Source: Spizellomyces punctatus DAOM BR117 | Lineage: Eukaryota | DNA length: 64,000 nucleotides | Assembly (NCBI GenBank): GCA_000182565.2 | Contig: KQ257458.1 | Direction: 5' to 3' (one strand) | Shown: piece after piece, positions 1 to 64,000 of the stretch | Numbering within the stretch: the first letter of the stretch is position 1 | How the letters are laid out: every line of letters starts with the position of its first letter | Position numbers and translations under genes: made by a program | The notes under the pieces: generated by a model | The model's input: only the letters and a program-made list of their open reading frames with translations | Databases searched by the model: none | What the model was told of the DNA's origin: nothing

Positions 1-728
1 TATGGTAATTTCCCATCAGTCGCATCAACCATAATCTAGAGGATCCCGTCCCCTTTGAACAAAGCGTATAACATTCCAAATAAAAAAAATAAAAATGGAA
101 AAGAACGCAATCGCGCTGGGTCATCCAGAGCTGCCAGAACCGAACCATTAATTCATTTTCGATGAAATTCCAAACATCCAACATATCAATAATTCAGAGT
201 TTGTCGTCCATGTGGAAATGGTTTTAGATAAAGTGGCCATCATGCACCCATGTATAACGATATCTGAACTCGACATATACAAGGAAGGATACGTCCCTCG
301 GTTCTCTCCATTAAATGTCGGAGGGTAATTTCGGAGGGTTACGTGATTCCCACTTGATTAAAAGATGACTAGTCGAGTATTTTACGTTACGAATCCTGTT
401 TTGAGGATATGATGCAAAAGTGCACACCCGAAAGCCTCCAAAAAAAGACTTTCAACCTTTCCGGAGAACCTCGGCCGAACGGTGCAATCATGCCCAGTTC
501 TAAAATTGACTCATCCCCATTCCAACTGTCAAACGTTCCGCCATTGAACGATCGTCCCCGGCGGTCCGGCTGGCGGGATGGTCGAGATTTTTGCAAGGCG
601 TGGAGTGCCGGGGGCAAACGCTTATCTCATCATACAAGCCACACAAGCCTCCATCCGGGGAAATTGAACACTTACTATATAATAGCCATCCCCAGCTACT
701 TTCTCCTCACTTCCGTCAGCACTTTTAC

Positions 729-1345
729 ATGGCTACTGAAACTTATCTCCCCGCCCATCCTGGTATCCGTCCAGCCACTGCCCAAGATATACCAGTCCTT
801 CTGGATATCATTAACGGCGCCTACCGAAACGATGCAGGGTGGACAACAGAATCCCATCTCGTCGAAGGTGCTCGAGCCCTTGCGCCAGATCTCGAAAAAC
901 TTATCCCCCCTCTTCGCGACCCATCTACGGGTACATTCTTGGTTTACCATCCTACTACGTCAACTGACCCCCTTGGTTGCATAAACGCCGAAATATTGCC
1001 TGATAATGAAGGCTATTTTGGAATGTTTGCTGTGAACCAATCTCAGCAGGGACAGGGAATTGGTCGGAAATTGATGGAAGCGTCGTTTGAGGTTATGAGG
1101 ATAAAGGGGTGCAAGAAATGTGTTATTAATGTTTTGACGGACAGGAAGGAGTAAGTACAGTTTGTTCCATCACGTCTTGCATGGTTCTGATTTTTTTTGG
1201 ACATTATGACAGTATTCAAGCTTGGTACGGTCGATGCGGATTCATTATGACTGGCAAGACGGTTCCGTTCCCCTCGGATGCCGGAGCTTCCAAGCTAAAG
1301 CCGGGTGTCCAACCGGTTTTAGTGTACATGGAACGGGAGCTGTAG
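729..1345 (+). CDS. GNAT-family N-acetyltransferase (2 exons)
   Basis: ATG 729; exon 1 has INGAYRNDAGWTTE and the acetyl-CoA motif FAVNQSQQGQGIGRKLM; intron 1151-1212 (gtaagt..gacag); exon 2 reads DIQAWYGRCGF...YMEREL to TAG 1343-1345. Confidence 0.9.
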
Positions 1346-1519
1346 ATTGCAAATATCCAAATATTTCTAAAGAGCACAGTGTATATATAGAATAATAGAG
1401 CGATATGATAATATCAATATTGGAAAACGATAAAGATTCTATTATGACACATTTCGAAATTCTCTCAAGAAGATTCTCTGTCCCAGACCAAACACATGTA
1501 TGAGCCCATTCCGTTCATC

Positions 1520-4500
1520 CTACTGTATAATGCAATCCTTGCTCTCCATGTACTTTTGTATCTTTTTGTAGTCGGTTCGACTCGCCAATAACTCATAAAT
1601 CTCTTCAATCCTCAAGGCACCCTGGTACCGCGGCAGATCGTGAACAAGTTTACGCAATTCCTCTCCACCATCCGCCAAAAACAGATTCCCCACTTCCTTG
1701 AGCACTTCAAAGAGCTTTTTAACGGATGCCACTCGGAGTGTACACGCCCATTCGTAATACCGATTTAGATCATATATAAGTTGCATTGCCCCTGTTTGAC
1801 TGACTTGTAGTCGTTTAATGTTTTTGCAAACGACGCTGTTTTAAAATTGTGTTTGGTGTGAGTCCGACGCAGGAGAGATTATCTAAATTGTATATAGTTT
1901 CTTACTTGAATATTCGCACGCCCACTTCGCCAAAAAAGACCTCCATCGTGTGCTTTTCCGCGACACCATACAGAATCTTTATATGGGAGTTCAGGCATTC
2001 AATGACTCTTTGACAAGCCTGCCCTCGACCGAATGAGTAACCATAATGCGAAAAAGAAAACATTTTGCCTACCTTTGTCGGCTTGAGATCCAACACCACG
2101 TCTTTCTCGGTCGGATTAAAATCCTTTTGCGCTTGCTCCACCAACAATATATAATCAATCTGATTCACCAAAACCTGTATACTCTTATCCATTCCATTCG
2201 CAACCGAATCATCCAAAAGTCTTTCAAAGCTTTTCTTATCCACCACAATATCCGACAAAAAGTCGGACTCGTCTATCCAGGGCTTGACGTCCTCTTGATA
2301 GTAGACTTCAATCATTTGCTGGATCAAATCCGCGATATGAACCATTTCAAAGAATTGGAGAGAGTCGGGGTTGACGGCTTTTTCGTCGGATTGATCCACA
2401 ACTTGGGCACGGCTTAGACGCTCAAGGGCGCTAAGGGACGACAAAATGAGTATGAGTGACCCAGTCAAATGATACCAGTGGAGCATACACTTACGTATCA
2501 AAAGCCGGTCGGATATGTTGTGGTCCAATAACATCCAGCAAAGCACAAAAGATTTTTTCCACATTGGTCCGTCTAATCGCAGAGTTGAGCAATCAGCACG
2601 ACGCTAATGATGCCAACAAGACACCCCAAAAAACTTACAGCTTGCCCATATCCGTAGCGGCGGTAATAACCAAAACCCGACCCAAAGCCTCCTTATTCGT
2701 ATGCATCAAATGCAAACAAAGCTCCAGAGAAATCAACGAGTTCAATGAATCATCATCCAAATGATATGTCACATTGTCGTCTTGTTCTATGGTTAAATGC
2801 GTAACGGGCTCTGCATTGTCTAAAAGTGATTGTCGGTGGGGTTTGACCTTGTTGTGGCCGCCCATTCCTGTAACGAGTTTGCCGAGCGCAACAGGTGCGA
2901 ACATGATGGTTTTCATTGTTTGCATGACTTGTCGTTTATGTGCTTGGGCCTTCTCTTGGTCTGCGATGAAGGCGGCGGCTTTTTTCTTCCGTGGGTCTCC
3001 TTTCTATCGAAAATTGCAACAATAACAATGAGCCAAGGTGCACTCCACGCAGAACTGACGCAAACATGAACTTGTCAACTCACTCTATTGGTCCACTTTT
3101 CCAGCTCCTTGTTAAATTTCAGCTGCATATGCTCCATCTCTTGCCTCATATAATTATTCGTGTATGGCCGGCAAATTGCCATAACAGCTTCCTTCAACTT
3201 TTCCGTTTGCACAGGTACCCCCGCATCGTTGTTTGCAATAAACTCTGCAAATTGCATGCAGCAATGTATACCGGTAGCCAACGTGTGCAAATAAATCCCC
3301 AATCCCTCGCGTTCGTTGGCGGCAGCCAACACTGCGCTCAAGTACTCTGCAACAGAGTCCTCAAACACTTTGTTGACAAATAAAGTCAGCGCGTCGGTTT
3401 CGGGAAGGAAAACTTGTGATATGATGCGAGCCTGTTCGCGGCAGTTATTGAGTGTGTAATCACTAAATTTGGCGAATTCGTCTGCAAGAGTGTAACCAGC
3501 GGCTGCGCCGCCTGTCGAAGGGAGTTTGGATGCAACTAATGACGGGTTGTAGGTGGGATCAAAGAAGACAGGGTTTTTGGAAATGAAGAGTTGGATGCAG
3601 CTCCCACCACCGTTCAGGTGATACGCTGCTAGCGCGTTCCGTTGCATTTCCTTGATATTCTTGCCGTCATACGCTCGTTCAAATTGACCAAGCACCATCG
3701 ACTCGAACCATTCTATCGTAGTCTCCAAGGCAAAATGTATGTCATCGCTTTCAGGTATAAAATGAGCTTCCGAAAAAAGCTTGAGGCGTCGCAATACCAT
3801 CGCAACCTCACTAATATCCTTGAAATCCTTGAATACTTTAGAATCCTTTTGTCGTTTTCGAAAGTCAAGGTAATAGGGGCACAGCTGGGTATAAGTCCGC
3901 CGGAACAAATCCCGCGCCGTTTGTCCTGATCCGCGGGAGTAAGTTGAAGGTTGCCGCCGTAAAGAGCCCACACTGATGGTGTTACTCTGCTTTCCAGCCG
4001 CTTTAAGTCCACCCGCTCCGATGGTGAGTGACGATTTTTTACCAGATGGTAATGTGGACGTGATGGACGGTTGTTGAGGTCGCTCTTCCTCGCCCACTTT
4101 TGAAGATTCTCCTTCGACGCCCGCCTGAACCGGACCATCTTCTTGTACATCCTTGTCATCCTTCGCATCCGCCGCCCCATCATCCTTCGCGTCGGTAGTT
4201 GGTCCCACTTCTGCAGGATCTTCCTTTTTATCCTGCTCGTCAGCCTCATCTTCCACCAACGAACCCCAAAGCGTCCCCGTCTCCAAATACTTTGTACTAC
4301 CCGGTAACATATGTCCGCCAGGCATTTGCCTCAACCGCGTCGACAACAAGTCGACCAATCCAGATGTCTCTGGAGCCGTAGCCCCTTCCCCTATGTGACT
4401 GTTCCCATCTACTTCAGGAGGATATATATCCAGCGCCCGAAGTTTGGGCTCATACACATCGTCATTGTACACGAGTATTTTGAACCGACGAGATACCTGC

Positions 4501-4625
4501 GCGACTTTTGAAAGGTCTGGGATTGGAAGGAAGGTGAATGTTCGGATGATAAGGTCGGGAGGAAGGGAAGCTATCGTTTTCGGAGGTGCTGCGGCCGCTG
4601 GTGGTGGGTCCTTGGAACGTCGCAT
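1520..4625 (-). CDS. RCY1: Recyclin-1: F-box plus Sec10-like domain protein (multi-exon)
   Basis: N-terminal F-box (IASLPPDLIIRTFTFLPIPDLSKVAQVSRRF) in ORF 3075-4625; Sec10-like helical C-terminus across ORFs 2635-2925, 1902-2564 (KKSFERLLDDSVANGMDKSIQVL) and 1520-1786 (LIYDLNRYY). Confidence 0.85.
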
Positions 4626-5056
4626 TGTGAGGTCAGTGGATTCTCCGGCGCGCCGGACGCGATGCAGTCTAGTTTGTCCGTCTTCAGAGAAAATAAAAAC
4701 TAGAATTCTATCCTATGAAGACCTTTGCAGTTTCTCCACCGTTTACTGTACTTGAGATAAAACAGTTTCTTGTGTCAAGAAACAAGGTTAAAAGGCACCG
4801 TAAACCGTAAACCCAGTGCTGGCAAGTGCATGTGGACATGGGGTAAGCATACTAAGCCATTTACCGCGTGAATCCCTCCGTTTGTCGCAAGCCACGTATT
4901 TTGACAATTATAATAGTCCCATCTCTATTCCTTGTCAAGAGCACACTACAAACAACATTACTATACAATGTTAAATACAAGTAAATTCATATTTAGCGCT
5001 TCAACTGAACTAAAAAGTGTTCGTTGAGCATCATCCAATTCAGAAGCGTTCTTCAT

Positions 5057-8000
5057 CTATTTGACAGGACCATATCCCTGATAGCTACCGTGGTAGGTGG
5101 ATCCAGCTTCAGAAGATGAAACTGAGTTCGAGAATTGATGGACAAGCTGCTGTGGCCGAGTGGGCGAATAGCGTCCTTCGGCATAGTACGTCTGACCCGC
5201 CAACAAATCAGCATGACTACTTTCTGTTGGCGATGGGCTCGGAGTGCGTGGATGATACTCGGCCATTTGCTTTCCTTTGGCAACGTTCCGTCGCCAGGCC
5301 CGTTCGTATTCCTCCCAACGTTTTAAACTGACTTTGCTCCCGTCAAATGTGCCTCCTTCGTTTCCGTGGCCATTCTTTTCCGACGCACCGCCTGCACCGG
5401 TCACTTGTCTGGTTGCGCCCCAGGAAAAGTCATCAAAGTGCCAGAAGGCATAGACCGGTAGGACAAAGTTCCAAATAGGCAATGCCAAAATGTAGACACC
5501 CATCCACATTATGTACTGCCAGCGCCGGAATGAGAGGACCACAATGAGCGATGGGAAGAAGATGACAAAGAGAAGTGTGCCAATGTTCAGCCATTGCCCA
5601 GGGTCGGCGTCCTTATTCACGTTCGATACTATTGCATTGATGATTAGGTAGATGGTTGTCAGGATGGAGGCGGGAAGCACGGCGGTAGAGATGAGATCGA
5701 GGAGGACAATAAACTAGAGGGCAAGAAAAGCAATCAATATGGCACCCTGCACGCATTATACTCTTGATTGATGGCTTACCTGCATGGAAAAGCAAAAGGT
5801 ACCACAGAGATTGTTCACCAACACCAACTCCATCAAATTGTGAATGGTCGAATTGATCCATCTACGCCTCTGGCTCAACAAGGTAGCAAAGTCGTCAGGA
5901 ACCACAGTCTTGCAGACCGCACGGGGGATAAACACCATCTTCCGATTTGTGAATGTCCGCAGCATCAAGGTCGTCAAAAATCGGTCTTCACCCAGCAGCA
6001 ACAAATTCTTTTGGTGCAGTGTGTCAACTTCGTTTGTGGAATACGTCTCCACTACATCAGGGTTCGCCAAAATGGGTACCCATTCCCCGTCCTTGCGTGC
6101 TTTGATCCGGTACATGCAGAAACAGCCCGGCAGACATGTGACACCACCAAAGACACTTTCAAAAGCTTTTCCGAGGTGATGAGAAATGTAATACTCAAAG
6201 ACTTGGATCATCGTGACCCACGACTGAGTTTTGTTTGCAATTCGAGTTTCACCGCACAGACCCATGATCAACTGATCGTTGTGCATGGCGTTGATCATGA
6301 GCCGCAGTGAGTCCGGTGCAACTTTGGTATCGGCGTCCACCATGAGCACAATTTCAAAAAAGTCTGGGGTGACGCCCATGAGATGATGGACCTTGCGGAA
6401 CAAGTCAAAGTCCAGGGGGGTCATTCGGTCATTCAAGAGAACGCGCGTGAAAAAGTTCATTAGAATGAGCTGAGAGTCACGCTTTCCACGGTTGCCTGGC
6501 TTGGCTTCGCTCGCTTCTTCCGGTGTCCCACACTTGATCACCAAGATGGTCGGAACGCGGTGACCGGCGTGCGCTAAACGTATATATCAAATGAGAACAA
6601 TATCGAAAAAGGTGCACAAACCAGTGCTAAACTTACAGAAATGACCGACATAAACTCTAGCCATGTTGTGCTGCTTCGAACCAGACGCAACGGCAATATA
6701 CGAATACGGCTTTGGGTTGTCTCCAAAGGTCTGATCGATTTCAATCATATCAAGTAACAAGTCCGGTGTACTCTTTGGATTTCCTTTACCCGTAATCAGA
6801 CCATCAGCGATAATAAATAACAACTTTCTGCTATCGGTATAGTCCGTTGCAGCCATAGACTCCATCGTAGTTCGAAGAGAAGCTTCTCCCTCTGAGTAGC
6901 ATGTCACAAGAAGGACCGTGTAGAGATCCAAGCCAATGTCGTTGGGATTCATAATGTCCATCTTTTTACGATCGCTTATGTAGGTCAGTTCCGTGTCGTT
7001 GGACCTGTTTGCATATCCCACAGCAGCTGCGCTCGCGAATTGATTCGGAGTTCGTGCAAGACGATGTGATATGAACCAGTCAAAGATCACGGCCATGACA
7101 AATCGGGACAGAAGTACGCCAAGAACGATAACAGCAACAATGATCGAAAACAGGTACGAAATAATACATGACGCATCCTGTGCAGCGATCTGTCCAGCGA
7201 CGTACTTGTCAACCAAACAGTCGAATGCCTCCCTATTCATGGCAAATTCGGGAAGGTTGTTCAAAATACGTGTTGCCTCTCGACGATTCCTGATTCTTCG
7301 CAGCACCGCATCAACCGGATTGTTTGGTAGTGGCTGTCGGCCGAACTGGTCAAAGTAGGGTTTCAAATTCAAGACGCTGTCTTTGACAACCACGTAGCCT
7401 CGAGCTTCGATCTCGTCCCAAGTGTAGGCAACAAGAGGATCTACCGATTCTCCGCCATCTAATCGATCAAAGGGCTTCAATCCACTGCCAGCAAGCTGCC
7501 GACAATTACCGGCCTGCTGACATGGACTCTGAACGAACGCAAACGGGTATGTTGTGGCGTTCAGCTGCTGACAAGCTGCGACAGGTGGTTGTTGGAACAG
7601 ATCCGAAAGATCACTGCCACGAGGGTTGGTAAATTCGGGCCCTAGAGCCGGATTTGTCCTATACATAGTCCCAAAAACAATGATCCCTCCTGTAATATGA
7701 TGTGAGTGCGTGACAGTGACATTACTCTGCGTCTTTGGGCGAGCTTACCAGCAGCATCGATAGGGACTGGGGCGCCAGTCCCTGTTGGACACAGCAGAGG
7801 ATTCAATGCTACAATGAAGAACACCACGAATGCACACAGGATGACGATGATCCAGCACAGGGTGACCTTCTCCCTCCAGGCCTGCTGTGGACCTGCCCCT
7901 TTTATGTTGCAGCAGTTAAGGCAAAAGGCAGGAAAACAGCATGTCATCATCTTTGAGAAGATTGTCCATGTATCAAATTCGCTTTTGGCAAAGATATTTG

Positions 8001-8313
8001 CTGAGGCGTCTGGGCCAGCAGGACCTGCTAACATGCGGCGAGTACTCCGCATTGTTTGTGTGCGCAGCAGGGGCGAATTGACATATCGCTCTGGTCTTAC
8101 GAGAGTACCTGCAAAAATGGATACCAGGTCAAAAGAGAGCTCCCCAACGAGAGGTTCTAACGTCTCTGCGGCTGCACGTCTGTCAAACTACTTACCCTTT
8201 CTACCCAACGTCCTCCTTGTCATCGTCCGTCTAGGAAACGGGTACGGGTCGACAGCCCCAGATACATCAAGAGTCACTGTATCCGTTGGTGGTGTAGCTT
8301 CGTAAGAGCTCAT
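5057..8313 (-). CDS. Chitin synthase, division 2 (class IV/Chs3-like), multi-exon
   Basis: Motifs [65 protein letters not shown]; no myosin head; probable ATG at 8313. Confidence 0.93.
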
Positions 8314-9202
8314 TATTCTAACTTTTTTCTTGCTTGTCTATCTATATACAGTATCTGCAAGGTGGGAAACGTCAGTTGCTGTCAGATTTTTCCTGGCACG
8401 CCCATAGAGTTGCGTTTCAAAAGTGAGCATCAACAGTATACGTACTATTTGATAACCTTGTTGTCTATAGTAAAAGATACAGTAATCTCCATAAACACCA
8501 ATGCAAACACAACCTAGATGGGCTCACACTTTCCCTACTGCCATTGCTTTCAAAATATCAAGTTCCCACTTGCAACCGTATGCACAGCCACCGCCTCAAC
8601 GGATGGCAAAGTTGGACATGGCGCAGGAGCCCCTGAAGCAAAAGCGGCCGGCAGAAAGTTGTGGCTATGAAACAGTGTGGGAAAATTTTGTTTCAATTTG
8701 GAACAGAATTTTCTACGCGACTGTGCCACTTGATCTTAACAACGCGGTCGCTATGACATTGCCAAAGGCGTTCAAACCGCCCAGTTGCGCCAGATCTGTT
8801 CTGGCTCCTTAACATTTCATATTGTGGATTTTATCATGGCCCTGCTCGCAGGGGACAAGGCCATACAAGGCAGACGTCTTTCGTCTGTCATTGTCCTCTA
8901 ACCAAGCTACTGTTGTGTGATTTTGCTCCAACCAATGGGTATTTTGGACACGCATGTGCGTCATTAAGATGGATCTTACAAAGGTGGACCGTCCGATGGA
9001 GTGTCAGATTTTTTGGAATCATACTGTCCGTTTGTGAATTTCCAGTCTCTCTGATGTTCATCACGCATTTCGCGATGAGGGGTTTTGTGGCCATGGCAAT
9101 CCAACAGGACTTCCCATGATTCTGGCATCCTTCTGATAGCGGAAGGAAAACCAAAGGAACGATGCGCACTCTCAGCGCAAGCACTAAATCAAGTGTACTG
9201 TG

Positions 9203-10542
9203 TCACTCTATCCTTGCCCTTTTATCAGGTCTTCTTGACCGATCTGGGCCTTGGTGTACGGACGGAGGTGGACGGAAGCGTTCGTTCGGGTATGGTGGTG
9301 GACCACGTGATCCAACAAAGTGGTTGGGAGGCTGCTGGTTTGGTGGATATGAAGGCGGTTGTTGCGGCTGAGCAGATAAAGCGTGTTGCAAAGGTTGTTG
9401 CCGGGGGAGAATTGCCGGACGGAGGGTGGGATGTGGAGGTGGGATGTACTGCAGCAGGCGGGGCTAAGAACGCGCTCCCATTGAACGTAAAAAACGGTCG
9501 ATACTCACCCAAGTCATAGACTTTGTCTCGGGTTCTCGCTGAGTCTAATAATCAATACGATAAGTAAGATATGACCACTATTATGAAGCGCAGAATGTCC
9601 TACCCATGCGCCCGCTCGAGTTCCGTCAGGTTCCCACAAATAATGACTGACATTTGGCTCTGGTTCAAAGGCTTGCAGCATGCTACAAGAAGAGCAGTTG
9701 GCTTCAACTCTTACTGGGCTCCAGTCTCAACATGGCATTTCCCACTCACTCAGCATATCGTTCGAGCTTGCCTGTATTAGGGTAAAGAGCAACTTGCAGG
9801 CTGCCCTTGAAAAATCGGGATTCGCTGCATCGAAGAATCATAACCATTTTTAACTCTCGAAAGTTGCATTTGAATGTCAATCTCGTTCTTCCATACCAGT
9901 TAATCAAGTGTAACATATTCCCTGTGGGTCATATCAGAGGGTTGATATCGGGATAAAGAGCGTACAGCGACTGGCCTGCCCTCTCCCAAACGTTACCTTG
10001 ATGCACTTTGTGACCAATATCTGCATCCAGCAACGAAAGGATGACTGACCCACTATCATCACCGACCCAGAAAAGGAATCTTGGACCTTTTCTTGATTCA
10101 ATTACGTCTAGGGTAAAGCAACGTCCAAACGCGCCAGTTAGACGAGAGCTCTGTGACGTCTGCATACGTGCTAGCTCGAGTATTACAATGGCTTGAGGTG
10201 AATGTTCTCGCTAGAACGTCAACTACAGTGCCACTGGAAAAACTGCGCAGATCTGTCACCGCCAGCTGTACTGTGCGAAACTCTGTCTACCGAAGCGTCC
10301 TGCCTCTACTTGGATCCTTCCAACTTTCACTTCATCTTCCACTCACATTTATCAATTACAACCACATCAAGGTTAACGCCTCTCATTCCTGGGCGCAGAT
10401 CCCTCACTTTAGTTGGCGGTACATCGGTCTGTGGCAACTCAGGAGATGGTTGATAGGTAAAATAAGGTGTGGTGGGTGGAGCAATCGGTAATGGAGGTAT
10501 GGAGGGTAAGTTATTCATAGTTTTGAATGCCGTTATCGGCAT
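9203..10542 (-). CDS. SOSS complex subunit B (SSB1/NABP-like OB-fold ssDNA-binding protein)
   Basis: Hand-spliced: KVRDLRPGMRGVNLDVVVIDK / FWVGDDSGSVILSL / SRFFKGSLQVALYPNTGKLERY / FEPEPNVS, matching the hSSB1 OB-fold pattern; Pro/Gln-rich tail in ORF 9203-9391. Start is either 10542 or the next ATG at 10518. Confidence 0.8.
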
Positions 10543-10770
10543 ACCACAATGAAAACAAGAAAAGGATCATTTATGCACCGAACGCTACGTCTAAGATCAC
10601 AAGTAACTGCCGCACGGATGGAAGTTGACTGACGCAAAACAAGGCGAGGGTAGAACGCTGCGGGATTTATCGAAGGTCGTCACGTGGACGCATCAGTCAG
10701 CAGCTGGCGAGCGTTGCTCCGGTTCTTTGCCCCAAACAATCTGAGAGTGATCTACAGCAGACATTCGACA

Positions 10771-13700
10771 ATGTTCTCTGCCACACGCATGAAAGACGCA
10801 GGCCCACATGATGCTATGAGCATGCAAGAGTTGCGAAGTCGAATGTTTGAATCATTGCGAACTGCTGGCGTCGCTGACAAGCTTAAAGTATATATATTGA
10901 CGCGGGGTTTCCTGTTTAACAAACATGATGCTGAAGAGACTTACCTTCCTTACAGTCCCAACTACGCGCAAAGATTGTTGCCGAGCTCAAGCTACGAGTC
11001 CATGCACATGCTCTTGGGAAAGGTCCAAATAGGGGATCTGGACTCGACGACACTGGCAGCACAAAAGGCCGGCTGTTGCACCAAGTGCTCGATAGCATGC
11101 TTGTAGACTACCTTAAGGCGCGTGGTTTTGATTTTACCTTGTCAGTGTTTCTGCCTGAAAGTGGGTTGAATCAGAAGAATCAGGTAGGAAGGCATTTTTT
11201 GGACTCTGGCTCTAGACCACATGGTGCATCAGCGCAGCTGCTGATGCCTGGAACGATAGATATTGTCGCAGGAAGATATTATGCAGGCACTACATATGGA
11301 TAATCACACAGTATTCTTTCGCGAGCTGGTAAGTAGCTGTTTGTCTATGTTGAGTTGGACCATCGCGCAGTATTTATCTCAGGGTCTTCCACAAGAATGC
11401 GTTGATGAAGTTTCAAGATTCAGGTGTGCAGATTGCAGCTATCAAATAAATCTGGATTTGCTATTTATACGAGCAAAAGTACTTCTCGTTAATCTACTGA
11501 CCAGTTTGATACGAATCGCTGACCTGCCCGTTGCGGACAAGGACGTGCAAACGGATTTGGATATTGAGGATTTTCTAGGTGCGTCGCCATTTTGCAATGT
11601 AATTGAGTGTCGTCAGCTGATGAATTTAGTGAATGCAAAGATTCCAAGTTCCGAGAAACCGACAGAAACGTGGCACAGCGAAAGCAAGATCAGGCAAGAC
11701 TTCACGCATTGGCAGTGGAAGAGCGCATACTTCGGTATCAACAGGAAGTAGAAAGCCGACTAAGAATAGAAATGGAGCAACAGGTACCGCGCGCAGGGCC
11801 CAGTATCCCTTATTTCATAATGTGCACAATGCATCAGCCGCTTATGCCACCTCTTTGCAGCTTACCCAGTTCCGAAGTATCGAGCTTGCTCAAATGAGGG
11901 TCGAAGAAAAGAAGAAATACCAAAGCGATATGTCACGGTTGAAAACCGACTTCGAGCAAAAAACTGTCGAATTGCAGGAAAAGGCTACAACCTTACTGGA
12001 ACAGGAGAGAGTACGCTTAGCCGAGCGAGAGAAGGTGACTACTGCAGTAAACTGCCGATAAAGAACGGGAAAGGTGACCCCAACACTAAAACAACCTCAG
12101 GACTTGGAGAAACATAATATGGATCTACGCCAGAAGTTGTTGGAGGAAAATAATCGGGCGGTAATGAAGGAGGCCACACTACGGACTGAGGCGGAGCTAA
12201 TGGCCAAGGAAGTAAAGTTGGAACGCGACGCTGTACAGCGTCGGTATGACGAGGCCTTAGCGCAGCTTTCCCAATTGCAGAATTTGAAGGAAAAGTATTC
12301 TGAAAAGTTGCAAGAATCTATGGCGCAGTAAGTGGATTAGGTACTTAACAGTATGAAATATTATGATAAATAACTTGTGGTTGGGGTTGAACGATAGGTA
12401 TAAAATCGACACAAACAGAGAGTACAGCAACTTGGTGTCGAGTGTTGAGATTGAGAAGGCGAAATTGGAAGGTATAGTTCGTTTCTTGCATGAATTGCTT
12501 GAACCCCATCCATTACATTCCTCATCAATATGTGCAGCTGAGCGCGCAATGCTCCGTGAAAAAACCAGCGCCGTGGAAAAAATGTCAGCTCAGGTTCAAC
12601 GCGCGCAACAAGATATGGACGACATACAGGACCAACTGAAAGAAGCACGGGCACAAGCTCTCAGGTGGCGACAGGAGAAAGAGGAAGCCGAGCATACTGT
12701 TAAAGATCTGTCGCTTCAGGTATTCCTCGTGTGGTAATGATCGATCTTGTGGTGTGACTGACATGTTGAGCTACCTGCCGGTACAGCTTATGTCACATAA
12801 AACATCATCGGCTTTAGAGTTCGAGATTCAAAGTTTGAAACAGTATGTTTGACGCTGCAAGGGCCAGTATTGTGCATAAGGTTTTCTAACGACATCGTAG
12901 GCAACTGGTAGAAGCTGAAAGAATGGCTGAACGACGACAAGAAGGTTCGCATTATAATTTGTGGACTAGATAATCATCACCTTTTGTTCACCGAATTTGG
13001 ACGCAGACTACCAATCACTCCTCAAAACTCTCATGTTACCAAATGATGACGTACAAAAAGAACTGGCCAAATGTCGTCGATCTGAAGCGAAATGGCAGCG
13101 GGAATGTCAAAACCTTGTGATGCGACTTGACAGCGAAGTGCGTTGTTTGAAGTCACATGTTGTGGATCGCACATGGCCGCTCACACACTTTCTTAGCTCA
13201 ACCGCAATGAGGAACTACAGCGAAAATGCGAAGATAGCGTTCTTCAGGTTAAAGAGCTTAAGCGAGAAAACGCTGATTTGAGACTGGTACTACACCAGAC
13301 TCGAGAAGGTAAAATGTTGCAATTTCTAAAAATGTGACATTTCTCCGCGTACCGAAACGGTTTTTGGCTTCTACAGCTTTGAATCATCAGATAGCTCAAG
13401 ATTCTGTCATTGACTTTAGGAGCAACAATCAGCCCCGCAGGTAGTCGTCCTTCAATCCCCGTCACTGTCGCCATACTATCAAAATTGCTAAGCAACTTAT
13501 ATAGCGACTTTTTGCCAGATCCACNNNNNNNNNNNNNNNNNNNNNNNNNNNNNNNNNNNNNNNNNNNNNNNNNNNNNNNNNNNNNNNNNNNNNNNNNNNN
13601 NNNNNNNNNNNNNNNNNNNNNNNNACCAGCTGGACCTGCACTGTAGCGACTTCCCAAAGCTAGACTCCCAGAAGTCGACACGCTTCACACACCGGAAGTC

Positions 13701-14865
13701 ACTTATCGGCTTCAGAAGAATACTGGGCAATTGAACAGCGAGAGTGGGCAGGACAATTCTTATGCCGGTCTACGGTTGCGCTTAGAGGCGGGCGCTTTGG
13801 GATTACCGGTAGTTCATGAGGAACTGACCCATCGTCCATCGCGAAACGATGAACCGACAGCACGTTTTGCTGGGGGAGAAGGAACCGGAACCGGTACTAA
13901 GGCAGAAAACCCTGGGACAGTCGGCAATGTAAGGTCACAAATAAGTGCAGCGACGCGACAGCCCTCAGAACATAAAAGGGACAACGCATCGGATGCGCCG
14001 TGCGTAATGCAAAACGTTGCACTCGCTGACACTCCGTCATCAATGTCTCAGCCACGGCAAGCGGAGAAGCCAGAATCCACGCATACACAAAAGGATATAG
14101 ATAAAGCTGAAAAAGATCGGGAAAAGCAAGAAAAGGATCGAGCGGAGGCTGAGGCGCGGGAGGTCGAGCGGCAGAAGGCTGAAAAACGGCGACGGGAAGA
14201 GGAACGTCGAGCACAAGACCTCGAGCTCGAGCGCGTACGACGAGAGAAGGAACAGCTGGTTAAAGAGGAGGAAGCTAGAAAGCGTCGAATGGAATTAGAA
14301 CGCAAAGAAAAGGAAGCGGAAGAGACCCGACGAAAGGAGGCGGAAGAAAAAGAGCGAGCTGAAGCCAAGAGAAGGGAGGCAGAGATAGCCAAGCAAACGG
14401 AGCAGACCAGTGTGGTAGATCAGCTCGAAAATGATCCCCTGATGGCCAAGTATATTTCAATAGTGAAAGAACGAAGAGAAAAAGAAAAAGTATGTTTTTG
14501 CATACAGCATAGTTTCCAGAAACTGTGCTGAAATTTCAACCGCTCTTTTCCAGGAGAAGGCAACAGCAGCGCCATCAGTCGCTAACCAAGTTGAAGACCT
14601 AATGAAAAAGTTGGATACGGTATGTACTCCTGAAATTGCTACAATATCACGATCGTTGGGCTCACCACCGCCTATGCCAGTCATCCATGCTCTCCAGCAG
14701 GTCGTCCATATCTGGCCTCAACTTTGGGGCAGGAGACACGGCAGATGAAGTCAGGTATGACGCTTTCCCGCGCGAAATCTGCCATTACTCATACTGAAAA
14801 GTGCCACTTTTGACCCTCTCAGCGCTCCTGGATTCGATGAAACTACGGAGGATGATGGGTGGTAA
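10771..14865 (+). CDS. OFD1: OFD1-like centriolar/basal body protein (LisH plus coiled coil)
   Basis: ELRSRMFESLRTAGVADKLK-SQLRAKIVAEL and LisH-like DSMLVDYLKARGFDFTLSVFLPESG, then long coiled-coil exons; acidic Trp C-terminus TEDDGW*, stop 14863-14865. Interrupted by an assembly gap. Confidence 0.8.
13525..13624. other. Assembly gap (100 N) inside the OFD1-like gene
   Basis: Run of N characters. Confidence 1.
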
Positions 14866-15016
14866 ACCCTAGAAAAGAGTTGTACAAAAGTGCTTAAATT
14901 ATTGAACATAGTTTCGTATTATTTTTCGGTATGTGACCATGCAAATTATCCATCAGAGCTGTATCTACATAAATTCAGTTATGCGATAAAAGAAATCTCT
15001 ACTTGTGAAATCTTCG

Positions 15017-16172
15017 TCAATCATCATCTTCATGATGCACATAGTCCAGATATCTATCGCTTTCCAGCAAGAAATCGATGTCGGCAATCCGCCAATGGCG
15101 CGCAGATAGAGCACGCCCTTCGTGACCCTCCTCTTGGGTAAAATGTTGACCTTCGAAAAGCACAACGATTTCGCGTCGACAGCTTTCTGAGGATATGACA
15201 TCTTCTACCAGGTCACTTGTCAGATCCTCCGTTACTCTGGACGCAAGATCCGCTGCTTGTTGGGAAGGGTCATTCTGCTTCGCCGCTAGTCCGATCCCCT
15301 CAGTACTTTGGTTTCTTGAGTCTTGTTCTGCCTTTAGTCTAACGTGCCTATAAGTGACCTCAGCATCGAACGTGACCTCCAGTTGCACAATAGCCCCCTC
15401 CTCCATCGCTTCTACTGACAGTTGATATGGCGTCATGTGACGTGTGGCTACATCCTCTTTGGAAAATACCGCTCCAAGCGAGAAACCCTTGAATAAATAA
15501 TGATCTTGCCCAAGTTCGTAATATCGAGCGATGCCGGACATCCGAATCAGCCGTGGCCTAGCGGCCGTCCCAATTTCCGGCCCAAATTGAACCTTCATAT
15601 CGGTTATTCGAGCATCGTGCAGATGAAAGTTGAGCGATACTTGCTGTGCTTTAGATTTAACGTTGGATATCGCTTTGCTGAGACGATCGTACAACGGACG
15701 AGTAAGCATCGAACGGAAAACTTCGTCTGTGTCCCGACTGGAGCCCGGTTTTGATAGAGCAGTGAGAACAGTGCAAAAGCGCTCAAGTGCATAGCTTGCT
15801 CCTATCATAAATTGGTATTCTATGTAGCTGCGACATAAAATGAGACGTTTGCAAACCGACAGTGGACAAGATGATCACATACAATTCACCATAGGCCTGA
15901 TGAACAAAAGTCCTTGCAAAGAACGATATCAGCTCCCGTTTTATGGGATTGATAATGTAAGTCGCTAGCGGCGAGGTGCCAGGCACATGAGGAGGGCCTA
16001 TGGGCCGGATTGGCGAGCGACTCAGTCGCCAAGGAAATATTTTACTGTCGTCATGTTGGTCGATGGGTGCGCCAGATGACCATCGTCGAGAGATGCAACC
16101 TGGGGTTTGATGCACCTTGTGTATCCAGACTTTGTGAGTTGGGAGTCTAAATCGATTGCGTGCAAAGTGCAT
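15017..16172 (-). CDS. Uncharacterised protein, possibly mitochondrial (Tim44/MAIP1-like)
   Basis: Arg-rich presequence-like N-terminus (MHFARNRFRLPTHK...SRRWSS), FPWRLS, an intron at ~15.81-15.89 kb, and a C-terminal HWRIADID motif reminiscent of Tim44-like folds. Family call is tentative. Confidence 0.5.
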
Positions 16173-16860
16173 GTCTTGTCATTCCCCAACCCGCTCCTTT
16201 TGACAGATGCCCAGTTCGATCTGCAAGAACCCGAGGGTTGGATGGCGGTTGGCAACCCAACACACACTTACCACAGCCCCATCTGGTTCATTTGGTACGA
16301 TCGGATCGCTTGGTACCGCCGGTTTGGTACCGACAAACTAACGAGGCGTGTGGTAAGCAAAGCCCATCGGAGTTTGAAAAAATCGGTCATCAGAAGCCTC
16401 TGCTGCTTGCCACCGGCGACTGCGAACTGTTCTCTCCATAGTCCTCCAGATACACCTAGTCCCTCTGAAATGCATCTGGTTGCTTTGATCTGTAAACCTT
16501 CCGTGTCTGGGAAAGCCAGTCTGATTTTGAAGCAGAATCACCAGTGCTGGGGTTAGTTTTGAGGATCACGAAAGGATCAGAAATATCCAGACCGTTCATT
16601 TGGGCCGATTCGCACTATTTCTGAAGTTTATACGTCATTCACATTGTCTGTTTCGAGTCTAAAATAAGCTTCGGACAACCCCATCTTATGACAAGAGAAA
16701 ACTCACCGGCTCGCAAACAGAACTTGACTCCCGTGAAAACATAGATCGGCAATGTATTAGAACTTCTCACTAGGCTTCTGTCGCACATTACTCCATTAAA
16801 CCGAGCTCATATCTGAGATTGGGTACTATATAAAATTCCTAGTGCTGTAAAACGGCCGCG

Positions 16861-19800
16861 ATGGAGTACAGCATAACCCTCTCGGGATACTGTGACCCGC
16901 ACGTTATACACTTCAACCCACGAACCGCACTGGTTATTCAGCGAGTCCGTCGTGTGGACAACCCAAACCAGACTGTAATATGCAAAGGCAATACCTTCTT
17001 CGACGAAGAAGAAAATATCAAGCTGAAACATGAATACGAAATCCTCCATCTCATCCACAGCAACTTGGCAGAAATTGAGCTGACAAGAACACAGAACCAC
17101 ACACATTCCTCTGGAACATCAAGAATACTTGCGTCCGGGAATTATTCCCGAGGGGAGCCGCTCACTCCCGTATCGGAGGATTCTTCGTTGACCCTCACAT
17201 CACCAAACACCAGCAGCACCCGACACAAACCCGGTGGACGACGACCTAGGAGCACTAGCCTCAGCCATGACAGCATTGACGGACATTTGTCAGACAGAAT
17301 TGTTAAGCCAATTTCCTTGGAAGACGTCAATGGACAATATTTTCTGATACTGGAAGACTACGGCGGCATGTCTCTACGGGAATTCGCATTGGGCAAGCGA
17401 GTGCCACGAAAAAACCAGAACACTGAATCGCCGCCAGTGAACCTCACAACGGCAAATTTAGATTTTGAAAAGACAAACTCCACCATCACCCTCCAAGCAA
17501 CCACAAGGTCGACTAATTGGATTGGAAGACTTCCTGCATATCGCTACGCAACTCGCAGAAGCGCTTGACATTGTCCATGCTGCCCAAGTCGTACACAAAG
17601 ACATTAATCCCGACAATATCGTGGTGAGGCGGGATAAGGGCCGCATAGGGGCTCAATTGATAGACTTCAACCTTGCCGAAGTGACAGATATGGGTACCCA
17701 GCCAACCCAGCGGAATTATTTGGAAGGGACTTTGGCTTACTTGTCACCAGAACAAACGGGAAGAATGCAGAGAGTAGTGGATTATCGGACAGGTAATGCT
17801 GTTAATGCCATGCATTGAACGAAAATATACTTACGCCTGCACGGATAATGTAGACTTCTATAGCTTGGGAATAACACTTTGGGAGGTGCTTGTTGGAAGT
17901 CCACCTTTTCAGTTTGACGACGCTACGGTATGGTTATAGGATGCGTTTACGAACACAGTAATTGAAACTGACAACTCTCCAGGAGTATGTACATGCCCAC
18001 CTCGCTAAGGAGATTGAGCCTGCAAATCTGCATGATCCACTCATTCCAAAGGCGTTTTCCGATATCATTAACAAAGTGGGTGTCGTTGCTTTTTCCTAAC
18101 CCCGACATTCTTTTTTCATTAATTATTGGACAACTTTTATAGCTAGTTAGCAAGGCGCCCGAAGCCCGCTATCAATCGGCATCAGGACTTCGTTTTGACT
18201 TTATGACCTGTATGCGGCGACTAAAAGAAGCTAAAGCTGCCAGACTCTGCGCAAAAGATGAAAAATTGTCAGATTTTGACATAGCCCAGATCTTCAATGA
18301 CTTTGAGTTCGATATCGCCTCCCGCGATTATTCACATCATCTCAACATTCCAGATAAACTCTATGGACGTGACCGGGAAACCAAAGAATTGCTTACGTCC
18401 TTTGAGAATGTTGCATGCGGAAAGAGTCGCAGTGAACTAGTACTAGTGTGCGGTGGAAATGGAGAGGGAAAGAGCTCCTTGATTAATCATCTCAGAAAGC
18501 ATGTAATGAGGAATCGTGGTTTTTTTGGTGAGCTGAAGAAGACTTAAAGATACGTCCATCGAGCAATGAGGTTATAACAAATTTGCCTTGAACATAGTGC
18601 GTGGCCAGTACACGGAATACAATCGGGATAAACCATTCGGAGGACTCGTACAAGCGCTAGATGAACTCATTCGCCAGCTCCTGGGAGAAACTGCTGAAGC
18701 GATGGAGAGATGGCAAAACTGTCTGAATACTACCTTGGGCCCAGAGATTTTGGCGATCGTTACGGACGTTCTTCCAGATTTGGAAATGATAGTGGGACTT
18801 CAGCAGTCTGCTGAATTGCGAGTGGATGCCACATCAGCTGAGCAGACGTCCTTCATTCGTGCTATGCAAGCTTTAATTGGCTGCTTTGCGCAAGCCGAAC
18901 ACCCACTGGTGGTCTTTTTGGATGATCTACAGGTACAGTTCTTCGTGAAAGAGCAGCTTAATGATTCAACATTCTAATTCCCCCGCTCTATGCTGGTAGT
19001 ATGCCGAGTCCGCTTCGCAAAAATTGCTGCAAGCCATTTTATTCGACAGGAGAATAGGCCATTTGCTGATAGTCGCAACACTGCCCAGCGGAAGTCCAGG
19101 AGCTGCACTGGGAGCTGCATTTGGTCCAACCGTTCAACGAATCCAGTTTGAGGCCCCTCAAAGATTACGTCGAATCGAGCTAGGGCCGCTTACTAATGCG
19201 GCGCTACGAGAAATGCTTTCCGATACTCTTAAACCCGCAGCTGAGGATATTGACGTACTGGCATCCCTAGTTTCCCGAAAGACAATGGGAAATCCACTTC
19301 ATGTCCGTGAGTTTCTTCGCTACGCGGAACAGCAAGGGTTGATCTATTTCAATGAGGTTGTTGGTGGGTGGGCTTGGGATGTTCATGAAATGGAGCGGCA
19401 GACTGTGTTGAGCGAGAACGTCGCGGACTTGCTGTTGACAAGATTGCGCCAGTTCTCGCCCGAAACTCAGACGTTACTGCAACAAGCAGGTAAGTAAACA
19501 TTTGTATCATCTTCGAATTCTTGTTATTTTAACGATCTTTGTAAATTCCTCTAGCATGTATTGGCGACTCGTTTGACCTTCGATTGCTATCGTTTCTTTC
19601 TGAGATTAGTATCGTCCAAGTGGCGACGTTGCTATGGGCGGCTGTTAAGGAGGGATTTCTCCTGCCACAATCACAAGAACCTCCACTTGCCCGCTCATTG
19701 TCAACAATCTCGAGGAGCTCCTCAGGATCCATCAATTCGCAAAATCAGAACCATTTCCGACCAGGACATAGGTCGTCCCTGTCCCTTAATAAATCCGTGG

Positions 19801-22800
19801 GAGGCATGGTCATGTCATATAAGGTACTGGATGGTCCACATTCAGCTCCTGATTGGGTGGAAACTAACGAGATCACCTACGACAGTTCTGCCACAATCGA
19901 CTCCACCGGGCTTGCTATGATATGATCGACCCTGAGGTCCGAAGAAAATGGCACTTGCAAATCGGCAGGTTATTGCGGCGGAACTTGAGCGAAGAAGAAA
20001 AGCAGGAGAACGTTTTCACTTTGGTCGCTCAATACAATGAAGTACTCGATCTTTTGACAGATCGCGAAGAGCCAGCTTATGTTGCTCGGTTAAACTATGA
20101 AGCTGGACTACGAGCGAAAAAATCAAATGCGCATCATGCTGCCCGACGATATTTTAGCATTGCCCAGTCACTACTTGGCGAGGATGATGAAGCCTGGAAG
20201 GTCAACTATGAGCAGATATTTAATATTAAAAAGGCTGTGGCGCAAGTCAATCTTGTCGAAGGTCTTTACGACGAGGCAACAGCTATACTGAAGGATCTGT
20301 GTCGCCGGGCAACGAGTGTTGGCGATCAGCTAACAGCAAGCAGCATACTCGTCAGCGCATACCATATTCAAGGGAGATTTAACGACATCATGGAAATGGG
20401 ATTTAAGGAGTTGAAAGCCTTTGATATTCCAGCTCCAGAAAACGAGCAGGATGCCATATCAATGGTCAGAGCAGAAATTAGCGAGCTTGAGCGATTAATA
20501 GCTGGTCGCAGTGAGGAGGAAGTAGCGAGAGAAGTCCGTCCTTTGGAACCGACTGTTCAGATGCTGCAGACGGTGCTGCTCTCTATCGGAAGCGCAGCGG
20601 GTTCCCTCGGACGATTATATCAATGCCAGTATTTCTACGTAAAGGTAATAAGGATTAGGTCCTTTGTGTGTGTACAGACTAACCGAAGAACTCTCCTTCA
20701 TAGGGTTGCGTGCTAGCTATGCAAAAGGGCCTCAGTCATCGAAGTGCCGAACTTTTTGCATTTGTTTTACGAGCATACGCTGGATGTCTGCCGGAGCCAG
20801 ACTTTCCACGCATGAGATGGGTATCGAAACTCTCCTTTCTCCTGATGGACAAGGCTACTCTGGAGATTCAAGCACGTGCCCGTCTGGGTTTGCTCATGAA
20901 TGGATATATCTATGTTGCCAGTTTCAAGTCCTTTGAAGAAAACGTAGAGCGCTGCATTACTGCAGGCATCGAAGCTGGGTACTACTCGGTGGTCATATAC
21001 GCGATGTGCACGTTCCCCGGGGTCCTACTTTCGTATGGACGCCCTGCTGCCGCATACAGCGAATGGCACAAAAGGTATCATCCATTTATGGAGAAATTCA
21101 AAGGATTCTTCCTGAATGTATGGAACGGTACGATCGCGGAGTTAGACGCCTTGAGCTCTGGGATCGAATGCGTATACCAGAACAGAGATGTTATGGCGAC
21201 CGGAATGACTCGTGCTCAGGTATATTATTTTCGCCTTGTAAATGCGCTGCTTTTTGAGCGCGAGGATAGGCGGATGCTGCTGGAGCAGTATAAACAAGAA
21301 GACAAAATGAATGCTTACATGGGCATACCAAGGTGGGTGTATGTGAGATCGCGCAACTTTCTCACTTGATAATATCTGATCCGAGCGGGAAATAGATACA
21401 TTGATATCTTCGTGTGGCAAGTGATAATCGCAGCATCGGAGTATAATCTTCCTAACCAGGACCGGAAACAACTTCTAAAAGAAATTGATGATGCATGTGC
21501 TATGGTCAAGAAATTTGCAGAGCAACCACCCCAGGAGATTATGTGCAAATATTACCTTGTGTCCGCCGAAAGAGTAAGCCGATCATTTACTTGTAATTGA
21601 GTCTGTAGCAGAAGATAATCATCCTCAACTGGTCAGGCAAGAATCCTCGGAGATATGACGGAAGCGAGGAATTTCTACGATAAGGCATTGGATGCCGCTC
21701 ATGAGCACGGTTTTCGGTTTCATGAAGCCCTCATAACAGAGCGCTACGGTCGTTTCTGGCTAGAAATGGGATCGAAGCGTCTAGCACGATCATGCTTACA
21801 CGACGCTTACTTTCTCTGGCACTCTTGGGGGAGCGAAGGAAAATGTAAACAATTGCAAGCACGCTACGCCGATATAATGGACCTCCACCTTCTGAACAAG
21901 GGTCTTTCTGGAACTCGGTTTGGCAGCCTTCATGGTACCACTCAACGTTCGTCCATTACGGAACAGCACAGCTCTACCACCGTCGACTTGGATTTAACCA
22001 CAGTGCTCAAGGTCACGCAGTCGATCAGCAATGAGACCAGCTTGGAAATTTTGCTGACCAAGATTATAAAGTTTGTCATGGAGAATGCCGGAGCAGAAAA
22101 AGGGATGCTCGTGCTGCAGCAAGAGGGAAAGCTGTTAATTGAAGCACTCGGAGTGATTGATGAAGGTGGCGAGCATCACGAGGTTCTTCAACATGTTCCG
22201 ATTGAGAAAGCGACGCACGAACAAGGGGTGCCACTATCTGTGGTCTACTATGTATTCCGTTCCCGCGAACCTCTGGTTTTGGTTGATGCAGTCGCGGATC
22301 AGACGTACGGTAAAGACGCATACGTCACCGAGCGGCAAACTAAAAGCATTCTGTGCTGTCCTATCGTACATCAAAACATGGCTACGGGGGTGGTCTATTT
22401 AGAGAATGACCTCCAGACTGGCGCATTTACTGCCGACCGTCTCGAGCTCATTCAGTCTTTAATGGCTGCTGCATCGATGTCGATTGAAAATGCGAAGCTT
22501 GCCAAGACCAACACTGAATTGACAGCTGCTTTGCGAGATTCTTCAACGAAGGCAACGCCACGATATAACCTCGACGGGCCCATCAAGAAGACAATTGACA
22601 TGCTCCAAGGGTTCAAATTCAGGCTACCGCCCGGTGATCCCGGCATTCGACAAATTGACTTCATTATGAAAGCATTGACCTCAACAGACTTCTTCTCCTC
22701 GAATATTGATGAGATCAACGATGAGACGGGAAAAGGCATCGATTCCGATACTAAAGTATGGATTGAAAGCTCCTTGCTTCAGAAGGAACCTAGTCGAACA

Positions 22801-24908
22801 AGGCGGGCAGATGCCAAAGAGCATATGTTTGCGAAGAAAGCTGAGGATATTTCGAAGGCATCTCTGAAAGTGATGGAGAGTCACGTAAGGCCGAGCAAAG
22901 AGATTTCGTCCATCAATATGGCAGAAGTGAACGCTCTTTTGGAGAGATCCACTTCGTTCGATTTCAACATTTACGACCTTGCGGAGGCAACTAATGGCAG
23001 GCCGCTTTTTTTCCTGGGAGTCCATCTTTTGGAATATTGGGGCTTACTGCAGCATTTCTCGCTGGACGAGATGAAGCTGCGGGCGTTTTTTGAGCAGATT
23101 GAAGGCGCATACCATCCTCTGCCATATCATAATAGGTATTTCTGTTGAGTGTTTGTGTGTACGCCAGCCCCAACTGATCATCATGTGTTTAGTACACATG
23201 GAGCGGATGTACTTCAAACCGTAAATATGCTTCTCTTAAGCGACCCCAAAATGGCAGCAAACTTTACCAAGATGGAGATATTTGCTGCATGTATTGCAAG
23301 TGCCGTACACGACGTGGACCACCCTGTGAGTAGCTCGTCGTAAGCGAAGTTGCTGTAATCGGTGGCTTACCGCATCTGTTATTCACTTTGTAGGGGCTGA
23401 ACAACAACTTCCTGGTTCAATCTTCTCATCCGCTCGCCATTTTCTATAATGATATGTCGGTATTAGAGTTCCATCATGCTGCCAAAGCGTTTGAAATTGC
23501 ACAACAACCGGAAACAAACGTGTTTGACGGACTGAATAATGACCAGTATCGAGAAGCACGGAAACTCATTATTAGCATGGTGGTTGCAACTGGTGTGTAT
23601 ATGACATGTTATTCGCTAGCTATTTTATTGATTTACCATGGAATCCCCAGATATGGCACAACATTTTCACTACATCAACAAGCTGAAGAGCAAGATCGCT
23701 GCTTCTGCTTTGAATTGGGAAGAATCTGGGGATCGCGCCTTGTTACTGGAGTGTGCGATCAAATGCGCAGACCTCAATAACTCAGCAAAGCCAATCGAGC
23801 AATCACGAAAGTGGGCGTTCCAGGTGATGCAAGAGTTCTTCCTGCAGGTGCGCAAAGCGGAAGTCATTGTGAAATATCCACAATAATGAGAATGACGATT
23901 TGTGCTGCATTAGGGTGACCGTGAACGAAAACTAGGCATGCCGGTTTCGAAATTTATGGATCGATATGATACCAACATTCCAAAATGGTATGTGGGTGGG
24001 AGGGCAAAGAATTTCCACATATTTACGTACTTAATTATTCTTGGTGATGCAGTCAAATAGGATTTATTGACATCCTCGTTGTGCCGCTCTTTGATTCTTG
24101 GTCGCAATGCATTCAGACGGACTTTTCAAGACGATGTATGGACAATATATCTCAAAACCGCAGCCATTGGGAATCCCTCTTGGATAAACCAGAAGCTATC
24201 CCAAATTTCCCCCCACCGCCGGATGAAGAGCGTGAAGACTTCCCCCTAGTTGCCCCATCAACACCCCCGTTTACACCGCAGCAGTATCTCACGGCGCCCA
24301 TCGTAGACAATATGGTGCGAATTGAATCCAAAGAACCTCCTCAACCCGCGCCCGTACGCCAAGATGCATCTGAGGGCGCAGCTGATGGCACCTTTCGATC
24401 TGTCCCTGGAATAAAACTACCAGGGGAGTTGAAGGGAAGATTGAGCAACCCACCGCAACCTATCTCAGCCCCTTCTCCTTCAAGAAATATCATAATTACA
24501 CCACGTAAAACATCAGAAACCACATCCACCACCACCACCCCCATCCCTAAAATCATCCGAAAATCCACATCAGGCGGAAACATTGCTGGGTTCGCAGAGG
24601 GAGGCAGCCGTGACGTCTGGGCACCATCAAATTCTGGACGAGAAAGAAATTATACAGCACCAGTTTCAGCCCGACGACGGTCGAGTGCAGGTGTTGGCGC
24701 ACTAGCGTCGGATTCAACAGTGCCCAAAATACCCGGAAAACTACTATTACCAGCGTTACCAAAATCTACCTCGGCCAGTAGTTTTGACCGAGAACTAGAT
24801 AACACTCCCGACGGATTGCAAAACCTCCCAAAACCACGTCCAATAGCACGATCTGGCCAAGATGGCAAGCCTCCAGGAAACGGCCGACCAAAAGGAGTAA
24901 CGTCGTGA
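16861..24908 (+). CDS. Hybrid Ser/Thr kinase - AAA_16/STAND ATPase - helical repeats - GAF - class I cyclic-nucleotide phosphodiesterase
   Basis: Kinase: HKDINPDNI, LIDFNLA, GTLAYLSPEQTGR, RYQSASGL. ATPase: Walker A GGNGEGKSS, Walker B LVVFLDDLQ, GNPLHVRE. GAF: SISNETSLEILL..KSILCCPI..GVVYLEN..AFTADRL. PDE: YHNSTHGADV, HDVDHPGLNNNFL, VLEFHH, ATDM, IKCADLNN, EFFLQGDRE, QIGFID. GAF and the start of the PDE lie in one uninterrupted ORF (21655-23148). Confidence 0.9.
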
Positions 24909-25366
24909 TATTTCTATGACCTCAATATTTTCAGCTGCTTCCAATTTATTCATTTGCTGTGGTTCACGGGACCGTAGAAAGTAGGGTTTTTTGATTTTGA
25001 TATTTTCTAATATAAGACGATGTGTTGATTGTTGAGGATCTCTTAGTTTGTTTATAATGATTCCGTAAGCGATGTCCAGAGTTGCGGACGCGAGCCGTTT
25101 TCATGGCAACGCCAGGAGGCCAGAGAGCACAGGCAATACTTATCCTTCTCGATAATCTTGGAAATAGCGCAGCACACCTTCTCGCCCTCACTTTGACTGT
25201 TTATTGTACGTGACATGTCGATTGCAGATGGGCACAGGATCTGTTGGCATATTGTAAAGGAATATTCACGCTAGTTTTATCTTCGCGCGCTCTTCACAGG
25301 TACAAGATCGCCGACACGATTACCAGAAACTTGTTTAAACAGTACAATCCCCGCAAGTAGATCAAA

Positions 25367-27458
25367 ATGCAGGTCCCGGTGATGGTTATGAGTAAGTTGA
25401 TGATACGGATGTTTCACCTGTCCTGTACACTGGATTTACGTTTCCCGTGCACTAGACGCGAACATGGAGCGGGAGACAGGCCGAAAAGCCCAGCTCTCGA
25501 ACATCCAGTCAGCAAAGGTGTGGATTTACGTCTGAATTTGCATGGGAAGCATATGGTTGGCGCTGCAGTTATACGTTGCTAATGATGGTGATTGAAGGTG
25601 ATCGCCGATATTATCCGAACGTGCTTGGGTCCCCGCGCTATGTTGAAGATGTTGTTGGATCCCATGGGCGGTATTGTCATGACGAACGATGGAAATGCCA
25701 TTCTACGAGAAGTAGAAGTGGCTCACCCAGCAGCGAAGTCCATGATTGAGCTCGCAAGAACTCAGGATGAGGAAGTTGGAGATGGGACAACTAGTGTGAT
25801 TATCCTTGGTCAGTTCTCAACGGTGATTCTTTTCTGCGCGGCTTTCTCACAGGGACGTGATTTCCAAAACAGCTGGTGAAGTTCTGACCGCGGCACTTCC
25901 TTTTCTGGAGCGTAACATACACCCTATTACCATTATTGGGGCTTACAAGCGCGCATTGGAGGATGCACTGAACATTATGAAGGATATATCAATTGAGGTC
26001 GATATAAGCAACAAGCCGGAAATGATGCGCATTATCAAATCCACTATTGGAACAAAGTTCGTATCGAGATGGAGCGATTTGATGTGCGGACTGGCGTATG
26101 ATGCCGTCAAGACGGTGAACCTGGAGATCGACGGAAAGCGTGAGGTAGACATTAAGCGCTATGCTCGTGTGGAAAAGGTATACTCTATTGAAAAGAGATA
26201 TGTGCTTTTTGGTGCTGAACACCGCGCGTTTTTCAGATACCTGGTGGGGAGATTGACGAGTCAAAGGTTTTGGACGGTATCATGGTCAACAAGGATGTCA
26301 CACATCCCAAGATGCGCAGGAAGATCGAGAACCCTAGGATCGTGCTCCTCGATTGCCCACTTGAATACAAAAAGGGAGAGTCGCAGACGAATGTGGAGGT
26401 GACGGACGAATCGCACTGGTCGCGTCTGCTGGAGATCGAAGAAGAACAGATTAAAGAGATGTGTGACCACATCATTCGCTTGAAACCTGATCTTGTATTC
26501 ACCGAAAAAGGGGTCAGCGGTAGGTATTGTGTGATTCCGGCTGATTCTGTGAACACTACCTGATGATTCGTCTTATAGACTTGGCTCAACATTTCCTGAT
26601 GAAATCCAACATCACTGCTATCCGCCGAGTCCGCAAGACCGACAATCACCGTATTGCTCGGGCCACTGGCGCTACCATTGTGAATCGAGTAGAGGACTTG
26701 AAGGACTCCGATGTCGGCACACAATGCGGTCTCTTTGAAGTTCGCAAGATTGCCGATGAATACTTCACTTTCCTCGAAAAGTGTGAAAATCCTAAGGCTT
26801 GCACAATCTTGCTCCGTGGACCCAGTAAAGATGTTCTACAGGAGATTGACAGGAATTTGCAAGATGCTATGTGCGTTGCCCGGAATGTCATGTTCGAGCC
26901 GCGCCTTTGCCCCGGGGGTGGTGCGACAGAGATGGCCCTTGCCGTCCGCCTCGGTGAGAAGGCGAAAACTATTTCTGGAGTGGAACAATGGCCGTACAAA
27001 GCCGTTGCGGAAGCTTTAGAAGTCATCCCACGTACTTTGGTACAAAACTGTGGTGGAAACGCCATCAAAACATTGACGCAGCTCAGGGTATGAGATTTCT
27101 GTATCGGTTTATCCACCAAGACCTACATTCTGACCTGTTTCTCTTAGGCGAAGCATGCAACCGTGGACAACTTCTCTTGGGGTATTGACGGGGAGAGCGG
27201 CAAGATCGTGGATATGCAAGAATACGGTGTTTGGGAGCCACACGCTGTCAAGGCGCAAACAGTGAAGACTGCTATCGAGTCGGCATGTTTGCTCCTCCGA
27301 GTAGATGACATTGTGTCCGGTTTGTCAAGGAAGGAGGCTGGTGGCGGTGGGCAAGCTCCCGCCATGCAGGAAGCACCTGAGGTGAGGTCACCATAGACTT
27401 TGCATCCAACTCGCGGTTGCTCACTGATTTCTCGTTGCAGGAGGTTGGTGAGCGCTAG
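25367..27458 (+). CDS. CCT3: T-complex protein 1 subunit gamma (CCT3)
   Basis: IRTCLGPRAMLKMLLDPMGGIVMTNDGNAILRE, GDGTTS, VDIKRYARVEK, TAIESACLLLRVDDIVSG; last exon EVGER*, stop 27456-27458. Confidence 0.97.
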
Positions 27459-27618
27459 AGGCTAGTTTTCGACATTCGATTGAGTGAGTTGTCACCATGG
27501 TCTAGTCCAGACTGTGTTTGTACAAAGGGGGATTTTGAATGAGATGGGTCTATAATAAGAGTGTGCAAAGTTGTTAAAAGCTGATCTGTTTAAACATGTA
27601 CAATGGAGGTCAGACATT

Positions 27619-27644
27619 GCGCGATAGGGACAGGTCAATGCCAC
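27619..27644 (+). repeat. 26-bp direct repeat, left copy
   Basis: gcgcgatagggacaggtcaatgccac; matches 33892-33917 at 24/26 positions. Confidence 0.85.
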
Positions 27645-29224
27645 GTACTGTACATCAAACCTGCGCACGCAGTGCCAAGTTCCTGCGATGCTTGAACGAT
27701 TAGAACTTCGCTACAAGTTGTAAACGATCATGGCACTGTCATTAATATTTTGCCAGTGGCATAAGTGTGCTTCACTAGTATATAGTTCCTTAATTGGTAG
27801 GTCTGGTTTCCACTTGTGGCCAAATCATGGGACGGACTTGCTTGCTGAAAGCTGCTCTATTGCTTGAATACCCCTCATACCGATTTTCTGTCAGCGAACC
27901 ATGGCGGCAAGTCTCACGACAAATAGCGGTATGAAGGCGATGCCAAAAGTTTCTGCCCTGATTGCCGTAAGCTGTGTATAAGTAGGAGATGTTTAAGTCT
28001 CGGATATGATACCAAGATTGGCCCAGTTCTCGTGGGATGGATGGCCGGTCGCTGGTTAAGAACTGGAGCATACCGTCACACCCCTTTCACCCCCCCCCCC
28101 CCTCGGAAGGATTGAATTTGGAAGTGACACTGTGTGTGGTTCCTTCCAGAGAGACGTTTGTAATCGATCTCTATCCGTTGCATAATTCCAGGATCTGGCC
28201 AGATTTTAGATATGGATGACGAGTTAGCAGAGTTTGTCGTTCAGAGTAAGCAAATCGTCCTAGAATATATCAACGGCACCCAACCGGTACCACTCATGCG
28301 GCAGCCAGCACCGTAATTCCTTCTTTTTTTGCATCATTAATAATGACGGCGTAAAAGACAGCATGGAAGATGGAGCGATCGGACGAACCATTCAGCCATC
28401 GTTATGTGGAGAACCGTTTACTTTGGTACGTCACCATAATCATTCAGGCAAATGAGTTTGTTATCAAATCTTCTATCTGTCAAGAGGTCCTGCGACATCA
28501 GACAAATGTCGCAAAGCTGACTGCAAATTAATGGGACATTGGCATGTCAATTACTGTTTGCAATGCCAACACAATCAGATGTGCATGTGGGGGAAACAAG
28601 AAAGCTGTCCAAAAGACATGCGGAGAAGGACAAAGGGAAAACGATGTCATTTGAAATCATCCAGAGTTGGAAAATGGTTGAATCGACAGCTCGGAATTTG
28701 CAGCATGCCGTATTTTCAGGTAGCGCCAAGACTTTTGAACATGCTGAGCGTCCAACACAGCCTTTCCATTGTTAGCAAAAGACTTCAGAGGCAACACCTA
28801 CTCTTTGAAGCATATAAAGCGTCCTCGAACGTGTTACCCACCTATTGCTAGCATCATGAGCAATGTGACCGGATATTCGATTACGCTCTAGTAAAAGAGC
28901 GAATAACGGGGGATACCAATTGGACAATGTCCTCATTTGGGTCTTCACGATATCCACCTGGGCTGGATATTTGGGACGTTCTCACGATCTGTCAGGCGTT
29001 TTGAGTCCTACACGATGGACTTTTGCACACGGCCGCCGAGATTGACACTGCTCTGAGCTGGATCCGAGCGTTCAACAGTGCTCACATTCGAATTCAGGAA
29101 TCCCATATCAGAGGTACCATAGCTCTCAGTCCGCAACCAAAGGGTTTACTAAGGTGCTGTTTTCTGGAACTTTAGACCACGAGCCAACCTATCCGTCGGG
29201 TTTCTTATTATGTGCATTAATAAG

Positions 29225-30500
29225 AAGTATTTCTCGGCGTCGGGCAGCTCCAACAGCCTCAGTACGGAAAGCTGGTGAAGAAAGTATCGCGGGACATAAG
29301 TAGCTTTGTGTCTGATTCCATACGACAGAAGCTGTAACGGCAGCCTCCGTTCTGCTTCCAGTCTACCCGCTTTCACCTCGTGTGCAAAAAGTCCTTGTGA
29401 AGAAAGGGTCGCAACTGTTTACTCACGGAGCATCAATAACTGTTCTACGAGGTATTCTTCCCCGATTCAGTTGCGGTAAAGCTATTGTTTCTGATATTAC
29501 TTGCTTTGCTGTTATTTTCAGTTGTGCCGGCACGGGGGCGTTTCCACCGTTAATGGCTGGAGAGGTATTATGTGAATCTCCGGAATGTGAATAGCCGGAA
29601 TGTCAGTCGCAGCAAAAGTTGGATCATCAAAAACTCCCTCCTTCCCGCACAACCACACGTCCCAAAGAGCATACCCATGGCTGCACCCGTCGGATGCTCC
29701 GCTGTCGTGATTAAGCGATACACACCGATGACAAACTTAACCACCGGCCTGACCTCAAGGGATTCTATAGCGCACTATCCTTCCACGGACCTGTTCACTA
29801 CCCTTACCAACGAATTTCGAAGAATGCGGATAGATACCCTCTCGGCGCTACCGGATGCGGGTGCCCTGCTAACAGAATCGTTACAGTAGATATGTATTGT
29901 GGGTGCAGATACTAAGTAGTATCGGTAATCACTGGTATCTGACCTCTTACATAGGAGATATGAGAGAACGCCTTGAAGAGACGTTACCCGGGTTTCATGC
30001 CCTAACCCTAATCCGCTCGTACCGTCTTTATCAGCGACTGACGCACCTATTCCACCGGACTGTATGTACTTTTTTTTTGACAAGGAACTGGTAGCATGTG
30101 ACTTACTATGCTTTCTTGACAAGGGTTGTCTGTTTTGAGGCTGTTGGAACTATCCGACGCAGAGAAATACTTACTATGAAAGTAGGAACGTTTTACACGA
30201 CGTGTGGACTTGGCCATCATTGAAGCAGATCTCCCAGCATTGACCGACAATGAAACCCAACGAGTTCAAGAAGTTTTCTTTAAGAAACGCAATCAGGACA
30301 AATTACCTCGTAGAACCAGAGGACGCGGAGACTTTTGCACACGAGGTGAAAGCGGGTAGACTGGAAGCAAAACGAAGGCTGCCGTTACAGCTTCTCTCGT
30401 ATGGAATCAGACACGAACCTTCTTATGTCCCGCGATACTTTCTTCACCAGCTTTCTGTACTGAGGCTGTTGGAGCTGTCCGACGCCGAAAAATACTACTT
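29225..30500. repeat. Inverted repeat pair (~165 bp arms, 29225-29392 and 30331-30500) of a decayed coding fragment
   Basis: Both arms translate to VKAGRLEA(E/K)RRLPLQLLSYGIRH..YVPRYFLHQLSVLRLLEL(P/S)DAEKY on opposite strands; a third partial copy (LSVLRLLELSDAEKY) lies at ~30126-30175. Confidence 0.9.
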
Positions 30501-31374
30501 CTCAATGCAGAAGCGCTACAACCATCCTTGCGTGGCCTGGGCCATCATGAAAAGAACATGGAGCACGTTATCAAGAGCTTTGAAGCAATGGCTTCTCAAC
30601 TCTCGCCACGATCGACACATCGCACTGAGGAACATGGCGTCTTTAGCAGTCAAAGGTACCGAAAAGAAACCCCCCAACCCCCCCTCCCTCGGTATTACAG
30701 TTTGTCTTCCAATGCCCGAGAGTAGAAGGTCGGCATGTTCACTTGCCGGGAGAATCACCCAAGTCTACGGATCTCGGAATTTCTTCCCGCAAGCGAGCAG
30801 ATGTTTGAACGAATCACACGACTATTCAAGCGACAAGCGGAGCTCCAAATAGAGGTCCCCCGTGCGGGTGCTGGCGTTCACGAGTTTGAAGCATTTAGAC
30901 ACAGCGTAGCTCAGGCTTTTTACCTCTGGATAGTTGCATTGTGACCGTCTGTGTTATTTTTGGTATACAATCATTTGCATGTAACATTCAATAATATGGG
31001 CAGTTAGTTTCATTGCATGTACTCAGAGGTTACCCAACCACGAAGGTGCATAAGTGATTTAGTATTTGTTAGGTATCGCATATAACGTACAGTTTAAGTA
31101 TACGGAAACAAACGGTTAGTGTGAAAGTTGTTCTCTACTCTGTGAGCTTTAGCATAGCGAAGTATACACGGTGATGAGCCAACAGATGCTTAACCAGAGC
31201 TTTGCCGACCGGCCTTTATCAAGTTTAGCGTTACAAGGATGGCTACAGGTGGGTTGCCATTCAGAATTGCAAGTGCTGTGAATATCGTGGTGACAAACGG
31301 TGCCGTTGTGGAGAAAACACAAGGTTACTACTGAAAAAGGTTAATTCGTGTCGATATCTGGGAAGCTGGTTTTT

Positions 31375-31920
31375 ACTGTATCTTATAATAGTGAAAATGA
31401 CAAAATGGATGCGATCCAGCAACATATGTTTGCAAAATATGGACCAACCTTGCATTATATTGACAGAAATGGACCAAACGCATAGCCAGTAAAAGTTTGA
31501 CACAGATGATTGCTATTTGTGATATTTCGATGCAAGATACAAACCTCATAGATGCTCTTAGCCTTAAATCTGTTTTTGAAGTTTTTGTCAATTGTTCTTC
31601 ACTCTGTCATCGCTAAATAAAAACAATGTCCTCTCTCTCCCTCCTATATGCAAACTATTTACCTTTAAGAAGGAGCCACTCCAAGTGCTTTGTCACCTCG
31701 CCTCTGGAATTCTTGGTACTCTCAGAGTTAAACCTTTTGTAGATGTGCTAAGAGCATAATAGGAATGAAATGGACAGCGAGATACAGAAATTAGCAGCTG
31801 GGACACTTGATATCACGGTTTGTCCATTTCTGTCAATAAGATGAGAGTTGTGTCCAGCAAACATATGGTTGACTGGATCACGTCCATCTTCGTCATTGTC
31901 CCTTGATAATATCACAGCAG
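31375..31920. repeat. Diverged inverted repeat (~100 bp arms, 31375-31475 and 31821-31920)
   Basis: aatgacaaaatggatgcgatccagcaacatatgtttgc...attgacagaaatggac on + matches the reverse complement of 31821-31920. Confidence 0.75.
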
Positions 31921-32635
31921 GTGCAATCCCCTCTTTTGACGGTGTCGCAAAGTGTCACTCATATCTGTAAGCCCTCGTTGTTGTCGCTAACAATTGGCTT
32001 GTCACTCATCTCTCAATGTGCTTTTCTGTAGACGTCACACATCCATGGACTGCTTCAGTATGGACTTGAATTTTAAACTCTATAAATAAGACTCGCTTCT
32101 CCATCTCCCATGTACAAGTATCACTTGACTTGACCGACGTTCAACCACCTCCAGTCTTCCCAGCGGTACCCACAACGCATTTCAATCTTCTCTGAGGAGC
32201 ACAGCTAAGCAGAATCCGACTGGAGTTTGACAAGTAATCAAGTATCGGGAGTGATACTTTGCTATGACCTGGCCCATTCGGTAAGAGATGTTCATGGCTT
32301 GTTCTCTAAAAGCATTAGGAAATAATAAATTGTTAAGCTTCTACCGAGGTCCACTTGTATTTCAGCAACAGGAGTATCTCCGTCATCAGATCGCAGGGAA
32401 TCTAGTGCCATTATGTGGCGAACTACTGATTAGCGAGGTATGTCCACTTGATCCGTTCCAATACATAAAAACGTCGTTTTCTTTGAGAATTTTCTCTCAA
32501 TCAGACTGTTTCTATTATTGCATACTTAGATTTACGTTCCGAGCTTAATAGACAGCGACAGTCACCAGGTCAAGAAGTTCCCTTTCCATTTTCCGCTGGA
32601 CAGCGTCGTTTCCGTGCTTCCCTCCCCAGTCTTGT

Positions 32636-33495
32636 GTGGTGACAACCTTGGCTCAACGACCACCGAGTCAGATACCTCCTTTTGTGAAACATCACGATCA
32701 GAGGTATATGTCGATACAAGCCTTGATAGCCGCGGGACATAGTAAGTCACATGCTACCATTTCCTGGTCAAAAAAAAGTACTTACAGTGGGGTGGACGCA
32801 CCGCAATCAGCCCTGTCCCGTTTCAATAGCACGAATTGAAGAAGATATGCCAATACCGTTATGGCGATCTGTATTGATAATGGAATGTCATTTTCCGGTA
32901 ACGGTACCCTGCGAGAGATGGACAATGGCGTCTCCGCGTCGAACCCTACATCCGGTAAGTCTTCCAAGTACTTGTGGTCTTCATCGCCAATTATCCAAGC
33001 TTCCTGATCAGCTGCCCAGGTTGTCTCTACAACTATTGATGAATCTGACAGGTATCTTGAGGCAGGAGAACGGAGCGATGCATCCGTGCGTACCTTCGCG
33101 GCGGCGACCGTGGTCGGTTCCTAAATGGGAGTTGCATTTTGACGCTGTTGTGAAGACCAGTTCATTCGAATTTCGATTTGCCTCTATCCTGCACGGCTGG
33201 TGGTAATATTGGTACAAGCTCTGGTACGGAAACCTGTTGACCTGGTGACTGTCGCAATCTATTGAGCTCGGAACGTCGCTTGCGTGCCTTCCTCCCCAGT
33301 CTTGGGTTTGTATCGACATATACTTCTGATCGTGATGTTTCACAAAAGGAGGTATCTGACTCGGTGGTCGCTGATCCAAGGTTGTCACCACTCTGCTCTC
33401 CACTAGTAACCGTTACCGGAACTGACATTCTATTATCAATACAGATCGCCATAACGGTATCGGCTATTAGAATGGGATAGGGCTGATTGCGGTTG
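32636..33495. repeat. Inverted, shuffled duplications (32636-32720 vs 33308-33390; ~32808-32905 vs ~33407-33495)
   Basis: VSTYTSDRDVSQKEVSDSVV..PRLSP and DI.LSIQIAITV are encoded on both strands; ~32735-32795 is also an inverted copy of ~30050-30112. Confidence 0.85.
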
Positions 33496-33891
33496 GAAAG
33501 CACCCGCCAAGGGGGAGTTATTAGAAGGTGAGTTTGGATGAATGGCATGTGATGATATATCAAAGGTAACAGTACAAGGACATCATGGCTATTGTCAATC
33601 TGGCGATTAATTGATGATGGTCCTACGTAGGACATTCATGACTCTGGTCGCTTAACATCGGACATGACGCGGGAAGATCATCGTCGACCTGGTTTTCCTG
33701 TACTTTTCTGCATACTATAGACAATGTAGAAAAGCAGGCGGGGTAATTACTGTGCATCGGATAATAACTTCTGTATATGTACTCTGTAATATATCCGGCA
33801 ATATCTGTTTAATGGAAAAGGGTCAAAGTCCAATTGAGATGTGCGTATGTAAGCACATTAACCACTGACCCCCGTGATCGCACGTGAGACA

Positions 33892-33917
33892 GCGCGATAG
33901 GGACAGATCAACGCCAC
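33892..33917 (+). repeat. 26-bp direct repeat, right copy
   Basis: gcgcgatagggacagatcaacgccac; two transitions relative to 27619-27644. Confidence 0.85.
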
Positions 33918-34127
33918 AACTTAACCAGTATCAATTATCATCAGATCAACCATCGGCGCGACTGCTTTACAAAGCCCATTCCGGTTCAATTTCAAAGCAA
34001 CGACAAAAGTCATCCCATATTCTTAGACCAAGGACAAGGACGTACGGAAAGTACGTCTTTGGTCCAGCTTTTATTTGCTGCACCGGCTCCTCGATACACA
34101 GCATACCCCACCTAGCGAACCGGCATC

Positions 34128-37100
34128 ATGACGATACCGAGCTCAGACGTTCGAAGAGCGTTGGAGAGATACTATTTGGAAATTGCCAGTATTATATTGG
34201 CCCGCCAGAATCCGGCCACGGGATTGGTATGTTTTTTTAGGGTTATAAAGAGTGTGAGCTGGACGACGCCGAAAAAGGTGAAATGTACACGGCATGTCGC
34301 CGGTAACATTGGTGGACAAAAGTCTGCCCAAAGTTATCCTCGATGTTTTCCAACTTAGGGACCATAGGAAAAGCGCGAACAAATAGGAGAGCACGCCGAC
34401 GTTCTCGGTTATTCATGTTTTTCTTTCGGCTTTTTATCTGCAGATACCCGCGTCGGTGGCGATAACCACTCATGGCGATTATCGGGATGCCTGGGTGAGG
34501 TAAGAGAGAGCACTCTCAGCTACGGATAGTATTTTGTGCATTTTCATTTATTGAGGGTTTATCAGAGACAATGTGTATTCGATCTTTGCCGTGTGGGGCC
34601 TGGCGCTCGCATATCGGCGCATTGATGATGATGATGGGAGAGGATGTGAGCGACGTGCTCTAACGCTTGTATGGTGAAACTTTGACGGCTGACGATATGT
34701 TCGGTTATCAGATGAACTGGAGCATGCCACGATAAAGACCATGCGTGGGCTTTTGTCTGCTATGATGCGACAAGCGGATAAGGTGGAACTCTTTAAGAAT
34801 ACTCAAGCTGTTCATCATGCATTACATGCCAAGTAAGGACATGCTGCGGAATAGACCATGTGATTTTGGATGTTCTAATTTACCTTGCAGGTACAATACG
34901 CAAACAGGTGGAACAGTCGTAGGAGATCACGAATGGGGCCACCTCCAACTTGACGCAACCAGTATCTTCCTCCTGGCTCTTGCCCAGATGACGGCAAGTG
35001 GGTTGCGGTTAATTTATACGATGGACGAGGTCCAGTTTGTGCAAAATTTGGTATTTTATATTGAGCGCGCATATAGGTGGGTTGTTTCTGTTTCCGCCTC
35101 TAATTGTGTGAAGATTATTAAGTGTCATCCCTGTACCGCGGATCGTGTTGATGTAGAACTCCTGATTATGGCGTATGGGAGAGAGGAAACAAAGTCAATC
35201 ACGGGCAACCCGAGTTGAATTCGTCGAGTATTGGAATGGCTGTCGCGGCGTTGCAAGCCATCAATGGAATCAACCTCTTTGGAGCAAGAGGTGGACCTTC
35301 ATCGGTACAGAAATAACATACTTTACGCATAGAGTGACTGAGTGACCGACCTCATCGACTGATTCACCAGGTCATACATGTTCTGCCCGACGAACTCACA
35401 CGCAATGCAACTACACTCCAGTCCGCCCTCCCGCGTGAATCCGCGTCAAAAGAAATTGACGCTGCCCTGCTTGCTGTGATCTCTTTTCCAGCATTTGCGG
35501 TACATGATCCACAGCTTGTTGCCCGTACGCGGAACGAGATTGTAAAGAAGTTAGGGGGAAATTACGGGTTTAAACGCTTTTTGAGAGATGGCCATCAGAC
35601 CGTCTTGGAAGACACCACTAGGTGCGTTGAGTTATTTAGTGGAGTCTTGTATTTTAGAGACTAAGATCAGATCACCCCATTTGGTAGGCTGCATTATGAC
35701 CCATCGGAGCTCAAGGTGTTTGAAGGAGTTGAGTCGGAGTGGCCCTTGTTCTATACTTACATGATCCTGGATGGGTAAGACGCACACCTTGTTTTGAGAG
35801 TTGAAACCATATCTGACATGCATTTGTGAAGGCTTTTTCGAGACGATTTCGATCAAGTGAGAGAGTATCGTCGAAAGCTTGATCCATTACTCGTCGATTC
35901 AGCAAGAATTCCCAAATTCAACCGTGAACGCATAGCCCACGCATCGCATCCATCTTCCATGACACGTTCCCCATCTGTCACAAAGCAAACCCTTCCCCCA
36001 GCTCATATGCGTCTGGTCCCAGAGTTATTTATCGTTCCCCGCCAATTGGTGGAAGCAGAGAAAGCTCAGCCGGGCTCACAAGAGCGTGTTCCAAATGAGA
36101 ACGTTCCACTTGTTTGGGCGCAGAGTTTATATATTCTGGGTAACTTGATATACGATGATCTCCTATCGCCTGCAGAATTGGATCCACTTGGTCGTAGAAT
36201 TGCTGCTAGTCGTCGTAAGAGCCATTCAGAAGTGGTTGTTCAGGTGGTACTCTTGTCGGAGGATGAAGAGCTCCAAGAAAAGTTGATGAAATTCGGCTTG
36301 GATACGCAGACAGTTCAAAACTGTGCCCCGGTGACAATTTCACCTCCGTCGGCATTGAGAGATGCGTATACCGCTCTAGGCGAGAATCCAAAATTGGTAG
36401 GCACCTGACATTGGCGAAACTAGTAATTGGCTTATAGGCATTGATTGTGCTTGATATCCAGAAATTGACCGGCAGGCCTAAGCGGCCAATTGGTACCCTC
36501 AGCACTTGCAAATTGTATCGCTGCCAGGGGAGGCTTTATGGTGAGGCTCTTGTTGCTGTCTCTACGATACATGTTAGTTTTTTTTAAAATGATCCTTTTT
36601 GTTTATCAGCGTTCACTCCTCACTTTATGGATAAGGAGGAGTTCTATCTTGTCAGCGACAATGACTATTTGGTTAGTCTTTTTGAACAGGAACTATCGTT
36701 TGTCCGAAACCACTGGTTCTCCACTGGACGACCGACGATGGTCGTCATGCTGACACGTGAAATGCTCGGAGGGCTGCGCGGTGCCGAGCAGAAATCCCAA
36801 GGATGGCGCACGCGTTCTGCCCACAGCAGCAAACGCAACCTTCTGAATTTCATGATGTCCTTGCGATCTGGTAATGTCGGTGGCGTCCGGACACGACTCG
36901 GTCGCCTGGGTGATATGATCAATACCGCTTGCATTGAGAGTTTGGACTTCCTTGTGAGTGCTGAGAACAGTGACTACGAGGACTGGGCCACGTTGTTGAA
37001 GGGAGAAGAGACTTGTTTGGAGGCTTCCAGACTGTCGTATTCGGAGCACGATACAGAAGAGACGAGCAAAGAGCGAATACATTCCGCGGGATCGTTACCT

Positions 37101-39757
37101 CGAAGAAGGATCCGACGACGTGGAAGTATGGATTTAATGAACCCGAAAAGTCCCTTGGCGAGCCCCTGGTATACTGATGAGCCTTTATTGAGCGATTCGT
37201 TCATGCTTCATGATCATGTAGACCATGATCAGAGACCTGCAATGGGTCTCGTAGAAGAACAACCCATCAGAGTGCATTCACCTATTCGTGGTCTAGCCAC
37301 GAACTTGTTTGAAGACAAGCAAACTGATGGAGCTGTGACCACGGACGGTGAACCTGCTCGGACCGACGGTGAATCAGAAAAGGACAGCGCTCAGAGCGGG
37401 ACTCCCCCAGAAGTTCTCACTTTGACACTCAATGACCCAGATCGTGTGGATGAAGCCATCCAGCTTCTGGAGCGATCTGCGAATTTATACGATCAAATCG
37501 ATCTATTGCACTACCTCCAGTCTTGTCAAGGGCTGGATTATTACATCAAAAACCTCGGTACAATCTCCAGCCTGCTGGAAGAAGTGTACGTCAAGGCAAT
37601 GCATTTGCGACAATGGAGCATTGTGCGGCAGGCGGCAGGGTTGTTGAAGAAGGTTGTCAACTCGTTGACGATCAATGTGGCGGATCTTTTGATTCGTCAG
37701 CGCCCTGTAACAGTGGGCTTTGGAACAGAGGAGACATTTATCACTTCTCCAATGAACCCGGGAGCTTTGAAAGAGTTGATTTATCAACATTGGTACGTCA
37801 TTTTGTGAGTCGTGACCGGATTCCCAGTTGACCTGTGACTGACTTACCTGTGGCAAAACAGCGCCAGCGATGTACGGGAAGCGCCGCTGGTACAAGAGGT
37901 TTTAACTTACCTCGGCTCGTTCATTCGGGGAAATCCACACATGTTCGAAGGTATCATGCGTATTCGCACGCACTTTTTCATCATTGCGATGAGAGAAGAG
38001 ATTTCGCGCTTGAAAGGCTGCAACGAAGAAGAAGCTGTAGAACATCTTATGCAGCTTAGTCCCTACGAAATGAAGAGCGTGCTTGGTCAAGTGCTGGCTG
38101 CTCACGACAATTGTAATGCACCGGATGCAGCGCCGGGATTGTCCTCTGTGGCTCGTTGGAAACATCTTGGCCATGTACAGGTACAGGGAACCGAGTCAAC
38201 TTCATTGAGGCTTTCGAACATTGGAGCCAATTTGCCCACCGAATTGGCGATCAGCGTCCAATCCGCTGGATTTGCGGCTGGCAATTTTGCAAAGATTGAA
38301 GTTAAGCGGGATGGAGCCATTCAAGCCATCCGAGGTGCGCTCGGACGTGGATTGAATGTCGCGGTTTTAGATCCGTTGGATGGAACGGTTTTAGAAAGGG
38401 TGTCATTTGATACTCACATTTCCAAGGAAGAGTCGGAAGATTTCGCGAAATTGGTTGAATGGCTGGAGCCGGGAATGATTGTCGTTGTGGCTGCGATGGA
38501 TGATGCAACGGATCATTTGACAGATACCGCTCTGTCGGCTTGTGAGAGGTTAGGATCCGCTCAAGTGAGGAACGTAAAGTACCGAGACTCGTGGTGCATC
38601 ATTGGTGAAAAGGGTGCCGAAAAGGGCTCTGTACCAGAATCGCATCGTTCTGCAGACAAAGGTCCTACAGACGTGCTGACACGGGACATTGATCTTGGGC
38701 AGCGTCGGAAGAGTATTTTGAATCACGGAGGAACAACATCGAATGCGACGGCGATGACACTGTTGTTGCCTTCGCAGGGCAGGTGGTTGAGGCGCCGAAA
38801 GAATGATGGGGCTTTGAATCGCGTCCCACCAGACTTTTATCCAAAGGTTTGGAATGTTTTGAGTCGAACGGAAGGGATTGTGGTTGGGAAACAGTTTCTG
38901 CCGAGCAATCCAACAGTGTATGAAAAGACTGCAGAGGAACTGAATTTTGGTAAGTATTTTGCAATATTTATGTTTTGAATTTCATTGGCGCTGACAAGCC
39001 TCTTTGTCCAGCTCTGCAAGTGGAATCTCTCCTCGACGTTATCCGCGATCCGGCCGAGCGACAAGTCGCTGCAGAGTGTCTCATGGTCATTTCTCGCATT
39101 GGTGAACGGAACCCTGAGATTCAACTTCGAAAAGGTCGACTGGATCTCATGTCCATTATTCGGGACGCCATCGAGACCTTTTGGAATCAATGGGTCAAGG
39201 AACATGCGTCTTCCCAACAGCCATCTGTTCAAGCGTCGCAACAAACCGATAAAGAGGGAACAGGGGAGATACCCAATCTTGTTCAGCAAGTCATGTCCCC
39301 GCTGCAACCACCTCTAATGAGTCGCACCTCTGGACGATCGTTGAGTGGGTTGAGCGTCAACACCAATGTCGGAGAGGGCCGCTTAAACTCCTCCACAGCA
39401 CTTTACGCAAATTTAGAATGCACACCAGCGCAACAAGCTGGGCTCCTTTCTCAGCCATCCAGTGCCACCTTTACCAATTTCCCCAGTTTGCCTGCTCAAT
39501 CTGGAACCAACAATGTGGGCAATGACTGGAGTTTTGAACGCAATGAGCGGATTGCCCGACGCTTGTTTTTCGATTTGCCTCAGGATGCGATATCGTCCAC
39601 AACGTCCTCGTCCTTTGCAGGATCGGAGACGGATTCTGCATTGGGGAGTATGAGTACGACCTCGTCTACTGTTCATGAAATCGGAGGCACTATGGAATTT
39701 TTAGCGGGTAGCTGTGTGAAGTTGCTCTGTGATGTCAAACTTGGAGGGGGATTTTGA
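34128..39757 (+). CDS. Phosphorylase b kinase regulatory subunit alpha/beta (GH15-like) with inserted ILEI/PANDER domain
   Basis: [114 protein letters not shown]-like block at ~38250-38700. Confidence 0.92.
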
Positions 39758-40752
39758 GACGAAGATGCAGTTCAAGGGAGATGTTGGAATTTGAGGTGTC
39801 TCTCTGGTGCTTGAACCGAGAGAATTTATTTACGGACCAATGACTTGTGTATGTAGATGTTTTTTCCCCCAATGGGTATGTACATCAAATGTGACGGGAC
39901 CAGTCTATCATATCACTATCGATTGGGACATGCACAGAATCCATAGGCACAATATTGCCCAACAATGCCTCATTGTGGCCATCCAGTAAAAGATATCAAG
40001 GGTTTCCTATACCTTGGACCTCGAACCATCTTTTGTTCTTTGCCCGTCCCACAAACAAGTGATTTTGCTGCCTGTGACGTGCGCTAGTGTCCCCTCTGTT
40101 CATCAGCTATGGAGATTAAAAGTTGTGTGTGTGTGTGTCGCAGCCCAAAACTTGTTTGTTCCAATAAATGGTAAAAGGCCGCTGGACGTGCATCGCTACT
40201 ACTACATCACCAAAGCAGAGGCCACCCCGAGGTAACCAGCGGTGGCTACGAGCCTGGTACTCTTAAAACCGGGAACTCGTCTGAAAAAACGTTTGCCTCT
40301 CGCTGTTTTTGCGCATGGGTTTCAATGCAATGACGCCTGACAGCGACACCTGGGGACAAAAAGGTGTTCCAAAACCCCCCAAGTGTCCAGAGGCCCGGAC
40401 TCGGTGCCTTCAATCATGTGAAGTGGCTTGTGCTCCAAATGTGACGCACAAGTGCCACCGCGTGGCTTGTGGACTATCAGCGACGCATCTGATTGGACGG
40501 CCAAGGTGCGGCCTACTTTAAAACGTGTTTCAAAAGCGTTTTACCTGATCGAGCGTCTGCGCCACTTCATAAGCAAAGTTAGAGTGTTGAAACTGGAAGG
40601 AAACGACGACGACGACGACAGGGGGATTTTTGCTTTTAGGTTTTCTTCCTTTAGGTTTTCTTCTTGCTGGAATTTGTCCTTTGTTGTCGAGATTTGCATC
40701 TGCGTTCTTTGGACACTTGCAAAAGCATTCAAGCGTTTTTTTTACTCTTCGG

Positions 40753-40776
40753 CACACACACACACACACACACACA
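40753..40776 (+). repeat. (CA)12 microsatellite
   Basis: Perfect CA dinucleotide run upstream of the SH3 membrane-protein gene. Confidence 0.95.
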
Positions 40777-40840
40777 GATTTACAGAGGTTTTGGCCGTTC
40801 ACGGATCGTGTTCGCCAAAGGGTTTGTTTCTCCGACTTCT

Positions 40841-42428
40841 ATGCCCTCTTTGATAGAGCGCTCGTCACGGCTTAAAAGGAGGTGTAAGGTGTCCGCTGGA
40901 GGCAAACGTAAGTGGAAAACGTATAAAGACAAAGGGCAGAGTTTTGGGGCGAGATGAATCTGACTTTATGAAAATAGGATCGAGGTGTCATAGATCACAA
41001 AATCATGGCTCTAAAAAGAAGCGTCCGATCCCAACGCCCACCATTATCAACCCTGGCGGGGCAGGCGGTCCTATTCGAATCACCTTTACCATTCCACTGC
41101 CAACGAAACCAACCGTCACGGTGATTGGCACTTCGCGACCTCCCATCGTAACACCCATCACCACCATCCTAGAAACCATTCCCAATCCAACCTTCTTTCC
41201 ATCCTTACCGACACCTAGCCCTTCTCCTACACTGCTACCTCTGCCTCCACCTTTACCTACATTTTCATCATCATCATCCTCCTCATCATCATCTTCATCA
41301 GGATCAACGCCAGAACCAACAGTGTTGCCTTCCAACCCCTCACCTACCGACACCCCAAGCCCAAAGGGACCAAGTAATAAAGTAACCGAGCGGCCGACGA
41401 TAGGCTCTTTTCCCACAATCACGCCAACCGGTATCCCTCTCCCAATAGGTTCCAATCCCGGTCTTTCACCCGTTGAGCGAAACGGTATCATCTTGGCCGC
41501 TGTCGCACTTTTGATAATAGGTGCCATTCTAGCATTTTGCTGCGTGAGAAGAAGGAACCGCCGACAATCACAGCAACTAGCAGCAGCTCGTGCCGAGGAC
41601 AGCAATCTCATGGACGGAGCTGCATCGTTGGGCCGAGCCGACAGTGATTTTATCGCATACAGTAGGCCACCTGTTAGTGGGTCCATCAACGGTGCCGGTG
41701 AAAGGGATTCATTAGATATGGGTACGCCGGAAATGTCGGCGCTGGAACGACCGACCACGACCAACACCATCACCGGAATCGTGGACAGATACAATAGCAC
41801 AGCACCTAATCTCGGAGCAGCCGGAGTAATGGGAGCAGCAGCACTAGGCGCAGGCGCCGTTGTGCTCCCCAAAGGCAAACAACGAGACTCGAACGGAACC
41901 ATCACGCGCGACGCGAGTCCAGGCAACCCCAGCGCACTCCCCATGTACCGATTCTCCAAACTATCATTTTCAGATAGTAATGGACAAGAACCTATCGTCC
42001 CTCCCGAACAGATGGCCTTTACACCCACCCCCACACCGCTCGACATCTCCCAACCTTCCGCACCAGGCTCACCCCAACCCTACAACTACACCATTCTCCA
42101 CGGCTGGATTCCACAACGCTCGGATGAATTATTATTAGAATCCGGGGACGCTGTGGCCGTTTATCAGGTGTTTGAAGATGCGTGGTGTGAGGGTGTGTGT
42201 GAGCGAACGGGGTTAGTAGGAATGTTCCCTATGGCATGTTTGAGAGATCCGAGGGGGGAGTCGGTGTCTGGGACGTCGCAGAGGGAACGATCGGTCGCGG
42301 GAAGTGTAGCGAGCTTTTTTGATGGGTTTAAAGGGGTAGAATCAAAGTTGGAGGAAGGAGGTCCAAAGAGGTATTCGAGTGTGTACACTGTGCCGACGTC
42401 GGGTAGGAATCAGGATGGGGAGGAGTAA
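40841..42428 (+). CDS. Single-pass membrane protein with Ser/Thr/Pro-rich N-region and C-terminal SH3 domain
   Basis: PT/S-rich stretch, TM helix GIILAAVALLIIGAILAFCC followed by RRRNRR, SH3 YTILHGWIPQRSDELLLESGDAVAVYQVFEDAWCEG..GMFPMACL; probable first exon 40841-40907 with intron 40908-40977. Confidence 0.8.
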
Positions 42429-42894
42429 AGGTTGGTAGCTGTAACATTTAGGTAGTTGCTTTTGACATTTACTTTTGGAAAGTGGGACTGTTTGGTTTTT
42501 ATTTTTTTTTTTCCTACTTGCCTGTTCTTGTTGGTTTGGTGCATATTGCATACATGTAAGATTGTATATTTCTTGTATCATTTGTGCAGAGAACAATGTA
42601 CATTCTTTGATGGTTGTGATGGACTGCAATTCTTCCTAATTTCGGGTGCTTCATTTCCAAGGCAAAAGTCATTACGTTTTCCTTTCTTCAATCAACTCAA
42701 CCGTTTACAATCTTGGATTAAAAACGTAGAGCACATTCTGGCAAGTGCATGACACTATACTTCTAGGTGCTCGTCTATATTTTTACAATGTGCTTCCAAT
42801 AGTGTTATAATTGGCGACAACAGTAATTGTCCAGGAGATGTCATATAGTAACAAACCATAGCCAAACAAAAAAAAAAGTTCCAAAATATCACAA

Positions 42895-45800
42895 TCATGC
42901 CAATACACTCATAACTCTCTTTGAATCCGATCGATCACCCTGCCCAACACGCATCTTGAATCTCTCCAATTCAGAATTCAATTCCCGAATCTGCTTCTCA
43001 TATGCTGCTTTAAGAGCCGTTTGGTTTTTAATCCACCCTTTTTCAACCTGCACGCGTTCTTGGGTGTGTTGTTCGAGTTTAACGACGATGGCGCGGACTT
43101 TGGCGTCGTAGGTGCGTTGGGCAGTCAGGTGGGCGGATTGGAGGGCATGTTTAAGGTGGGAGATTTGGGTTCGGAGGCGTGTGGTTTCATTGTTGTTTGT
43201 AGGTTGGGAGAGGGTGTACTGAAGTCGAGCTTTTTCTTCAAGAAGAGTTTGGATTTTAGAGTTGGCTTCGTTGAGTTGCGTTGGTGTGGGTTGGTCTCGG
43301 ATGGATTGGAGGGTGTTGAGGAGGGTTTGGATACGGGTTTCAGAGGACTGTCGGTGTTGTTCTAAATAAGAGATGTGCGATTGAAGTTGGGATCGGGTTT
43401 GGGAGAGGGTAGCAATTTCAGTTTGGAGGGTCGTGTAAGTTTTTTCAGCTCGTATTTCAATTTCTTTGCGAAGGGTGCGTTCAGATTCGAGTTGGATTTC
43501 CAGTCTTGTTTTGTCTTGGAGGAGGGTGGGATCGGGGGGTGGATTGGAAGAGAGTTGGTTGAGTCGTTTGGTGAGAGTGGCGAGCTCGGTTTCTCGAGTA
43601 TGCAAAAGAGAGCGTTGGGACTCCAGTTCTCGTTCCAATGTAGACCGTTGATGCTCCCAGGTTGTTTTGGACGTTTTCCAACCATCCAATTCCAACTTGC
43701 TCGCATGAACCTCTTTTTCGAGGACGAGGATACGAGACTCGGCTTCCTCTCGTCCTCGCTCAACCTTTCTCAATGCATCTCTGTTTTGTTTTTCAATCCC
43801 CTTGATCTCGTCTTGAGCAGCTGAAACCAATTCTTCCAACCTCCGCTTTTCGGTCTCCCATTTCAATTTCAGTTGACTCCATTCAGCGGCTTCCCGTGCA
43901 GAGTTCTCCAACAGAGACCTGACAAACCTGTTTTCTTCTTCCAGTCGCAAATGCTCGACTTCAAGGGTTGTAAGCGTTTGTTTGAGATCCAAGAGTGTTC
44001 GCTCGTGATCGGTGCGTTCTTTTGTAAGAAGGATTTCGAGGTCGGATTTTTCGTTCCAGGTTTTACGGGATGTGGATTGAGTTTCCGTAAGGGAGGCCGA
44101 AAGAGTTTTGTTTGTGTTTTCCAAGTCGCCCAGCGTTTGAAGCGTTGATTTCAATTTTGCTTGGGTTTCTTCGAGTTGGGATTGGAGGGATTGAGTTCGA
44201 GCGGTATAGGTAGCCAACTCATCTGAAAGAACGTTTATTTTTTGAGCGTACTCTTCCGATTGGAGTATTGTCGCTTGATTAGCCTTCTCCGCATCGCTTA
44301 CGGCCTGGGTGAGGCGTGCCTCCAGTTCCGTTTTCAAATCACTCAACCGGCGTACTTGATCTTCCAATTCACTGATTCGTGTTATGGGGATCTGGGAGTG
44401 AGACGAGAGATCCAGTATGTGTTGACGTGCACGGTCGTTTTCAGAGGTCAAGTCTGAGATTTTAGCGAGGAGGTTCTTGTTTTGGGTTTGGAGGGAGGTG
44501 ATGGTAGATGCAAGTGTACTTATTTTGGATTCCATGGCTGCTTTGTCTGTCTCGTGTTGCTGGTGTGCCATGTTCAGGAGATTGGTCAGGTTCGTCCGGA
44601 TTGTAAGTGGGATGTGGGAGGTGGTTTGGAGATGAGTGATGAGGGTACCCAGAGTGGGTTGGGTATCGAGTAATTGAACCAAATCACGATCAAAACGAGT
44701 CGTTTCCTGGTCTTTTTGTGATCGCTCTTGTTCAAGGGTTTGTTTGAGAGCCGTTATCATCTCCTCATATTCCGTCTTGATGGTTTCTACTCGTTCATTC
44801 CACTCTTGCTCGCGCTCTTGCATGGATGTCGTGTTGGCCGCTTCGCTTTGCTCGACTTTTAGGATCCATTCCCGTCGTTCAGCTTCCATCGTCTTGGTTT
44901 GCATCTCCAGGGCCTCCTTGAGGCTATCAATCTCTGCAACAAGACTCCGTTCCCATTCCCCTCGTTGAGCTTCCCCGCCTCGCGTTGCCTCCAATTCATG
45001 TCGAAGGGCCTCCATCTCTGTTAGCAACACCCCTTCCCGATCACGTCGTTCAAGAATCTCACGGTTCTTGGTCTCCAATTCCTCTTTGAGCTGCTCAAGA
45101 CGATCCACAAGGTCCTGTTCCCGTTCTTGTTGTTCAGCAAGCTCACGTTCTCGTACCGCCAGTTGTTCTTCGAGACCCCCAACCTGCGCACCCAGCGTCT
45201 CATTCAACCGCCGATAGTCTTCCGCGAGTGAGCGGGCGGTATCCAAGTCATGAGATTGGGAATGAAGGGTGTGGGTCAACGTGTCGATGGTGGATTGATG
45301 GGATTGGAGATCAAGTGCCGTAGATGCAGTTAAACGTTCGAGATGGGACTCAGCGTCCATGGCACGTTGTTGCAAAGTGTTCAAATCAGACTGTAAGGAA
45401 TTGATCGTGTTCTCTTGAGTTTGGGATAAGGACTGGAGGGTTTCGAGTGCGGTTTCGAGAGACTGGATGCGGGTGGTGTGTTGGTGTGTTTCCTCTGCAT
45501 GGGCTTTTTGAAGGTCGGAGAGATTGGTTTCGAGGTCAGAGACAGTAGCCAAGATGGCAGTGTGTTCTGCTTCGCGAGATTGACGAAGGGATTTTTCGTG
45601 GGTGAGGGATTGGGTTAGGGTTTTGAGTTCAGTGTCGTAGTGGTTGAGGAGTGTCAAGAGGTCTTCTTGGGTGGGGTTTGTTTGCTGTTGGTCGGTAGAA
45701 ATGGGTGGAGTCGTGAGGTCTTTAATCTGTTGACGGAGGGTTTCGATTTGTCTGTTTCGGGATTCAATGGCGAGGGATTCGGATTGGAGTTCTTGACGGA

Positions 45801-48800
45801 GAGTTTCAAGGTCGTTGGTGGTTTGTTCCGTGAGGAGGATTGCGCGGTCTTTTTCTTGTTTTTCACGTTCGACGTCAGCGTCTCGTTTCCGAATGTCGCG
45901 CTCAAGGTCTTGAATGCGGAGTGTGAGGGTGTGAGTATGTTGGGCAGAATGTTCGAGTTTGATGGTCGCATTGGAAAGATCTTGAGTTGTTTGATCCAGT
46001 TGATGGGTCGTGCGAACGAGCTGGCGTTTTGTTTCCTTGAGTTCGTCTGCGAGTTCGTCGGTGCGAAATGTGAAATCCGTTTGGATTTGAGTGAGAGTTG
46101 CCCGGGACTGTAATAATTCAGTTTGAAGAGTTTTGAGATCGGATTCAAGACGAGTTATGTAGGCTTCATGTGGATCCGGGGTTATTGTTGTCGTCGTCGA
46201 GTCTTGGCCGTCGGGGTCCTCCAAAGAGTCCAATTCCTCCTCCTCTCTTTCGCCTTCTTTGAGTTCCACTTGATCCTGCGCTTGTCCTTGCCCACGCTCA
46301 AAACCAGCTACACGGCCCCTCAACAACCGAACCTCCCTTTCCAGAACCCTCGTCCTCCTCTTCTCGGCCTCACACATGGCCTCCACTTGAATCACCCGGT
46401 CTTGAGCAGCACCCACCTTTCGCTCCGCCTCATCTGCCCGTCCAGTGGCCGCCCGCTGCTCCTGACCCAACATGGCAGCCCTCGCATCCTCGGCTCCCTC
46501 ATGCTCAGCCAATTGCGCCAATAAATTGGTGACTTGGCTTTCAAGCGCTGCCGCTCGCTTTCGGGATAAATCTCGATGTAAACTGACTTGAGCGAGTTCG
46601 GATTGGGTTTGGTGAAGGAGGGTATATGTGTTTTGAATCTCAGTTTGTTTTTCATCAAGGTTTTTTTCGGCGTGATCTAGGAGGTCCACTGTGGTTGTCA
46701 GACGGGTTGTGAGGTCCGTTAAGGTGTTGTTGAGGTCGGGTGGTGTTGGATACTGCTGTGGAGTGATGGTTGTCAAGAGTTGAGTCCATTGGGTGGGGGT
46801 GGGAGTATCTTGTGTGGGTGTGTACCCGAATTTGGCGCAAAGGAGGTGCCAGACTTGAGTCCATTGAGGGTCGGTCGGCAACTGTGAATCCATTCTTGGC
46901 GAGTCTTCATGCGACGGAACTGCATTTGACGGGTGTTCACTCACCGACTCTGCAGTGATCGGTTCTTTATCGGTTGTGTTTGTTTTCGGTATCGTAATTG
47001 GCACACCTTGGTCAACGCTAGATGCCATCACCTCTTCTTCCTCCATGTTAGACAAATCCATCCCAGTCGAAGCCTCCCCTTCATCACCCGCATCTACACC
47101 CATTTCCACCTCTCCAACTTTATTCTGCACCAGACCTTCATCCATCGTCACCAATGCAGGATCACGATTGGCATCTCCCATTGAATCGCTCTCCTCAGAA
47201 ACACTCTCATCCATTGTATGCACAACATGCAATTTCGTTTCCTCCCTCTGTTTCTCCAAACCATCATCCGCATCAACCTCCTCTACATCCATATCCTCAT
47301 CAGACCCAAACTCGTCATCAAACTCTGACCCACCCACCGCATCCAACAAATCCGTACTCTCATCCTTTTCCACCTGTGAATGCGCACTGGGTACCAAATC
47401 CTACACACAACAACAACAACAAAAAAAATACTCAGCATGAAACTCAAAACCAAAACATATCATTTTACGGTACGTACCGTAAGACTAGCCTTGGATACAG
47501 AAGGAGATCTAGAATGTAATATGGATGATTCCGAGTAGGCTATGGAAGATGTTTCCGAATGAAGGGATGCTTCTACGATAGAGGATTCAGAGTCGAGTGC
47601 GATGGAGATGGCTGATATCTGAAACTATGGTACAGAACGCGGTTTTTGTGAGATATGTGGAAGAGATGGAGCAGTTAAAAGGAGGGGGAAACGTACTTCG
47701 TTTGGGCTGGGTGTGGGGAAAGTGGCCTGGGGTGTTGGTTGGGGTTTTGTGTTTTCTGAAGTATATTCTTCGTCATCTTCATCTTCATCGTGATCTTCTC
47801 CCGTGTCCTCATCCTCACCGTCATCTTCACCTTCATCCTCTCCCACGTCTTCTAGCTGCTTGACTTCATCTTTTACTAGTTCTCCATCTCCATCGCTCTC
47901 CTCATCCTCATCACCCTCCTCATCACCTTCTTCATCACCCTCATCCAAACTCCCAAACTCCAAAACCGGTTCCACCACTCCCGATTCCCCACTCACATCC
48001 TCCACACGCCCCTCATCATCCCCCTCATGAACCCACCCCTTCTTTTCCCTCCTCTCCCACTCCTCCCAGACCTTTGCGTCCTTGTCATCCCTTGGCGTCT
48101 TACCATGCACATCCCGTAAAGACGGGTCCGCTCCATGGGTAAGTAAAAGAGGAATCAGGGCCGGTGGAGATACATGGAGGGGAGTCCTATGAAAACATAA
48201 AGTTCAGACATATGATTGTTTGTGGGTGTGTGTGAGGGGAGTGGACGTACTGGAGGAGATTATTGGGGAGGTTGGGATTGGCGCCTTTGGAGAGGAGGAG
48301 GGGTGTATAGTCCGTATGCGTAAGCAGGGAGTAATGAAGGGGTGTATTTCCATCCTTTAAAAAAAAAAAAATAGTGGTATCAATACAAAAGTGTTAAACC
48401 CACCCAAAATAAAAAGCAATTTGCGAGTGCGAGTTGGTATATTACCTTATCACGAAGATTCACATCCCCACCCACCTCCAAAACCTTTTGAATCCCCTCT
48501 TTACTCCCTCCAACCGCCAAATGCACAATCCCCATCCCGCGTCCATCAACAGCGCCGACATTTGCACCCGATTCAACAAGCAGGGATACACACGCAAGCT
48601 GCCCAGCAAGCACAGCACATAAAAGCGGTGTCCGTCCATCCAGATCACGAGCCTCCATATCGGCATATGGGAGTAAGAGGTTGATACAGGGGATGGAACC
48701 TAGGCGGGCGGCAAGGTGGAGGGCAGTGAAGCCATGGTGAGTGTCCCGTTTGTTTGGATCACGGGTCGAAAGGAGAGATGGGATTTTTTTGAGGTTGGAA

Positions 48801-49063
48801 GTGTACACTGCTTTATGGAGTGTGTTGAGTTTTTTGGGGTTGATGGGTGGCAAGGTGGGTGTCAATGACTGGGCAAGGGTGGATGATATAGATGCGGAGG
48901 TGCTACGAGAGCGTGGTCGGAGCATGTTGCGGAAACTGGTGCTGAGAGAAGGGGAGCGGCCTCGAGGGGAACCTTTCGGGGACCCGCGGGGAGAACCATC
49001 TCGACTATCTTGATGGTCGTCTTGGCTTTCGCGGGATTTGCGGAGAGAGAGTTTACGGATCAT
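42895..49063 (-). CDS. Ankyrin-repeat plus acidic linker plus very long coiled-coil protein (ANKRD26/RAI14-like architecture)
   Basis: ORF 48380-49063 has ankyrin repeats (LHKAV..GFTALHLAARLG, GRTPLLCAVLAG); further ankyrin exons at ~48.1-48.35 kb; acidic exon 47625-48110; the 1500-aa coiled-coil ORF 42895-47397 has no ATG start and is preceded by a splice acceptor. Confidence 0.75.
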
Positions 49064-50039
49064 TTGGAGATTTGTTGGTTTTTGGGATTTATTTTGAAAG
49101 CTCGTTTATAAAAAAAAAACTTGCAAAAAAATAACCATATAACAAATCCTCCCAGAAAAACATACAAGATCCCACTCTAGTAAGACAAAAAGAATGGAGA
49201 CGCGCGCAACTGATAAACCCATACACACCCGACCGATCGGGCCAAAAGCACATGCACCCCATATACACATACACTTCCTACATACGCCTCCTACATATAT
49301 ATATGCAGCTACCTACACATATACCATACATGCATACAACAAAAGAATAACCGGCAACATGATATGAAAGACTGGCAAGATCCATACATTCTACATGCAA
49401 CCATAAAGACCTCAACGCCTCCGATAACACAAACCAATACACACTTTCTGCATTCCATCCTTCTGGTAACTATCCTACCCGCACATGCAACACATTTTCC
49501 AAGTCAATTTGCATCTACCCACATCTTCCCAATCTTCTCATCCTCTTTGGTCAACATCCCCGCACAACCCAGAGCGGAGGGGGATTACGTACACAGCCAA
49601 GCCACTCGCGCGTCACTGCAAGTCACCATCAATTGGAGATACACACGACCATCACCGACAACAAGATGAGGATAAAAGGATATAATACTATACACTTACC
49701 CATATGCAAAATTAAGGTATGGATATATTGCCTTTTAAAAACAAACCATGCAAAAACCTACCTATACGTGAAAACCCCATTTCAAAAATGTACACTCTCA
49801 TTGCAAAATATAATATAGTCATACTCCAATGTGCACGCACACACTTTGCTTTGTTTTGTTTTGTTTGAACATGGTTCAAAATAGATTACCCAAAATCCCC
49901 AAGAAAAAAACACAAAAACACCACATGTATATATACATGAAAAAAAAAACAATATCAAACGGAGACGGGTGTGATAAACACACCATGATATCAAATAGAG
50001 TAAAAAAAAAAAAAACACCTCCCTCCCCCCAGCGAGTGC

Positions 50040-52010
50040 TTAGATATCCTCCCCTTCACGAAACCGCAACCAAGGATGCGCACACATTTCATCAACCGTG
50101 GCTCGTTGGTAGGGTTGGACCGTCAACATGCGCTTAATAAAGTCGCGATGGTCTAAACCAAAAAAAAAAAACTACACGGTCAAATACAAATGCAAAAATC
50201 ATGCGCAATGAAAACATAAACGCAACATACCAGGTTCAACACTCTCTGGAAAAAACACAACCCCCGCCAACGCACTCTCAATATTCTCAAAAGGCATGGC
50301 ACCACCAGTAGCAATCATATACAACAAACACCCCAAAGCCCATATATCCGCTTCCGGACCCCGATACAATCCACCAGCCAGGATTTCAGGCGCCGAAAAC
50401 AAGCGAGTACCATAAACAGCAAAATGACCCGTATTCTTTTGTGACATGCCAAAATCAACGAGTTTAATATGGATCGTGTCGGTGATGATCACGTTTTCGC
50501 CGCGAAAGTCGAGGTAGCAGTAGTTGTGGAGGGAAAGTTCGCGATAGGCAGAGACGAGTTGGCGGGAAAGGCGGCGTTGGATGGAGGGGTGGAGGGGGTG
50601 GTAGAGAGCGAGGAATTCGTCAAGGTCCCCTGGATGGCCGTGGCGGGGGCGTGTGAGGGAAGTGAGAGGGGGTTGGGGCCGGGAGGCGAGGAAAGTGAGG
50701 CGGAGAGAAGTGTCAGCGAGTGCCGGAGGGGGTGGGGTGACCCATCCGTCTCCAGAAAGAGCGTCGTTGTGCTTGATATCGTTTGGGGTGGTGGTGGTGG
50801 TGATGGGAGAGGGCGACGAGGACGTTGGGATCGTGGGTGTGGGGGGCGAGTCTGGGAAGCGCTCAGGAAAGCATTCGGGGAACCGACGTTGGCTCGTCCG
50901 TGTGGTCCTTGTTGTGGAACGTGTCAGGCTAGTGCTGCTTTTGTTTGTCGTTCTTGTAGTCGGATTTCGTGTGACTGCCGGAGACTCGGCATTTGACAAG
51001 GACTGCACATCCCCTTCCAAATGCTGCAAGAAATGCACCACTTTTTCCATAATAATGACATAAAATACGTCGTCCGCATAAAGAGCGAGAAAGCCAACGA
51101 TATTGGGATGTTTAATGTTGCGCATAATGTCTGCTTCGACGGGGATGGGAAAGGGGTATGCATCTGTGATGATGAGACTGGCTGGCGCGACACGATCGCG
51201 TGCAATGAATTTTGCGGCAACGGGTTTGCCGTCGAGACGATCGAGAGCGTCGGCAACGAAACCGTTCCCACCGTAGCCCAAGAGGCCAGTAAAAAGGTAG
51301 CGGTTCGAGAGTTCTTGGGGGAGCGTGTTGATGGTTTGTGCAAAGACGCGCATGACATTGTCGACTTCGTCATAGACTGTGTCTGCCGCGTCGGCCAGCC
51401 CCCCAGCAATCGTCTGGTCGGCAGGGAGATGTGAAGAGCCATTTTCTTGTTGCCCTGTCAAACTAGGACGCTGCCTGTCACCCCAATCTTGCCAAATTGA
51501 CCTTTCCACTTGTAGTTCTTCTTCCTCTTCTTCTTCGTGTTGCTCTTCTTCGTCATCCTCATCGTCAAAGGGATGAAATGTGTTTCGGCCAATTAGACGA
51601 GTCTTTATGACTGTTCTCCCCTTTGCATCTGTGCGAATTTTAACACGAACGTGCTCTGTGGTACTTGATGGACGGAGGAAAAATACGAATGAAAAGCATC
51701 GAAAGAAGATGCGTCTCAGCCGTCTCCAAAATGGTATGCGCCGTGGGCGAGGTAATGCCGAGTGTTCAGAGACGTGGCGTGATGGGAGGGGGCGAGAGAC
51801 TGAGCGGCGGAGAGGGGAGGGGGCAGAAGATGAGTGCACAAGGGCAGCTTGTGGAGCGACAATGTACGAGGCAAAGCCGTTTGTTCTTGTTGGACTACTA
51901 GTCGTCGCAGGTGTCGTAGTGAACAGAGTATCGGGAGAGACGCCAGAGGAGGGGGGAGAGACAGGGAAACTGGGTTCTGAGCCCTGCGCAGGCGGGGGAT
52001 AAGAAGCCAT
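50040..52010 (-). CDS. CAMK-group (PASK/PIM-like) Ser/Thr protein kinase with atypical catalytic loop
   Basis: LGYGGNGFV, VAAKFI, IKHPNIV, YLDFRGENV, LVDFGMS, GTRLFSAPE, DIWALGCLLY; last exon DHRDFIKRMLTVQPYQRATVDEMCAHPWL..* ending at 50040. Confidence 0.85.
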
Positions 52011-53227
52011 TTGGGTGAAATGGCCCCAGAGTGTCCACAGTCGAAAAAGGTGACTCTCAAGTGATGCCGGCCGCGACCCGTCCCCTAATCAGCAAATGCA
52101 CTCTCCCCAACTCTGCAAATGCACAAAACGTGCAGCGAGGTATCCCCAAGCGTACGAGAGCGGGCGTGCGGGTGTGCGTAAGAATGTGTGCGTGTAAATG
52201 TGCGTGCGTAATGCGCAACTCTGCCTGTGCCGGGTGGAATGCCAGTGTGCCAAAAAGGACGAGAACGACGACGAGAAGCGCTTTGAATGCAAATGCTAAA
52301 TCACGTGAGAAGATAAGATCACATGACCATGACAAGAGTTTGAATCAAAGCAAAGTAAATGGCATTTCAGTCTTCCTTCTCGCAGATGGAATGAATGCAA
52401 GATATTCTTCATATATGATACACCCACACAAAGATGTACATTACGGATGTGCATATGTATCTGGGAGGAGGAGATGGAGGGAGTGTGATACGGGGTAATT
52501 GACAACTGAAAGTTTGAACTCTCATTCTTGGATTCACTAAACGCATTGATGAAGGCTTTAAACAAGACATGTTTTTTCTACTCGTTCATTCAAAGCCTCA
52601 TTAGACTGAACCTAAACCTTGTTTATTTTCGATGCCGCCCCGTGTCTCGTAGCGTCATATCCAAGATTCATAACCTTCACGCCAATTGTGATATTCCATT
52701 TCCGTTACGTATTACTTGGTAGATTATTCAGGTACTTTTAAGCAATGTCTACAGTGGGACACCATGTAATTCTCTAGAGCGACATCGAATTGCAATCTGA
52801 TGCATCAAAATGACAGAGATTGTTTACTCTATACATACAGTGTGACATTCCATAGTCTACTATATCAACATATGAGATATGCATTGAGAAACCTATTGTC
52901 AAACACATTTCTGAATCCACTCTAGAAATACAAGCACAAGGACCATTATTCTTTTATTGCTGCATTTACACGAATGGCCATCTCTCTCTTGAAGAAGGAT
53001 CGTGTGGCTTGGTCGTGACGGAGGTTCGTGACGTAACCAAACTGGTTCAAAGTGTGCTTTTGGGCTCTAGCGTTTTCCTTCTTTATGGCTTTGGCAGTTT
53101 GACAACTGTCTGGTTTTCTTCCCCTAACCAACAGCAACATTTGCAAGTCGCAACCCGTGCATTGCACAATTTGCATATTTGCAAAACATCTCGACACTCA
53201 TCAACTGACACCCGCGCGACAACACAC

Positions 53228-55836
53228 ATGGCAACACCAAACCCATCCCTCCCCCCACCCGACGTACCTATCCTCGCAACACTCGACACCTCCGACCGCC
53301 CCTTTGAAGACATTATCGCCGACACCGCATCCCCTGTCATAGAATCCATTCTAGAGGACCGCCCCATCTTGCCCATCCCACGCTCCGCAGACGGTGTGGT
53401 TGTCATTGACGAGGGCCCACATGTGCAAGAGACAAGTGTGAGAAAACGGCTTGTTGGCAAAGTCAAGACGGTTCTAAAAGAGGTGTGAATGGTGTGTGTA
53501 TGATTATTTCGGTCATTGGGAGGGTAAATAAACTGGATTTTGGTTTTGAATTTGTTAGAGGGTTCGAAAGCAGGCTCGTGCTGCAAAGGATTTTGTAAAG
53601 TGCTTTACAGGTATGTGTTTTTGGCCCCTACTCTATCGTTCATTGGCTAGCACCAACATATCATCATCGGCTGTTGTGGTCGCCTATTACCATTGGCCTC
53701 CTTGTCATGTGTCTTGGTCATTAACCCATTTGTTGATGATCGCAGAACCGTATATACCACCCCCATCCAAACGCGCCGCCAAATCCCTCTCCATCACATC
53801 CATGAAAGATGCAGGAACAAGATTTCAATCCGCCATATCGCCCTATATCGACGTCTTGGAATACACTGTCAAATTATCGAGATGGGAAGATCCGTGGAAA
53901 ACGGGCGGATACGCAGTGGTAATATTCCCCCCTCCCCTCTGCTTTAAAGCCGATTCGAAAAAAAAAACACATGCAAAATCATAATGGATAGTTTTACTTT
54001 TTTAAAAAATTAGCTCTACTTTTGGGCTTGGTACGCTCGGTACCTCCCCTACATGATCCTCTTTGCACCCCTCGTAGGTCTCTTGTTCACCTACATGGAT
54101 ACCCACTCCCATCCCATCATCCAAGGACACCGCACCACCCCGCAAACAGCTTCAACGCAAGTTGGCGTCACATCCAGCCTCGCATCCGCTGCGACAGAGA
54201 GCTTTCATTATGCTGTGCATGGGGCGCCGGCGAGTGCGAGTGCTTGGTGGAAGGCACTCGGGGATTTGTATGGGACGGGGCGCGAAGGGTTGGGGCTGTT
54301 GGAGGATACGAGTGTTGTGTTGGAAAAGGTTAAAAAGTAAGTGTCCTGTTTACCTTGTAGCGTTTTCAAAAGCAGGTGGTAATGGTTTGCCCGGCGTCCG
54401 AATGATATTACAGTTTACTTGTATGGCGCGTCCCAGAAAAAACAGCGCAAGCAGCTCTCTTTTATACCGCTTTCATCGCCATCCTCCTCACCGTACCTTT
54501 CCCTACCCTCTTTTACTGCTCCCGTATGTACAAACTCCATACACTCTTTGTTATCCACTTGCACCTATTCACCTCTAGTCATTTTCGTTGCTTGGTAGAA
54601 TTCATTTTCGGGTGGTACTTTTTCGTCATTTTAGCGCTCAAGCACCATTTTCCACGCTACAGAGATGAATTTGACCCCATCTCCAATTTCTTTGAGAACA
54701 TACCTTCCGATGCCGACTTGCGCGAAAAGGACGCTATTGAAAACGAAAAGGTAAAAGAAGAGACTATTTTACGTAAATATTGATGAAAACATTAACACAC
54801 CAGATACAGCCCACGCTTCCATCTATTCTCAACCTCCCCCCAACACCCGTCCTCGATACTTTTACATGCATCCACACAAACCCCACCGCCATCCTCTCCT
54901 CAACATGGGGCACCATGTACACAACGCCCACACACTTGGCCTTTGTACCTAAATTCTCAGAGACATGCGTGGTGATCCCTGTGATGGACGTACAAAGGAT
55001 ACGTAGGATCCGGATTGAGAGTCTATTACCGGGGAGTGGACGCGGGATTGGGGTTGGATTGGAGGGCGGTGTAGAGGTAACGTATGTGTGCTTCACCATC
55101 AGTATGGCTTATAATGTTGTTAATAATTTTTTTATAGTATGTGTTTACGAGCTTTCCGGATCGGGAGGCGGTGTATAGGCATTTATGTGAGATTTGTTCG
55201 ATACCCCTTGATGCACCTTTGATACCCTCTTATGTCGAAAATGATGGCGAAAAGGTTTGAAAACTCTCCCACGTCATGGTCACCCGGAGGGTTATTGTTC
55301 TCATGCATTTGTTTAGGTACCGGATGACACAACAAGCGTATCATCATGCACATCCTCGGCAACAGATTTCACGGCAACTGGGTATAGCGTCTCGGATACA
55401 CAACTCGTAAGGATCAAATGAATATTGTGTTTTGCCCTACTCCAACAACGAGATACTCAAACACACACGTTTTTAGCCAACCCATCCCCACATCCACATC
55501 ACATCCCCCAAAACGCACACAAACCCGCTGGGTATCCCAACACATACAACCTACCTTATCATGATCCCCCAACTAAATATCTCCACGCGAAGACGATACA
55601 AGGAATTTGTCGCACTGCGTAAACAACTCCAACATGCAAAAAAATCCAACACTCAAGCACCAGCTTTGAATGTAATGAACGTGGCGGAATTGCCAGAAAA
55701 GAAACTTTTTGGAAGATTTGATCCACAGACGATACAGGATCGTCAGATTGCATTGGAGAGGTTTTTGAATGCGCTTGCTGTCAGGCCTGAAGTGTGGAGT
55801 TGTGAGCCTTTTATAAAGTTTATTAGGGGGGAATAA
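53228..55836 (+). CDS. Membrane protein with hydrophobic hairpin region, GRAM domain and C-terminal PX domain
   Basis: LSRWEDPWKT followed by TM segments; GRAM-like WGTMYTTPTHLAF..YVFTSFPDREAVY; PX RRRYKEFVALRKQL..LPEKKLFGRFDPQTIQDRQIALERFL. The GRAM-to-PX exons splice in frame (introns ~55255-55316 and ~55407-55476). Confidence 0.7.
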
Positions 55837-56469
55837 GTTGTGGTGTTGGATTGAATATTCACATATTGAATATACGAATTCCCTTCCTGGATAGCATAAA
55901 ACACACGTTATTGCGTGAATTGATGTGATGAGTTTGTTACAGAGAGTGTTTCTGACCAGGACGATTCATGATCGTCAACAATGCTGCATTGGATTTGAAA
56001 ATGTCCTTGGTATGAGGCTCAAAGTGTGTAGTTGTGGAGTCTGTATCATAGCAAGGACCTGTCCATACGAGATACGGTTATGCAGCCAGGATGTAATGTG
56101 CCCACACGATCAATAGTCATTATGCCCCATCATTCCCCATAACCCATAATCTCTTGCATGCCATGCCAAGATATTTCAAAATAACGAATAATATTGCTTG
56201 GCATCTAAAAAACCACACAGCACACATTTCAACGGAAGTGTTCAGTGGCTGTGTTACTGCGCATTCTCACAGAGGCACAGTCATGGCGATATGTGGGCTG
56301 AGCAAGATGAGCCTTTTTGGTTTTGCGGACGGGGGGGGATTGAAGGAAAGTGTTCAAAAGGAGCTTGAAAGATTTGGAGCATCCTTGTTCCAATTCCACA
56401 TCTTTTGCTAGTGTTTTGTAACGCACATCATACTACGTATACGGGTTTTAAGCGGACTCTAAGCCCAAA

Positions 56470-58006
56470 ATGATTTCAACGGGGACGATGCACCGCGTTC
56501 TCCTCCTACTCGCATTCAGCACCACCGTGCTCGGCTTTGGTCGATACAAACCACATGCCGGCGCACGCCCCCAGACATCCTTATGGGATGCACGACACCC
56601 TGGGTTTAAAGAAGCCGTCAGGTACTATTATCCCTATCGACCAGAACGGATACCCTATCAGCAGGCCTGGGAGGAGATTCCAGTGCCGAGGGTCGGGCCG
56701 GGTATTCCGCCTCCAGAGAGGAATGGACCGGAATGGTGGGGTGGAGAGGTTCCGCCTGTGAATGGTGAGGGGTGGGTACCTCCTCAAAAGGGTCAGTTTC
56801 CATCACCCAAGGGTCAATGGCCCCCTGTGAGTGAGGACGACTTTAAGCGGTTGCCAAACCCTTTTCAAAACCCATCACCCATGATGCCTACGACAACGAC
56901 TCGACCCGCTGCGGCATCTATGCCAACAACAACACCAAGCCTTGCTGCTCCTGCTGCTGTTTTGCCTGCTGCTGCTCCTGCTGTTGCTGCTGCTCCTGCT
57001 GTTGCTGCTGCTCCAGCAAGCCCTGCATCAGATGGAACCGTCAATAAACCTTCACCCGAATTCGCGGCCCTCCAAGCAAACGCAGCAAACGATACAGAAG
57101 GGAAGGCAATCGATAATATCAATGGTAGGGAGTGTTGTAATTCCCTCTATTCCAATGGTTTGTCGTATTGACATGCATGATGTGTAGCGGCTTTAAACCA
57201 GATTACCGTCTACAACACTGTTGGAGCCATTATTTTAATGGTGACGGGAATCATGTTTGTCTTTTTTGGACACAAGGTGTTTAAAGCTGTTATTTTTATC
57301 GGTGGATTTTACTTTGGAGGTACTACAGTGTTTTTGTGTATTGTATTTTTGGTTGGTGTACAAGTATTGATGATTTTTGTCTTTCTTAGGTGTTTTGGCC
57401 TACGTGACCCTCTCAGCCCTCGAAGCCCGCAACGTGAGTTTCGGCACACACCGCGACCTAATCTTCCTGATCGTCAGTATTATCGTCGGTCTCTTGATTG
57501 GATCCTTATTCTTGTGTGTCTGGCGGTTGGGTCTCTTTGCCATTGGCGCCATGCTCGGCTTTACCCTGGCCATCATGATCCTTTCACTAGGCAACGACGG
57601 TCTCTTGCACGGTGTCGGCCGCACAATCTTTATTGTCGTCCTGACAGTCGTATTCGGTATCCTGATCCTCTTTGCCGAACGTCCCATCTTGATCATTGGG
57701 ACCTCCTTTGCTGGTGCTTTTGCCCTGTTTGTCGGTATCGATGTCTTTGTCAAGGCGGGACTTGTTGACGCGCTGCGTCGGTTCCTTGCGAGCGGTTCCG
57801 TCGAGTACGTCCCTGCCAAAGGCGTTTACTTGGAATTGGGTGGAATTGTCCTTGTTGCGTTGGTGGGCATTGCTGTGCAGTGGTATATGACGCGCAATAA
57901 GGGACACAATCATCACCGTGGCAAGCTTGCGCATGGATCAAGGGGCGAAAAGGCACAGTTGGTTGCACCCGAGACGTCGCAGATTACGGTTGTGACAAAG
58001 CATTAA
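56470..58006 (+). CDS. TMEM198/TM7SF3 (DUF4203)-like multi-pass membrane protein with signal peptide and Pro/Ala-rich ectodomain
   Basis: Signal-like VLLLLAFSTTVLG, Pro/Ala-rich linker, then GIMFVFFGHKVFKAVIFIGGF..IIGTSFAGAFALFVGIDVF with about 7 TM helices. Confidence 0.8.
56944..57014 (+). repeat. Coding tandem repeat (18-bp gctgctgctcctgctgtt unit, encoding AAAPAV)
   Basis: Directly visible; encodes an Ala/Pro linker. Confidence 0.85.
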
Positions 58007-59526
58007 GGATTGGAATTGTTTTTGTGGGGATATATCCTTTTCTTTTTTTTGTATATTGGGATGGATGGGGATGCAGAGGAATATTTTTTTTGTTTGTATA
58101 CTTGAATGAACATGCGACTTTTGCATATTTTTGCAAAACACATTTATTTGTAACGAAGACTTATGGTCCGTCACATTCAATGGATTTAACATACATATCT
58201 ATGAATCTTGCATCCAACCGTCTCTCTACACCGACATCAGCCTTTAGGTCGGGTGTTCAGCAAATCCTATCATAAAATCTGGCTTTATCATTTCTTCTCC
58301 AATGCATACTGGCATGTTGTCCACTTTTAGTTATCCGATAGCGTCTTTTGGAAGGGTGGTTGTAGAGGGTAACTGGCGGGCAAGACAAGAGTTTGGGTTA
58401 ACATGGTGACAAGGGGAGATTGTAACGAATTCAAAGTGTGACTAGGTAGTTGGGTGATAACCCCTCCGCTAAATGTTCTTACTGAGAAAAAAGCAAGTTT
58501 TTGGGCACTTTAACAAAAAGATATCTCCCAAAGGGCAGCGCCAGAGTTTTCGAATGGAGATGGACAATGAGGGGAATAGACTATGTTAAAAAAGCTATAC
58601 TGGACGTGAAATCATTAGAATATAAACATAACGCTGTTCTGGTTCGGAATTGCCACAATGAAAATATTCAATACTGTCTATAAACTCCAAACGAACAACT
58701 CTATCCAAAGGGTTTTAAAAATCCCTTTTAATAACTCGGTTTCTTCAATGTGGGACTTGGAATGGTTTTCCAGTTTTTTTTTGAACGTATTTTCAAACTT
58801 TAGTTTCTCGTTTGTTGAGAGTACTTGTTAAGTGTATTTTGGAGGGGTTGGTAATGTTCTCTGTTTTCCGTCTTGAATAACTTGGGATGGATGATGGAGG
58901 GTGCAGGAACGGTAACATTTGGTAAAAAGTTACTTGGCTAGCTAATGGACGTAGTTTAATGACCAAGGGTTTGTAGTTTTTGACAGAATGCAATATGAAA
59001 GAATACTCTAGTATTTTTGATAAAAACGACACGGTTCAGTCCTGCATTCAAAAACGAAGCTACGAGAAAACGTCAAATCAAAAATACCAACTCAAGAATG
59101 TTTGATAAACGTCAATGTTCAAGTTGCATTTTATAGTTAAAGCTACGATGTGAGCAACATCATGGGCAAGAGTACAAATATTCTGGATGCTATGTATCTG
59201 CACTTTTCAAAAAACTTATGCATTAAAGGCACGTTTTAGCCATATCCATCTCTCAAGACCCAAACCAAAACCTACAGCACCGCATGTAAAATAAACCCAT
59301 AGAACCACCTTGAGAACAAAAAAAAAGAAAGAATACCTACGGTGGTTGGGACGAGTGAGTATAACATCATCACAACACACAAGATCACATTAAAGCCCCC
59401 CACATAAAAGCCTCACACCATCCAACAAAAAAAGCTTATAAAAACTTCCAACCGACCCAAATAACCCACATACAAGCAAATCGTTCTTTATACCACTATC
59501 TGTTTTGTTTTGCTAAAGTGATAACC

Positions 59527-60401
59527 ATGTCAGATGCCATCCAACCACCCGCAGGTGGTGGAATCCGGGGATCACTCTACGACGGTCGGCAGGGGTTCTC
59601 AAATGGTCGTATCCGATGTACGTATGCAAAAAGTCGTCAATTCCAGATAGACAAAAAAAAACATAGTTACATTGCATTTTTGTTCGAAATAGCTGCATGG
59701 GCCTCTGCATACGCACTCTACATCCTCTACCTCCTGGCACACCTACTGAAACCCATGTGGGATCGATACCTGGCACCCAGTACATCGGCACCAGCCACAA
59801 GTGGTCAAGGCGAAACGGTTCCAGCGACTACGTCGACGATTGCGGCGGCGGAGAGTATGGAAATGAGGCAAGAGAAGAGGTGGAAGAGGAGGTTGGGGAG
59901 GTTTGCGGGGGCTTTTCGGTGTGGGTTTTTGGCGATTTTGGCGACGACTTTGGTAAAAAATGTTTTTTTTTATTTATTATGGGGGATATTATGTAGTGCT
60001 GGCTTTTTTGTGTACAATTATTGATGCCAACTTTTGTTTTCTTTATAGGTGGTCATGTCTGGCCATGGGTATACTCGGGTAAGTGTATCTCATTCCCCTC
60101 AAAATAACAAAAAAAAAAATACCTAAATCTAAAACCTGAATTTTTAGACCTCGATTATTCTGCAATGGCTCGCATTCGCCTTTATTCTCGTCTGGGCTCT
60201 GGTTCAGTTCCTTCCATCTGCATGGGGATGGATCTTGGATGTCCTGGTATGTTTACATTATTTATGTCGTTCGTGTTTTTATCTATGAAAGGGATTAATG
60301 ATGGAGGGGGTTTGTAGGTGACGGCCATCTTTGTGATTTTGTTGCTGATTGTTTGGGGGATTGCGTGGTGGGCTGCTCCGTCGCAGGGAGTGGTGGGATG
60401 A
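59527..60401 (+). CDS. Small uncharacterised multi-pass membrane protein (about 5 exons)
   Basis: ATG 59527; hydrophobic exons AAWASAYALYILYLLAHLL, GFLAILATTL, LQWLAFAFILVWALVQF, VTAIFVILLLIVWGIAWW; TGA 60399-60401; GT-AG introns. Confidence 0.6.
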
Positions 60402-60642
60402 AGAAAAAGTTTTGTTTTTGCGCAAGGGTTGGAGTAGCATTTGCATATCAGAGTAATTGCTTTAAAGTAGTTTTATTGTGGTGCGTATTTTGTACTATTG
60501 TAAACAAAAGAAATATCATCTGTTTTTGCATTCGCTGCCGGTAAGCCAATGATATCTCGCCAAAAACCTTCCAATAAATCCTCCAGATCTTGCACGCCAG
60601 TCTACTCCCACACCTTTAATCCATCAACTCTACAAATCTCTT

Positions 60643-61228
60643 TTACGCAGCAGGAGCATTTTCCTTTTGTCCCAACTGCCCCGAAGCAATCATTTGCATA
60701 TACGTCCCAATAATCGCCATAAACGCAAACCTATAGAACACAACCAATCAATGACCCGCTAAACCCATAGTACAAATCTGGCTCATTTACGTACGATATC
60801 CCACTTGCACCCTGTCTACCATCCGATTCGCTCGCCTTGCTCGTGCATACTGATAGGATACTGCTTACCAATGCGACCCAAGATACCCACCGCAGCTAAA
60901 AAATGACATGAATTCTCTGCATGTGACAAGTTAAAAATGCAAAAATAAACATACGCGCAACACCATTCCTGTTATACCTAAACATGAAAAAGTATCAGCA
61001 AAATGCTATAAAAAAGATTAACCACAAAGAAACCCGCCCGAAAAACCTACCCGCAACAATCCCAACCATTCCAATCAAATCCCCCCATGGATTCCTCACT
61101 CGGAGGTGGATACTTGAACGGAACGATATCTACTCCATATTAGCCTCACATAGTATATTAATCATAGCAGACAGGCTAATGTTACCTTCCACCCGACGAG
61201 GATCCTCGTACGATCTCAGTCTGCCCAT
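60643..61228 (-). CDS. PAT complex subunit Asterix (WDR83OS/UPF0139), with an apparent 1-nt frameshift
   Basis: Not in the ORF track. Hand-spliced: MGRLRSYEDPRRVEDIVPFKYPPPSEESMG / DLIGMVGIVAGITGMVLRLRWVSWVALVSSILSVCTSKASESDGRQGASGISFAFMAIIGTYMQ..*, matching the Asterix pattern DPRR..PPP..GLMLK.KW.AW. Confidence 0.75.
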
Positions 61229-61664
61229 GTCGAATACCCTCACGAGTCCATCCTGTGTGCGTAGCGCTCATCATGCCCCCAGACCGCATCACGTGATATG
61301 CTGACGTAAAATCTGAGTTGGAAGGATTTTGAGGGGGGGCGGTGTTCCCTTTTTTTTCGATAGGTTTCCATTGTATGGCTACTTATGAACACTTGTGACG
61401 TTGTAATGGTATCATATCATACAGTGGGTAAACTGGTTTAGTTTGGAGTAAAGCAGTGTGTTGATGATGAGAAAAAGTGTTTATGGTTGAAAGTTGACAA
61501 CAGCGAATTGAAATGTGTTGAAAGTGACCCTTGAAATATTGGGGATCTGCATTGTGTCATTGTAGCGTTGGTAGCATCTTGACGTTTTAAACCCACGGGT
61601 ATCGTGAAAATCCCAACCCTTTCAGAAAGAACAGATCTCTCAAGTTTTGTCTTTCATTCCAATC

Positions 61665-63482
61665 ATGCGAGTACCAGCGCATTTCATAGCATCCTTTACT
61701 CCCTACCCATCCAGCTCCTCTCACAAAAAAGCCCTCCCACCCCCCAAAACACAATGTCCCGACAAGTACGTAACCCATCGACTCCCCACCGAGCTTTTAC
61801 AAAGCATCATGACCCGCCTCGATACACCCTCGTTAGCCTCCTCAGCTCAAGTCTGTAAAACATGGAACACCCTCTTAAGAGATAACATTCTCTGGAAACG
61901 TCTCTGTAATCAAAAGGATTGGCATCCAATCTCGAAAACAAGGACAGAAATGATTAAAGAGGTTTCATTGACACCTTGGAAACATGTATATAAACATAAT
62001 TTTTTGACGTGGGTGAATTGGATGAGGGGAGATTGTCAGGTGAGGAGTGTTTTGGATGTTGAGGGGAATGGTAGGTTTGTTGTTTTGGTGTGTTGGGATA
62101 TAATGGGAATCGTTACTTTTCCATTGGCTTTCGTAGTCTTTTTGACGTTTTACGTATTTCAGTTCATTCATGTGTTTTTTTTCTTGGTTTTGCTGTGTAG
62201 GGAGGAATCTACCTATGCAATTTGATGATTCGTGGGTTGTCTCGGTCGTCTTGGGCGAGGACGGCAAAGTGGTAAGTACACTTGTTCAAAATCCTGATAT
62301 CATCAACCTTCCTAACAACTCTTGACAGTGGGATATGGAAACAGGCGAATGCCATTTCCGCCTCGTAGGGCACCAAGGAACCATCTCAGCAGTAAAGGTA
62401 ACACCACTTCACCAACACACTACAATATAAAGAATGTCTCTCTAATATGGGTTTCTCTTTTTTCGTTTTCTCTCAGTTTGATCGGAAATACGTCGTAACG
62501 GGCGGGATTGACACGACACTGAAAATCTGGGACACATCGTCTGGAGAATGCCTACGGACCCTCGTAGGACACCAAGGCGAGATCGTTTCGGTACAATACG
62601 ATGATGATGTTGTTGTATCTGGATCTGAGGACTGTGATATTCGGGTAACGATTCTTTTTTTTGTATTTAATGTTGTTTGACTATTAAAACATTTCTTGTT
62701 GAAATCTCTGGATTTTTGGTGGTTCTTAGGTCTGGCGAATGGGCACTGGAGCGTGTTTATCGGTTCTTAGTGGACATACTGGGGCAGTCTGTTGTCTCCA
62801 ATTTGAAAAAGAAGTGATTGTATCTGGGTCGGCAGATCATACCATCAAAATCTGGTAAAACCCCCCAAAAAGAAGGAACTCAATCATCTCCCATAGACTT
62901 ACCACCACTCAACATTTACAAGGTCGTTATTGACACCCACAACCCCCCGCACCCTAACCGGACACACAGGATACGTCTATTGCCTCCAATTCAATCACAC
63001 ACGAATTTGTTCTGGCTCTGAAGACGCTTCTATCAAAGTATGGGATATGGCCTCTGGGGAGTGTCTTCAAACGCTTTTAGGACATGAAATGGGGGTGGTT
63101 TGTTTGCAATTTGATGAACGAAAGATTGTAAGTGGGAGTTCGGATAAGAGTGTCAAGGTGCGTTTTGTTTTATCAATGTCTTTAACGTTCCTCATCTGTA
63201 CTCACAATCTGTTCGCTTGCATTTGGATGGCTAGGTGTGGGATATGAAGACGGGGTCATGTCTCTACACTCTTAAACAACATACTGAAACGGTATGCCAA
63301 AAGTACGCTTTTTACCTGCACAGGTCGTATTGGTATCTCAACAATCATCCCAGGTCTGGAATCTAAAATTCACATCGACGAAACTCATCACGAGTTCATT
63401 TGATCGGTCGCTGCTAGTGTGGGATTTTGCTGTCATTGATGATGACGATGATAAAGAGGAGAACGAAGAAGAAAAAGAATAA
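61665..63482 (+). CDS. F-box/WD40-repeat protein (FBXW7/Cdc4/beta-TrCP-like)
   Basis: F-box RLPTELLQSIMTRLD..AQVCKTWNTLLRDNILWKRLC; WD40 repeats (VVTGGIDTTLKIWD, LVGHQGEI, SGSEDASIKVWD, TSSFDRSLLVWDF). Confidence 0.9.
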
Positions 63483-63603
63483 GACGCATAGAACCGGAAC
63501 CGTATAATTAGAACATTTAATCAAACACAATAATCAAGAATGGATGTATTTTGAGCGAGAAAATGAAATAATCACATAAAATTCAAAAAGATAAATGCGG
63601 GGG

Positions 63604-64000
63604 TTATACAAATTGAGTGTGCAAGTTATCACCACTTTTTGACTTATTATGCTTTGACTGGCGTTCCTCGGTGCATCGGAACGTATCTTGGATGCCCGGA
63701 CGGGGTGAACCACGAGGAGGTGCAACAAAGGAGGGTATGGTCCCTGGAGGGAGTTGAAGGTTATTGGAGCGGGATGAGGAGCGAGATGTTGATTTGGGCG
63801 AGGAGGGTGTAGATGGATTTGATAAAGACGAGTCAGATAGACCTAGGGCATGGAGTAGTTCGCGGCGTTGGGTTTTGGGAGGGAGAGGTGGCAGGATTGA
63901 CGGATCTGCTAATGTATCAGAAAGGAGGTTGCTCGATCTACTTCGGTACATGGTAGGTTCTTGTGTTTGTTGCTTATTGGTACTTGCAAAGAGCTCTGCA
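63604..64000 (-). CDS. 3' end of an unidentified gene (Ser/Pro-rich C-terminus), truncated by the window edge
   Basis: The frame of ORF 63604-63951 stays open to the window end; it is convergent with the F-box gene. Confidence 0.45.
   Translation of the reverse strand, partial: AELFASTNKQQTQEPTMYRSRSSNLLSDTLADPSILPPLPPKTQRRELLHALGLSDSSLSNPSTPSSPKSTSRSSSRSNNLQLPPGTIPSFVAPPRGSPRPGIQDTFRCTEERQSKHNKSKSGDNLHTQFV

What the first reader, a model, noticed from the sequence alone, without database searches (positions are those of the whole stretch)
16861..24908. Kinase-STAND ATPase-GAF sensor wired to a cyclic-nucleotide phosphodiesterase instead of a histidine kinase
Seen: one spliced gene with kinase motifs, Walker A/B (GGNGEGKSS, VFLDDLQ), a long helical region, a GAF domain and a complete class I PDE. 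All metal ligands (YHNSTH, HDVDH, CAD) and the invariant Gln (QIGFID) are present. GAF and PDE share one exon, so the fusion is not a gene-merging artefact. Known: the kinase-AAA-GAF scaffold is typical of cyanobacterial HstK-type proteins and fungal group X histidine kinases (Candida Chk1, S. pombe Mak2/3), which end in HisKA/HATPase, with a receiver domain in fungi. No H-box or G-box is visible here. Inference: an output-swapped, NLR-like sensor that turns a signal directly into cAMP/cGMP hydrolysis, a possible signalling system of zoosporic fungi. I do not know of this architecture being characterised.
Basis: partly seen in the sequence, partly recalled or inferred. Interest (0 to 1): 0.92.

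Follow-up and report, generated by a model that had tools for sequence, protein, structure and literature searches.

The report
Chytrid STAND–GAF sensor fused to phosphodiesterase
This is a real, intron-rich gene of the chytrid fungus Spizellomyces punctatus that joins a bacterial-type kinase/ATPase/GAF sensor to a PDE4-like cyclic-nucleotide phosphodiesterase; the fusion is conserved across chytrids, sits in databases, and appears never to have been studied.

Summary
Window 16861-24908 (+) holds one gene of 17 exons and 16 GT-AG introns of 55-70 nt. It matches the annotated 2310-aa Spizellomyces punctatus protein except at three small splice choices.

Pfam finds Pkinase, AAA_16, one GAF and a full PDEase_I domain (2.2e-83), and no HisKA or HATPase. 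GAF, the following helix, a conserved pre-PDE region and the first PDE metal ligand share exon 12.

All PDE catalytic residues are kept in every aligned chytrid row that covers them. The domain is closest to the cAMP-specific PDE4, PDE7 and PDE8.

The four-domain architecture occurs in 25 of 40 long PDE proteins found. All named ones are Chytridiomycetes, spanning six orders. Scaffold and PDE trees each put the chytrid proteins on one side of a supported branch, which points to one old fusion.

The scaffold's nearest relatives are cyanobacterial HstK-type proteins, whose outputs are histidine kinase, cyclase or PP2C. An AlphaFold model of the ATPase region resembles STAND proteins such as MalT, Avs3 and Apaf-1.

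Regulation, substrate and signal are inferred, not shown. Eight full-text searches found no paper on this architecture.

Verdict: a new variant of a known kind, of moderate interest.

The parts
16861..24908 (+). Whole coding region: 17 exons (16861-17400, 17462-17792, 17854-17927, 17983-18075, 18143-18527, 18598-18932, 19000-19489, 19555-19823, 19886-20644, 20704-21338, 21396-21573, 21637-23135, 23193-23325, 23394-23592, 23651-23847, 23914-23987, 24053-24908)
   Evidence: stop-free 2348-aa model with 16 GT-AG introns of 55-70 nt; equals P0001 apart from three small splice differences, at intron 1, inside exon 8 and at the donor of intron 10; the N-terminus aligns with the N-termini of bacterial and chytrid homologues.
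16861..18190 (+). Atypical Ser/Thr-kinase-like domain. Beta3 Lys in TVICK at 16972-16986, HKDINPDN at 17594-17617, DFN at 17660-17677, SPE at 17738-17752. Long low-complexity insert after helix C.
   Evidence: Pfam Pkinase 4.6e-24 on P0001 145-350. Lys, Glu, HxD, Asn and the DFN Asp are kept in most chytrid rows. The Gly-rich loop is degenerate in chytrid and bacterial homologues alike.
18338..19179 (+). P-loop NTPase core (AAA_16). Walker A GGNGEGKSS at 18452-18478, Walker B VVFLDDLQ at 18909-18932.
   Evidence: Pfam AAA_16 5.2e-28. The AF2 model shows an alpha/beta core at piece residues 1-235. Coordinates.
19195..21906 (+). Helical/winged-helix-like module (19195-19921) followed by a long alpha-solenoid of about 30 helices (19931-21906): the presumed sensor arm of the STAND module.
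   Evidence: AF2 with alignment A2: mean pLDDT 83.1, pTM 0.70. Foldseek best hits are a STAND-TPR protein 6mfv (5.7e-9), Avs3 8dgc, MalT 8bob, ORC/Cdc6, SAMD9, Apaf-1, CED-4 and NOD2. A weak TPR_MalT match lies below its cut-off.
21637..23135 (+). Exon 12: end of the solenoid, GAF, post-GAF helix, fusion junction, pre-PDE conserved region, and the start of the PDE fold up to YHN.
   Evidence: 499 aa, translated by reference. AF2 model.
22042..22485 (+). Single GAF domain
   Evidence: Pfam GAF 8.8e-13, one stretch. AF2 pLDDT is about 90. Foldseek matches the GAF of the HD-GYP protein 4mcw and of PDE6, PDE5A, PDE10A and PDE2A. By sequence the matches are 4mcw at 5.3e-6 and PDE10A GAF-B at 4.8e-5.
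22432..22548 (+). 39-residue helix leaving the GAF domain, in the position of a signalling helix
   Evidence: AF2 helix at exon-12 residues 266-304.
22519..22566 (+). Fusion junction between the bacterial-type scaffold and the fungal PDE cassette. It lies inside exon 12, with no intron.
   Evidence: similarity to bacterial proteins ends at exon-12 residues 285-309 in 167 of 173 matched rows (median 294). Similarity to PDEs without the scaffold starts at residues 297-309.
22570..22782 (+). Conserved region of about 75 residues upstream of the PDE domain (LDGPIKK ... WIESSLLQ)
   Evidence: Mean identity across 30 chytrid rows is 0.61-0.62, as high as in the catalytic domain. It also matches chytrid and blastoclad PDEs that lack the scaffold, always upstream of their PDE domain (16.6-23 bits). 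No PDB sequence matches it at E<=10.
22957..24188 (+). Class I PDE catalytic domain, exons 12-17. YHN|STH at 23125-23199, HDVDHPG at 23308-23396, LEFHH at 23460-23477, ATDM at 23583-23655, CADLNN at 23764-23781, QIGFID at 24054-24071.
   Evidence: Pfam PDEase_I 2.2e-83, 280 bits. The best PDB match is PDE4D at 4.9e-70, aligned over P0001 1760-2086. The motifs are kept in every aligned chytrid row that covers the site, apart from one N-to-S change in the HNxxH motif.
24189..24905 (+). Ser/Pro/Thr-rich C-terminal tail, poorly conserved
   Evidence: Mean identity to orthologues is 0.07-0.13. No Pfam family.
25033..25038 (+). Poly(A) addition sites, about 125-130 nt after the stop codon
   Evidence: RNA run X7: 3, 3 and 4 reads carry non-templated A runs after 25033, 25035 and 25038, and depth is 16.1 in bin 24732-25025. 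The genome has no A run there.

Best explanation
The gene encodes a large cytosolic signalling enzyme of Spizellomyces punctatus with orthologues across Chytridiomycetes. Its C-terminal half is an intact class I phosphodiesterase of the PDE4/7/8 type, so it most likely hydrolyses cAMP. It is preceded by a conserved region of about 75 residues that other zoosporic-fungal PDEs also carry.

Its N-terminal 1600 residues are a bacterial-type sensor scaffold: an atypical Ser/Thr-kinase domain, an AAA_16 STAND NTPase with a helical/winged-helix module, a long alpha-solenoid arm, one GAF domain and a 39-residue exit helix. In cyanobacteria the same scaffold drives histidine-kinase, cyclase or PP2C outputs.

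Proposed mechanism (inferred): an unknown cue is read by the solenoid and/or the GAF domain. The STAND NTPase converts it into a nucleotide-dependent change of conformation or oligomeric state. The exit helix and the pre-PDE region pass this change to the PDE, raising or lowering cAMP hydrolysis. The kinase domain adds autophosphorylation or a second output.

Shown here: the gene structure, the domains, the intact catalytic residues, the homology, the single old fusion and its conservation. Inferred: regulation, substrate, cue and direction.
For: - Gene model and identity.
- Domains.
- PDE4D alignment with all metal ligands and the invariant Gln.
- Ranking of PDB matches: PDE4 (4.9e-70), then a chain titled only 'Phosphodiesterase' (6ezu, 7.7e-63), then PDE8A and PDE7A (about 3e-62), then PDE1B (1.8e-51) and PDE3.
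- PDE motifs kept in every chytrid row that covers them, of 30 aligned.
- The region between GAF and PDE is as conserved as the catalytic core.
- Architecture in 25 of 40 long PDE-bearing proteins, and GAF plus PDE in 32 of 40.
- Six orders of Chytridiomycetes.
- Scaffold tree: 86 bacterial rows plus one unnamed row sit on one side of a branch with SH-aLRT 100 and length 0.64, and all 32 chytrid rows sit on the other side.
- PDE tree: 30 fusion PDE domains form one clade, support 95/91.
- A sharp junction inside exon 12.
- STAND fold.
- Bacterial relatives with histidine-kinase, cyclase and PP2C outputs behind the same GAF.
- A polyadenylated + strand RNA end just after the stop.
Against: - No biochemical or genetic data exist for any member, as far as eight searches show.
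- RNA reads gave no splice joints and almost no depth over the body of the gene, so one continuous transcript rests on gene structure and conservation, not on reads.
- Walker B acidic residues vary outside Spizellomycetales. The Walker A Lys is changed in 4 of 30 rows, and GK[ST] is intact in only 20 of 30. An ATP-hydrolysis switch is therefore not conserved in every member.
- The kinase HxD or DFN Asp is lost in some paralogues.
- The GAF ligand is unknown. The domain is only weakly like the cNMP-binding GAFs.
- cAMP preference rests on family similarity only.
- No fold of GAF, linker and whole PDE together could be made.
Confidence: 0.6

Rival explanations
1. The kinase domain is the main output. 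The PDE acts as a built-in feedback or local cAMP sink, or the GAF-PDE half senses cyclic nucleotide and controls the kinase. On this reading the protein is a cAMP-coupled Ser/Thr kinase rather than a signal-gated PDE.
For: The catalytic Lys, helix-C Glu, HxD Asp, Asn and DFN Asp are kept in most chytrid rows. The kinase C-lobe is among the better conserved parts, at 0.51-0.61 identity. The whole bacterial family keeps this domain whatever the C-terminal output is.
Against: The Gly-rich loop is degenerate throughout the family. Some paralogues have lost the HxD or DFN Asp while keeping every PDE residue. The PDE and the pre-PDE region are the most conserved parts.
Confidence: 0.2
2. The PDE is constitutively active. 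The scaffold only anchors, oligomerises or localises it, for example at the flagellar base, without ligand-gated control. The NTPase and GAF are then relics.
For: Walker B and partly Walker A are degenerate in several orthologues. No ligand can be named for GAF.
Against: About 1600 residues of scaffold are retained, with recognisable motifs, across six orders. The GAF exit helix and the junction region are strongly conserved. Spizellomycetales keep canonical Walker A and B.
Confidence: 0.12
3. Artefact: two neighbouring genes (a scaffold gene and a PDE gene) merged by gene prediction, or bacterial contamination in the assembly.
For: Some orthologue models are clearly over-merged, carrying ABC-transporter or alcohol-dehydrogenase domains in P0131-P0133 and P0127. 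Others are split, such as P0010 plus P0011. No splice joints were seen in reads.
Against: The junction lies inside a single 1499-nt exon with no stop. The same order of domains is found in 25 proteins from independently annotated genomes. The scaffold half holds 11 of the 16 spliceosomal introns. Neighbours are ordinary fungal genes. Chytrid scaffolds sit apart from all bacterial rows.
Confidence: 0.02

Closest known systems
Cyanobacterial HstK-type 'dual' or 'trifunctional' Ser/Thr kinase / ATP-binding / sensor histidine kinases (cbSTKIII family; PMC2176072, passages read)
   Same: The same N-terminal scaffold in the same order: atypical kinase with a degenerate Gly loop, AAA_16, helical arm, GAF and exit helix. 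Over P0001 1-1300 the match is E about 1e-154 at 33-36% identity, and about 40% identity over the solenoid end plus GAF. The family already swaps outputs between histidine kinase, cyclase and PP2C.
   Different: The output here is a eukaryotic class I PDE with its own upstream region, not HisKA/HATPase. None of the 103 bacterial rows carries PF00233. The gene has 16 introns. Chytrid sequences lie across a long, fully supported branch from the bacterial ones.
Fungal group X hybrid histidine kinases (Candida Chk1, S. pombe Mak2/Mak3; these names and their peroxide-sensing role are recalled; the domain description comes from PMC6324907 passages)
   Same: Large fungal proteins with an N-terminal Ser/Thr-kinase-related domain and a GAF domain. 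One chytrid orthologue was even auto-named 'Chk1 protein kinase'.
   Different: Group X proteins end in HisKA-HATPase-receiver, and this one ends in a PDE. Sequence kinship was not tested. No group X protein appeared among the named rows of the best 120 hits or among the 10 of the best 150 that I looked up, and most of those rows carry no name.
Mammalian PDE4, and PDE7/PDE8: cAMP-specific class I PDEs
   Same: The catalytic domain aligns end to end with PDE4D (4.9e-70) with identical metal-binding His, Asp and Glu residues and the invariant Gln. It has a conserved region upstream of the catalytic domain, loosely comparable in position to the PDE4 UCR modules (the UCR comparison is recalled, not tested).
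   Different: The upstream region matches no PDB sequence. The N-terminal regulatory part is a 1600-residue STAND-GAF scaffold rather than UCR1/UCR2. Substrate preference is untested.
GAF-regulated PDEs (PDE2, 5, 6, 10, 11; trypanosome PDEB, recalled)
   Same: A GAF domain N-terminal to a class I PDE and linked by a long helix. The GAF model matches PDE6, PDE5A, PDE10A and PDE2A GAFs by fold.
   Different: There is one GAF, not a GAF-A/GAF-B tandem. That GAF is of the HstK lineage. The catalytic domain is nearest PDE4/7/8, and no PDE2/5/6/10/11 chain is among the 60 best PDB matches. This looks like an independent GAF-PDE invention.
STAND NTPase sensors (MalT, Avs, Apaf-1/CED-4, NLRs)
   Same: A P-loop core, a helical/winged-helix module and a repeat arm. 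Foldseek best hits are 6mfv, Avs3 and MalT. Walker A and B are intact in this protein.
   Different: The effector is a cyclic-nucleotide hydrolase at the C-terminus, behind a GAF domain. Ligand-driven oligomerisation is unproven here.

Membership tests
Class I cyclic-nucleotide phosphodiesterase (Pfam PDEase_I, PF00233) | Match to the family model above its curated threshold | tested here: met
   280.1 bits against a cut-off of 24.8, covering profile positions 1-229 of 238.
Class I cyclic-nucleotide phosphodiesterase (Pfam PDEase_I, PF00233) | Metal-site residues (HNxxH, HDxxH, E, D) and the invariant substrate-binding Gln | tested here: met
   Aligned identically with PDE4D. Kept in every chytrid row that covers the sites, apart from one N-to-S change in HNxxH.
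Class I cyclic-nucleotide phosphodiesterase (Pfam PDEase_I, PF00233) | Hydrolysis of cAMP and/or cGMP | not testable with these tools
   Needs an enzyme assay. A cAMP preference is inferred only from the PDE4/7/8 ranking.
HstK-type kinase-AAA_16-GAF sensor histidine kinases (cyanobacteria) | N-terminal atypical Ser/Thr-kinase domain, then AAA_16 plus helical region, then GAF | tested here: met
   The match over residues 1-1300 is E about 1e-154.
HstK-type kinase-AAA_16-GAF sensor histidine kinases (cyanobacteria) | C-terminal HisKA/HATPase_c transmitter | tested here: not met
   No such Pfam match at E<=0.01. A PDE domain sits there instead.
Fungal group X hybrid histidine kinases | Ser/Thr-kinase-related domain plus GAF in the N-terminal region | tested here: met
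   Domain content, compared with the description in PMC6324907.
Fungal group X hybrid histidine kinases | HisKA-HATPase-receiver output | tested here: not met
Fungal group X hybrid histidine kinases | Sequence or phylogenetic grouping with Chk1, Mak2 and Mak3 | not tested
   No group X sequence could be obtained. None appeared among the named rows.
STAND NTPases | P-loop NTPase with Walker A and Walker B | tested here: met
   GGNGEGKSS and VVFLDDLQ. AAA_16 at 5.2e-28. The motifs are degenerate in some orthologues.
STAND NTPases | NTPase core, then helical/winged-helix module, then repeat sensor arm | tested here: met
   AF2 pLDDT 83.1. Foldseek hits to 6mfv, Avs3, MalT, Apaf-1, CED-4 and NOD2, with low TM scores because the proteins are multi-domain.
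STAND NTPases | Nucleotide-dependent oligomerisation on ligand binding | not testable with these tools
   Needs biochemistry or cryo-EM.
GAF-PDEs of the PDE2/5/6/10/11 type | Tandem GAF-A/GAF-B and a catalytic domain of that clade | tested here: not met
   One GAF stretch. The 60 best PDB matches are PDE4, 7, 8, 1 and 3 plus two chains titled only 'Phosphodiesterase'; none is named PDE2, 5, 6, 10 or 11.
GAF-PDEs of the PDE2/5/6/10/11 type | Cyclic-nucleotide binding by the GAF domain | tested here: inconclusive
   Only weak similarity to PDE10A GAF-B (4.8e-5). A generic GAF fold. The pocket residues were not analysed.

The most novel reading that the evidence does not exclude
Chytrids own a lineage-specific second-messenger device: a STAND (NLR-like) nucleotide switch plus GAF sensor that directly gates cAMP breakdown. 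It was built once, in the ancestor of Chytridiomycetes, by welding a bacterial-type HstK scaffold onto a fungal PDE cassette. That cassette carries its own upstream transmission module, and the same cassette is also wired to ANF-receptor-type sensors in chytrids. If so, the PDE cassette is a general plug-in output of zoosporic fungi, and this protein would be the first STAND ATPase whose effector is cyclic-nucleotide hydrolysis, possibly steering zoospore swimming or encystment.
Probability: 0.4. Interest if true: 0.7.

Novelty: new variant of a known kind. Interest (0 to 1): 0.5.

Why it matters
cAMP and cGMP signalling in zoosporic fungi is known mainly from rhodopsin-guanylyl cyclases. How the signal is switched off is barely studied.

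This family offers a conserved and probably regulated PDE across chytrids, including relatives of amphibian pathogens such as Polyrhizophydium and Homolaphlyctis.

It is also a clean natural experiment in modular signalling. The same sensor scaffold drives histidine kinase, cyclase or PP2C outputs in bacteria and a eukaryotic PDE in chytrids, with a sharply defined junction.

It gives a testable case of a STAND switch coupled to a small-molecule-hydrolysing effector, and a possible source of engineerable PDE modules.

Tried and rejected
- No whole genome is held for this window, so paralogues in the same genome, such as a histidine-kinase version, could not be sought.
- Sequencing runs: no RNA holder was listed in the index. 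Laying X7 (about 6% of the run read) gave 159 reads with 3'-end bias and no joints. X1-X3 are unspliced, genomic-type contigs, and one carries vector-like letters. Splice junctions and transcript continuity therefore remain unconfirmed by reads.
- Complex prediction on two copies of the GAF-helix-linker part gave no verdict (score 0.02). It is not evidence either way.
- The pre-PDE conserved region has no PDB sequence match at E<=10.
- The ESM Atlas returned only generic AAA_16 clusters.
- A fold of GAF, linker and whole PDE together was not made. Only exon 12 (by reference) and residues 400-1450 were folded. How the linker packs on the catalytic domain stays open.
- Fungal group X sequences could not be obtained. 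Whether the chytrid scaffold is sister to group X or a separate bacterial acquisition stays open.
- The tree is a quick LG+G4 search with SH-aLRT only and with long-branch warnings. I had wrongly labelled the unnamed P0295 as chytrid, and it nests among bacteria.
- Rejected as explanations: a merged gene model and bacterial contamination (see the rivals).
- Supplementary files of papers were closed. The histidine-kinase catalogues in the supplements of PMC6324907 and PMC5285503 might list these chytrid proteins.
- All three homologous-protein searches are used. Proteins shorter than 1270 aa or longer than 4043 aa carrying this PDE were not searched, so absence outside chytrids is not proven.

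Full report
**Observation**

The + strand between 16843 and 24908 carries a chain of open frames. They can be joined by 16 GT-AG introns of very uniform length, 55-70 nt, into a stop-free CDS of 7047 nt, or 2348 aa. It runs from ATG 16861 to the stop at 24906-24908.

Single open frames already hit Pkinase, AAA_16, GAF and PDEase_I.

A database search with exon 12, translated by reference, returned a 2310-aa protein (P0001) that is 100% identical. NCBI names it 'serine/threonine protein kinase [Spizellomyces punctatus DAOM BR117]' and UniRef names it 'Phosphodiesterase'. My model equals P0001 except for 12, 24 and 2 residues at three alternative splice choices in poorly conserved stretches.

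Pfam on P0001 gives:
- Pkinase at 145-350.
- AAA_16 at 406-599.
- One GAF at 1461-1608.
- PDEase_I at 1822-2048 (2.2e-83, nearly the full profile).
- No HisKA or HATPase.

YHN|STH and HDVDHP|G are each split by an intron.

Exon 12 (21637-23135) holds the end of the helical region, GAF, the exit helix, a conserved pre-PDE region and the start of the PDE fold, including its first metal-site His. The fusion is therefore not a product of exon joining.

**RNA evidence**

The run index listed no RNA holder. One RNA run of the same species label, X7, was laid with about 6% of it read. It gave 159 reads, mostly at the 3' end. Depth is 16.1 in 24732-25025, with the first mate on +. Three, three and four reads carry A runs after 25033, 25035 and 25038, and the genome has no A run there.

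This shows a polyadenylated + strand RNA ending about 125-130 nt after the predicted stop. No joints were listed and depth over the gene body is below 1, so splice sites and continuity are not shown by reads. Runs X1-X3 are unspliced genomic contigs.

**The PDE half**

Against PDB sequences, the region 1760-2086 aligns with PDE4D at 4.9e-70, followed by PDE4B, PDE4A and PDE4C. Next come a chain titled only 'Phosphodiesterase' (6ezu, 7.7e-63), PDE8A and PDE7A (about 3e-62), PDE1B (1.8e-51) and PDE3.

The printed alignment shows the HNxxH, HDxDHPG, LExHH and ATDM motifs and the invariant Gln (QxGFID) in register.

In a MAFFT alignment of 30 chytrid homologues, these motifs are kept in every row that covers the site, apart from one N-to-S change in HNxxH. 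A working hydrolase is therefore very likely. A preference for cAMP is an inference from the nearest families.

**The scaffold half**

Residues 1-1300 match cyanobacterial 'trifunctional serine/threonine-protein kinase/ATP-binding protein/sensor histidine kinase' proteins at E about 1e-154 and 33-36% identity. Of the 120 rows listed, 109 are bacterial and 11 are chytrid.

Exon 12 matches the same bacterial family at about 40% identity over its first 58-62%. By my reading of that table, among its 103 bacterial rows:
- The C-terminal outputs are HisKA/HATPase, with or without a receiver domain.
- 13 rows carry Guanylate_cyc (PF00211).
- 18 rows carry SpoIIE/PP2C (PF07228).
- None carries PF00233.

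The family is very large: 7528 clusters at 50% identity reach E<=1e-30. Ten of the best 150 were looked up. The named ones were cyanobacteria, an anammox planctomycete and the chytrid Homolaphlyctis.

The degenerate Gly-rich loop of the kinase domain is a trait of the whole family, bacteria included. The beta3 Lys and the helix-C Glu are kept. In chytrids the HxD Asp, the Asn and the DFN Asp are kept in most rows.

Walker A and B are canonical in Spizellomycetales. Elsewhere Walker B varies, GK[ST] is intact in 20 of 30 rows, and the Lys is replaced in 4.

AlphaFold2 on residues 400-1450 with a 34-row alignment gave pLDDT 83.1 and pTM 0.70. The model shows an alpha/beta P-loop core, a helical/winged-helix-like module and a solenoid of about 30 helices.

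Foldseek's best PDB hits are a STAND-TPR protein (6mfv, 5.7e-9), Avs3, MalT, ORC/Cdc6, SAMD9, Apaf-1, CED-4 and NOD2.

**GAF and junction**

AlphaFold2 on exon 12 gave pLDDT 75.3. It shows TPR-like helices, a confident GAF fold, a 39-residue exit helix (residues 266-304), two helices in the conserved region, a disordered stretch, and then the first PDE helices.

The GAF domain resembles the GAFs of the HD-GYP protein 4mcw and of PDE6, PDE5A, PDE10A and PDE2A. No ligand can be named.

The stretch between GAF and PDE is as conserved among chytrids as the catalytic core, at 0.61-0.62 mean identity.

Its 75-residue core (window 22570-22782) also matches zoosporic-fungal PDEs that lack the scaffold. 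It always lies upstream of their PDE domain:
- A Quaeritorhiza PDE, 22 bits.
- A Blastocladiella PDE, 23 bits.
- Three ANF-receptor-PDE fusions, 16.6-17.9 bits.

It matches nothing in the PDB.

Similarity to bacterial proteins ends at exon-12 residues 285-309 in 167 of 173 matched rows. Similarity to the other PDEs begins at residues 297-309. The fusion point therefore maps to about 22519-22566, inside exon 12. The protein is a bacterial-type sensor scaffold welded to a fungal PDE cassette that brings its own upstream module.

**Distribution and history**

A search with the PDE region among proteins of 1270-4043 aa returned 40 proteins:
- 25 carry kinase, AAA_16, GAF and PDE.
- 2 more carry kinase, GAF and PDE.
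- 5 carry GAF and PDE without the kinase. These are shorter, and some are clearly truncated models.
- The other 8 are different PDE architectures.

All named carriers are Chytridiomycetes, and two are unnamed. Taxonomy look-ups place them in Spizellomycetales, Rhizophlyctidales, Lobulomycetales, Chytridiales, Cladochytriales, Rhizophydiales and Quaeritorhizaceae.

The scaffold tree has 119 rows. Two of 121 rows were dropped for short coverage. It was a quick LG+G4 search with SH-aLRT only and with long-branch warnings. It puts 86 bacterial rows plus the unnamed P0295, which I had mislabelled as chytrid, on one side of a branch with support 100 and length 0.64. All 32 chytrid rows lie on the other side.

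The careful PDE-domain tree has 36 rows, with 5 dropped as partial. It groups the 30 fusion PDE domains in one clade, support 95/91, apart from the other fungal PDEs.

Both trees recover Spizellomycetales with Rhizophlyctis. One fusion in an ancestor of Chytridiomycetes, inherited vertically with some duplications, is the simplest reading.

The scaffold has 11 introns and is not nested in any sampled cyanobacterial subgroup. A recent transfer or contamination is therefore excluded. An ancient bacterial origin, or common descent with fungal group X kinases, remains open, because group X sequences could not be obtained.

**Mechanism**

Shown here: an intact PDE, an intact and conserved scaffold, a conserved exit helix and pre-PDE module, and bacterial homologues in which the same scaffold precedes other catalytic outputs.

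Inferred from what is established for STAND proteins, which act as ligand-driven nucleotide switches, and for GAF-linked enzymes, where the signal passes through a long helix (PMC1592074, abstract and passages):
- A cue read by the solenoid and/or GAF changes the nucleotide state or oligomeric state of the NTPase.
- Through the helix and the pre-PDE module, this changes PDE activity.

The kinase domain may autophosphorylate or form a second output. The main rivals are a kinase-centred enzyme with a feedback PDE, and a constitutive PDE on a relic scaffold. A homodimer test of the GAF-helix part gave no verdict and is not evidence.

**Literature**

Eight full-text searches found no paper describing a kinase-AAA_16-GAF-PDE protein. 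Passages read:
- PMC5285503: histidine kinases of early-diverging fungi, with no mention of this architecture.
- PMC6324907: description of group X.
- PMC2176072: the cyanobacterial dual kinases HstK and Pkn40/41, and a GAF-cyclase variant.
- PMC1592074: the signalling helix.

Supplements were closed. All other papers were seen as search listings only.

**Verdict**

The finding is a lineage-wide, database-known but apparently unstudied output variant of a known modular sensor family, joined to a known enzyme class. That makes it a new variant of a known kind. I score interest at about 0.5, because output swapping is common in this family and function is wholly inferred. The sharply defined chimera and the shared PDE cassette make it a good experimental target.

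Noticed in passing
Stored proteins P0140, P0141, P0144 (chytrids Dinochytrium, Phlyctochytrium bullatum, P. planicorne); not in the window: Chytrids also have ANF-receptor-type ligand-binding domain (PF01094) to PDE fusions. Their PDE carries the same upstream conserved region as the window's protein. This suggests a reusable PDE output cassette wired to different sensors.
   Followed up: partly
window 42898-47400 (-): A 1501-aa open frame with no Pfam family. It lies in the stretch with the strongest strand skews of the window: AT skew -0.18 to -0.29 and GC skew 0.15-0.22.
   Followed up: no
window 18509: In RNA run X7, ten molecules with the first mate on the - strand end at 18509, inside exon 5. 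This could be internal priming, an antisense RNA or duplicates.
   Followed up: no
window 13525-13624: A run of 100 N, that is an assembly gap.
   Followed up: no
window 25592-26560 (+): The gene directly downstream translates to a sequence that looks like a CCT/TCP-1 chaperonin subunit. I recognised this from the translation. It was not tested.
   Followed up: no
window 3078-4712 (-), 6590-7744 (-), 36588-38975 (+), 50202-52088 (-): The neighbours are ordinary fungal genes: an F-box/Sec10-like protein, a chitin synthase, a phosphorylase-kinase-like protein (Glyco_hydro_15, ILEI, KPBB_C) and a protein kinase.
   Followed up: partly
Stored proteins P0127, P0131-P0133, P0010/P0011: Several orthologue gene models in other chytrid genomes look over-merged, with added alcohol-dehydrogenase or ABC-transporter domains. 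Another is split into two records. Counts of 'architectures' taken from databases need care.
   Followed up: no
Chytrid paralogues P0125, P0126, P0135, P0139, P0131-P0133: Some paralogues have lost the Walker A Lys or the kinase HxD or DFN Asp while keeping every PDE residue. This hints that the scaffold's enzymatic steps are dispensable in part of the family.
   Followed up: partly
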